From Octopus sinensis (lineage: Eukaryota), in assembly GCF_006345805.1 (NCBI RefSeq), contig NC_043000.1, positions 11,408,001 through 11,472,000 on the forward strand: a stretch of DNA of 64,000 bases. The letters are read 5' to 3'. Made by a program: the position numbers and the translations under genes. Positions 1-64,000 of this stretch are shown here, piece after piece. Positions within the stretch are counted from its first letter, which is position 1. Each line of letters starts with the position of its first letter. Below the pieces are notes generated by a model. That model did no database searches, was not told where the DNA came from, and worked only from the letters and a program-made list of their open reading frames with translations.

Positions 1-465
1 AATTAGTAAATGAATAATTAGTAAATTAACCAAAACCAAAATCTCATGATAAAAATGAATTAGTAAATAATTAATAATAATTAGTAAATGAATAATTAGT
101 AAATTATCCTGCATCTGATAGGATTATCTAGCATTGGTAAAGACAGTGGTTTCTGTCAATTTTTATTCTTAATAATATTTTTCTCTTTGAATTCTTCTTT
201 CACAAACAGAAACTGGAGAATGCAAATCCTTTCTATAGCAACTAAATAGTTCAAAAGATAGATGATCCTTGAGAATGAAGCTAACTAATCCATTCAGTCA
301 AACAAAACAAAACAAAAAACTAATTCAAAGAAATTTTTGAACTTGTTCAGTTACAAACTGTGATTTTGTTTAAATATTAGAAAAATATTTGCACCATTAT
401 TATTATTATTATTATAGTCATTGCACAGTAAACAATATCATGAGGTTGTTGATTGAAAATATTGC

Positions 466-2457
466 TTAACAACAACCACAACAACAGCAGCAGAGGCAGG
501 TGACCACTAGAGCTGCAAAAGCAACAGCAACATCTATCAAGCAACAACAAGAACAACAACAATGGCAAACAGAACAAAGAATTCACCAACATTTATGGTT
601 TCCACACAGCAAACAGCAGCAAAAACAACATCAGAACACTCCAAAACAACAACTTTATCAATAGAACAACAACAAAAAGTCCTACAAATTTGTCCCTCAC
701 CTATCAGGGCAGCCAGGCGTGTCCTGCACTGGAATGGTGCTGACAAAAGAGTCTGAATGGCAAAAGGTCAACAGGTGAAACAACAACACAAAAATCTGAC
801 AGGTAGGATCAGAGGTGGGAAACACCTTTGAAAACAAATTGACAAATATTTCCACCGACAGCAGTCACACTAGAGCCGTCAACAACAACAATGATCACTA
901 CCGTCGACACCACCCTCACAAGCACAACCCAATTCACACACACAACTCTCAAATGTCTCAACACCAGCAAAGGTCAAACATTCTGAACTACACAGCAATA
1001 AACACAAACAATAAAGACCCAAGGGGTCACACACATAACCATACAGACATCACACACACACCAACACACATAGGGGTCATCCAAACATCACAAGACTCAA
1101 CACTGTAAAAGCTAAACATCCTGACGGAGTAGGGGCCTTTGGAAGAGACATCAATAAAAGACTATATAAAGAAACATCCATATATATATATATACCTATT
1201 TCGTTACTACCCACAAGGGGCTAAACACAGAGGGGACAAACAAGGACAGACAAACGGATTAAGTCAATTACATCGACCCCAGTGCATAACTGGTACTTAA
1301 TTTATCAACCCTGAAAGGATGAAAGGCAAAGTCGACCTCGGCGGAATTTGAACTCAGAATGTAAAGACAGACGAAATACCTATTTCTTTACTACCTATAA
1401 GGGGCTAAACACAGAGAGGACAAACAAGGACAGACAAATGGATTAAGTCAATTACATCGACCTCAGTGCATAACTGGTACTTAATTTATCAACCCTGAAA
1501 GGATGAAAGGCAAAGTCGACCTCGGCGGAATTTGAACTCAAATGTAAAGACAGACAAAATACCGCTAAGCATTTCGCCCGGAGTGCTAATGTCTCTGCCA
1601 GCTTGCCGCCTTGAAACATCCATATATACCAATGAGGACGGAACATCCATCCCCACAAAAGTACTGTGAGTAACCTTTTCTACTTCTGTAGTCTAACCCG
1701 ATATGACCTTGTTCAGAATAGGCAGTATAAATGCATGTGGCCTCAGTTGCCTTGGAAACAGGGCCATCTACTCAATGACCTCAGGTCACTAAGTGTTGAT
1801 GTCGTGGCCATCAGTGAAACCAGACTTTCTGGCCATTTTCGGTAGATACACGACCTATTTATCTCCATGTCAACCAGGAATGCGAGGTGAAACTGCAGTG
1901 TTTTTCCAGAGAGGCCTATCTTCGTAGACCCTCAAGGTAAGTTGGTGATACTGGACATGAACAGTAGTGACAGGGGTGTCCACAGACTGGTGGCTGTTTA
2001 TGCTCTGACAGGAGCAAGACCTTTAATGTTAGTGGATGACTGAAATACTGTCTTAGAACCACATTTCGATTATGTGGGGCTAGCAGACAGAAGAGGGGGT
2101 GTTAATAGCCTCGCAAACCTGTTCAGTTATTTTCAACTATCTGACAGAAACTGACTGGGTTTCCCAGATGTGCCAATGTAGAATTGGATGGATCGCATCG
2201 GGTCACACAGATTGTATCTAGACAAGGTATCCTGTAGGGCAGTAGCTAAGGATAACATAAGTTGTCTACTTTTCAAACTAGTTGGCTACACAGACCACAA
2301 ATCTGTCAGCCTAGATAGCTTAGAAGGCAGGGACCCAGTTTCTGGGTCCCTGAACACATAACTCCTGATGTGCCAAGTTTCCAGAGACCAAATTAGAGAA
2401 TTAGTTAAACAGGTGTTGATGGGGGCAATTGTCATCAAGTGGGGGTTTGCCCTGAAA
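466..2457 (+). mobile_element. Degenerate Tx1/L1-clade LINE 5' part (CAA-rich ORF1-like region plus APE endonuclease remnant)
   Basis: From 1703: MTLFRIGSINACGL…, DVVAISETR, …LYLDK…, VGYTDHK, the APE motif order with frameshifts. Assigning 466-1170 to ORF1 is inference. Confidence 0.6.
1195..1612 (-). mobile_element. tRNA-derived SINE (family C), internal dimer
   Basis: Two tandem ~185-bp units; head ggcggcaagctggcaga…gagttcaaattcc (B-box-like); flanking duplication aaacatccatatata. Same family as 55792-56390. Confidence 0.8.
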
Positions 2458-2519
2458 GGGACAATTAGTCATTGCACAGTAAACAATATCATGAGGTTGT
2501 TGATTGAAGATATTGTGCC

Positions 2520-3224
2520 TACTGGGGGGTTTGCACTGTTTGTCAAGTCACAACTAGTACCTCAGACAAACAGTACTTTACACAATATGCATGCTGGTCC
2601 AAGTAATGCTGACCTTTGTAATACATCTGGACTGTAGTGTATTTCTAAGGTTTTCAGATGCTTTTTTTTCAGATTGGGTGGTATTGAACCCAATACTCCA
2701 ATGACAATAGGGATAACCTTTATCGTTATTATTATTATTATTATTATTATTATTGAGTGAGAGAGCAGTGCATGCCATCAAATTGACACTGAGGTAAAAT
2801 ATAAGAAAAATGCGACATCATCAATCATCTGTCTCTCACAACCATATGTGCGCGACATGGTGATCTCATATCAGGGGTATAAACAGCACATGACTGCAGG
2901 TGGGGCCAGTTAGAATTTTCTCTGGTCACGTAACCCATCCTGCTCAAAAAGGTCCCTGAATAAGGGTTGTTTTTTGTTAAGGAGGTTGAATGAAACAATC
3001 ATGTTTCCAGAGGTGAAGTATTCCACCCCACTGGGGGGTTTGCACTGTTTGTCAAATCACAACTAGGACCTCAGACAGTATTTTACACAATATGCATGCA
3101 GGCCCAAGTAATGCTGACATTTGTAATATATCTGGACTGTAGGGTATTTCTAAGGTTTTCAGATGCCTTTTTTCAGATTGGGTGGTATTGAACCCAATGT
3201 TCCAACGACAATAGGGATAACCTT
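2520..3224 (-). mobile_element. Two tandem 3' fragments of an R4/Dong-like (RLE) non-LTR retrotransposon
   Basis: 2520-2725 and 3031-3224 are near-identical and encode VIPIVIGVLGSIPPNL…LQRSALLGPACIL; both abut (TAA)n runs at 2727-2755 and 3225-3241. Confidence 0.7.
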
Positions 3225-3242
3225 TATTATTATTATTATCAT

Positions 3243-4360
3243 TTTTTCTTTCAAATTTGCTTCCATTTCTTGCCGAGTGTCTTCCCGACTCCTAGGGCAA
3301 AGAAACTCATAGTATACATTGGTAGGCCATTAAACTAAACTCACTAGTTCGTTCATTCATTTTTTTTTTTTGATAGAAATAAAGTTAAATTAAAATACAT
3401 GGGTAGTAATAGTTCTCACATCGACAATGCTCTTCTCAATACGTGTGATGTACCAGTTAAGACAATCTTTTGCACTTCTTGCAGGGATGGTAAGCCAGGG
3501 ATCATTCTCATATAATCTTCGGTTCCCTTCTTGATCATTCCTAGTGCTCCTACGATCACTGGTATTGTAACCGCCTTGAGATGCCACATTTTCTCAATTT
3601 CAATGAGCAGGTCTTTATATTTTCTGAGCTTGTCAAACTCTTTCGCCGAGATATTATGATCACAGGGGATGCTCATGTTGATCAATAAGTAAACTTTATT
3701 GTTTTGGTCTTTCACAACAATATCTGGTTTATTGGCTTCTTGATCATTCCTAGTGCTCCTACGATCACTGTTGTAACCACCGCCTTGAGATGCCACATTT
3801 TCTCAATTTCAATGAGCAGGTCTTTATATTTTCTGAGCTTGTCAAACTCTTTCGCCGAGATATATGATCACAGGGGATGCTCATGTTGATCAATAAGTAA
3901 ACTTTATTGTTTTGGTCTTTCACAACAATATCTGGTTTATTGGGCCTTGATGGTTTGGTCTGTATGTACTGGAAAGTCCCCAGAATCATTACATTTTCTC
4001 CTTCAGTTACAGCCTCAGGGTGGTGATTATACCTTGTCGGCAGTTTTGATATTGTAATGCCGACTTATTAGCCAGTGTAGATATTGGCCACTCTGTCATG
4101 TCTTAATTTATACTCCACTGGTGCTAAGACTTTACATCCAGAGATTAGGTGGTCCACTGTTTCAATCATGTCGTTTGCAGAATCGGCATTTTGGGTCTGC
4201 TCCATTTTCATCACATTGGCCTGGTAGTTCCGGGTTAATAGGCTTGATTTGATCTGAGCAGCCAGGATGAAACCTTCGCTCTCTGCTTTTAGCCCTGAGC
4301 TCCGTAGCCACTGATGGGTTTGCTTATTATTATTTGTGTCTGGAGCTTGTGGCCACATGT
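3243..4360 (-). mobile_element. R4/Dong-clade non-LTR retrotransposon 3' part (CCHC knuckle plus PD..D restriction-like endonuclease), frameshifted
   Basis: WLRSSGLKAESEGFILAAQ, C..C…ETVDHLISGC, RHDRV, KPDIVVKD, KYKDLLIEIEKMW…IPVIVGALG; internal ~208-bp tandem duplication (3527-3942); ends in a (TAA)n tail. Confidence 0.9.
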
Positions 4361-4423
4361 GTGGAGCTCTGTAAGTGATGCCAACTGAGGTGGTGAGAAT
4401 TGTCAGTAATAAGTAAACCCACC

Positions 4424-4497
4424 TTAGTTAAATGTTTGTGACATATTTTCATTGCTAACGACAAATTCTTCACTGTTACCAAGGAGACAAATTCTCT
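4424..4497 (-). CDS. Candidate last coding exon ((E)RICLLGNSEEFVVSNENMSQTFN*)
   Basis: Acceptor ttttcccacattttccatcag; phase-1 frame runs to TAA at 4426-4424, giving a 300-nt spliced CDS. An alternative terminal exon exists near 169-212. Confidence 0.45.
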
Positions 4498-4676
4498 CTG
4501 ATGGAAAATGTGGGAAAACACCATATCTGCCCAGTGCTTCCCTCCAACAAAATGGTCTTCCACCATTTTTCACCCTATGGACCCTTTTGCTTCCTATTTT
4601 ACTCAGATGGACCCCCCATAACTATTTCATGTTTTTTAAAATCCTATTATATTTTTATAATCAAATATTATTAATA

Positions 4677-4835
4677 AAAAAGCACCCTACCTCACGGAAG
4701 TGGGTTGGCGTTAAAAGGGCATCCAGCTGTAGAATGTAGAAACACTGCCAAATCAGACTGGAGCCTGATCCCCAGTCGAACCGTCCAACACATGCTAGCA
4801 TGGAGAACGGACGTTAAATGATGATGATGATGATG
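4677..4835 (+). mobile_element. 3' tail fragment of the major RTE LINE family
   Basis: …catgctagcatggagaacggacgttaaa(tga)n terminus shared with 14.7, 17.9 and 49.7 kb. Confidence 0.8.
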
Positions 4836-5211
4836 AATTATATTGAGAAAAGCTGATAAAATACATTATGTTCTGTAAGACTGTAACCAATTAATTGTGC
4901 ATAAATTTTAACAACAAAACCCTATATTGGACCCCCAAAAGCTGTACTAACTCCAGTTGAAAACCCTTCCTCTAATGGAATCCTCAACGGTAACCCTAAG
5001 TGGATTCAGAGCTGCATTTCCATCTAAAGACCGATCATTATCAGTGACTGTGTTGCGCTAGTGAACTGCCTGGTTGTAACAAACATTTAAAGAAATCAAA
5101 AAACTCAGAAACAGTGACTAAAACTTATGATTTAAGTAAAAGAAATAGAAGAAAGATTTAAGAATGAGGTTTCTAGTCACAAACGCTAAACGTGATAGGA
5201 AACCCACTTAC

Positions 5212-5268
5212 CAGGTCTGCTAGTAGCAGAAGATCCACCACAGCTTGTAATGTTTCCACATTCACCAC
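5212..5268 (-). CDS. Coding exon 4 ((G)GECGNITSCGGSSATSRP)
   Basis: Acceptor ttttttgttcttatag, donor gtaagt, 57 nt, phase 1-1, open frame. Confidence 0.7.
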
Positions 5269-5416
5269 CTATAAGAACAAAAAATTTGGATATATTGCCT
5301 ATTATAAAACTATAAGCAATTAATTAAACAGAAATTTTAGCAACAAAATCCCAAATTGACCCCCAGCAGCCATATCAACACTAGAAGCAAAGTACAGCTC
5401 TAGTGGACCCCCTGAT

Positions 5417-5800
5417 TCTCTTACTCTTTTCAGTCATTTGACTGCGGCCATGCTGGAGCACTGCTTTTAGTCGAGCTAATCGACCCCAGGGCTTATTCTT
5501 TATACTTATTCTATTGGTCTCTTTTTGCCGAACGGCTAAGTTACGGGGACGTAAACACACCAGCATCGGTCGTCAAGCAACGTCGGGGGAACAAACATAG
5601 ACACACAAACACATATATATACATATACATATATGCGACGGGCTTCTTTTCAGTTTCTGTCTACCAAATCCACTCACAAGGCTTTGGTCGGCCTGAGGCT
5701 ATAGTAGAAGACACTTGCCCAAGGTGCCACGCAGTGGGACTGAACCTGGAACCATGTGATTGGTAAGCAAGCTACTTTCTACACAGTCACTCCTGCACCT
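5417..5800 (-). mobile_element. tRNA-derived SINE (family B)
   Basis: Head with A/B-box-like motifs, body gcaccttgggcaagtgtc…gaagcccgtcg, tail …gactgaaaagagtaagag. Other copies at 8935-9310, 11115-11355, 12192-12556, 15826-16030, 17924-18306, 53655-54062, 57146-57515. Confidence 0.85.
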
Positions 5801-5949
5801 TTATAGTATTATAAAACTATAAGCAATTAATTAAACAGAAATTTTAGCAACAAAATCCTAAATTGACCCCTAGCAGCCATACCAACACTAGAAGCATAGT
5901 ACAGCTCTGGTGGACCCTCCGATTTGTATTTCTGGCTCATTAGCCTGCC

Positions 5950-6421
5950 TTAACCCTTTTGTTAGTGTATTTTGAGATGCTGTGTTTCTTTCAATTACTT
6001 TAAATATAACAAAGTATTTAGTGAAATAATTATCATTTAAGCTAGTGTTAGGAACATAAATTGTGACTAAGGTTTGATGGAAGATTTTAATTCAAAACTT
6101 ATGCAAACAAGACATTTGTACCACAGAGCCAGAGCCGGTTTCAGCCGGGTTGGTATCAAAAGGGTTAAGAATTGTTTCTCTATTATATATTTTTAACCCT
6201 TTCGTTACCATATTCTGTTGAGATGCTATGTGTTTCTTTCAATTAATTTTAAATATAACAAAGAATTTAGTAAAATAACTCAGTTATCATTAAGCTAGTG
6301 TTAGGAACATAAATTGTGACTAAGGTTTGGTGGAAGATTTTAATTAAAACCTTAAGAAAACAAGACATTTGTACAACAGAATTGGAGCCGGTTTCAGCTG
6401 GGTTGGTAACTAAAGGGTTAA
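5950..6421. mobile_element. Tandem pair of ~225-bp piggyBac-type MITEs
   Basis: Each unit is TTAA-CCCTTT(c/t)GTTA…TA(a/t)C(g/a/t)AAAGGG-TTAA (TIRs with TTAA ends), joined by a ~25-bp linker. Confidence 0.85.
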
Positions 6422-6666
6422 TGGTAAACTCCAAAGAAAGGTAACCCTGGGTGGATTCAAAACAGTTATTTTTTTCTGAAAGACAGTCACTATTGGTAAC
6501 TGAGTTGTGCTAGTGAACTGCTTGGTTGGAATAAAAATTTAAAAGATTAAAAAAACACAAACAAAGCAATGACTAAATTCTATGAGTTAAGAGAAAGAAA
6601 CAGCGGATAGGATTCAAATGAGCACCCAATTTAAAGGATTCAAAAAGGGTTTATTAACTTTTTTAC

Positions 6667-6720
6667 CATTTCGGGAACCTTCGGTTTCATCTGCTTTTAT
6701 GCCTGGACCCGGTTTGACTT
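6667..6720 (-). CDS. Probable coding exon 3 ((E)VKPGPGIKADETEGSRN)
   Basis: 54 nt, phase 1-1, open frame. Acceptor …ctttcacaataaatgtag and donor gtaaaa are weaker. The 3' end of the exon and the downstream intron are homologous to exon 2. Confidence 0.5.
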
Positions 6721-6788
6721 CTACATTTATTGTGAAAGATGCAAAAAATAAAATTCTGATTTCAGATTTTACATTTGATGAACAGGAA

Positions 6789-6844
<56 letters not shown>

Positions 6845-7202
6845 TAGATAGATTCCTGTTCATCAAACGTAATCTGAAATCAGAATTGTCTTTTTTGTGA
6901 ATTTTCTATCCAAAATCCAATCAAAAGCCTGAAACTTGATACGTCAATTAAATGCCAGCTAGCTGTATGTGATTAGTCGGAGATTTGGACAGTATTTGCG
7001 TGTATGTGTGCGCACAGGCAACTGTATATGCATATACTAGCACTATGACCCAGCGTTGCCAGGTCAAAGTGCTAGTATTTACTATTTCTGTTACAATAAT
7101 TAAATAGTAATTATAGCCCAGGGACAACCAAAGCTTTGTGAGTGGATATGGTATAGAGGGATTGATAGAAAGAAGACGCCATTTTGCACACCTACAAACA
7201 TC

Positions 7203-7248
<46 letters not shown>

Positions 7249-7251
<3 letters not shown>

Positions 7252-8038
7252 TCAGCCGAAATTGTGAAGATGATCCAGTTCTTGACTGATGACTGAGAGC
7301 TTCGAAAGTCCCGTCCGTGTTTTTTGTGTCGTCTTCTAAATGTTTCACGTTCTTGTCCCAGTTTGTATATTTTTTAAACTTTTACATATATTTTTTTGTC
7401 GATAACCATTATAATTTATGCGTCTCAAAATTGGACCAATACGGTAATAACAAATTTTTTAGAGATTTCTATCGGTTTATTTCGAGACGCATAAATTATA
7501 ATGGTTATCGACAAAAAAATTTTTGGTTTCGGCATATTTGGCATTAGAATTTTTCTTCTGCCCTTATCTTGTAAGTTATGTATAAATTTTACCTTTAAAG
7601 GCATTTTTTGATATGCTGGCCATTGATAACATTTTTTTCCCCAAAAAAATTTTATCCTATATTAATTATAAATAGATTAGTGTTCATTTCCGGATTCTAT
7701 CACTCTGTGAAAGTTTCTGGTTCGAATCACACGTGTCTCGAGGTGCGCCGAAGATTTTTCTGTTTTGGATATATTTGGGGTACTTAAGTCTGCTCAGGAC
7801 TTAGTGCTTGCTTTTTCCGTGGGTATGAGTAAGTATTTCATTTATATCTCGCGTATTTGCCGCTGAAGAGGGGAAAATTTCTTATGAATTAACCCCGAAA
7901 TTGGACCAATACAGTAATAACGAATTTTGTAGAGATTTCTATCAGTTTATTTCGCGACGCATAAATTATAATGGTTATCAACAATTTTTTGTTTCAGCAT
8001 ATTTGGCATTAGAATTTTTTCTTCTGACCTTATCTTGT

Positions 8039-8042
<4 letters not shown>
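7249..8042 (+). mobile_element. Probable Penelope-like (pLTR-derived) element between (TA)n runs
   Basis: Direct repeat 7431-7575 / 7901-8042; inverted 26-mer at 7401-7426 / 7483-7508; contains a hammerhead core at 7857-7915. Confidence 0.5.
7857..7915 (+). ncRNA. Minimal type I hammerhead ribozyme motif
   Basis: gccg CTGAAGA gggg…cccc GAAA ttgg a ccaa TA cagt: intact core, 4-bp stem II, near-palindromic stem III; stem I is imperfect in this copy. Confidence 0.6.
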
Positions 8043-8136
<94 letters not shown>

Positions 8137-8206
8137 CTTACATACCCACACATGTATGTGAGTGTCTAATTTAAAGGATCCAAAAAGGGTTTATTAACTT
8201 TCTTAC

Positions 8207-8281
8207 CACTTTGGATCCCTTTGGTTTCATTTGTATTTTGATATTCATTCCATGTTTGGGGGAGTTCTGCTGCAACAGCTA
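8207..8281 (-). CDS. Coding exon 2 of the putative secreted protein ((L)AVAAELPQTWNEYQNTNETKGIQS)
   Basis: Acceptor ttttttttcattatcacag, donor gtaaga, 75 nt, phase 1-1. Joined to exon 1 it completes a signal peptide (…LCFLAVAA|ELPQ). Confidence 0.75.
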
Positions 8282-8529
8282 CTGTGATAATGAAAAAAAA
8301 AATTGTTTTCAGATTTTACGTTTTATCAACAGGACTATTTACTATTTCTGTTACAGTAATTATATGGTAATTAACAGGAGATCAAGTTACATGTCCCATA
8401 CTGTGGAATTTCAAGAGAGGTTATTGAAAATGTGGTTCTCAGTTCAAACATTAAAAATTATCTACCATTCAAACTGGCCATGTCTAGCCAAAATGTTGCA
8501 CATCATGTTTACATATATATACAAATATA

Positions 8530-8820
8530 TAAGCATATACATATAAACTCTACTGGCATGTGAAAAAACATTTGAGCGAGGTCGTTGCCAGTGCCGCTGG
8601 ACTGGCTCCTGTGCAGGTGGCACATAAAAAGCACAATTTGAGCATGGTCGTTCCCAGTACCGCTTGAGTGACCCTCGTACCGGTGGCACGTAAAAGCACC
8701 CACTACACTCTTGGAATGGTTGGCGTTAGGAAGGGCATCCAGCTGTAGAAAGTCTGCCAGATCAGATTGGAGTCTGGTGCAGCCATCTGTTTTGCCAGAC
8801 CTCAGTCAAATTATACAAGC
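8530..8820 (+). mobile_element. RTE LINE 3'UTR fragment
   Basis: ggtggcacgtaaaagcacccactac…gggcatccagctgtagaaa modules. Confidence 0.75.
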
Positions 8821-9133
8821 AGACATTAACTGATGATATATATATACTCACACACATATATACATATGTATACACAAATATATATATATACACACACACA
8901 CATACATACGTATATATATATATATATAAATACATTACTGTTTTACCTGTTTCAGTCATTTTGACTGCGGCCATGCTGAAGCACCGCCTTTAGTCGAGCA
9001 AATCGATCCCAGAACTTATTCTTTGTAAGCCTAGAACTTATTCTATTGGTCTCTTTTGCCGAACCGCTAAGTTACAGGGGCATAAACACACCAGCATCGG
9101 TTGTCAAACGATATTGGGGGGACAAACACACAC

Positions 9134-9166
<33 letters not shown>

Positions 9167-9311
9167 CATACACACACACATATATACGACGGGCTTCTTT
9201 CAGTTTCCATCTACCAAATCTACTCACAAGGCTTTGGTTGGCCCGAGGCTATAGTAGAAGACACTTGCCCAAAGTGCCACGCAGTGGGACTGAACCCGGA
9301 ACAATGTGGTT

Positions 9312-9400
<89 letters not shown>

Positions 9401-9664
9401 ATATATACACTTTGAAAATCCTGGTTGTCAGAACCCATTGATTCTTAAATGTTTTGAGACTGTCAAAATGATGATGATGATCATCATCATCATGATAGAA
9501 GCACTGTTGTAATACAATTGTAGCCATATTGGCTAAAACCAAATAAATAACACAACATATTTATAAAAACAAAAATGACAAAAAAGCACCGAAAATTCTT
9601 CGCTTAGTTAATGCAAATGATGTTTGAAACAATTATTTCGTAAAAAAAAAATGTTAAAAAGGAT

Positions 9665-10146
9665 TTAACCCTTTTGTTACCATATTTATTTTGAGATGCT
9701 CTGTGTTTCTTTAAATTAATTTTAAATATAACAAAGAATTTAGTAAAATAACTTAGTTATCATTAAGCTAGTGTTAGGAACATAAATTGTGACAAAGGTT
9801 TGGTGGAAGATTTTAATTCAAAACTTATGAAAACAAGACATTTGTACCACAGAGCCAGAGCCGGTTTCAGCTGGGTTGGTATCAAAAGGGTTAAGAATTG
9901 CTTCTCTATAATATATTTTAACCCTTTTGTTACCATATTCTGTTGAGATACTCTGTGTTTCTTTCAATTAATTTTAAATATAACAAAGAATTTAGTAAAA
10001 TAACTCAGTTATCTTTCAGCTAGTGTTAGGAACATAAATTGTGACAAAGGTTTGGTGGAAGATTTTAATTCAAAACTTATGAAAACAAGACATTTGTACT
10101 ACAGAGCCAGAGCTGGTTTCAGGCGTGTTGGTATCGAAAGGATTAA
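9665..10146. mobile_element. Tandem pair of the same piggyBac-type MITE
   Basis: Same TIRs, TTAA ends and linker as 5950-6421. Confidence 0.85.
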
Positions 10147-10182
10147 GAAAGAAAATAAAATTAAAAATTAAAAAAAACTTAC

Positions 10183-10222
10183 AGAAACATAATGCACATA
10201 GACAGATGAATAACTTTCTCAT
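10183..10222 (-). CDS. First coding exon of a putative small secreted protein (MRKLFICLCALCF, signal-peptide start)
   Basis: Minus strand reads tttttttatttttacag|atc ATG aga aag tta ttc atc tgt cta tgt gca tta tgt ttc t|gtaagt: strong polypyrimidine acceptor, ATG 3 nt into the exon, consensus donor, phase 1. Confidence 0.75.
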
Positions 10223-10404
10223 GATCTGTAAAAATAAAAAAAATGAAATCTGATCACCAGAGTATGACCGATGTAATGAACTATTGATATTTACTTTTAC
10301 AAAGGTGGTGAGCTGGGTAAATGGTCAGCTTGCTGGACAAAATGCTTGGAGGCATTCCATCAATATTTACATTCTTGGTCCAAATTCTGCCAAGTTAAGT
10401 TAAG

Positions 10405-10670
10405 ATAATTTTTTGGCTCAAAAAGCAAAAAGCAAGGCCATGTAGGGGGACAGGGAGTTATGTACAGGGAGGGTGGTCATACAGAGTTCAGGCCATTTCT
10501 GGTCAAGAGAGACTTTGAACGGAGCGGTCGTCGGCATCTTCACTATCTCGTCCGACAGCTTATTCCACGGATCCGCAACCTGGACGGAGAAAGCACCTCT
10601 CCTTCGATTGATAGAGCTTTTCAGAGTGACCCCCGCAGCTGACGCTCTGGAGCAGGAGTGAAGAACAGCT
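10405..10670 (-). mobile_element. CR1-clade LINE 3' fragment
   Basis: Minus frame RRGAFSVQVADPWNKLSDEIVKMPTTAPFKVSLDQKW matches the CR1 ORF2 C-terminal motif (FS.RV…WN.L…FK..LD). Confidence 0.75.
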
Positions 10671-10788
10671 CTTTCGAGAGGTTACACTTTCCGCTTATGA
10701 TGTTGTGAGCGAGAATGAGAAGAACAACTTGTGCAGTGGATAAAATAAGCACCTGACACTAAAACAATGATGATACAATCACTGTTCT

Positions 10789-11100
10789 GTGTGGAGGCAC
10801 ATGGCCTAGTGGTTACAGCATCGGGCTGCAGTTGAGGGATCGTGGGCTCGAATCTCAGACGGGGCGATGTGTGTGTTTATGAGTGAAACACCTAGGCTCC
10901 ACGCGACTCCGGCAGAAGGCAATGGCAAACTTCTGCTGACTCTTTTGCCACAACTTTCTCTCACTCTTTCCTCCTGCATCTTGCAGCTCACCTGCGACGG
11001 ACCGGCGCCCCGTCCAGGTGGGGAACCTATATGCCACGGAAACCGGGACACTGGCCCTTATGAGCCAGGCATGGCTCGAGAAGGAACAAACAAATATATA
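10789..11100 (+). mobile_element. tRNA-derived SINE (family G) with 12-bp TSD
   Basis: A box tggcctagtggtt, B box gctcgaatc; TSD aatcactgttct at 10777-10788 and 11101-11112. Confidence 0.85.
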
Positions 11101-11539
11101 AATCACTGTTCTAGTGAAACCATAGCCATATTGCTGTGGCCAAGCTGGAGCACTGTCTTGAAGAATTTTTAATTGAATGAATCAAGCCCAGTATTTATGG
11201 GCTTCTTTCAGTCTCCATCTACCAAATCCATTCACAAGGATTTGGTCAGCCCTGATTTAAAGTAGAAAGCATTTACCAAAGGTTCCACACAGTGGGACTG
11301 AACCCATAACCATGTGGTTCGGAAGCAAGCTTCTTACGACAGTCACACCTGTTCCTATATAACATATTTTTTAAAAACAAAAATGCAGAGAAAGCAGAAA
11401 AATTTAACATAAAGCATCAACCAAAAAGGAATTTAAAAAAAAAAGACAAAGCTTAGTAAAACAAAACAAATAAACATGCTTGAGTTTCTTAAATGAAATT
11501 TTGAGGATAAAATTTCATACATTGGATCTTTTCACTTTG

Positions 11540-12190
11540 ACCGGCAGATTTAAAAAATAATTTGTTTTGTAACTAAATACTTCTGAACTTCGTATATTGG
11601 TAGAACGAGTTTATAAAACACAATTTTCTCTTGGCTTTATTGAGAAAATTCTATAGTTTGTAAGATATTTGTTGTTCTTTTCTTCAATTTCTGCAATTTC
11701 AACCAATCAATGACGTCTATTGAGGTAAAAAACATTCTGTGCCGTATGAATATGTCCCTCATTTAAGAAACAGATTGGGTTTATTTACATTTCTGAAGAA
11801 AAACAGATACCATTCCCGGATCTTTTCGGTTTGAACGGCAGTTTTTTCTAGCGGTGTCACATGAAATTGTCACCCATAATTATGACCCTAGTATCGATCT
11901 ATTGCATTTCAATCTGTTTTAGGGTTAGGGTTAGGGGTGGAGGGAAGGGTATCTTTTTTCTTCACAAATGTAAATAAACCCAATCTGTTTCTTAAACAAG
12001 GGACATATTCATACGGCACAGAATGTTTTCACTTCAATAGACGTCATTGATTGGCTGAAATTGCAGAAATTGAAGAAAAAAAAACAACAAATAGCTTACA
12101 AACTAAAGAATTTTCATAAGAACGCCAAGAGAAAAAGATGTTTTATGTGACACATTCTACCAGTATACAAAGTTTAAAAGTGTTTAGTTC
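11540..12190. mobile_element. Foldback/MITE-like DNA element with ~240-bp inverted arms and (TTAGGG)-like core
   Basis: 11570-11810 is the reverse complement of ~11948-12190. One-arm copies lie at ~18960-19260 and 26030-26350 (and in its array repeats). Confidence 0.75.
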
Positions 12191-12584
12191 TCTTTTACTC
12201 GTTTCAGTCATTTGATTGTGGCCATGCTGGAGCACCACCTTTTAGTCGAGCAAATCGAGCCCAGGACTTATTCTTTGTAAGCCTAGTACTTATTCTATCA
12301 GCCTCTTTTGCCAAACCCGCTAAGTTACGGGGACGTAAACACACCAGCATCGGTTGTCAAGCGATGTTGGGGGACAAACACAGACACACACACACATATA
12401 TACGATGGGCTTCTTTCAGTTTCCGTCTACCAAATCCACTCACAAGGCTTTGGTTGGCCCAAGGCTATAGTAGAAGACACTTGCCCAAGGTGCCACGCAG
12501 TGGGACTGAACCCAGAACCATGTGGTTCGTAAGCAAGCTACTTACCACACAGCCACAAAGAAAGTATTTTTTAAATCTGCTGGT

Positions 12585-12835
12585 CAAAGTGGAAATGTCC
12601 CATACATTTATTGTCTTTCATGGCTGATGCAGTTGGGTTGAGGTAACCACAGGGACCATGAACCATGTTCGATTTTACAATTTCTTTTGTCTTTTGAGGG
12701 ATTTGGAATTTCAGCTGATATTATGGAATCGATCAAATTAGTGTGAATTTTCTCCAGAAGCTACATTAAAATATGAACATGGGGCAGGCTTCTTTTCTTG
12801 CCATTCAACAGTGCTCATGTAACAATATACAGGTT
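12585..12835 (-). pseudogene. Helitron Rep-domain remnant
   Basis: With frameshifts: TVEWQ…SLPHVHIL…IDSIISAEIP…EIVKSNMVHGPCGYLNP, matching the Helitron HUH motif (VEWQKRGLPHAHIL) and MVHGPCG. Confidence 0.8.
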
Positions 12836-13090
12836 GAAATAGGTAAAACTTTATTGTAAAGGGTAAAGACTCACTTTAGTCACGAATGACCATTGGACTG
12901 CACCTAAAAAGTGTGGGCAGGGTTATGGAAGACAAGCAGTTGCCCATGGATACCCCCCCCCCAACACCACCAGCAATGTTATCCAAGGGAAAGGCAAAGT
13001 TAGATATAGTTTGCACCAATGATGTCACAACTTATTCTTTCAGCTGAGTGGATTGAAGCAAAGTGAAATAAAGTGTCTTGCCCAAGACAC

Positions 13091-13813
13091 TTGTTACTGT
13101 ATTCATTTTGAGATGCTCTATGTTTCTTTCAATTAATTTTAAATATAACAAAGAATTTAGTAAAATAACTCAGTTATCATTCAGCTAGTGTTAGGAACAT
13201 AAATTATGACTAAGGTTGGATGGAAGATTTTAATTCAAAACTTATGAAAACAAGACATTTGTACCACAGAGCCAGAGCCAGTTTCAGTCTGGTTGGTAAC
13301 GAAAGGGTTAAGAATTGTTTCTCTATTATATATTTTAACCCTTTCGTTACCATATTCTGTTGAGATGCTATGTGTTTCTTTCAATTAATTTTAAATATAA
13401 CAAAGAATTTAGTAAAATAACTTAGTTATCATTCAGCTAGTGTTAGGAACATAAATTATGACTAAGGTTTGATGGAAGATTTTAATTCAAAACTTATGAA
13501 AACAAGACATTTGTACCACAGAGCCAGAGCCGGTTTCAGTCTGGTTGGTAACGAAAGGGTTAAGAATTGTTTCTCTATTATATATTTAACCCTTTCGTTA
13601 CCATATTCTGTTGAGATGCTATGTGTTTCTTTCAATTAATTTTAAATATAACAAGAATTTAGTAAAATAACTCAGTTATCTTTCAGCTAGTGTTAGGAAC
13701 ATAAATTGTGACAAAGGTTTTGGTGGAAGATTTTAATTCAAAACTTTTGAAAATAAAACATTTGTACTCAAAGCCAGAGCTGGTTTCAGCTGGGTTGGTA
13801 ATGAAAGGGTTAA
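13091..13813. mobile_element. Tandem triplet of the same piggyBac-type MITE
   Basis: Three units (first one 5'-truncated) with the linker gaattgtttctctattatatat. Confidence 0.85.
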
Positions 13814-13906
13814 ACGAATTACTTCTAATTATTAATTTCGATAAATGCAATAATCCATACAGAATAGTCTTTCTTTTGTTTTTGGAAGTGATTCCACCAG
13901 TTTGTG

Positions 13907-14770
13907 GTTTCAGTGTTCATACTCGACAGAGTGTAAGTACCTTGAGAGAAAAGTTGGACCTAAGAAGCATCAGTTGTGGTGTGCAAGAGAGACGTTTGCG
14001 CTGGTATGGTCATGTAGCGAGAATGGGTGAAGATAGTTGTGTGAAAAAGTGCCACACCCTAGCGGTTGAGGGAACCTGTGGAAGAGGTAGACCCAATAAA
14101 ACGTGGGACGAGGTGGTGAAGAACAACCTTTGAACTTTAGGTCTCACCGAGGAAATGACCAGAGACCGAAACCTTTGGAAGTATGCTGTGCGTGGAAAGA
14201 CCCAGAAGGACAAGTGAGACCATACTCGTGGCCGCTACCTGGGACATAGCCAGCCCATTTATGAATACCGTTCTTTCTTGTGACACAAACCCTACTTGTG
14301 AAGACCTGTTGAGGCAAGTGAAAATCAAAATGAAAATCAAAATCGAAAGCGAAATCTCTCAACATCAATGGAAATTGTAGCTGAGATACCAGTGCCGGTG
14401 GCACGTAAGAGAACCATCCAAACGTGGCCGTTGCCAGCTCCGCCCCGATTGGCCTCTGTGCCAGTGGCATGTAAAAAGCACCATCCAATTGTGGCTGTTG
14501 CCAGCTTCGTCTGGCCCCCGTGCCGATGGCACATAAAAAGCACCATCCGATCATGGCCGTTTGCCAGCCTCGTCTGGCACCTGTGCAGGTGGCACATAAA
14601 AAGCACCCACTACACTCACGGAGTGGTTGGTGTTAGGAAGGGCATCCAGCTGTAGAAACACTGCCAGATCAGACTGGGCCTGGCGCAGCCTTCTGGCTTC
14701 CCAGACCCCAGTTGAACTGTCCAACCCATGCTAGCATGGAAAACGGACGTTAAACAATGATGATGATGAT
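13907..14770 (+). mobile_element. RTE-clade LINE 3' fragment with 3'UTR and (GAT)n tail
   Basis: [12 protein letters not shown]…GRGRPNKTWDEVV, then a modular UTR and ggacgttaaacaatgatgatgat. Confidence 0.9.
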
Positions 14771-15084
14771 AAACATATTTCTTCCTTCTCATCTTTGCCT
14801 CCAGCTAATTTTTTAACCACAAAATAAATATTCCTTCCCTACCCCAACACATGTCATTAACACTTCTCTCTCCCTCTTTTTCACCTCTACCTTCAGCTGA
14901 CCACATGATTCATTTGGCCTGTTAACCACTTTTCTTTTCTCTTCCCTTTCTCTCACCCATTCCACATCCACCTCTCTAACTAAAGTATAACAGGCAAACA
15001 AACAAGAAGATCACCTCAGACAAGTGGAACCTGTGTACACTCCACGAAATGAAAAAAAAATTAAGAGCACCTATTTAAGAAAGA

Positions 15085-15585
15085 GTGGAGGTGCATGACT
15101 TAGTGGTTAGGGTGTCAGCATCATGATCGTAAGAGTGTGGTTTCAATTCCTGGACTGGGCGACAAGTTGTGTTCTTGAGCAAAACACTTCCTTTCACGTT
15201 GCTCCAGTCCACTCAGCTGGCAAATATGAGTAACGCTGTGATGGACTGGCGTCCTGTCCAAATGGGAAACACATACGCCATAGAAACTGGCAAACCGGGC
15301 CCATGAACCTAGCTAGGCTTTAAAAGGGTCAAGATGGAGGCGCGTGTCATAGTGGTTAGGGTGTAAGCATCATGATCGTAAGATTGTGGTTTCGATTCCT
15401 GGACCAGGCAACGCGTTGAGTTCTTGATCAAAACACTTCATTTCACGTTGCTCCAGTCCACTCAGCTGGCAAAAATGAGTAACGCTGCGATGGACTGGTG
15501 TCCCGTCCAGCTGGGGAACACATACATCATTGAAACCGAGCGCATGAGCCTGGCTAGGCTTTAAAACGGCGCATTTATTTATTTC
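15085..15585 (+). mobile_element. Head-to-tail dimer of a tRNA-derived SINE (family H)
   Basis: Two ~245-bp units with tagtggttagggtgt and ttc(a/g)attcctggac boxes; the pair is flanked by atttaagaaaga at 15073-15084 and 15586-15597. Confidence 0.85.
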
Positions 15586-16039
15586 ATTTAAGAAAGAAAG
15601 AATAATCTGCATGTTTGCAGCATTCATATTTCAGCTTTCTTTAAATATTCTTGACGTTTGTCTGCATTCGTTTCCTGATGTCCTCCTTGTCGTTTGTCGC
15701 TGTTTATTATATCTTCTTGCTGTTCTTCTCTGATCCGTTCTCGATATCTGTGCATCTTCTCCAGAGCAGCTTGCAACTGTGTTTCTTGTGAATCCGTAGT
15801 TTAGGTCTAATTAACCCTCTCTCTTTTACTTGTTTCAGTGATTTGACTGTGGCCATGCTGGAGCACCACCTTTAGTTGAGCAAATCGACCCCAGGACTTA
15901 TTCTTTGTAGGCCTAGAACTTATTCTATCGGCCTCTCTTGCCGAACCGCTAAGTTACGGGGACATAAACACACCAGCATCAGTTGTGAAGCGATGTTGGG
16001 GGGACAAACACAGACACACAAACATACACACACACATAC

Positions 16040-16205
16040 ATATTTTTTCTCTCCTTGTTTTTTTTTTGTCTCTTTCTGTAGAAGAGCGTGGGCTCGAAAC
16101 AAAAGATTTATTCTATTCCTGAGCATTATACTAATACATCTGTTTGTTTTCTATACCACCTGTCTTCGTCTTTTGTTTTTTTCGTGAACTCTCCTATATA
16201 TACAT
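16040..16205 (+). mobile_element. Degenerate hammerhead-bearing short element (same family as 50069-50485)
   Basis: ctttctgtagaagagcgtgggctcgaaac, then ttcctgagc…atactaataca…cttcgtcttttg, ending at (TA)n. Confidence 0.55.
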
Positions 16206-16212
16206 ATATATG

Positions 16213-17912
16213 ATGGGTAAGATCCCAAGGAATGAAGCCAGTATGATCCAATGGATGTGTAATGTCAGTGTGCATACTCAACAGAGTGTAAGTACCTTGA
16301 GAGAAAAGTTGGACCTAAGAAGCATCAGATGTGGTGTGCAAGAGAGACAACTGCGCTGGTATGGTTATGTGGCGAGAATGGACGAGGACAGCTGTGTGAA
16401 AAAGTGCCACACCCTAGCAGTTGAGGGAACCTGTGGAAGAGGAAGACCTGGGATGAAGTGGTGAAGAACGACCTTCGAACTTTAGGCCTCACCAAGGAAA
16501 TGACTAGTGACCGAGACCTTTGGAAATATGCCGTGCGTGAGAAGACCCGGCAAGCCAAATGAAACCATAATCTCATGGCCTATGCCAGGGGCGTAACCAG
16601 CCCACTTATGCGTAACTTTTCCTTCTTTGGACACTAAAACTCTGCTTGCGAAGACCTGTTGAGGCAAGTGAAATCAAATCAATCAAAAGCAAAATCAAAA
16701 TCAAATTCGATGACTGGCGTCCGTGCTAGCAGGGTGCAAAGAGCACCATACGAGCGTGATCATTGACAGAGCGGCTAACTGGCTTCCATGCCAGTGCCAC
16801 TTAAAGGGCACCATTTGAGCGTGATCGTTACCAGCGTCGCCTTACTGGCACCAAGCTAAAAGTCTACTGGGCAGTCGTGCTTACCACCCTACTATACGGA
16901 TGCGAGACGTGGACTGCTTACCGAAGGCACGAGCGCCAGATAAACCACTTCCACCTCAGGTGTCTTCAGAACATCCATCACATCCACTGGTAGGACAAAG
17001 TCCCAGACACGGAAGTTCTGAAGCAGGCAGATCTCCCTAGCATCATCACGATCATGCGCAAGGCCCAGCTGAGATGGGCAGGCCACATCTCCCGCATGTC
17101 CAACACTCGCATCCCAAAACAGCTCTTCTACAGTGAACTCAGCCAGGGCAAACGCAGAGGGCAGAAGAAGCACTTCAAGGACAGTCTCAAAGTCTCTCTC
17201 AAAGACTTCTCCATCGGCACAGAGACTTGGGAGACACTTGCTGCCGACCGCTCATCCTGGCGCAGCGCAATCACCACAGGAGCAAAGACAGCCGAGGAGA
17301 GACGGATTTAGTCAGCAGAACAGAAACGCCAGATGCGGAAAGCCAGAGCCACCTGCACCAATAGCACAGCCCCTACCCACTTCTGCCCCACTTGTGGGAG
17401 GGGCTTTCTTGCCTGGATTGGCCTCACCAGCCACCTCCGGTCTCATAGCAGCAATTCCACTAAATGATGTCAATGGTCATCTTCGAACCCGAAGGACGAA
17501 CATTATTATTACTGGCACTTGTGCCTGTGCTAGTAGGGTGCCAAGAGCACCATCCAAGCGTGATCGTTGCCAGAGCAGCCAACTGGCTTCCGTGCCAGTA
17601 GCACGTAAAAGGGCACCATTCGAGCGTGATCGTTACCAAAGTCGCCTTACTGGCACCTGTGCTGGGGGCATGTGTAAAAGGATTCTAGCAAGGTCGTAGC
17701 CAGTACCGTCTGACTGGCCCCCATGTCGGTGGCACGTAAAAAGCACCCACTACACTCTTGGAGTGGTTGGTGTTAGGAAGTGCATCCAGCCGTAGAAACT
17801 GTGCCAAATCAAGATTGGAGTCTGGTGCAACCATCTGGTTCACCAGCCCTCAGTCAAAATCGTACAACCCATGCCAGCATGGAAAGCGGACGTTAAACGA
17901 TGATGATGAGGA
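16213..17912 (+). mobile_element. RTE LINE 3' fragment interrupted by a nested LINE
   Basis: LRWYGYVARM…GRGRP, UTR modules and (GAT)n tail; split at 16851/17509. Confidence 0.85.
16852..17508 (+). mobile_element. BovB-like RTE LINE 3' fragment with C-terminal C2H2 finger and 10-bp TSD
   Basis: LLYGCETWT…QLRWAGHISRM…IPKQLFYSEL…CPTCGRGFLAWIGLTSHLRSH; TSD ttactggcac at 16842-16851 and 17509-17518. Confidence 0.9.
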
Positions 17913-19857
17913 TGACAGCATTTTTTTTTACTTGTTTCAATCATGTGACTCTGGCCAGGCTGGAGCACCACCTTCAGTCGAGCAAATCGACCCCAGGACT
18001 TTTCTTTTGCTGAACCGCTAAGTTACGGGGACATAAACACACCAGCATTGTTTGTCAAGCGATGTTGGGGGGACAAACACAGACACACACACATATATAC
18101 ACACACACATATATACACACACACACACACACATATATATACAACAGGCTTCTTTCAGTTTCCGTCTACCAAATCCACTCACAAGGCTTTGGTCGACCTG
18201 AGGCTATAGTAGAAGACACTTGCCCAAGGTGCCACACAGAAGGAATGAACCCAGAATTATGTGGTTGGAAAGCAAGCTACCTACCACACAGCCACTCCTG
18301 CACCTATAAACAAATACCAACCTTTTAAGCTATAGTTGCTATATAAAAAAAATAGTTAAATCTCAATACTTTCACTAAGAAAAAAGAAACTGATCTTTTG
18401 TGTTGAATTAAGTACCCTGACCTAATATGCTGCAAACCCCTTATTTTTGTTCAGAAAAAAAAGGAGTGGGACCAGATCCACTCCACCACCCCATCCCGGA
18501 ATCATTGAAATCTTTTTTCGTTGAATGAATTTCGGTGACCTCCTAATTTGAAAATGGGGGTGAACTCTCCAAGGGTTCCACCACACACCACCCTGCTTTC
18601 CGGACCAAAACATGGGTTTTGTGGAATTTTGTGGAATTCATTCAATGTAAAAGAAAAAAAATCTTCCAATGATTCCAAGATGTGAATTTTTTTTCCCACG
18701 AGAGTTCTGGACCCCAGTTATGAACTCATTTGCATGCAGCCAATCAGAGCTCAACTATCAAACTTATGAAGGGTCTTTTAGGGTTTTTCTCTCCTTATTT
18801 TTCAGCTATTTTTGGAAATACTTCCGTCCCCCACCCATTTCCTCGTAAATTACTGTTTTTTGTTTTATATTGTTTTGCCAAAAATGCAGCTTTTCGGATT
18901 TGGAGGATCCGGAAAATTTCCCAAAATCGGAATTTTGATATTTTGACCCCCCCCCCCCCCCAATTTCTACATTTTTCCATAACCCGAACCCTAAAGCTAA
19001 AACCAGTACAAACGCACGAACGATATCATAAATTACAGTAACAAACGAAATATTCATCGCCGGAAGTTGTTGACAAACAACAGCAGTAATTTTATTCAGC
19101 TGAATACATGTCATTGATTGGTTGAAATTACCGAAATAGGACAACTTTAACACGAAATAACTTCGTAAATAGAAACTTTTGTCAGCAACCCTAAGAGTAA
19201 AAGATGTTCTATATGACACATTCTACGAGTGTCCGAAGTTTGAAAGTGTTTAGTTAAAAAAAAATTAATCTATGGATCTGCCGATCAAACAAAAAAAATC
19301 CGAATTTTTTTCTTTCCTTTTCTTAGAGAAAATCGTGCGGGTGAAAGTATCGAAATTTACGTAAAACAAAGATAGTTCACAATCAGCACACTACCACCTT
19401 CACTATAATTTTTAGTAACAAAGATCAATCAGTTCAGCTTTTTGTTTCACAACCACCGGGGTGCGATGCATTGACGAACTAGGAACAGGAAAAAAAAATG
19501 AGCACACTGCGCATGTAAACGAAATACGAAAGAGAAGCGTTAATTGGCAACGGCAATCGGATTTATACAATGGTCTCTATGGCACACCCGGAAGTACCAT
19601 TACGAAGGTTTGCTGCAATTTTATTGTTTGTACCTACTTTTGTTCATACATATTCTATCTCCTCTGTCTCTCAATATAACCGCCTTTCGTATCCATCCTC
19701 TCTCTCTCTTAATATAACTGCCTTCATTCGTCTTACTTCCTACTTCTTCCTCCCGCCCTTTCACTCACTAAAGTTCAACGAACACGTATATTACTATATT
19801 AACTGTGGAGTATGTTTCTCTGATCGATGCCATTGAAGTGTTAAAAATCTAGGAAAT

Positions 19858-19984
19858 TCTGAGTGACTGTGTGGTAAGTAGCTTGCTTACCAACCACCTG
19901 GGCAAGTGTCTTCTACTATAGCCTCAGGCCCGACAAAATCCTTGTGAGTGGATTTAGTAGAGGAAAACTGAAAAAAAGCCCGTC

Positions 19985-20026
<42 letters not shown>

Positions 20027-20942
20027 TGTAATAAATAAAATATATGCATACATACAAACATATATGTACGTACCGACATCTACATGTATATATACATGCA
20101 TATATAAATATATATACGTATAGGACACCACAAGAAGACGTAAAAATCAATAGAAACGAAAACGGAAAAGCCATTTTGTTACAACAGAAGGACAGAGACG
20201 TGGAACAAGACGAAACGAAAACGGGAAAATCAATTATGTACAGCAGAATAACGAAGTACAGGACATGCTGTGTGTGTGTGTGTGTGTGTGTCTGTTTGTC
20301 CTCCCCCCAAAACCACATGGTTCTGGTTTCAGTCCCACTGCGAGGCACCTTGGGCAAGTGTCTTCTAATATAGTCTCAGGCCCGACCAAATCCTTGTGAG
20401 TGGATTTAGTAGACGAAAACTGAAAAAAAGCCCGTCGTATATATGTATATATATGTTTATGTGTGTCTGTCCCCACCAAAACCACATGGTTCTGGGTTCA
20501 GTCCCACTGCGTGGCACCTTGGGCAAGTGTCTTCTACTATAGCCTCGGGTCGAGCAAATCATTGCGAGTTGATTTGGTAGGCGGAAACTGAAAAGAAGCC
20601 CGTCGTATATATGTATGTGTGTGTCTGTTTGTCCTCCCCCCAAAACCACATGATTCCGGGTTCAGTCCCACTGCGTGGTACCTAGGGCAAGTGTCTTCTA
20701 CTATAGCCTCAGGCCGACCAAATCCTTGTGAGTGGATTTAGTAGACGAAAACTGAAAAAAAGCCCGTCGTATATATGTATATATATGTGTATGTGTGTCT
20801 GTTTGTCCTCCCCCCAAAACCACATGGTTCCGGGTTCACTCCCACTGTGTGGCACCTTGGGAAAGTGTCTTCTGCTATAGCCCCGGGCCGACCAATGCCT
20901 TGTGAGTGGATTTGGTAGACGGAAACTGAAAGAAGCCCGTCG
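19858..20942 (+). repeat. Tandem array of five SINE-B 5' halves
   Basis: Repeated ccacatggttc…gggcaagtgtc…gcccgtcgtatat units (period ~170-180 bp in 20300-20942) separated by TA/TG runs. Confidence 0.85.
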
Positions 20943-21171
20943 CTGAGAGATTTACGCACTATCTAGACGAGGGAAGAATTCCCTCGAAGTGGAAAGAGTC
21001 AAATACCATCCTGCTGTATAAGAAGGGCGACAGAGATCTAAAGAACTACCGACCCATATGCCTGCTGTCTCACGTGTACAAGCTGTTCACGAAGATAATT
21101 CTGAACAGGTTGTCAAGTCGTCTCGACGAACAACAACCGAGGGAGCAAGCAGGCTTCCAGAAGAACTACAG
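20942..21171 (+). mobile_element. RT N-terminal fragment of a different, RTE-1-like LINE
   Basis: AERFTHYLDEGRIPSKWKESNTILLYKKGDRDLKNYRPICLLSHVYKLFTKIILNRL…QQPREQAGFQ; open frame, CpG-rich. Confidence 0.85.
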
Positions 21172-21363
21172 CAGTCACAGCCCATGTTTCACTACCGTGA
21201 AGCATGGCAGTTGTACACATGCATCATACAATCTTTCACTCTGAGCGAGAGAGCCAGTGTAGGAGCTTTCACTTTAGGCTAGCTTGTCTAAACTTTGCCC
21301 AGGCTATTCGCATTCTAGTGGTGACACTCTCTGAGCATCCACCTCCACTACTAACTTGGTCAC
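21170..21363 (-). mobile_element. Fragment of the major RTE family, inverted relative to its neighbour
   Basis: Matches 26726-26920 and 43235-43430. Confidence 0.8.
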
Positions 21364-22900
21364 CAGCGTAATAGGTGTAAAACAACTTGCTCTAAACGAC
21401 TATCATGAAAAAAATGCGCGCTCGCGAAAGGGGGGTGGGGGAGAGGCTTCGGAAATTTCACATCTTCAGTCCACGGCCTTTAAACTAAGAAAAAATAGTG
21501 TAATTGGTGTAAAACTACTTGTTCTAAACGAGTATCAAGAACACACATGAATCATAAACTCCGTATTTCGCAAAAAAAAAAAAATAAAGAGAAGAAATTC
21601 TGGAAAAAGTGAAGAAATGTTGGATCTCCGCCATGTGAATCAAAATACGTGTCAGAAACATCTTGAAATACTACAGAAATTATGTTACGAAAATGATAAT
21701 GTATACATACCTCTTTGAGTGGTCCATCGATAATGATGATAAAGAAATGAGTTGGATTTGAACTCAGAATATTGACTAACACAACTACATACTACAAGAC
21801 TCAAAATATTCAGCCAAGTCACACCCTTTAACTAGCAATAATAATAACATCAATAACATAACAGCCAAAAGATTTATTTGTTCTGAAAATAACAATCATA
21901 GTAAATAAATATGTTCTTTAATATTCACATTCATGTGCACAGTTAAACACACTTACATACAAACAGTCACGCATGCATATACAAACGGAACACATAAATG
22001 AAGGATGCATTACTTAGTATATATTACATCTAGAGAATTTTGATTAATAAGTCAAATATGCAAATTATAAAGATAATTAATTGCTTTACTAAACAGTGTT
22101 GTAAAGGTGAAAAAATAAATTTGGGAAAAAAATACACGCCAAAACTAATTATAAAGGATAATTAGGGAAGGATTGACACAAAATAATAATTTTTTCTGTC
22201 TCTTTTTTTCTGATAAATGCATCTTAATAAGTGAGAAGAATTGCATATATCTGAACTATTTCAAAGAAAAGCATAAATTTAATGTTTAAAATAGCTTTAA
22301 CCAAGGAATGAGATCCAACATTTCTTCACTTTTTCCAGAATTTCTTCTCTTTATTATTTTTTTTTGCGAAATACGGAGTTTATGATTCATGTGTGAGTGT
22401 GTGTTCTTGATACTCGTTTAGAACAAGTAGTTTTACACCAATTACACTATTTTTTCTTAGTTTAAAGGCCGTGGACTGAAGATGTGAAATTTCCGAAGCC
22501 TCTCCCCCACCCCCTTTCGCGAGCGCGCATTTTTTCATGATAGTCGTTTAGAGCAAGTTGTTTTACACCTATTACGCTGTTTTTGTTTTTGTTTTTGTGC
22601 CCGTTCAGACGCTTTCGGAAATTCCCGATATAAATATTCCGAGGCCTCTCCCCCACCCCTCTTCGCGAGAGCGCATTTTTTTTTCATATTCGTTTAGAGC
22701 AAGTTGTTTTACACATATTACACTATTTTTTTTTTGTTTTGGTGCCCGGGTCAGCTCCTCAGACGCTTTCGGAACTTCCCGATGTGAATTTTCCGAGGCC
22801 TCTCCCCCACCCCCCTTTCGCGTGCGCGAATTTTTTTTTTCATATTTGTTCATAGGAAGTTGTTTTACACCTATTACACACATTTTTTTTTTGATTTTCT
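21363..22900. mobile_element. Foldback-like element with ~265-bp inverted arms and subterminal tandem sub-repeats
   Basis: 21363-21627 is the reverse complement of 22311-22577; the tctcccccacccc…tcgc sub-unit repeats to ~22900. Confidence 0.7.
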
Positions 22901-22981
22901 GATATTTGTTACGCCCTATATTAACCAAATTTTATCAATGGCCAGCATATTAAAAAATACCTTTAACTTCGCCTTCGATTA

Positions 22982-23362
22982 TCTCTCTCTATATAAACGG
23001 CAGTTTGTCTGTGCGTTTTCTGTGTGTCTGTTTTCTCGTACCCTCACCCTGACCACGGCTTTCAACCGATTCTGATGAAACTTGACACACACATAGCCCA
23101 ATGTCATAATTCAAAACTAACGCAGCGAAAATTTTGAAAAGTTCCCCCAGTTCTGAAAAAGATCGATAAATTCGACATGGGGTCGAGAAAAAGAAACCCA
23201 AACCACAGACCGTCTAGGGGATCAACTCCACCTTTTTTAACTCAAAAAAAATTTACCATCATTTTTTTCCCATTTTTTTGCTATTTTTTGGCTATAACTC
23301 TCTAAAAATGCTTTATAGTTATTTCCCTTACAAACCTGAGCAACGCCGGGCGATACTGCTAG
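22982..23362 (+). mobile_element. Non-autonomous Helitron
   Basis: A|TCTCTCTCTATATAAACGG…GCAACGCCGGGCGATACTGCTAG|T: TC start, CTAG end, A/T insertion site. Second copy at 58227-58613. Confidence 0.85.
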
Positions 23363-26300
23363 TTAGTTAATAAGTTTGCGAAAAATAACTTGCTTACCTT
23401 ACAGCAGTGATTTTCAACCAGGGTTCCGCAAGAAGTTACAAAACTGCTAAAATTGGCAGTAATTTTTAATTCTCCTGTGCAGATATGTGTGCATAAAACT
23501 ATTAAATTATTGCACAGGGGTTCCTCGAGCCAGTGGAATGTTTCCTTGGGGTTCCGCTCCAGTAGACGCCAAGTGAACTCGAATAGTCTCATGTGATGAT
23601 GAAATGAAGCAAAGCACTACCTTAGTAGTGTGGGCGAAGTTTCGCATGTCGTAGATCAGATTTCGTCACTATGCCGTAGTGTGCTTTGCTTCATTTCATC
23701 GTCACATGAGATCATTCGAGTTCACTTGGCGTCTGCGCAGAGGCGGTACCATAGACAATGAGGGTTATCCGGAGCGTGGTTATTGCGTGTTGAAAACTAT
23801 TTGGTGACGAATGACTCAAAAATGCGTTAGGCAGTATTATACTAATTAAAAGTTCAAGAATGTTTTTTTTTTTTATGAGATTCATAAAATGCTTTGTATA
23901 TAATGGCTACAGCAAATAAAATGTTATAGATGTGTATATAAATTAGGGTTAAGGTGGATTTTAAAATAGAATCACGGAGACTAGTTGGTAACCGACTACT
24001 TTCTTTCCATTGCATGGATTGTTTTTTTTTATTAAAGGGATGGTATTATTAAAATGCCATCACAAGTGGTTAGGGAATTATTAGCCGTACAGGCAAATTA
24101 ATAAAATATATACATACAATATTAGACTTGTACATATATATATACAAGGGTACTACATGAGTACCTATATCGCTAATTATAGAAGTTAAAAAATACTTCT
24201 GTACCACCGAAAGTCACAAATCTATTACATATATATATATATATATAGATATATATATATATATATATATTATAGATATATATATATTATACATGTATAT
24301 TTAGGGCTAAAGATCACAAACGATCAGCGAACACCAGAACATAGATCGTTTTGTGATCTTCTTCTAGCATATGGCTATCCACCTAGGGTTTTTTTAGACC
24401 TACATATACACATGTATATATTTATTTTTTAATATATATATATATATATATACATATATATATTTATATATATATATATTATATATATATTATGTATGTA
24501 TGTGTGTTATATGTATGTATGTATGTGTGTGTGTGTGTAATAGATTTGTGACTTTTCGGTGGTACAGAAGTATTTTTTAACTTCTATAACTAGCTATATA
24601 GGTACCTGTATACCGGTATACGATTAATTCTTGATTTTTATATAATTTTCATCTGTCTTGCCCGCCTATATTCTGGTGTTCGCTGTGGTTAAACAAGTCG
24701 TATTAATGTATGTGACACGGTTTCGATTTCCGATTGGAGATTGTTACCCTTCAATAAGTTGTTTAACCACTGATCAGTCCTGATAAGAACATTCCACATG
24801 TGACTATTTTTGAATGAGTTTGCAGCAAAAAAAAATCATTTCGAGGTTGAGGATACGTAATATGCTTCAAACAAAATCTAGGAGAAAAAAAGTGAAAAAT
24901 GCTAATATTTTGGAAATTAAAAGGAGCAAAGTCTAAAAGAGGAAGGATTGCTCCAAGACACTTCCAAATTTTTTTTGTCTAATCTTCTTACTACCATAAT
25001 CATAATGTACATCCTCTAAAATGTATCTCTTTAGAATTTGGTGAACGAATATATATTTGTCAGGAAGTTATTGAGGAAACAAATTTGGGGAGCGCTAAAC
25101 TGCAGTTGTGTCCATATATATCATCATAATCATCGTCATCGTTTAACGTCCGTTTTCCGCGCTAGCACGGGTTGGACGGTTCGACCGGGGTCTGGGGAGC
25201 CAGGGGCTGCCCCAGGCTCCAGTCTGGTCTGGCAGTGTTTCCACAGCTGGATGCCCTTCCTAACGCCAACCACTCCGCGGTGTTGTAGTGGGTGCTTTTT
25301 ACGTGCCACCTGCACCAGTGGAGGCTGCACTGGCAACGGCTACGTTCGGATGGTGCTTTTTATGTGTCACCGGCACAGGTATCACAACTACTACTGTTTC
25401 CATTGATATTTGGTTCGATTCTCATGTACATGCACTTGACTCAACAGGTCTCCTCAAGCACAGCGAGATGTTCCGGTACGTGCACTTGACTCAACAGGTC
25501 TCCTCAAGCACAGCGAGATGTTCCGGGATCCCACGATCGGTTGGTGTGTGCCACCGGCACAGAAGCCATTCGAGGCGGGGTTGGCATCGGTCACGTTCGG
25601 ATGGAGCTTTTAGGCGGGGTTGGCATCGGTCACGTTCGGATGGAGCTTTTTATGTGCCACCGGCACAGAAGCCAGTGGAGGCTGCACTGGCAACGGCCAC
25701 GTTCGGATGGTGCTGGCGGGGTTGGCATCGGTCACGTTCGGATGGAGATTTTTATGTGCCACTGGCCCAGAAGCCAGTGGAGGCTGCGCTGGCAATGGCC
25801 ACGTTCGGATGGTGCTTTTTATGTGTCACCGGCACAGGTATCACAACTACTACTGTTTCCATTGATATTTGGTTCGATTCTCATGTACATGTACATGCAC
25901 TTGACTCAACAGGTCTCCTCAAGCACAGCGAGATGTTCCGGGATCCCACGATCGGTGGTGAGCCACACGCATAACTTTGCTATCTTATGTAAGAATGTAT
26001 TATCACTTTTAATGATGCAGGATCTTTCCTTTTGAACGGCACTTTGTTACATAATTTCTAGGTAACTAAAAAGTTTTAAACTTCGTATACTGGTAGAATG
26101 TGTTATAAACATCATTTTCTCTTGGCTTTATTGAGAAAATTCTATATGTTGTAACATATTTCGTCTTTAATTTCGAGCATTTCGGCAATTTTAACCAATC
26201 GCTGACCTCCATTTAGGTAAGTAACATTCTGTGCATAATGAATTTGTCCCTCCTTTAAGAAACAGATTGGGTTTATTTACATTTGCGAAGAAAAAAGATA

Positions 26301-27214
26301 CCCTTCCCCCACCCCTAACCCTAACACTAACTCTAACCCTAAATCTAAAATAGATTGAAATGCAGGAAGCAGCCCGGGTCTTTGCAGTCACAGCATATCT
26401 CCAGAGATCTCGGTCCTTCGTCATTGCCTCTGTGAGGCCCAATGCTCTGAGGTTATGCTTGACTACCTCATCCCATGTCTTCCTGGGTCTACCTCTCCCC
26501 CGATACCTTCAACTGTTTGGGAGCGGCACTTCTTCACATATCTCTCCTCATCCATCCACAGTACATGACCATACCATCGCAAGCGTCACTCTTGCACACC
26601 ACATCTGATGCTTCTTATGTCCAGCATTTCTCTCAGGGTGCTTACCCTCTGTCCGTGGTGCACACTGAAATATAAACATCCAGCGGATCATGTTAGCTTC
26701 ATCTTTCAAGTCTACGCATATCCTCTGCAGTCACAGCCCATGTTTCACTACCGTGAAGCATGGCAGTTTGTACACATGCATCATACAATCTACCTTTCAC
26801 TCTGAGCGAGAGACCCTTTGTCGCCAGTAGGGGTAGGAGCTTTCTAAACTTTGCCCAGGCTATTCGTATTCTAGCGGTGACACTCTCTGAGCATCCACCT
26901 CCACTACTAACTTGGTCACCTAGGTAGTGGAAACTATCAACTACTTCTAGTTTCTTCCCCTGGAGTATGATAGAATCTGTTTTCTGAGTATCTGTGATGT
27001 TTATTGTCCCTGTGCATCTGCCGCACATGAAAGCTATCTTATCAGTTAATTTCCCTTTGATGTTGCTGCACCTCTTATGCGTCCATAGCTTACACTGGGT
27101 ACATCTTATGGAGTTTCTACCTACACCTTTCCTACAGATCGAGCAGGGCCACCTGCCCGAGGGTGTGTGTGCTGAGTTCGTCTCTCTGCTTACTATAACT
27201 TTGGTCTCAATACA

Positions 27215-27570
27215 TATATATAATGGCGAAGTTTTGATTCAAAGGAAAGAAAGAAGAAATTATCAGCACATAGGGACGAATTATTACGAGATAGGACTAA
27301 AAAGATTATATATATATACATATATATAATGGCGAAGTTTTGATTCAAAGGAAAGAAAGAAGAAATTATCAGCACATAGGGACGAATTATTACGAGATAG
27401 AACTAAAAAGATTATATATATATACATATATATAATGGCGAAGTTTTGATTCAAAGGAAAGAAAGAAGAAATTATCAGCACATAGGGACGAATTATTACG
27501 AGATAGGACTAAAAAGATTATATATATATACATATATATAATGGCGAAGTTTTGATTCAAAGGAAAGAAA
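27215..27570. repeat. 106-bp minisatellite (3.3 copies) at the array junction
   Basis: taatggcgaagttttgattcaaagg… at 27221, 27327, 27433 and ~27539; recurs at each junction. Confidence 0.85.
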
Positions 27571-27788
27571 CACGACGACCACCATCACCACTACTAGCAC
27601 CACCGCTGCCACTAACACCGCCTCCACCACCACCATACTATGCCTCTGCTCTCTCCTTTTGGCTACTAAATCCATTACAGGATAAAAATTTTATCAATGG
27701 CCAGCATATTAAAAAATACCTTTAACTTCGCCTTCGATTATCATTATTAGTTAATAAGTTTGCGAAAAATAACTTGCTTACCTTACAG

Positions 27789-27883
27789 CAGTGATTTTCA
27801 ACCAGGGTTCCGCAAGAAGTTACAAAACTGCTAAAATTGGCAGTAATGGGGTTCCTCTCCAGTAAAAAGTTTGAAAAGCACTG
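27789..27883. mobile_element. hAT-type MITE with 8-bp TSD
   Basis: TIRs cagtgattttcaa…ttgaaaagcactg; flanks ccttacag / ccttagag. Repeated in the array units. Confidence 0.75.
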
Positions 27884-30800
27884 CCTTAGAGGTGTTCATT
27901 TCATCATCACATCAGACGATTCGAGTTCACTTGGCGTCTGCGCAGAGGCGGTACCATAGACAATGAGGGTTATCCGGGGCGTGGTTATTGCTAGTTGAAA
28001 ACTGGTTGGCATCGGTCACGTTCGGATGGAGCTTTTTATGTGGCCACCCGGCACAGAAGCCAGTGGAGGCTGCACTGGCAACGGCCACGTTCGGATGGTG
28101 CTGGCGGGGTTGGCATCGGTGACGTTCGGATGGAGATTTTTATGTGCCACTGGCCCAGAACGCAGTGGAGGCTGCGCTGGCAATGGCCACGTTCGGATGG
28201 TGCTTTTTATGTGTCACCGGCACAGGTATCACAACTACTACTGTTTCCATTGCTATATTTGGTTCGATTCTCATGTACATGTAAATGCACTTGACTCACA
28301 GGTCTCCTCAAGCACAGCGAGATGTTCCGGGATCCACGATCGGGTGGTGAGCCACACGCATAACTTTGCTATCTTATGTAAGAATGTATTATCACTTTTA
28401 ATGATGCAGGATCTTTTCCTTTTGAACGGCACTTTGTTACATAATTTCTAGGTAACTAAAAAGTTTTAAACTTCGTATACTGGTAGAATGTGTTTATAAA
28501 ACATCATTTTCTCTTGGCTTTATTGAGAAAATTCTATATGTTGTAACATATTTCGTCTTTAATTTCGAGCATTTCGGCAATTTTAACCAATCGCTGACCT
28601 CCATTTAGGTAAGTAACATTCTGTGCATAATGAATTTGTCCCTCCTTTAAGAAACAGATTGGGTTTATTTACATTTGCGAAGAAAAAAGATACCCTTCCC
28701 CCACCCCTAACCCTAACACTAACTCTAACCCTAATCTAAAATAGATTGAATGCAGGAAGCAGCCCGGTCTTTGCAGTCACAGCATATCTCCAGAGATCTC
28801 GGTCCTTCGTCATTGCCTCTGTGAGGCCCAATGCTCTGAGGTTATGCTTGACTACCTCATCCATGTCTTCCTGGGTCTACCCTCTCCCCCGATACCTTCA
28901 ACTGTTTGGGAGGGCGGGCACTTCTTCACATATCTTCTCTCATCCATCCACAGTACATGACCATACCATCGCACAGCGTCACTCTTGCACACCACATCTG
29001 ATGCTTCTTATGTCCAGCATTTCTCTCAGGGTGCTTACACTCTGTCGTGCGTGCACACTGACATTAAACATCCAGCGGATCATGTTAGCTTTCATTTCTT
29101 TCAAGTCTACGCATATCCTCTGCAGTCACAGCCCATGTTTCACTACCGTGAAGCATGGCAGTTTGTACACATGCATCATACAATCTACCTTTCACTCTGA
29201 GCGAGAGACCCTTTGTCGCCAGTATGGGTAGTAGCTTTCTAAACTTTGCCCAGGCTATTCGTATCTAGCGGTGACACTCTCTGAGCATCACCTCCACTAC
29301 TAACTTGGTCACCTAGGTAGTGGAAACTATCAACTACTTCTAGTTTCTTCCCCTGAGTATGATAGAATCTGTTTTCTGAGTATCTGTGATGTTTATTGTC
29401 CCTGTGCATCTGCCGCACATGAAAGCTATCTTATCAGTTAATTTCCCTTTGATGTTGCTGCACCTCTTATGCGTCCATAGCTTCACTGGGTACATCTTAT
29501 GGAGTTTCTACCTACACCTTTCTACAGATCGAGCAGGGCACCTGCCCGAGGGTGTGTGTGCTGAGTTCGTCTCTCTGCTTACTATAACTTTGGTCTCAAT
29601 ACATATATATAATGGCGAAGTTTTGATTCAAAGGAAAGAAAGAAGGAAATTATCAGCACATAGGGACGAATTATTACGAGATAGGACTAAAAAGATTATA
29701 TATATAACATATATATAATGGCGAAGTTTTGATTCAAAGGAAAGAAGAAGAAATTATCAGCACATAGGGACGAAATTATTACGAGATAGAACTAAAAAAG
29801 ATTATATATATATACATATATAATGGCGAAGTTTTGATTCAAAGAAAGAAAGAAGAAATTATCAGCACATAGGGACGAATTATTACGAGATAGGACTAAA
29901 AAGATTATATATATATACATATATATAATGGCGAAGTTTTGATTCAAAGGAAAGAAACACGACGACCACCATCACCACTACTAGCACCACCGCTGCCACT
30001 AACACCGCCTCCACCACCACCATACTATGCCTCTGCTCTCTCCTTTTGGCTACTAAATCCATTACAGGATAAAAATTTTATCAATGGCCAGCATATTAAA
30101 AAATACCTTTAACTTCGCCTTCGATTATCATTATTAGTTAATAAGTTTGCGAAAAATAACTTGCTTACCTTACAGCAGTGATTTTCAACCAGGGTTCCGC
30201 AAGAAGTTACAAAACTGCTAAAATTGGCAGTAATGGGGTTCCTCTCCAGTAAAAAGTTTGAAAAGCACTGCCTTAGAGGTGTTCATTTCATCATCACATC
30301 AGACGATTCGAGTTCACTTGGCGTCTGCGCAGAGGCGGTACCATAGACCTGTTGCTGAGTATCTGTGAGTTTATGTCCCCTGTACATCGGCCGCACATGA
30401 AAGCTATCTTATCAGTTAATTTCCCTTTGATGTAGAATCGTTTTTCACCTCTTATCAGTCCATAGCTACACTGGGTACATCTTATGCTTTCTTTTCTTCT
30501 CTTGCTGCACCTCTTATCCCCCCCTTTTCTTCTACCCTAACCCCCTTTCCTACAGATCGAGCAGGGCCACCTGCCCGAGGGTTGTGGGTGCTGAGTTCGT
30601 CTCTCTGCTTACTATAAACTTTGGTCTCATTACATATATATAATGGCGAATTTTGATTCAAAGGAAAGAAGAAGAAATTATCAGCACATAGGGACGATTT
30701 TACGAGATAGGACTAAAAGATTATATATATATACATATATATAATGGCGAAGTTTTGATTCAAAGGAAAGAAAGAGAGAATTATCAGCACATTAGGGACG

Positions 30801-33800
30801 AATTATTACGAGATAGAACTAAAAAATATATATATATATACATATATAATGGCGAAGTTTTGATTCAAAGGAAAGAAGAAGAATTTATCAGCACTAGGGA
30901 CGATTATTACGAGATAGGACTAAAAAGATTATATATATATACATATATATATGGCGAAGTTTTGATTCAAAGGAAAGAAACACGACGACCACCATCACCA
31001 CTACTAGCACACCACCGCTGCCACTAACACCAACACCGCCTCCACCACCACCATACTATGCCTCTGCTCTCTCCTTTTGGCTACTAAATCCATTACAGGA
31101 TAAAAATTTTATCAATGGCCAGCATATTAAAAAATACCTTTAACTTCGCCTTCGATTATCATTATTAGTTAATAAGTTTGCGAAAAATAACTTGCTTACC
31201 TTAACAGCAGTGATTTTCAACCAGGGTTCCGCAAGAAGTACAAAACTGCTAAATTGGCAGTAATGGGTTCCTCTCCAGTAAAAAGTTTGAAAAGCACTGC
31301 CTTAGAGGTGTTCATTTCATCATCACATCAGACGATTCGAGTTCACTTGGCGTCTGCGCAGAGGCGGTACCATAGACAATGAGGGTTATCCGGGGCGTGG
31401 TTATTGCTAGTTGAAAACTATTTGGCGACGAATGACTCAAAAATGCGTTAGGCAGTATTATACTAATTAAAAGTTCAAGAATGTTTTTTTTTTTTATGAG
31501 ATTCATAAAATGCTTTGTATATAATGGCTACAGCAAATAAAATGTTATAGATGTGTATATAAATTAGGGTTAAGGTGGATTTTAAAATAGAATCACGGAG
31601 ACTAGTTGGTAACCGACTACTTTCTTTCCATTGCATGGATTGTTTTTTTTTATTAAAGGGATGGTATTATTAAAATGCCATCACAAGTGGTTAGGGAATT
31701 ATTAGCCGTACAGGCAAATTAATAAAATATATACATACAATATTAGACTTGTACATATATATATACAAGGGTACTACATGAGTACCTATATCGCTAATTA
31801 TAGAAGTTAAAAAATACTTCTGTACCACCGAAAGTCAACAAACTATTACATATATATATATATATTATAATATATATATATATATAATATATATATATAT
31901 ACATGTGTATATTTAGGGCTAAAAGATCACAAACGATCAGCGAACACCAGAACATAGATCGTTTGTGATCTTCTTCTAGCAATGGCTATCCACCTAGGGT
32001 TTTTTTAGACCTACATATACACATGTATATATTTATTATATATATATATATATATATATATTATTGCCCCGGCACAGAAGCCATTCGAGGCGGGGTTGGC
32101 ATCGGTCACGTTCGGATGGAGCTTTTAGGCGGGTTTGGCATCGGTCACGTTCGGATGGAGCTTTTTTATGTGCCACCGGCACCGAAGCCAGTGGAGGCTG
32201 GCACTGCAACGGCCACGTGTCGGATGGTGCTGGCGGGGTTGGCATCGGTCACGTTCGATGGAGATTTTATGTGCCACTGGCCCAGAAGCCAGTGGAGGCT
32301 GCGCCTGGCACGTGGCCACGTTCGGAATGGTGCTTTTTATGGTCACCGCACAGGTATCACAACTACACTGGTTTCCATTGATATTTGTTTCGATTCTCAT
32401 GTACATGTGTACATGCACTGACTCAACAGGTCTCCTCAAGCACAGCGAGATGTTCCGGGATCCCACGATCGGGTGGTGACCCACGCATAATAACTTTGCT
32501 ATCTTTGTAAGAATGTATTATCACTTTTAATGATGCAGGATCTTTTCCTTTTTGAACGGCACTTTGTTTACATAATTTCTAGGTAACTAAAAAGTTTTAA
32601 ACTTCGTATACTGGTAGAATGTGTTTATAAACTCATTTTTCTCTTGGCTTTATTGCCTCTATAATGGTATTTGTTAACATATTTCGTCTTTAATTTCGAG
32701 CATTTCGGCAATTTTAACCATCGCTGACCTCCATTTAGGTAAGGTAACATTCGGGCATAATGAATTTGTCCCGCCTTTGTTAAGAAACAGAGTTGGGTTT
32801 ATTTTACATTGTGCGAAGAAAAAAGATACCCTTCCCCCACCCCTAACCCTAACGACTAACTCTAAACCCTAAATCAGAAATAGATTGAAATGCAGCCGCA
32901 GCCCGGTCTTTGCATGTCACAGCATATCTCCAGAGATCTCGGTTCCCTTCGTCATTGCCTCTGTGAGCCCAATCTCTGAGGTTATGCTTGACTACCTCAT
33001 CCCATGTCTTCCTGGGGTTCTACCTCTCCCCCTATACCTTCAACTGTTTGGGAGCGGCACTTCTTCACATATCTCTCCTCATCCATCCCAGTACCTGACC
33101 ATACCATCGCAAGCGTCACTCTTGCACACCACATCTGATGCTTCTTATGTCCAGCATTTCTCTCAGGGGTGCTTACACTCTGTCGTGCGTGCACACTGAC
33201 ATTAAACATCCAGCGGATCATGTAGCTTCATTTCTTTCAAGTATACGCATATCCTCTGGCAGTCACAGCCCATGTTTCACTACCGGTGAAGCATGGCATT
33301 TGTACACATGCATCATACAATCTCACCTTTCACGCTGAGCGAGAGACCCTTTGTCGCCAGTAGGGGTAGGAGCTTTCTAAACTTTGCCCCAGGCTATTCG
33401 TATTCTAGCGGTGACACTCTCTGAACCTGCATACAACCACCCACATCACAAACTACTAAACTTAAAAGTCAAAACCTAGTAGTGAAACTATCAACTACTT
33501 CTAGTTTCTTCCCTGGAGTATGATAGATCTGTTTTCTGAGTATCTGTGATGTTTATTGTCCCTGTGCATCTGCCGCACATGAAAGCTATCTTATCATTAA
33601 TTTCCCTTTGATGTTGCTGCACCTCTTATGCGTCCATAGCTTACACTGGGTACATCTTATGGAGTTTTCTACCTACACCTTTCCTACAGATCGAGCAGGG
33701 CCACCTGCCCGAGGTTGTGTGGTGCTGAGTTCGTCTCTCTGCTTACTATAACTTTGGTCTCAATACATATATATAATGGCGAAGTTTTTGATCAAAGAGA

Positions 33801-36800
33801 AGAAAGAAGAAATTATCAGCACATAGGGACGAATTATTACGAGATAGGACTAAAAAGATTATATATATATACATATATATAATGGCGAAGTTTTGATTCA
33901 AAGGAAAGAAAGAAGAAATTATCAGCACATAGGGACGAATTATTACGAGATAGAACTAAAAAGATTATATATAATATACATATATATAATGGCGAAGTTT
34001 TGGATTCAAAGGAAAGAAAGAATAAATTATCAGCACATAGGACGAATTATTACGAGATAGGACTAAAAAGATTATATATATATACATATATATAATGGCG
34101 AAGTTTTGATTCAAAGGAAAGAAATACGACGACCACCATCATCACCACTACTAGCACCGACCACCCGCTGCCACTAACCCCGCCTCCACCACCACCATAC
34201 TAATGCCTCTGCTCTCTCCTTTTGGCTACTAATCCATTACAGGATAAAAATTTATCAATGCCACATATTAAAAAATACCTTTAACTCGCCTTCGATTATC
34301 ATTATTAGTTAATAGTTTGCGAAAAATCACTTGCTTACCTTACAGCAGTGATTTCCAACCATGGTTCCGCAAGAAGTTACAAAACTGCTAAAATTGGCAG
34401 TAATGGGTTCCGCTCCAGTAAAAGTTTGAAAAGCACTGCCTTATGAGGTGTTCATTTCATCATCACATCAGACGATTCGAGTTCACTTGGCGTCTGCGCA
34501 AGAGGCGGTACCATAGACATGAGGGTTATCCGGCGTGTTATTGCTAGTGAAAACTATTTGGCGACGAATGACTCAAAAATGCGGTTAGCAGTATTATCTA
34601 ATTAAAAGTTCAAGAATGTTTTTTTTTTTAGAGATTCATAAAATGCTTTGTATATAATGGCTACGCAATAAATGTTATAGATGTGTATATAAATTAGGGT
34701 TAAGGTGGATTTTAAAATAGAATCACGGAGACTAGTTGTAACCGACTACTTTCTTTCCATTGCATGGATTGTTTTTTTTTATTAAGGGATTGTATTATAA
34801 AATGCCATCACAAGTGGTTAGGGAATTATTAGCCGTACAGCCAAATTAATAAATATATACATACAATATAGACTTGTACAATATATATACAAGGGTACTA
34901 CATGAGTACCTATATCGCTAATTAAGAAGTTAAAAAATACTTCTGTACCCCGAGAAGTCACAATCTATTACATATATATAGATATATATAGTATATATCT
35001 ATATATATATATATATATATTCTATATATATAACATGTGTATATTTAGGGCTAAAGATCACAAACGATCAGCGAACACCAGACATAGATCGTTTGTGATC
35101 TTCTTCTAGCATATGGCTATCCACCTAGGGTTTTTTTAGACCTACATATACACATGTATATATTATTTATTTATGATATATATCTATATATAGTATATAT
35201 ATATATATATATTATAGTAATATATGTATAATATGTATGTATGTATGTGTGTGTGTTTGTGTATAGATTTGTGACTTTTCGGTGGTACAGATTATTTTTT
35301 ACTTCTATAACTAGCTATATAGGTACCTGTATACCGGTATACGATTAATTCTTGATTTTTATATAATTTTCATCTGTCTTGCCCGCCTATATTCCGGTGT
35401 TCGCTGTGGTTAAACAAGTCGTATTAATGTATGTGACACGTTTCGATTCCGATGGAGATTGTTACCCTTCAATAAGTTGGTTTAACCACTGATCAGTCCT
35501 GATAAGAACATTCCACATGTGACTATTTTTGAATGAGTTTGCAGCAAAAAAAAATCATTTTCGAGGTTGAGGATTACGTAATATGCTTCAAACAATCTAG
35601 GAGAAAAAAAAGTGAAAAATGCTAATATTTTGGAATTAAAAGGAGCAAAGTCTAAAAGAGGAAGGATTGCTCCAGACACTTCCAATTTTTTTTGTCTAAT
35701 CTTCTTACTACCATAATCATAATGTACATCCTCTAAAATGTATCTCTTTAGAATTTGGTGAACGAATATATATTTGTCAGGAAGTTATTGAGGAAACAAA
35801 TTTGGGGAGCGCTAAACTGCAGTTGTGTCCATATATATCATCATAATCATCGTCATCGTTTAACGTCCGTTTTCCGCGCTAGCACGGGTTGGACGGTTCG
35901 ACCGGGGTCTGGGGAGCCAGGGGCTGCCCCAGGCTCCAGTCTGGTCTGGCAGTGTTTCCACAGCTGGATGCCCTTCCTAACGCCAACCACTCCGCGAGTG
36001 TAGTGGGTGCTTTTTACGTGCCACCTGCACCAGTGGAGGCTGCACTGGCAACGGCTACGTTCGGATGGTGCTTTTTATGTGTCAAACCGGCACAGGTATC
36101 ACAACTACTACTGTTTCCATTGATATTTGGTTCGATTCTCATGTACAGCACTTGACTCAACAGGTCTCCTCAGCACAGCGAGATGTTCCGGTACGGCACT
36201 TGACTCCAACAGTCTCCTCAAGCACAGCGAGATTTTCCGGGATCCCACGATCGGTTTGGTTTGTGCACCGGCACAGAAGCCATTCGAGGCGGGTTGGCAT
36301 CGGTCACGTTCGTATGGAGCTTTTAGGCGGGGTGGCATCGGTCACGTTCGGATGGAGCTTTTTTATGTGCCACCGGCACAGAAGCCAGTGGAGGCTGCAC
36401 TGGCAACGCCACGTTCGGATGGTGCTGGCGGGTTGGCATCGTTCACGTTCGGATGGAGATTTTTATGTGCCACTGGCCCAGAAGCCAGTGGAGGCTGCGC
36501 TGGCAATGGCCATTTTCGGATGGTGCTTTTTATGTGTCACCGGCACAGGTATCACACTACTACTGTTTTCCATTGATATTTGGTTCGATTCTCATGTACA
36601 TGTACATGCACTTGACTCAACAGGTCTCCTCAAGCACAGCGAGATGTTCCGGGATCCCACGATCGGGTGGTGAGCCACACGCATAACTTTGCTATCTTAT
36701 GTAAGAATGTATTATCACTTTTAATGATGCAGGATCTTTTCCTTTTGAACGGCACTTTGTTACATAATTTCTAGGTAACTAAAAAGTTTTAAACTTCGTA

Positions 36801-39136
36801 TACTGGTAGAATGTGTTTATAAAACATCATTTTCTCTTGGCTTTATTGAGAAATTTCTATATGTTGTAACATATTTCGTCTTTAATTTCGCATTTCGGCA
36901 ATTTTAACCAATCGCTGACCTCCATTTAGGTAAGTACATTCTGTGCATAATGAATTTGTCCCTCCTTTAAGAAACTTGGGGGTTTATTTACATTTGCGAA
37001 GAAAAAGATACCCTTTCCCCCCCCCTAACCCTAACACTAACTCTAACCCTAAATCTAAAATAGATTGAAATGCAGGAATCAGCCCGGGTCTTTGCAGTCA
37101 CAGCATATCTCCAGAGATCTCGGTCCTTCGTCATTGCCTCTGTCTGTGAGGCCCAATGCTCTGAGGTTATGCTGACTACCTCATCCCATGTCTTCCTGGG
37201 TCTACCTCTCCCCGATACCTTCAACTGTTTGGGAGCGGCACTTCTTCACATATCTCTCCTCATCCATCCACAGTACTACGCATACCATCGCAAGCGTCAC
37301 TCTTGCACACCACATCTGATCATCTGCTTCTTATGTCCAGCATTTCTCTCAGGGTGCTTACACTCTGTCGTGCGTGCACACTGACATTAAACATCCAGCG
37401 GATCATGTTAGCTTCATTTCTTTCAAGTCTACGCATATCCTCTGCAGTCACAGCCCATGTTTCACTACCGTGAAGCATGGCAGTTTGTACACATGCATCA
37501 TACAATCTACCTTTCACTCTGAGCGAGAGACCCTTTGTCGCCAGTAGGGGTAGGAGCTTTCTAAACTTTGCCCAGGCTATTCGTATTCTAGCGGTGACAC
37601 TCTCTGAGCATCCACCTCCACTACTAACTTGGTCACCTAGGTAGTGGAAACTATCACTACTTCTAGTTTTCTTCTTCTGTTTTCTCTCTTCTTCTTCTCT
37701 TCTGTTTCTGTCCCCTGGAGTTGATAGAATCTGTTTTGCTGAGTATCTGTGATGTTTATTGTCCCTGTGATCTGCCGCACATGAAAGCTATCTTATCAGT
37801 TAATTTCCCTTTGATGTTGCTGCACCTCTTATGCGTCCATAGCTTACACTGGGTACCATCTTATGGAGTTTCTACCCTACACGCTTTCCTACAGATCGAG
37901 CAGGGCCACCTGCCCGAGGGTGTGTGTGCTGAGTTCGTCTCTCTGCTTATTACTATAGACTTTGGTCTCATACATATATATAATGGCGAAGTTTTGATTC
38001 AAAGGAAAGAAAGAAGAAATTATCAGCACATAGGGACGAATTATTACGATAGGACTAAAAAGATTATATATATATACATATATATAATGGCGAAGTTTTG
38101 ATTCAAAGGAAAGAAACACGACGACCACCATCACCACTACTAGCACCACCGCTGCCACTAACACACCGCCTCCACCACCACCATACTATGCCTCTGCTCT
38201 CTCCTTTTGGCTACTTTATATACATATATATAATGGCGAAGTTTTGATTCAAAGGAAAGAAACACGACGACACCCATCACCACTACTAGCACCACCGCTG
38301 CCACTAACACCGCCTCCACCACCACCATACTATGCCTCTGCTCTCTCCTTTTGGCTACTAAATCCATTACAGGATAAAAAATTTTATCAATGGCCAGCAT
38401 ATAAAAAATACCTTAACTTCGCCTTCGATTATCATTATTAGTTAATAAGTTTGCGAAAAATAACTTGCTTACCTTACAGCAGTGATTTTCAACCAGGGTT
38501 CCGCAAGAAGTTACAAAACTGCTAAAATTGGCAGTAATGGGGTTCCGCTCCAGTAAAAAGTTTGAAAAGCACTGCCTTAGAGGTGTTCATTTCATCATCA
38601 CATCAGACGATTCGAGTTCACTTGGCGTCTGCGCAGAGGCGGTACCATAGACAATGAGGGTTATCCGGAGCGTGGTTAGTGCGTGTTGATAACTATTTGG
38701 TGACGATTTATCGGTGACAAATGACTCAAAAATGCGTTAGGCAGTATTATACTAATTAAAAGTTCAAGAATGTTTTTTTTTTTTATGAGATTCATAAAAT
38801 GCTTTGTATATAATGGCTACAGCAAATAAAATGTTATAGATGTGTATATAAATTAGGGTTAAGGTGGATTTTAAAATAGAATCACGGAGACTAGTTGGTA
38901 ACCGACTACTTTCTTTCCATTGCATGGATTGTTTTTTTTTATTAAAGGGATGGTATTATTAAAATGCCATCACAAGTGGTTAGGGAATTATTAGCCGTAC
39001 AGGCAAATTAATAAAATATATACATACAATATTAGACTTGTACATATATATATACAAGGGTACTACATGAGTACCTATATCGCTAATTATAGAAGTTAAA
39101 AATACTTCTGTACACCACCGAAAGTCACAAATCTAT

Positions 39137-39181
<45 letters not shown>

Positions 39182-39332
39182 CATGTGTATATTTAGGGCT
39201 AAAAGATCACAAACGATCAGCGAACACCAGAACATAGATCGTTTGTGATCTTCTTCTAGCATATGGCTATCCACCTAGGGTTTTTTTAGACCTACATATA
39301 CACATGTATATATTTATTTATATATTATTTAT

Positions 39333-39400
<68 letters not shown>

Positions 39401-40944
39401 GTATATATATATGTATGTATGTAGTGTGTGTGTGTGTAATAGATTTGTGACTTTCGGTGGTACAGAAGTATTTTTTAACTTCTATAACTAGCTATATAGG
39501 TACCTGTATACCGGTATACGATTAATTCTTGATTTTTATATAATTTTCATCTGTCTTGCCCGCCTATATTCCGGTGTTCGCTGTGGTTAAACAAGTCGTA
39601 TTAATGTATGTGACACGGTTTCGATTTCCGATTGGAGATTGTTACCCTTCAATAAGTTGTTTAACCACTGATCAGTCCTGATAAGAACATTCCACATGTG
39701 ACTATTTTTGAATGAGTTTGCAGCAAAAAAAAATCATTTTCGAGGTTGAGGATTACGTAATATGCTTCAAACAAATCTAGGAGAAAAAAAAGTGAAAAAT
39801 GCTAATATTTTGGAAATTAAAAGGAGCAAAGTCTAAAAGAGGAAGGATTGCTCCAAGACACTTCCAAATTTTTTTTGTCTAATCTTCTTACTACCATAAT
39901 CATAATGTACATCCTCTAAAATGTATCTCTTTAGAATTTGGTGAACGAATATATATTTGTCAGGAAGTTATTGAGGAAACAAATTTGGGGAGCGCTAAAC
40001 TGCAGTTGTGTCCATATATATCATCATAATCATCGTCATCGTTTTAACGTCCGTTTCCGCGCTAGCACGGGTTGGACGGTTCGACCGGGGTCTGGGGAGC
40101 CAGGGGCTGCCCCAGGCTCAGTCTGGTCTGGCAGTGTTTCCACAGCTGGATGCCCTTCCTAACGCCAACCACTCCGCGAGTGTAGGGTGTTTTTTACGTG
40201 CCACCTGCACCAGTGGAGGCTGCACTGGCAACGGCTACGTTCGGATGGTGCTTTTTATGTGTCACCGGCACAGGTATCACAACTACTACTGTTTCCATTG
40301 ATATTTGGTTCGATTCTCATGTACATGCACTTGACTCAACAGGTCTCCTCAAGCACAGCGAGATGTTCCGGTACGTGCACTTGACTCAACAGGTCTCCTC
40401 AAGCACAGCGAGATGTTCCGGGATCCCACGATCGGTTGGTGTGTGCCACCGGCACAGAAGCCATTCGAGGCGGGGTTGGCATCGGTCACGTTCGGATGGA
40501 GCTTTTAGTTAAAAGAGAAATACGAGGACTAGTTGGAACGCTACTTTCTTTCCAGGGCAGGGATTGTTTTTTTTATTAAAGGCTGGTATTATTAAAAGGC
40601 CACCACAAGTGTTAGGGAATTTAGCCGCACAGGCAAATTAATAAATATATACTACAAATAGACTTGTACATAGATATATACAGGGTACTACATGAGTAAC
40701 TAGATCGCTAGTTAGAAGGGTAAAAAGACTTCTGACACCGGGAAAGTCACAAATCTATTACATATATAAGAATATCGATATATATATCTATATATATATA
40801 TACATGTGTATATTTAGGCTAAAAGATCACAAACGATCAGCGAACACCAACAAGATCGTTTGTGATCTCTTCTAGCATATGGCTATCCACCTAGGGTTTT
40901 TTGACCGCAGATACACATGTATATATTGATTATATATTTATTTA

Positions 40945-40976
<32 letters not shown>

Positions 40977-40978
40977 AT

Positions 40979-41028
<50 letters not shown>

Positions 41029-41629
41029 GTATTATGTATGTGTGGGTGTGTGTAATAGATTTGTGACTTTTCGGTGGTACAGAAGTATTTTTTAACTTCT
41101 ATAACTAGCTATATAGGTACCTGTATACCGGTATACGATTAATTCTTGATTTATATAATTTTCATCTGTCTTGCCCGCCTATATTCCGGTGTTCGCTGTG
41201 GTTAAACAAGTCGTATTAATGTATGTGACACGGTTCGATTCCGATTGGAGATTGTTACCCTTCAATAAGTTTTTTAACCACTGATCAGTCCTGATAAGAA
41301 CATTCCACAGTGACTATTTTTGAATGAGTTTGCAGCAAAAAAAATCATTTTCGAGGTTGAGGATTACGTAATATGCTTCAAACAAATCTAGGGAAAAAAA
41401 AGTGAAAAATGCTAATATTTTGGAAATTAAAAGGAGCAAAGTCTAAAGAGGAAGGATTGCTCCAAGACACTTCCAAATTTTTTTTGTCTAATCTTCTTAC
41501 TACCATAATCATAATGTACATCCTCTAAAATGTATCTCTTTAGAATTTGGTGACGAAATATATTTTCAGGAAGTTATTGAGGAAACAAATTTGGGGAGCG
41601 CTAAACTGCAGTTGTGTCCATATATATCA

Positions 41630-44600
41630 TCATAATCATCGTCATCGTTTAACGTCCGTTTTCCGCGCTAGCACGGGTTGGACGGTTCGACCGGGGTCTG
41701 GGGAGCCAGGGGCTGCCCCAGGCTCCAGTCTGGTCTGGCAGTGTTTCCACAGCTGGATGCCCTTCCTAACGCCAACCACTCCGCGAGTGTAGTGGGTGCT
41801 TTTTACGTGCCACCTGCACCAGTGGAGGCTGCACTGGCAACGGCTACGTTCGGATGGTGCTTTTTATGTGTCACCGGCACAGGTATCACAACTACTACTG
41901 TTTCCATTGATATTTGGTTCGATTCTCATGTACATGCACTTGACTCAACAGGTCTCCTCAAGCACAGCGAGATGTTCCGGTACGTGCACTTGACTCAACA
42001 GGTCTCCTCAAGCACAGCGAGATGTTCCGGGATCCCACGATCGGTTGGTGTGTGCCACACCGGCACAGAAGCCATTCGAGGCGGTTGGCATCGGTCACGT
42101 TCGATGGAGCTTTTAGGCGGGGTTGGCATCGGTCACGTTCGGATGGAGCTTTTTATGTGCCACCGGCACAGAAGCCAGTGGAGGCTGCACTGGCAACGGC
42201 CACGTTCGGATGGTGCTGGCGGGGTTGGCATCGGTCACGTTCGGATGGAGATTTTTATGTGCCACTGGCCCAGAAGCCAGTGGAGGCTGCGCTGGCAATG
42301 GCCACGTTCGGATGGTGCTTTTTATGTGTCACCGGCACAGGTATCACAACTACTACTGTTTCCATTGATATTTGGTTCGATTCTCATGTACATGTACATG
42401 CACTTGACTCAACAGGTCTCCTCAAGCACAGCGAGATGTTCCGGGATCCCACGATCGGGTGGTGAGCCACACGCATAACTTTGCTATCTTATGTAAGAAT
42501 GTATTATCACTTTTAATGATGCAGGATCTTTTCCTTTTGAACGGCACTTTGTTACATAATTTCTAGGTAACTAAAAAGTTTTAAACTTCGTATACTGGTA
42601 GAATGTGTTTATAAAACATCATTTTCTCTTGGCTTTATTGAGAAAATTCTATATGTTGTAACATATTTCGTCTTTAATTTCGAGCATTTCGGCAATTTTA
42701 ACCAATCGCTGACCTCCATTTAGGTAAGTAACATTCTGTGCATAATGAATTTGTCCCTCCTTTAAGAAACAGATTGGGTTTATTTACATTTGCGAAGAAA
42801 AAAGATACCCTTCCCCCACCCCTAACCCTAACACTAACTCTAACCCTAAATCTAAAATAGATTGAAATGCAGGAAGCAGCCCGGGTCTTTGCAGTCACAG
42901 CATATCTCCAGAGATCTCGGTCCTTCGTCATTGCCTCTGTGAGGCCCAATGCTCTGAGGTTATGCTTGACTACCTCATCCCATGTCTTCCTGGGTCTACC
43001 TCTCCCCCGATACCTTCAACTGTTTGGGAGCGGCACTTCTTCACATATCTCTCCTCATCCATCCACAGTACATGACCATACCATCGCAAGCGTCACTCTT
43101 GCACACCACATCTGATGCTTCTTATGTCCAGCATTTCTCTCAGGGTGCTTACACTCTGTCGTGCGTGCACACTGACATTAAACATCCAGCGGATCATGTT
43201 AGCTTCATTTCTTTCAAGTCTACGCATATCCTCTGCAGTCACAGCCCATGTTTCACTACCGTGAAGCATGGCAGTTTGTACACATGCATCATACAATCTA
43301 CCTTTCACTCTGAGCGAGAGACCCTTTGTCGCCAGTAGGGGTAGGAGCTTTCTAAACTTTGCCCAGGCTATTCGTATTCTAGCGGTGACACTCTCTGAGC
43401 ATCCACCTCCACTACTAACTTGGTCACCTAGGTAGTGGAAACTATCAACTACTTCTAGTTTCTTCCCCTGGAGTATGATAGAATCTGTTTTCTGAGTATC
43501 TGTGTGATGTTATTGTCCCTGTGCATCTGCCGCACATGAAAGCTATCTTATCAGTTAATTTCCCTTTGATGTTGCTGCACCTCTTATGCGTCCATAGCTT
43601 ACACTGGGTACATCTTATGGAGTTTCTACCTACACCTTTCCTACAGATCGAGCAGGGCCACCTGCCCGAGGGTGTGTGTGCTGAGTTCGTCTCTCTGCTT
43701 ACTATAACTTTGGTCTTTGCTACATTTACTCTAAGGCCCTTTGATTCTAACCCTTGCTTCCACACCCAAAATTTCTTTTCTACTTCCGGTAGTGATTCTG
43801 CCATGAGAGCCAGGTCATCAGCATAGAGGAGCTCTCAGGGGCAACCTGTTTTGAATTCCTCTGTTATTGCCTGGAGGACTATGATGAATAAAAGGGGACT
43901 TAGGGCTGAACCTTGGTGTACACCTACTTCTACCCGGAATTCTTCACTATATTCATTGCCAATCCTAACCTTGCTGACAGCCTCTCTGTATAGGGCCTGT
44001 ACAGCCCTTATTAGCCATTCATCAATCTCCAGTTTCCGCATCGACCACCAGATAAGGGATCGGGGGACCCTGTCAAAGGCTTTCTCCAAGTCTACAAAAG
44101 CTATGTAGAGGGGTTTATCTTTAGCTAGGTATTTCTCCTGCAGTTCTCGAACCAGGAATATAGCATCAGTGGTGCTTCTACCTGGCACAAAACCGAACTG
44201 CATCTCATCTAAGCAAATTCTCTCCCTAATGAGATGGGTTATGACCCTCTCTGTGACCTTCATCACCTGATCCAACAGTTTAATACCCCTGTAGTTATTT
44301 CTATCTAGAGCATCACCTTTACCCTTGTAGCAGTTGACTATGGTGCTGCTATGCCAGTCATTGGGTATGACTCCATTATGAACCACCTGGTTTACAATGC
44401 GGGTGACGAGTCCATAGCCCACACAACCAGCTGTTTTAAGCATCTCAGCAGTGATTCCTGATGGGCCGGGGGCTTTCCTGGTTTCATACCCTTAATTGCC
44501 TTAACTACAAGGGAGCTGTCTATTTGGATAGCTGGTCCCTCTACTGGTCAACATTTGGCAGGCTCTCCTCCTCCTATTCATTCTCCACATTCAACAGTCT

Positions 44601-45300
44601 TTCATAATATACTCTTCTCAAGCCTCTTTCTTTTCGCCAACATTAAAAGCAAGTGCCCCCATCATCCATGCGGACACATTTCTCTCCTGTTACATCACTA
44701 TTTTCTCTCACACACTGTCTAGCAATCGAAGAAGTACCTCAGTTCTTTGGTCCTCACATCGCTAGACATTGGCAAACTTCTTCTTTTCTGCTACATCTTT
44801 TGGCTATGTAATACCTGCCGCCCAGCCTCCCCTTTTGGCTACCTGGTACAGTTCCCTGCTACCCCCATCCCCCAAGGCTTTCCAGGCCTTTTCTTTGCTC
44901 TAATGCTTTGTCTACTGTACTATTTCCCACCACCACGTACTCTAGGTCTGGAAGGGACTTTGCACCATCCCACTTGGTCTGTGGCACTCAGCAAGCGTCC
45001 TCGGAATTTCCAGCTACCTTCTATGTCCGACGTCTGTAGCTCCTCCTCCCTCTCATCAATTTTTTGATGAGGATGTCCCTAACTCTGACCATGTGAAGAG
45101 TTCTTTAGCTTCCAAATCCTTCTTTTCTGGATTGGTTTGTTTCTTGGTATCCTTCTGGTCTCAAGCCTAAAGTCACTAATGATTAGCCTATGCTGAGGGG
45201 TACATTCTTCACCCGGGAGGGTCTTTGTATTTAAGAGCAACCATGCATCCCGCTGTCTGGTGAGGATGAAGTCTATCTGGCTAGCGGAGTCCCTTGACTG
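41630..45300 (-). mobile_element. RTE-clade LINE, 5'-truncated within the endonuclease, frameshifted, with a MITE inserted
   Basis: SQIDFILT…QHRLI (APE C-terminus), IPNDW…YKGKGD…NYRGIKLL…QFGF…DLEKAFDRV…GVHQGSALSPLLF, ELLYADDL (~43810-43835), RLRW and GRGRPRKTW regions, (GAT)n tail. Confidence 0.92.
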
Positions 45301-45510
45301 ATAGGTTATTTATATATAAAATATAAATTAGCGATAAAACCACTATTATGCAACTCAAACAGTGATAGCCATAAACCAATACATAAATAACAAATAATAT
45401 ATATTTTTATAAAACATATAACTTATAACTAGATCTCAAAAAGTATAAAATGAATGATAAATATATAATATAATAAGTATACACATACATACATTTGTTT
45501 GTGCATATAA

Positions 45511-45558
<48 letters not shown>

Positions 45559-45845
45559 TATATACGTATGTCCACCCATGTTATGTAAGTAGAGGTTATT
45601 GTCCTTGGTTCTAAAGTTGAGAAGGCAGTGTCCGACCACTCAATCCCAAGTATTCAATCTGTTTAGACAATGGGGATGAGATGTGTGTGCGGGTTTCAAA
45701 GTTTACTAACAACTTGGTGGGGGGGGGGGAATGGTCTTTTTTCTTTTTAAAGACTAAAAACTGTTTCTACAACATTTAAATGATTCTGTGTCAATCCATC
45801 ATTTGAATACCACCACCTCTCTTGGCAAGTCTTCAGTTGTGCTCT

Positions 45846-45913
<68 letters not shown>

Positions 45914-45916
45914 ATA

Positions 45917-48028
45917 ATAAAAATGGTAAATAATTTTCCTGTGGTTTTTCATGTAACCAACAATTATTTACCGGTAAATTTCGGTATGCAAATACGACAA
46001 ATTAATTGTCAGGACCTTTGTAAGGTTCAGTATATAGTAAAGAAAAAATAAGATGGCTAGCAGCAGGCTGTTTCACCTCATACTGAAGGAATTAGAAATG
46101 GCAGTCAAAGACCGTTTTTCCAATTTCTATAAGTGGAGAATCCAAAACGAAGGCCCATACGGCTCACATACACAAAACCGGAGTGGCAAATATACGAAGT
46201 CAGTCACTTACCGTTAATAGCGAACATATGTTTTCTGGATCGCAAACATAGAAATCAGTTTGAATTCCGTCATCGGCGCTATATTCGATAGTTTTACCAA
46301 TGCCACTAGCCCTCACTTCTGACCCAGCGACATCAGATAGTGGGGGGAAGAGCGCAGATGTTAAAACTAAGTGGCGACTGGGAACGTAAATTTTCCCTCC
46401 AAAATTCTGCCATGCACGCTTTCTGGGTAATCGTAATGGAATGAGGAATCCACATGGTAATGTAATAAAAATGGTAAATAATTTTCCTGTGGTTTTTCAT
46501 GTAACCAACAATTATTTACCGGTAAATTTCGGTATGCAAATACGACAAATTAATTGTCAGGACCTTTGTAAGGTTCAGTATATAGTAAAGAAAAAATAAG
46601 ATGGCTAGCAGCAGGCTGTTTCACCTCATACTGAAGGAATTAGAAATGGCAGCCAAAGACCGTTTTTCCAATTTCTATAAGTGGAGAATCCAAAAACGAA
46701 GGCCCATACGGCTCACATACACAAAACCGGAGTGGCAAATATACGAAGTCAGTCACTTACCGTTAATAGCGAACATATGTTTCTGGATCGCAAACATAGA
46801 AATCAGTTTGAATTCCGTCATCGGCGCTATATTCGATAGTTTTACCAAATGCCACTAGCCCTCACTTCTGACCCAGCGACATCAGATAGTGGGGGGAAGA
46901 GCGCAGATGTTAAAACTAAGTGGCGACTGGGAACGTAAATTTTCCCTCCAAAATTCTGCCATGCGCGCTTTCTGGGTAATCGTAATGGAATGAGGAATCC
47001 ACATGGTAATGTAATAAAAATGGTAAATAATTTTCCTGTGGTTTTTCATGTAACCAACAATTATTTACCGGTAAATTTCGGTATGCAAATACGACAAATT
47101 AATTGTCAGGACCTTTGTAAGGTTCAGTATATAGTAAAGAAAAAATAAGATGGCTAGGAGCAGGCTGTTTCACCTCATACCGAAGGAATTAGAAATGGCA
47201 GTCAAAGACCGTTTTTCCAATTTCTATAAGTGGAGAATCCAAAAACGAAGGCCCATACGGCTCACATACACAAAACCGGAGTGGCAAGTATACGAAGTCA
47301 GTCACTTACCGTTAATAGCGAACATATGTTTCTGGATCGCAAACATAGAAATCAGTTTGAATTCCGTCATCGGCGCTATATTCGATAGTTTTACCAAATG
47401 CCACTAGCCCTCACTTCTGACCCAGCGACATCAGATAGTGGGGGGAAGAGCGCAGATGTTAAAACTAAGTGGCGACTGGGAACGTAAATTTTCCCTCCAA
47501 AATTCTGCCATGCGCGCTTTCTGGGTAATCGTATGGAATGAGGAATCCACATGGTAATGTAATAAAAATGGTAAATAATTTTCCTGTGGTTTTTCATGTA
47601 ACCAACAATTATTTACCGGTAAATTTCGGTATGCAAATACGACAAATTAATTGTCAGGACCTTTGTAAGGTTCAGTATATAGTAAAGAAAAAATAAGATG
47701 GCTAGCAGCAGGCTGTTTCACCTCATACCGAAGGAATTAGAAATGGCAGTCAAAGACCGTTTTTCCAATTTCTATAAGTGGAGAATCCAAAAACGAAGGC
47801 CCATACGGCTCACATACACAAAACCGGAGTGGCAAATATATGAAGTCAGTCACTTACCGTTAATAGCGAACATATGTTTCTGGATCGCAAACATAGAAAT
47901 CAGTTTGAATTCCGTCATCGGCGCTATATTCGATAGTTTTACCAAATGCCACTAGCCCTCACTTCTGACCCAGCGACATCAGATAGTGGGGGGAAGAGCG
48001 CAGATGTTAAAACTAAGTGGCGACTGGG
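45917..48028. repeat. 548-549 bp tandem repeat, ~3.9 copies
   Basis: Unit starts at 45917, 46465, 47014 and 47562; copies are near-identical. Bounded by (CTAT)n on the left and by an inverted ~100-bp piece plus (TA)n on the right. Confidence 0.95.
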
Positions 48029-48218
48029 ATTCTCCACTTATAGAAATTGGAAAAACGGTCTTTGACTGCCATTTCTAATTCCTTCGGTATGAGGTGAAAC
48101 AGCCTGCTGCTAGCCATCTTATTTTTTCTTTATCTATCTATATATATATATATATATGTGTATATATATATGTATGTGTATATATATATATATGTATATA
48201 TATATGTATATATATATG

Positions 48219-48283
<65 letters not shown>

Positions 48284-48434
48284 ATATATATATATGTATA
48301 TAATATATATGTATATATATATGTATATATATGTGTGTATGTATATATATATATATATCTATATATATATATGTGTATGTATATATATGTATATATATAT
48401 ATGTGTATGTATATATGTATGTATGTATATATAT

Positions 48435-49728
48435 ACCTCTTACCTCTGCTGGTGACTAAAGGCCTCTCGCTCAGAGTAAAAGGCAGACTATATGATGCGT
48501 GTGTACGAACAGCCATGCTACATGGCAACGAAACATGAGCCGTGACTGCTGAGGACATACGTAAGCTCGTGAGGAATGAAGCCAGTATGCTCCGATGGAT
48601 GTGTAATGTCAGTGTACATACTTGACAGAGCGTTAGCACCTTGAGAGAAATGTACCTAAGAAGCATCAGTTGTGGTGTGCAAGAGAGACGATTGCGCTGG
48701 TATGGTCATGTGGCGAGAATGGATGAAGATAGGTGTGTGAGAAAGTGCCAATCCCTAGCAGTTGAGGGAACCCGTGGAAGAGGTAGACCCAGGAAAACCT
48801 GGGACGAGGTGGTGAAGCACGACCTTCGAACTTTAGGCCTCACTGAGGAAATGACCAGCGACCGAGACCTCTGGAAATATTCTGTACGTGAGAAGACCAG
48901 GCAGGACAAGTGAGCCCAGCCCACTTATGAATGCCTTTCCTCCCTTGGACACAAAGACCTGTTGAGGCAAGCGAAGTCGATATAGAACCTCATCTGACGA
49001 CAGACACCCATGCCAACCCCCCATGCTTGCGAAGACATGTTGGGGCAAGCGAAACCGAATTGAACCAGCCAGGATCCCTGGCCTGGTGGTACGTAAAAAG
49101 CACTATCCGACTCGTGGCCATGGCACGTAAAATACTCCAATGCGACCGTACGACAGGCACCCATGCCAACCCCCTTTGCTTGTGAAGACATGTTGGGGCA
49201 AGCGAAATCGAAATTGAATTGAACCAGCCAGGATCCCTGGTCTGGTGGTACGTAAAAAGCACTATCCGACTCGTGGCCGTGGCACGTAAAATACTCCAAT
49301 GCGACCGTACGACAGGCACCCATGCCAACCCCCTTTGCTTGTGAAGACATGTTGGGGCAAGCGAAATCGAAATCGAATTGAACCAGCCAGGATCCCTGGT
49401 CTGGTGGTACGTAAAAAGCACTATCCGACTCGTGGCCGATGCCAGCACCGCCTCGACTGGCTTCCGTGCCGGTGGCACATAAAATACACCAATCTGACCG
49501 TGGCCGTTGCCAGCCTCGCCTGGCACCTGTGCAGGTGGCACGTAAAAAGCACCCACTACACTCACGGAGTGGTTGGCGTTAGGAAGGGCATCCAGCTGTA
49601 GAAACATTGCCAGATTAGACTGGAGCCTGGTGCAGCCTTCTGGCTTCCCAGAACCCCGGTCGAACCGTCCAACCCATGCTAGCATGGAGAACGGACGTTA
49701 AACGATGATGATGATGATGATGATGATG
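48435..49728 (+). mobile_element. RTE LINE 3' fragment with expanded 3'UTR modules
   Basis: [15 protein letters not shown]…[12 protein letters not shown]…GRGRPRKTWDEVV; ~130-bp UTR repeats; (GAT)n tail. Confidence 0.9.
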
Positions 49729-49794
49729 ATATATATATATTTTTTTTTTTTTTTTTCCCCTGTCTTCCCTTCTCGGGATCTTTCCTTCTCCTAT

Positions 49795-49829
49795 GTTTCT
49801 GACGAAGAGCTCCGCTCGAAACGTCAAAC
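49795..49829 (+). ncRNA. Minimal type I hammerhead ribozyme motif (canonical core)
   Basis: gttt CTGACGA a gagc tcc gctc GAAA cg TC aaac: stem I gttt/aaac, stem II gagc/gctc, palindromic ACGT stem III, GUC cleavage triplet. Confidence 0.7.
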
Positions 49830-50068
49830 CCTCCTTCTTCCCTGAGCGTCCAATAATACTTTACTTTCCCTCATCTCCTCTCTCTACACTACACCATACG
49901 ACTTTACACATCACATCATATATACATACACACGTCCAGACCTCTCATACGCACTAATACTCTCTCATACACACACACACACTCTTCTCATACACACACA
50001 CACACACTCTTATGTTGAAGCGAGGTCATTTAACCCTATTATCTCCCCTAGTTTTGCTCTTGCGTCAC

Positions 50069-50482
50069 ACGTTTGATCTTTGACTTCTGGCCGAAATCAG
50101 ATCGCCATGTTGATTCGCTAGCCTCTGCACGCATTTTTTTTCTCTCCTTCTTTCTGTGTTTCTTCTCTGTGTATCTTTCTGTTGAAGAGCGTAGGCTCGA
50201 AACGTTAAAGACTTGACGTTTGATCTTTGACTTCTGGCCGAAATCAGATCGCCATGTTGATTCGCTAGCCTCTGCACGCATTTTTTTTCTTCTTTTCTGT
50301 GTTTCTTCTCTGTGTATCTTTCTGTTGAAGAGCGTAGGCTCGAAACGTTAAAGACTTGTTTTATTTATATTTCCTGAGCGCCATACTAATACAATTGTTT
50401 GTTTGTATTCCCCCTGCCTTCGTCTTTTGTTTATTTCCGTAAACCTGCCTTCGTCTTTTGTCTATTTTCATAAAGCTTCCCG

Positions 50483-50485
<3 letters not shown>
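50069..50485 (+). mobile_element. Tandem ~143-147 nt repeats, each carrying a hammerhead-like motif (Penelope pLTR or retrozyme-like)
   Basis: Units 50069-50215 and 50216-50358 each end tcttt CTGTTGA a gagc gtag gctc GAAA cg TT aaaga. Confidence 0.65.
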
Positions 50486-50554
<69 letters not shown>

Positions 50555-50574
50555 GTGTATATATATATGTATAT

Positions 50575-51357
50575 ATATCATCATCATCATCATCATCATT
50601 TAACGTCTGTTCTCCATGCTAGCATGGGTTGGACGGTTCGACCGGGGATCTGGGAAGCCAGAAGGCTGCACCAGGCTCCAGTCTGATCTGGCAGTGTTTC
50701 TACAGCTGGATGCCCTTCCTAACGCCAACCACTCCGTGAGTGTAGTGGCTGCTTTTTACGTGCCACTGGCCCAGGGATCACAACTACAGTTTCCATTGAT
50801 TTTTGATGTTGGTGTACTTGACTCAATAGATCTCCTCAAGCACAGGGTCGAAACGGTGTTTCTTTACTTGCCACCTGCACAGGAGTCAGTCCAGCGGCAC
50901 TGGCAACTGCCGGGTGCCAGTCATAGGATTGGTTCAATTTCGATTCCGATTTCACTTGCCCCTACAGGTCTTCACAAGCAGAGTTTAGTGTCCAATGAAG
51001 GGAGGTTGGCATGGGCATCAGTCATCGGATGAGGTTCGATTTCGACTTCACTTGCCTCAACAGGTCTTCGCGTGTCCAAGTCAGGAAAGGCATGCATAAG
51101 TGGGCTGGCTACATCCCTGGCAAGGGACATGGGATGGACTCACTTGTCCTGCCGGTTCTTCTCTCGTACAGCATATTTTCAAAGGTCTCGGTCACTAGTC
51201 ATTGCCTTGGTGAGGCCTAAAGTTCGAAGGTTGTGCTTCACCACCTTGTCTCAGGTTTTCCTGGGTCTACCTCTTCCACGGGTTCCTTCAACTGTTACGG
51301 ATTGGCACTTTTTAACACACCTATCTTCATCCATTCTCGCCACATGACCATACCAGC
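50575..51357 (-). mobile_element. RTE LINE 3' fragment
   Basis: (ATC)n tail at the left, UTR modules, ORF C-terminus at 51130-51357. Confidence 0.85.
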
Positions 51358-51393
51358 GCGTGTGTGTATACAAGTACTTATATATATATATAA

Positions 51394-51429
<36 letters not shown>

Positions 51430-52336
51430 CATATATATACGGTCGGATTGGTACATTTTACGTGCCACATATATATATACACAAATTCATTTCAATCCTC
51501 AATTTACAGATATTACAATTTCATTTTATTTATTAATTATATAAATTATATAAATAGGAACATATATATATCATAAGCATATAAAAAGGGATCCGTGGGA
51601 AAACTTAATTAAAGAAAAAGGGTCCTTTGGTAGTAAAAAGGTGGGGAACCACTGGTATATATGTACATATGTTTATAAATCTCTATACATGTATGTATGT
51701 GTATATGTATGTATGTATGTGTGTGTGTACATTTGACTCAACCAAAAGGCGGTTAAAGATATTAGACGTCATATGACCTGATCCCTGATTGTGTGACCCC
51801 TAAACCACTGTTAACAACTGTACTTATTCTTAGTCAGGATTTTGTCTTTTGTCCAAATAAACGTATTTGTTTCTAAATTTTAGCCCAAGGACAGCAACTT
51901 CAGGAGAGAGATTAAGTCGATTACATTGAAACAGTGCTTGTGCTTATTTTATCGAGCTCGAAGGTGGAACTTGAACTCAGATCGTAAAGACACGAAATGC
52001 TGCTAAGCATTTTGACCGGCGTGCTAACGATTTCGCCAGCTCACTGCCTTTTTTTGTTGTTTTTTTTTGTTTTTTGTCTAAATATTCACATCAACTCAAT
52101 CTCCGCCATACTATAATGATGATTACTCTTTCTAATTGTGGCGGAAGCCGAGCAGTTTTGAGGGGAGGAGCAAGTCAGTTACAACAACTTCAGTACTTGA
52201 CTGGTACTTTATGAACCCCGAAGGGATAAATAGCAGAGTTGACCTCAACGGAATTTGAACTCAGAACACAAGGAACTCGTAGGAATACTGCTAGGTATTT
52301 TGTCCGACTCACTACCGCTTCTGTCAGCTAGCCGTC

Positions 52337-52382
<46 letters not shown>

Positions 52383-52384
<2 letters not shown>

Positions 52385-52901
52385 TCTTTTATTGGCCACA
52401 AGGGCTGACAAAAATTAATTATAACATAAAGGGACAAAATACAGGACAAAAGTTACAAAGGGTTTTGTCCGTTTGAAAGATCCGTGTAAAAAACAGTATA
52501 ACAATGAAAAAACTCCCAATAGGGGGAGGCGCTTCGAAAGGTTCCTGGTGGAAAAACCCATAAAAGCCACGGGAGCCTGGTCAAAAGTGGGGTAGAGAGC
52601 CCCTTTCTCCTTTTATACCCTTTTTATACTACAGGTGTATCCTCAGAATTGGTCCGTTTATACTGGCCATTCTTGCGACATTTACCCACCTTTCAGTAAA
52701 CTTGCTACCAGATAGCACTTCCCTCTCTACTCTCATCTTCCTTTTCAAGTGAAACTTGAAAAAGTTGATGAGGCCTGGGCCAAAGAGGAAAGTGTCTGAC
52801 CTTAGCCCTTTCAAACATGTTTACCATACCACCTCTTTTGCTACAGCCACTAGGCAAAGGAAAGCTGCCTTGCCCTCCCGGTTAAAGGAGGTCGGTGGGG
52901 C
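52383..52901 (-). mobile_element. Tx1/L1-clade LINE 3' end inside an (AAT)n microsatellite
   Basis: FLCLVAVAKEVVW…FFKFHLKRKMRVEREVLS…KFTERWV; 3' end …gccaataaaagaattt; (AAT)n on both sides. Confidence 0.7.
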
Positions 52902-52928
52902 TAATAATAATAATAATAATATTTTATG

Positions 52929-53538
52929 AAATGATATTTCAACAGTATGTCTGTCTTTGTCAAGTTCAAAATAAGAAGTGATGAAAATTCAGAAACTTAA
53001 ACGTAAAGTACGAACGAGAGCAAGTGGCGTCCACACATTGATGGAATGACATCATCAGTTTTTAAGTCTTTAACAGACGAAAAGAAAGAAAAAAATAGAA
53101 AAAAGAAGACGACAGAAAAATGGGAGAGAAAGAAGAATATTTAATCAAACAGCTTTGTATAAATTTGATGATTTTCTCCTGCCATCTTATTCATTCCTCC
53201 AGGAATTTACTTCGCTTTCACTTCAAAGAATGTATGAGGAGAAATATGTTTGCAGGTCATTAACATCACGCCCTGGAGGGATGAATAAGATGACAGGAGA
53301 ATATCATCAAATTTATACAAAGCTGTTTGATTAAATATTCTTCTTTCTCTTCCCTTTTTTTTCTGTCGTCTTCTTTTTTCTTTCTTTTCGTCTGTTAAAG
53401 ACTTAAAAACTGATGATGTCATTCCATCAATGTGTGGATGCCGGTTGCTCTCGTTCATACTTTACGTTTAAGTTTCTGAATTTTTATCACTTCTTATTTT
53501 GAACTTGACAAAGACAGACATACTGTTGAAATATCGTT
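52929..53538. repeat. Long inverted repeat (~270-bp arms, 68-bp spacer)
   Basis: 52929-53203 is the near-perfect reverse complement of 53272-53538. Confidence 0.9.
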
Positions 53539-53619
53539 CAATAAAATACTTACAATCGAATTGCGCTCTTCATCTTGACTGTTTACCTTTGTGAAGAGTT
53601 ACGTCAATCCTTTTTTAAA

Positions 53620-53651
<32 letters not shown>

Positions 53652-53821
53652 GCACAGGAGTGATTGTGTGGTAAGTAGCTTGTTTACCAACCACATGGTT
53701 CCGGGTTCAGTCCTACTGCGTGACACCTTGGGCAAGTGTCTTCTACTATAGCCTCGGGCCGACCAAAGCCTTATGAGTGGATTTGGTAGACGGAAACTGA
53801 AAGAAGCCCGTCGTATATACG

Positions 53822-53852
<31 letters not shown>

Positions 53853-55204
53853 ATTTGTTTGTGTGTCTGTGTTTGTCCCCCTAGCATTGCTTGACAACTG
53901 ATGCTGGTGTGTTTATGTCCCCGTTACTTAGCGGTTCGGCAAAAGAGACTGATAGAATAAGTACTGGGCTTACAAAAGAATAAATCCCAGGGTCGAGTTG
54001 CTTGATTAAAGGCGGTGCTCCAGCATGGCCGCAGTCAAATGAGTGAAACAAGTAAAAGAGAGAGAGTAAAGAGTAATAATAATAATAATAATAATAATAA
54101 TTTCTCCTCCTCCCACTTTCCAAAGCTTCTCTTTTTCCTGTTTTCATCCGTGACAAAATGACCTGTTAGAAATAGCAGCTAAGTCTTCCTCAAATCTTCA
54201 ACGAAGGGCACGTTGAATGTTCTACTCCTTGATATATAAAAACCACGTGATGGTGGTTCTGTCTCTTGGATCCGAACTAATCCGAGACCAAATAACAACA
54301 ACAATCATATTGATGGCTGTATAAAAATAGGATCACATGCGGTCGCATCGTATAGAATATACCATCGCACGCGATCCCATTCTTAATAATTTATTTACTG
54401 ACTATATAATACATGCAGCGGCAATACACATAAGTTTGGAATGACAACAAGATTTCTTTTTAAAATATATACATTATTTATTTTACATATTTTACAATCA
54501 TGCTTGATGTTGGGAGTTTGTAAGTGTTAGCATGTTTTTGTGTCTGTGTGTTCGTTAGGTGTAAAAAGGTACTGACCAGTGAAATGACGATGGAATTTGA
54601 TTCACAGTTCATGTTGTTGGTATCGGCCTGGCAACAGGTAATAACAGATGGCTTAAGGTAGTTCTTAGAAGAAACTAGAACCCAAGAACAGATAATTGAT
54701 TTACCGTTTATGAGGTACAGCATAAGAGTTCCATGTCAAGATATTGCGTATCGCAGTTGAGATTAATTGAATCACTCGTGTTTATCTTTCTCTTGATATG
54801 AACATACTTCCAGATATGTTACTGTAGCCGTTTTTTCCGTGGCGAGAATTTCACCTAACCGCTATAGCTGAATCTGTAGTCGTCTTGTGTACAAATTAAA
54901 TCTTCGATGTTTGGCGCTTGGTTTTCGCTGCGTCTTCATCATATGTTCTGCTTGGTTATTTTTCTCTAGTTATAGATATCCTGTAACCGTTCTTCATGGT
55001 GATATTTCACACTAACAGTATAAGAGGTATCTGTAACATCTTGTATTAATGGTGGTCGCCTGCCTTTCGAAACTGGAACTTGGTCGAGTATGCTCTGTGT
55101 GGTCAGAGACTTAGCTCTTAAAAGAACTAAAAGCCTAAGACGGATATTTGTCTGAGAAACCTTATTTTATAAGGTTTACATGGCTCCCAATGAACTTCAG
55201 AAAT

Positions 55205-55320
55205 GGAAAGCTGTGATTGGCTGCTTGGAACTATGGCGCGAAAATAAACGGAGGCAAATCGCGCCAAGTGATAACCAGCGGTGCGAACGTAGTAGAGACC
55301 AACGTGTCAGCCAATCGAAT
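55205..55320. promoter_or_regulatory. Possible promoter (two CCAAT boxes and E2F-like sites in a CpG-retaining stretch)
   Basis: ATTGG 55216-55220, TGGCGCGAAA 55234-55243, TCGCGCCA ~55259-55266, CCAAT 55311-55315. Motif matches only. Confidence 0.35.
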
Positions 55321-55791
55321 TAGTGTTTACAACAATGTTGAACTAGCCGAAGATGTTTGTAATCTCGACCGAGGTTATTCTTAATACTCTTCTCAAACAG
55401 TGAAGATAGCAATGAGAGACGATATTGCTACAGCTGCAAGAGTAGTTGAGCGTCGCACTTGGTAGTTTTATTTCTCCTCTTTTTGACGTTGACCTATGAT
55501 CAAAAGTATTCTAAAATACAATATTATATGATGTAGTCGTTTTTAATTAATCGTTTATTTTTTTTAAGGTGCTGCGGTGTGATTTAACATAAGTTTGATT
55601 GCTATTTCTAACAAGTTGAGTGGCTGGGTAGGTGGAGTGGCAAGGCCCTGTTGATTGGTACGTCATCATCATTTAAAATTCCTTTTCCATGTTGGTATGG
55701 GTTGGGCGTTTCAACAGCAGCTAGCAAGCTGGAGGGCTACACCAGGCCAATGCCCTTTCTAATGCCAACCACTATACAGTGTACTGAGTGC

Positions 55792-56390
55792 AAGGCGGTG
55801 CGCTGGCAGAAACATTAGCATGCTGGGCGAAATGCTTAGCGGTATTCTGTCTGACCTTACATTCTGGGCTCAAATTCCGCCGAGGTCAACTTTGCCTTTC
55901 ATCCTTTCGGGGTCGATAAATTAAGTACCAGTTACGCACTGGGGTCGATGTAATCAACTTAATCCGTTTGTCTGTCCTTGTTTGTCCTCTCTGTGTTTAG
56001 CCCCTTGTGGGTAGAAAAGAAATAGGTATTTCGTCTGCCGTTACGTTCTGGGTTCAAATTCCGCCGAGGTCAACTTTGCCTTTCATCCTTTTGGGGTCGA
56101 TAAATTAAGTACCAGTTATGCACTGGGGTCGATGTAATCAACTTAATCCCTTTGTCTGTCCTTGTTTGTCCCCTCTGTGTTTAGCCCCTTGTGGGTAGAA
56201 AAGAAATAGGTATTTCGTCTGCCGTTACGTTCTGGGTTCAAATTCCACCGAGGTCGACTTTGCCTTTCATCCTTTTGGGGTCGATAAATTAAGTACCAGT
56301 TACGCACTGGGGTCGATGTAATCAACTTAATCCCTTTGTCTGTCCTTGTTTGTCCCCTCTGTGTTTAGCCCCTTGTGGGTAGTAAAGAAA
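55792..56390 (+). mobile_element. tRNA-derived SINE (family C), internal trimer
   Basis: Head aaggcggtgcgctggcagaaac followed by three ~185-bp units. Degenerate minus-strand copies at ~51870-52335 and 63700-63935. Confidence 0.85.
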
Positions 56391-56659
56391 TATATATTGC
56401 CTTTGTTTCAATAAATTTTGGAAACAATAAAGAATTTAGGGAAAAGACCTTGTCATGGCTAAGCTAGTGTTTGAAACACAAGTTTATTTGAAGTTTTGAT
56501 GGAAAGTTTTTACTTTAGATTTCTTTAAAACAAGGAATTTGTACAATTGAAGCAAAGGCAGTATTGAGTAGGTTTATATAAAAATGGTTAAACCTGGCAG
56601 ATGTTACTATTTTTTATTAAAAACAAAAGGTATATGTGTTTATTTTTTGTCTTTTGCAG

Positions 56660-56889
56660 ATATGGAAACCACAAAAGATTCTGGATCTAACGCAGCAGGA
56701 ACCAGCATGCCCAACTATGCGATAATCATCCTTGCCATAATCAGTGCTTTGCAGCCATTCTTTTTAGAATCTTCTATGTCAATTGAATCAAAATTCACAT
56801 TCTTGCGTAGAGAAAAATATAGAATTACCAACAAAAACAAAGCTGATAAATATGTACAGGTGTTGCAAATGAAGTTTAATTACCAATAG
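56660..56889 (+). CDS. Candidate terminal coding exon with a hydrophobic (TM or GPI-signal-like) segment
   Basis: Acceptor ttttttgtcttttgcag followed by (D)METTKDSGSNAAGTSMPNYAIIILAIISALQPFF…; the frame stays open to TAG at 56887-56889. Upstream exons were not identified. Confidence 0.45.
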
Positions 56890-58226
56890 ACACCGGCCAT
56901 GGCTTCAATCTCATAAGGAACATTTAAACAAGTTGTCATTTTGATTTTCACTTTTCTCCATGCATACAACACTGTATCACACATCCTAGAAGAAAGATCA
57001 ACCTCCACGCTGTTTCTATTTACTCATTTCATTATCAGTTCGTGTACTTCCTATGATATGTTATCTTCTCTTACTTGTCATGCTTGAAGAATAAAATCAA
57101 TTGCAGTCCTGTTTGTTTGTTTTAGTTTTTTTGTTGAAGCATAGGGCGTAGGAGTGGCTGTGTGGTAAGTAGCTTGCTTACAAACCACATGGTTCTGGGT
57201 TCAGTCCCACTGTGTGGCACCTTGGGCAAGTGTCTTCTACTATAGCCTCGGGCTGACCAAAGCTTTGTGAGTGGATTTGGTAGACGGAAACTGAAAGAAA
57301 CCCGTCGTATATATGTATATATATGTTTGTGTGTCTGTGTTTGACAACCGATGCTGGTGCGTTTACGTCCCCATAACTTAGCGGATCGGCTAAAGAGATC
57401 GATAGAATAAGTACTAGGCTTACAAAGAATAAGTCCGGGGGTCGATTTGCTCGACTAAAGGCAGTGCTCCAGAATGGCCACAGTCAAATGACTGAAACAA
57501 GTAAAAGACTAAAAGCCTGGTACTTGTTCTATTGATCTCTTTTGATGAACTGCTAAGTTATGGGCACCAACACCAGTTGTCAAACAGTGAGGAGAGAGGA
57601 CAGAGACAACCCCTCCCCCCACATCTTTGATTATAATTTTATTATGGATTCCTGCTAACGCATGCACCATGACACATACTAACCGTCTAGAGGCAGTACC
57701 TGTGGCACATCTACACATGAATGCCCCGAAGACTTTCTTTCCTCGTAACTTTCAAAAGAATCGATATTTTTAAATGAAATGTTCTATAAATACACTTGAG
57801 ACAGTGTAGATTCCGTTTCTATTAGAATTTGAGAGGACAAAATTTTCTGCCAAAAAATGTCATTTGTATTAATATATATGTGTTTTATACAACCAATTTT
57901 TATTTTCATATTAAATTCCAAAATAATCACAATTTACTCACTCTGGAAGGCATTTGTCGAAATTTTCATTTTTCTCAAAGATATGAGGAAACAAATTTGG
58001 CGGGGCACGTTTGTGTATGTATGCTCATTGCAAACAAGATTCCTTACATTGGGATCAGCCATCTGACATTAATTTTATATGTTGCGGTCGAAATAGAGAA
58101 GAAGCAAATGTTTAGACAGACGAGTTTTTTTCTCAGACAAAAAAATGTTTTATTTAACAACGATGGAAAGAATAACTAAATTACAGAGAAAAAAAAGTAC
58201 AGAAGTAAAGAAACAGCAAAGAATAA

Positions 58227-58613
58227 TCTCTCTCTATATAAACGGAAGTTTGTCTGTGCGTGTTTCTGTGTGTCTGTTTGCTTGTACCCTCACTCTGACC
58301 ACGGCTTTCAACCGATTCTGATGAAACTTGACACACACATAGCCCAATGTCATAATTCAAAACTAACGCAGCGAAAATTTTTAAAAGTTCCCCCAGTTCT
58401 GAAAAAAATCGATAAATTCGACATGGGGTCGAGAATCAAAAAAAATAAACCACAGACTGTCTAGGGGACGCAACTCAACCTTTTTTTACTCTCAAAAAAA
58501 AATTTACCATAATTTTTTTCTATTTTTTTGCTATTTTTTGGCTATAAACTCTCTAAAAATGCTTTATAGTTATTTCCCTTACAAACCTGAGCAACGCCGG
58601 GCGATACTGCTAG
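58227..58613 (+). mobile_element. Non-autonomous Helitron
   Basis: A|TC…GCGATACTGCTAG|T, near-identical to 22982-23362. Confidence 0.85.
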
Positions 58614-58779
58614 TCAGTCTTTAAATATTACATTCGGAAAGTAAATATGTGAGCCTGTAATTAATTTCCCAACAAGAGTTTGTCGTGAAGAGTCACCATA
58701 CAGTTTTGTTAATAAGTTTAAATGATGTGACTAATGAGATGTCAACTCATTGTTTCTCTTACATTTTATTATCGTTGGA

Positions 58780-58813
58780 TGTGTGTATGTATGTATGTGT
58801 GTGTGTGTATGTA

Positions 58814-58844
<31 letters not shown>

Positions 58845-58964
58845 GTATGTATGTCTGTATGTAAGTTTGTATGTATGTATGTGTGCATGCATGCATATAT
58901 GTATATATATATATGTATGTATGCATACATGCATGCATTCATGTATTATGTATATCTATCTATC

Positions 58965-59032
<68 letters not shown>

Positions 59033-60715
59033 TGTATGTATATATATATGTATGTATATATGTATGTGTGTGTATGTATATGTTTGTATGTATGTATGTA
59101 TGTTGTGTGTATGCATGTATGTGTGTATGTATTATATATGTATGTATGTCTGTGTATGTATGTATGTATGTATGTCTATGTATGTATGTGCAGATTTGTA
59201 TGTTTAATGTATGCATTCCCATGCATATAGTCACATATCTAGACATGCTCATATATATTTAAATGATAAACTTCTGGAAAGTTTTACAGATTTTTCCTGT
59301 TCCACTGATGGATTGGATCTGTAGTTTTCGAATTAGCTTTCTCCCTTCTGGTTTTGACAAGCCTATGTATGTATGTATGTATGTATGTATGTATGTATGT
59401 ATGTATGTATGTATGTATGTATGTATGTATGTGTTTATGTATGTATGTATGTATGTGTGTATGTATGTGTTTATGTATGTATGTATGTGTGTATGTATGT
59501 GATTATGTATGTATGTATGTATGTATGTATGTATGTGTGTGTGTATGTATGGGTGGATGTAAGAATAAGCAGTTTTTCCAATAATGTTTTTCCAGTTTTT
59601 CTAATTGAATCGGACTGAGATGAGCAGAATTTCGTAAATGATGCTGTTATCTGAAAAAAAAAAAATGTAAAGAAAAATTTGTTAATGTTTTATGAAGTTC
59701 ACCCTAAATTTCTCAACGAGCATACATGCATACATACAAACATACAAACATACATATGTACGTACATACATACACACACATACATACATACACACATACA
59801 TACATACATACATACATACATACTTACATACATACACACATACATACAAACATACATACATATATACATACATACAAACATACATACATACACACATACA
59901 TACAAACATACATACATACATGCATACATACATACATACATACACAGATACATATACATACATACATACATACAAACATACATACATACATACACACATA
60001 CATACAAACATACATACATACATGCATACATACATACATACACACAGATACATACATACATACATACATACATACATACATACATACATACATACACACA
60101 GATACATATACATACATACATACATACATACATACATACATACATACATACATACATACACACAGATACATATACATACATACATACATACATACAAACA
60201 TACATACATACATACATACATACACACAGATACATATACATACATACATACATACATACATACATACACACAGATACATATACATACATACATACATACA
60301 AACATACATACATACATACATACACACATACATACATGCATACATACATACATACATACATACATACATACACACATACATACATGCATACATACATACA
60401 TACATACATACATACATACATACATACATACATACATACACACATACATACATACATACATACATACATACATACATACATACATACATACACACATACA
60501 TACATACATACATACATACATACATACACACATACATACATGCATACATACATACATACATACATACATACATACATACACACATACATACATGCATACA
60601 TACATACATACATACATACATACATACATACATACATACATACATACATACACACATACATACATACATACATACATACATACATACACACATACATACA
60701 TGCATACATGTATGC
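58780..60715. repeat. Large (TATG)n / (CATA)n microsatellite tracts
   Basis: 58780-59215 and 59365-59550 are (TATG/TA)n; 59720-60715 is ~1 kb of (CATA)n. These produce the long spurious ORFs. Confidence 0.95.
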
Positions 60716-62279
60716 ATGCAGGAAAAGTTCACTGTTATCATTTCATTGCAGGACAGTTTATTGTTATCAGTTCACTGTTTTTTCTTTTTTCAATAAGATA
60801 GTTTTTAACTATTAATGGTGAGATACTATGAATACATTTTCTTGGTAAACTTTCCTCATGGTGAACTTTCCTCGTGGTGAACTTTCCTCATGGTGAACTT
60901 TCTTCATGGTGAATTAATGGTGGTGAACTTACCTGTAATTGTGTGTGTGAATTCACATCAAAGACAATCTGCTCCTAAGAATCATATAAACCAGTACAAT
61001 CAGTAAGTAAACTAGAAACTCTGCTCTAGGGTCTTATGCTGGTGAGTAGAGTGTGACTGGTCACCCTTTCAGAGCAATAAAATACCTGCATGTTTCATCT
61101 GAGGGTGCTCTTTACTGAATGTCTAATGAAATCTGTACAAATTTTGAGACGATTTTTCGTGATATATCATCATATTCATCAGATAGTGTCCATATTCTAT
61201 GCTGACATGGGTTGGACAGTTTAACAAGCTGAAGAACAGCATTGTGCTCTTATTTCTGCTTTAACATGGTTTCTGTGTCTGGATGCTCATCCTCATGCCA
61301 ACCACTTTACAGTATGTACAGGGTGGGTTTTTTTTTCCTAGTTTCCTTTTTTGTGCCACTTGCACTAGTGAGGTAATTATGCAGCTTGTATGATTACAAA
61401 CCCCAAGGGAATCAGCTTTATGCTAGGCAATAAGGAGAAAGGTAAAGTATAGGAGAGAAAAGAGCAGAGCAGAACAGGTTTCTTGTAGAGGAGTTACATG
61501 ACTACTCACATTTTAGAAGAGAGGGTAAGAGTGATTGGATGGAGCTAGAAAGATATAAAAAAAAAATAGCGATGATGTGTCAAGGAATACCTTCAAATTG
61601 GGCAGTGGGGTCAAGGGTGAGTGGGGGAGTAGAGGATGCCTGATAGTGCAGAGTAGCAGAATAGTAATGATGATACAGTAAAGAGAGAGGTGACATGCTG
61701 TTGGGTAGGTAGTAGGTGTGGATGGGGAAGAGAGAAGCAGGCATAGTGTATGAGGAGGGTGAGATCTATGACGGTGGGAGAGGAGAAATTATTTGGTGGC
61801 AACAGTGGGGTCAGGTGATCAATGAAAGTGTGTGTGGAGATAATAGTATTAATGGATGAAGGACGGATAACAAATGAAGTGGTTCTTGGTAGTAAGAAAA
61901 GTGGTATCAAGGAAGAACCGCAGTTTGGGAGGTGATGCTTTGAGATGTCTTGAGGAAGAAGGAAATTGGGTGAAGGGCCCAGCTGTACACACACACACAT
62001 ACACACACAACTCTACCAACAGTTAGTTTCACCAAGGTGGGTAGGTTTTCTTGAGAGTAATATATTACCAGTCATCCTTGTTAAGACTGCATCTCCTCTC
62101 CAGCAACACACTTGTTTCTGCCCTCATTCCTGATCTCTCTCTCTCTCTCTCTCTCTGATGGGGTAATGTTGTATCTCTTTTCAAGCAAGGCACCTGTTTC
62201 TGTCTATCTGTCACATTCTCACCTTTCATCATCTGGCACACAATCATCTCTTCCAATACCTCTCAAAGTTACTTTGATG

Positions 62280-63430
62280 ATCCTGCTTGTGTTGGTGCCA
62301 CATAAAAAGCATCCAGCCCACACTGTAAAGTGGTTGGCATTTGGAAGTGCTTCCAGCTGTAAAAACCATGCGAAAACTGACCTTATCTGTGCTAGTACCA
62401 CGTAAAAAGCACTTAGTCCACTCTGCAGGGTGGTTGGTGCAAGGAAGGGTATCTGGCCATAAAAACTGTCAAAACAGACACTGAAGCATGGTACAACCTT
62501 CTGTCTGGCCAGCTCCTGTCAAACCATCCAAACCATGCATGGAAAGCAGGCGTTAAATGATGATGGTGACAATAATGATCTTGGTCCTTTGTTATTTCCT
62601 CTATGTGGTTCAAGGTCTAGAGATCAGCCTTCACCACTTCATTTCATGCATTCCTTGGTCTTCCCCTTGTGCAAGCTCCATCCACATTCAGTGATTGGCA
62701 CTTCATTACATAGCTGTTCTCATCCTTATGCATTATGTGTCCATACCAGTGCAGTCTTCTTTCTTGCACACTACATTCTGGTTCCTCCTACTAAGACTTT
62801 CATGCACCCTCACTTTACACATCCAATGGAGTATGCTTGCTTCGTTTCTTTCCAGTTTTCTCAAGTCCTCTGCATTCAAGATACATGTCCCACAACCATG
62901 CAGAAAGGCAGTTCTAAAAGGGAAAGATCTTTGCTGTCAGCCAGTGGTAGTAGCTCTCTGAACTTTCTCCGCCCCATCCTTATTCCAGCTACTACACTTT
63001 CAGAGCAAGCACCTCTCTTGCTAATTACACCTTCTAACAAAAGCTATCAATTATTTCTAAGTGAGCCATTCCAGTGTTTAAGAGAAACTATTTTTGTGAG
63101 CTCCAAGTATGTACTGGTCCAGTGCCTCTATCACACATGAAGCCTTGCATTTGCAGACAGTCTGCCTGTCACTCCACTACATTCTTTGTATGTCCATATC
63201 TTATACTGGATACAGTGTATGGAGTTCATACCTACTCTGTTTCTGCATACTGAACAAGACTACTTTCTAGAAGATACCAGGATCCTGTCTTGTTTCCAAC
63301 TTAGTACAAAACCTATGTCTTTGCTACATTTATCTTAAAATCCTCTCAGTTCTCGCTTCCATACCAGGAATTTCTTCTCTAATTCTTCTGTAGATCTAAC
63401 TTTGAATTCTCGAACATCAGCATGCAACTA
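62280..63430. mobile_element. Old degenerate RTE LINE pieces
   Basis: Plus-strand 3'UTR and tail at 62280-62580; minus-strand RT C-terminal remnant at ~62620-63430 resembling 43.0-43.83 kb. Confidence 0.6.
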
Positions 63431-64000
63431 TTCCTCTGTGTGTGTGTGTGTGTGTGAACCTCATAAGTTTTATGTTCTTTTTCTCATGCTTGCATCAGTT
63501 GGATGGGTCCTTTGTAACACACTGGCTCTTTGTATGCATAGACATATTCATATACAAAACAATGTAACTTCCAATGTTGGCTTTAGTTTCTAGAGTAAAC
63601 CTGTTAAAATAACTTTAAAAAGTGGTTAATTATTGTTGTACATTAGCCTCACATAAAGTCTTTATTCACTCTCAGTGGGCCTGTGATCCCAGTATACATT
63701 TTTATTTCTTTATTGCCCACAAGGGGCTAAACATAGAGAGGACAAACAAAGACAGACAAAGGGAATAAGTCAATTAGATCGACCCCAGAACGCAACTGGT
63801 ACTTAATTTATTGACCTCGAAAGGATGAAAGGCAAAGTCGACCTCGGCAGAATTTGAACTCAGAACATAAAGACAGACGAAATACCACTTAGCATTTCGC
63901 CCAGCATGCTAACATTTCTGCCAGCTCCTTGCCTTGAGTATACATTCTGTGCACCTGGAGTCCCTCTCTACTCCTTTCCTGCATATTGAGTACATCTATT

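Follow-up and report, generated by a model that had tools for sequence, protein, structure and literature searches.

The octopus locus and its annotated gene

Does a string of five very short minus-strand exons in Octopus sinensis make up a hidden gene for a small secreted glycoprotein, as was proposed in a first-pass annotation of the 64,000-nucleotide stretch analysed here (the window)? The exon coordinates had been placed exactly, with AG before each exon, GTAAG or GTAAA donors after the first four, and all four junctions in phase 1. Splicing yields a 300-nt CDS whose 99-aa translation is the peptide originally reported. It contains three N-x-S/T sequons and a C-x5-C pair, and its signal-peptide hydrophobic core is divided between exons 1 and 2. 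The five segments are as follows.

10183..10225, minus strand: exon 1, coding in the annotation, I-MRKLFICLCALCF, opening part of the signal peptide, start codon ATG at 10222-10220
8207..8281, minus strand: exon 2, annotated 75-nt phase 1-1 cassette, LAVAAELPQTWNEYQNTNETKGIQS
6667..6720, minus strand: exon 3, 54-nt phase 1-1 cassette with intact frame and weakened splice sites, EVKPGPGIKADETEGSRN
5212..5268, minus strand: exon 4, annotated 57-nt phase 1-1 cassette, GGECGNITSCGGSSATSRP
4424..4497, minus strand: exon 5, intronic frame open by chance, not accepted as coding, ERICLLGNSEEFVVSNENMSQTFN followed by a stop

Window positions 1-44362 match O. sinensis chromosome CM016862.1 at 100% identity (44,362 bases) and are the reverse complement of positions 1-44362 of L001, a genomic sequence of the gene region that runs in the gene direction and whose position 10001 is window 34362. 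The gene is not hidden: RefSeq annotates it as LOC115211074 ("uncharacterized protein", XP_036357657-63), with a counterpart, CAI9722145, in O. vulgaris. The coding exons of LOC115211074 include exons 1, 2 and 4, which match segments of its seven RefSeq isoforms (X1-X7, all Gnomon models) exactly, and likewise in the O. vulgaris model. Searches of NCBI, UniRef and nr found no transcript-derived protein of the family independent of such models. Of the four proposed junctions, 10183^8281 is an annotated join, and 8207^6720, 6667^5268 and 5212^4497 are absent from every annotated isoform, the annotated join being 8207^5268. The models lack exons 3 and 5 and contain two further GGEC cassettes and a hydrophobic tail exon.

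LOC115211074 starts at 34362, about 24 kb upstream of the proposed start, and extends another 54 kb past the left edge of the window to the terminal exon DMETTKDSGSNAAGTSMPNYAIIILAII..., so that a 3' end at 4424 is wrong. The tail exon of the models lies off-window, 50-88 kb downstream of the start. Past the window, we mapped on L001 two further GGEC cassette copies, three copies of a DSFVS exon, terminal exons and a second gene unit (unit 2). The O. vulgaris gene is compact and has an identical exon order.

We also asked how readily such exons arise by chance. A 10-kb scan returned 265 raw phase-1 symmetric open AG..GT candidates, and only exons 1, 2 and 4 passed a simple splice-quality filter, besides the shared donor of another annotated exon. 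The claim that the exons exceed chance is thus borne out for these three, which are annotated and pass the filter, and for exon 3 by homology only, but not for exon 5. Of the five proposed exons, three belong to the annotated gene, one (exon 3) is a weakened spare cassette and one (exon 5) is a chance frame. The gene model was already in RefSeq, and the novelty lies in describing the family. The proposed exon string is likely to be the 5' third of LOC115211074, a micro-exon string with tandem-multiplied cassettes, a GPI-type surface product and fast-evolving cassettes.

A repeat-borne 5' end

A first exon further upstream, predicted to be non-coding, is indeed present, but RefSeq annotates it as coding. 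A second exon-like segment lies between it and exon 1.

34339..34362, minus strand: E0, annotated CDS start, ATGGTTGGAAATCACTGCTGTAAG followed by gtaagc, encoding MVGNHCCK, located by tblastn of isoform X1
10295..10355, minus strand: E0', SINE-related exon-like segment, MPPSILSSKLTIYPAHHLCK plus A, followed by gtaaat, 69 nt upstream of exon 1

E0 is joined to exon 1 in phase 0 and sits in a repeat with at least five copies, the others of which read CTGGTTGAAAAT and have no ATG. E0' is identical across O. sinensis units 1 and 2 and O. vulgaris, and shows 71-77% similarity to scattered SINE-like copies at 51996, 55792 and 63843; its counterpart in the paralog LOC115225104 (about 93% identical) is the annotated CDS start of that gene. 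Compared with O. vulgaris and LOC115225104, exon 1 has an indel of 6 nt that keeps the frame, and the hydropathy of the signal-peptide core MRKLFICLCALCFLAVAA was calculated to reach 3.1. Given the stop codon (ATGATGTGA) in exon 1 of unit 2 and the repeat origin of the first exon, some of the locus may be in decay.

Symmetric cassettes and their variants

The internal exons of LOC115211074 measure 75/72, 54, 57 and 57 nt and are all in phase 1-1, exon 1 is 43 nt long, and the sole asymmetric exon is an optional one of 52 nt. A tandem NAGNAG acceptor at 8278 of exon 2 gives rise to isoforms X2 and X7 (FSVAA). Exon 4 is the first of three identical tandem GGECGNITSCGGSSATSRP copies, the remaining two of which lie past the left edge of the window. 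The gene is laid out as a repeat-borne first exon, a signal peptide split over exons 1 and 2, interchangeable 54-75-nt cassettes and a terminal exon, the cassettes being rich in N-x-S/T sequons and Ser/Thr and multiplied by tandem duplication of exon-plus-intron blocks.

A predicted surface-anchored glycopeptide

The terminal exon of the gene encodes small residues (SGSNAAG), a short spacer and then a hydrophobic stretch of 15-20 residues with which the protein ends. A GPI signal has small residues at the omega site, then a spacer 5-10 residues long, and closes the protein with a hydrophobic stretch. By manual reading and hydropathy, four of the five tail variants fit this pattern and T1, found in X1 and X2, is transmembrane-like; hydropathy peaks in the tails at 2.6-3.1, and 0-9 residues follow the hydrophobic core, but 23 in T1. 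AlphaFold predicts no helices other than those of the signal peptide and the tail, and between the two its pLDDT is below 50. Judged from these sequence features, the hydrophobic C-terminus probably makes most isoforms surface-anchored through GPI. The earlier suggestion of a lineage-specific secreted protein of gland or venom type therefore holds in part: the product is lineage-restricted, small, signal-peptide-bearing and rich in sequons, but its hydrophobic C-terminus points to a membrane anchor and not to a free gland or venom peptide.

The main alternative for the product is a single-pass type I membrane or tail-anchored protein, whose C-terminus would stay as a transmembrane helix. The T1 tail, which has K and RR in the 23 residues beyond the core and in this resembles a cytosolic stop-transfer tail, and the AlphaFold helix at residues 106-125 are consistent with this reading. 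However, the four other tail variants stop without basic residues, and a small-residue run (SGSNAAG, GSYAAV or GSNAPG) precedes them at omega-site distance, a pattern that fits the established features of GPI signals. We regard transmembrane anchoring of the product as possible but rather unlikely.

Two further segments in the window bear on the tail.

701..752, minus strand: 52-nt exon, copy 1, cag/ACTCTTTTG...CCTGATAG/gtgagg (slashes mark exon boundaries), DSFVSTIPVQDTPGCPD
56659..56817, plus strand: extra copy of the family terminal exon, inverted relative to the gene, acceptor intact, DMETTKDSGSNAAGTSMPNYAIIILAIISALQPFFLESSMSIESKFTFLRREK

The 52-nt exon exists in three copies; when it is included (isoforms X4 and X5), the terminal exon is read in another frame and the hydrophobic tail is lost. 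The predicted soluble forms come from this annotated frame-shifting exon and not from exon 5. Under the GPI reading, the signal peptide would lead the protein into the ER, a GPI anchor would replace the C-terminal signal, and the mature product would be a glycosylated cell-surface peptide, disordered and about 70-90 residues long. Cassette skipping, NAGNAG acceptors, alternative tails and the 52-nt exon would together generate the isoform set, in which the one alternative tail with a charged extension would give a transmembrane form and the 52-nt exon a soluble one. The terminal-exon copy at 56659..56817 is on the opposite strand and so lies outside the LOC115211074 transcript; it belongs to a block at about 55.3-63.5 kb of the window that was duplicated from 59.4-75.9 kb of L001, and no other family exons were found beside it on the plus strand.

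A small family confined to two octopuses

The first-pass annotation did not recognise the family, and no known family matches it. Its members, which turned up in no species but O. sinensis and O. vulgaris, occupy three loci on two chromosomes: besides LOC115211074, we identified the paralogs LOC115225255 and LOC115225104 on O. sinensis CM016885.1, with the O. vulgaris counterpart protein CAI9743813. Homologues beyond these species were found neither by HMMER among 1.84 billion representatives nor by a word-indexed search of 5.8 billion clusters. The three loci have seven, at least five and at least three model isoforms, differing by cassettes. The paralogs and CAI9743813 share the layout and phase of LOC115211074, their tail exon is homologous and their intron flanks are 85-94% identical. 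They also use an exon-3-type cassette, (DV)EVKPGPDTKADETxGSRN, between one and four times. In contrast, overall protein identity to LOC115211074 is 40-45%, the paralog cassettes are devoid of Cys and the cassette mix differs.

Variable cassettes outpace their introns

Exon 2 has diverged by 33% from its counterpart in LOC115225104, compared with 6% in the flanks (p=2e-7), and by 10% from that of unit 2, compared with 2.7% in the flanks (p=0.006). Between units 1 and 2, exon 4 carries 7 substitutions in 57 positions versus 5 in 599 in the flanks (12% vs 0.8%, p=1.5e-5), five of them non-synonymous and two synonymous. In all, 11 changes are non-synonymous and 2 synonymous, which are small counts, and there is an in-frame indel of 6 nt besides. 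The variable cassettes thus diverge 4-15 times faster than their own introns, and no such excess over the flanks was seen for exon 1, exon 3 or the tail. Because the cassettes outpace the introns mostly through amino-acid changes, these comparisons suggest that exon-2 and exon-4 type cassettes are under diversifying selection on an exposed surface. Part of the excess of exon over intron divergence could stem from micro-conversion, or from splicing signals that keep the intron flanks conserved.

These data bear on whether the locus is a functional protein gene at all, or a young, repeat-ridden, duplicating stretch carrying a pseudogene family or spurious Gnomon models. This is an orphan family for which we found no Pfam domain and no published literature; its first exon is repeat-borne, E0' is SINE-like, exon 1 of unit 2 is interrupted by a stop, and the LOC115225104 model begins in the SINE-like exon, passing over an intact signal-peptide exon. 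Nevertheless, at three loci on two chromosomes, and at only 40-45% protein identity, the order of signal-peptide exon, phase-1 cassettes and hydrophobic tail has been kept; the splice sites are intact, the reading frames open and the indels in frame. Neutral decay does not produce faster divergence of exons than of introns with mostly non-synonymous changes. We consider it very improbable that the locus is not a functional protein gene.

Resemblance to schistosome micro-exon genes

Micro-exon genes that behave in this way are best known in parasitic flatworms. In CD24- and CD52-type proteins, the small GPI-anchored glycopeptides of vertebrates, a signal peptide and a C-terminal GPI signal enclose a mature part that is disordered, very short and densely set with N- and O-glycosylation sites. 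Their layout resembles that predicted for the octopus product, in which the GPI anchor is read from sequence, without homology between the two; CD24/CD52-type genes are not known to be built from cassettes or alternatively spliced in the manner of the octopus family.

The schistosome micro-exon genes (MEGs) are defined by symmetric exons of 3-81 bp (bioRxiv 10.1101/2023.06.21.545858) and show accelerated evolution (PMC4350168). MEGs and the octopus family alike have long introns and a row of short symmetric exons, with a signal-peptide exon at one end and a terminal exon at the other, and both show accelerated evolution. The signal peptide, the cassette-skipping variants and the small secreted or surface products of MEGs also have counterparts that are predicted for the octopus family from Gnomon models and sequence features. 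In LOC115211074 most internal coding exons are symmetric and no longer than 81 nt, and the coding cassettes of the octopus family are accelerated, albeit on small counts. The octopus family differs from MEGs in having no sequence homology to them, a free-living mollusc as host, a GPI-like tail and far fewer exons. On these features, we read it as an analogue of schistosome MEGs and not as a member.

More tentatively, and with less confidence than we place in the description of the locus itself, octopuses of the O. vulgaris group may have a young MEG-like family of independent origin whose symmetric phase-1 cassettes, copied in tandem, reshuffled through alternative splicing and under diversifying selection, produce variable, tiny GPI-anchored (in some cases soluble or transmembrane) surface glycopeptides, with exon 3 rarely used. 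If true, these animals would possess a glycopeptide repertoire that might serve, for instance, to recognise cells or self or to deal with microbes and parasites, and an independent case in a free-living mollusc would mark micro-exon architecture as a general route to fast-evolving surface peptides.

A weakened cassette and a chance terminal frame

The exon 3 sequence EVKPGPGIKADETEGSRN occurs neither in X1-X7 of LOC115211074 nor in the O. vulgaris model. It is a diverged duplicate of exon 2 in which the CAG and TAG acceptors have become CAA and TAA, and its DNA is about 93% identical to that of cassettes that a paralogous gene uses; LOC115225255 and LOC115225104 both have homologous coding cassettes. 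The paralogs' cassettes have the full AG/ATGTAG/ tandem acceptor and a GTAAGA donor, unlike LOC115211074: its exon reads aatAAatgtag/.../gtaaaaaa, compared with caatAG/ATGTAG/AAGTC.../gtaagaaa in a paralog. Both the main acceptor AG and the donor +5 G are lost, and the exon fails the splice-quality filter (polypyrimidine 0.55, donor GTAAAA). Since the main acceptor AG is lost and the donor is weaker, exon 3 is at best a minor cassette; it is possibly that or a decaying pseudo-exon, and would be skipped mostly or always in LOC115211074. Set against the active paralog copies, it would lend itself to studying how exons have recently arisen, duplicated and decayed.

Disruption of the frame in orthologous exons had been named beforehand as evidence that would count against the five-exon model, and for exon 5 the frame is broken in every one of the five other copies. 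The two in O. sinensis, both paralogous, contain two 1-nt homopolymer insertions, so that phase-1 entry reads ERILSPW and then a stop, and the three in O. vulgaris are all of the same two-insertion type. The open frame in the window may be a long-read assembly error. Its length is at chance level: downstream of exon 4, 39% of all AGs open at least 24 phase-1 codons, as do 9 of 30 good acceptors. The peptide (ERICLLGN...) is in none of X1-X7, nor in the O. vulgaris model.

It is accordingly very improbable that the chain 1-2-3-4-5, ending at 4424 in a terminal exon unique to the first O. sinensis repeat unit, is a minor isoform encoding a free 99-aa glycoprotein: the exon 5 acceptor is good (polypyrimidine 0.8) with an open frame in this copy, and the exon 3 acceptor is homologous to one used by LOC115225255 isoform X6, but beyond the defects described above, the exon 3 and exon 5 peptides are in no protein among the 5.8 billion clusters. 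Exon 5 illustrates how long-read homopolymer differences can yield a plausible-looking terminal exon.

The five-exon reading partly corresponds to an annotated gene

Reading the minus strand over window positions 4300-10400 and splicing the segments by script reproduced the five exons of the first-pass annotation exactly. All four junctions (4/4) are in phase 1, and the joined CDS runs from an ATG at 10222 to a TAA at 4426-4424, giving 300 nt and 99 aa; the exon coordinates, AG/GT sites, phase-1 joins and peptide were accurate. In a protein search the spliced 99-aa peptide matched the O. sinensis "uncharacterized protein LOC115211074", for which seven isoforms exist (X1-X7, XP_036357657-63), all of them computational RefSeq models. 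The gene had been described as hidden but is already annotated. One O. vulgaris model, CAI9722145, clusters with these isoforms. The reverse complement of L001, the O. sinensis LOC115211074 locus (CM016862.1:11343635-11452362 reversed), equals window 1-44362 at 100% identity, and window position p converts to L001 position 44363-p. On this conversion the window spans approximately CM016862.1:11,408,001-11,472,000. The annotated CDS range, L001 10001-98728, extends from window position 34362 down to 1 and a further 54 kb past the left edge, and the 3' half of the gene lies beyond the window.

Exons of LOC115211074 and of the five-exon reading
34362-34339: E0, the annotated first coding exon, MVGNHCCK, donor gtaagc
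10225-10183, minus strand: exon 1, AG before, GTAAGT after; annotated coding exon
8281-8207, minus strand: exon 2, AG before, GTAAGA after; annotated; "FSVAA" in X2 and X7 comes from a NAGNAG acceptor 3 nt downstream
6720-6667, minus strand: exon 3, AG before, GTAAAA after; in no annotated isoform
5268-5212, minus strand: exon 4, AG before, GTAAGT after; annotated; GGECGNITSCGGSSATSRP
4497-4424, minus strand: exon 5, AG before; absent from all annotated isoforms
752-701: copy 1 of a 52-nt exon, DSFVSTIPVQDTPGCPD; optional, frame-shifting
L001 48079 and 53058, outside the window: two further identical copies of exon 4, in tandem blocks of ~5 kb
Outside the window: terminal exon, DMETTKDSGSNAAGTSMPNYAIIILAII..., in two variants, L001 60276 ending SALQPFFLESSMSIESKFTFLRREKI and L001 98603 ending INYLAAILLQSMA

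Exons 1, 2 and 4 and junction 10183^8281 count as annotated because they are present in the mapped models, and this part of the proposed gene model stands, but exons 3 and 5 do not belong to any isoform. The splice 8207^6720 is likewise absent from the models, the annotated partner of 8207 being 5268. An exon upstream of the ATG exon had been predicted; E0 is such an exon, but RefSeq treats it as coding rather than non-coding. The sequence observation is therefore accurate and its interpretation partly right.

The O. vulgaris gene (locus L002) is compact, spanning 21 kb, with the order of elements kept and a clean triplication of ~4.98 kb. In O. sinensis, a diverged second copy of the gene unit (unit 2) lies outside the window at L001 90.7-98.7 kb (90722-98728). 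Its exon 1 contains a stop (ATGATGTGA), and in X6 and X7 its copies of exons 2 and 4 (AVAAKVSWNEHQNANETKGIQR and GGECGNITSCGEFSAAIKP) appear as additional annotated cassettes. The annotation treats the cassettes and tail of unit 2 as alternatives within transcripts whose start lies in unit 1 (X3, X6, X7), and such use of unit 2 exons would require splicing over ~40-55 kb, inverted duplication included. No additional family exons were found elsewhere within the window.

Exon 3 resembles a cassette with weakened splice sites

Alignment including the flanks showed that exon 3 arose by duplication of exon 2: the introns that follow them share ~95% identity over their first 45 nt, and the exons themselves can be aligned at their 3' ends (ATGAAACCAAAGGGATCCAAAGTG against ATGAAACCGAAGGTTCCCGAAATG). 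Furthermore, an exhaustive HMMER search and a profile search found the exon-3 type as a coding exon in two paralogous genes on CM016885.1. At the protein level, isoform X6 of LOC115225255 reads signal peptide, AVEAKVVWNAHRNANITKGSQS, EVKLGPDTKADETKDSRN, GGESRTVTSSDGSSTTIRP and DMGTTKEP...FFL, the same 2-3-4 cassette order as had been proposed for the window, and in LOC115225104 as many as four (DV)EVKPGPDTKADETxGSRN cassettes are used. These two properties, duplication from exon 2 and coding use in paralogs, led us to reject exon 3 as a chance feature.

The exon-3-type cassettes of LOC115225104 (locus L003) have the form caatAG|ATGTAG|AAGTC...AAATG|gtaagaaagtt, in which the acceptors are 6 nt apart and therefore yield isoforms with DVEVKP and with EVKP. 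The upstream AG has become AA in the window (aatAAatgtag|), so that only the downstream acceptor remains; the donor is GTAAAA, compared with GTAAGA in LOC115225104, and the polypyrimidine score is 0.55. The unit 2 and O. vulgaris copies of exon 3 carry the same splice-site state. In coding sequence, exon 3 and the active cassettes of the paralogs differ at only 3-4/54 positions. We read exon 3 as a cassette that is still intact but whose splice sites have weakened; every current model skips it, and it would be either rarely included or in the course of being lost. Of the two unannotated exons, exon 3 thus survives as a weakened spare cassette and exon 5, considered below, does not.

Exon 5 is best read as a chance frame

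The block containing exon 5 is repeated, with two other copies in O. sinensis and three in O. vulgaris, and we compared window 4424-4510 with L001 48772-49005, L001 53751-53984 and the L002 copies. All five other copies (5/5) have an extra T after AGAGAA and another before TTTAAC, and phase-1 entry consequently reads ERILSPW*. The homologous copies of this exon therefore have a disrupted frame, which the first-pass annotation had named as evidence against its model. At the three positions that differ within exon 5 or beside it, a homopolymer has changed in length by one base (a C run and two T runs), and for this reason the frame that is open in the window may be an artefact of long-read assembly. 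A chance scan downstream of exon 4 agreed: 39% of all AGs lead into a phase-1 frame of 24 codons or more, as do 9/30 acceptors with a good polypyrimidine tract. An alternative terminal exon was rejected on the frame broken in 5/5 copies, the chance-level ORF and absence from every isoform; taken as an internal exon of 75 nt that ends at an AAG|gtgggt donor, the segment is interrupted by stops in all phases. On this comparison, exon 5 is best regarded as a chance frame and not as a coding exon.

Cassettes 2 and 4 diverge faster than their introns

Divergence was measured within each exon and compared with that of its flanking intron.

Divergence of cassettes and flanking introns
Unit 1 versus unit 2, exon 2: exon 7/69, flank 16/589, p=0.006
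Unit 1 versus unit 2, exon 4: exon 7/57, flank 5/599, p=1.5e-5
Window gene versus LOC115225104, exon-2 type: exon 25/75, flank 10/160, p=2e-7

The cassette changes comprise 11 non-synonymous and 2 synonymous substitutions and an in-frame 6-nt indel. In the same comparisons no excess of exon over flank was seen for exon 1, exon 3 or the tail; inclusion of exon 3 in the accelerated regime of exons 2 and 4 was rejected on values of 1/54 versus 8/578, and of 3-4/54 versus 7-15% in flanks. Relaxed constraint is ruled out, because it is unable to push exon divergence above intron divergence. Conserved intronic splicing signals may contribute to the excess. Diversifying selection on exposed cassettes would be the simplest reading of these small counts.

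Predicted products carry hydrophobic ends

Across the family, the N-terminus is a hydrophobic, signal-like stretch encoded partly by exon 1 and partly by exon 2 (hydropathy up to 3.1). It is followed by cassettes in which N-x-S/T, Ser, Thr, Gly and charged residues are abundant. The tail exon contributes small residues (SGSNAAG, GSYAAV or GSNAPG) and, ~6 residues on, a hydrophobic stretch; by hydropathy calculation the protein ends within 0-9 residues of this stretch. Small residues, a short spacer and a terminal hydrophobic stretch are the pattern expected of a GPI signal, and from this pattern we infer that the tail would act as such a signal and the product would be GPI-anchored. In X1 and X2 the tail is of the T1 type, extended by 23 residues that include K and RR, and would more likely remain as a transmembrane helix. 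X4 and X5 include the 52-nt exon; they lack the hydrophobic tail and are therefore predicted to be soluble. A secreted glycoprotein had been proposed: the product is indeed predicted to be a small, signal-peptide-bearing glycoprotein, but the main forms look membrane-anchored and not freely secreted.

Single-sequence AlphaFold placed helices only at the two hydrophobic ends, with pLDDT <50 between them, a model consistent with, but not strong evidence for, a stalk that is disordered and glycosylated. In paralogs (GGESRTVTSSDG) the GGEC cassette (exon-4 type) has not kept its two Cys, and the C-x5-C pair therefore does not characterise the family.

A lineage-restricted family analogous to schistosome micro-exon genes

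Both large searches, HMMER and profile, gave family members only from O. sinensis and O. vulgaris, in agreement with the proposal of a real, lineage-restricted micro-exon gene. Pfam returned nothing above noise for five family proteins. Two other matches were treated as chance or low-complexity and rejected as relatives: P0012, a bacterial repeat protein of 1911 aa, and P0009, a protein of a Logan contig in which NITSCGG recurs (E=0.07). P0009, 120 aa long, looks unrelated and contains (N)ITSCGG(S) six times, a heptapeptide shared with the GGECGNITSCGGSS cassette, probably by chance or low complexity.

Schistosome micro-exon genes (MEGs) have short symmetric exons of 3-81 bp, long introns and splice-varied secreted products (bioRxiv 10.1101/2023.06.21.545858), and show accelerated evolution (PMC4350168). 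The architecture of the LOC115211074 family fits the MEG definition without sequence homology, and the octopus family is therefore an analogue and not a member. We found no paper that names the three LOC identifiers or the accessions, or that links micro-exons with octopus; the gene itself is not new, and the MEG-like family organisation appears undescribed in a cephalopod. The predicted product is a similar kind of glycopeptide to the CD24/CD52 type, which are small GPI-anchored glycopeptides, again without homology.

Repeats and duplicated blocks around the gene

A repeat array occupies window ~22000-45000, with units of 2.4-4.4 kb and 92-98% mutual identity.

Repeat-associated features in the window
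23421, 27805, 30192, 34362 and 38496, minus strand: repeat copies of the E0 region
43835-44443, minus strand: reverse-transcriptase fragment, Pfam RVT_1, E=1.7e-20
56659-56817, plus strand: terminal-exon copy (DMETT...), intact-looking, inverted, acceptor included

Of these copies, that at 34362 alone contains an ATG (ATGGTTGGA), the sequence in the rest being CTGGTTGAA. With E0 in this array and the RVT_1 fragment at 43835-44443, the annotated start falls within retroelement-rich repeated DNA. The block at 55273-63456 derives by duplication from the 3' region of LOC115211074 (L001 59.4-75.9 kb), with 90-99% identity in both orientations. The exon at 56659-56817 is the only family exon on the plus strand of the window and for that reason looks like an orphan; it was rejected as the LOC115211074 3' end, being on the opposite strand, upstream of the gene and in a duplicated block. 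Stop-free ORFs of 300-380 aa at 59721-60709, open in several frames on both strands, were dismissed as by-products of a (CATA)n microsatellite of ~1 kb (248 copies, 89% matches).

At L003 6001-6179, the LOC115225104 models in RefSeq begin with an ATG inside a SINE-like exon (MPPSILTSKLTIYPGHHLCK) and leave out a signal-peptide exon that is intact and lies 76 nt farther downstream (ATGAACTTGACAAAGTTGTTC... = MNLTKLFICLFALYF); the model start was probably mis-chosen. In the window, at 10355-10183, the same SINE-like segment precedes exon 1 by 69 nt. Further SINE-like copies (…ggttcagtcccactgcgtggcac…ccgtaacttagcggttcggcaaaagagacc…) occur in introns 1 and 3, at 9320-8960 and 5790-5440, flanked by AT and GT microsatellites, and (AT)n/(GT)n runs are numerous.
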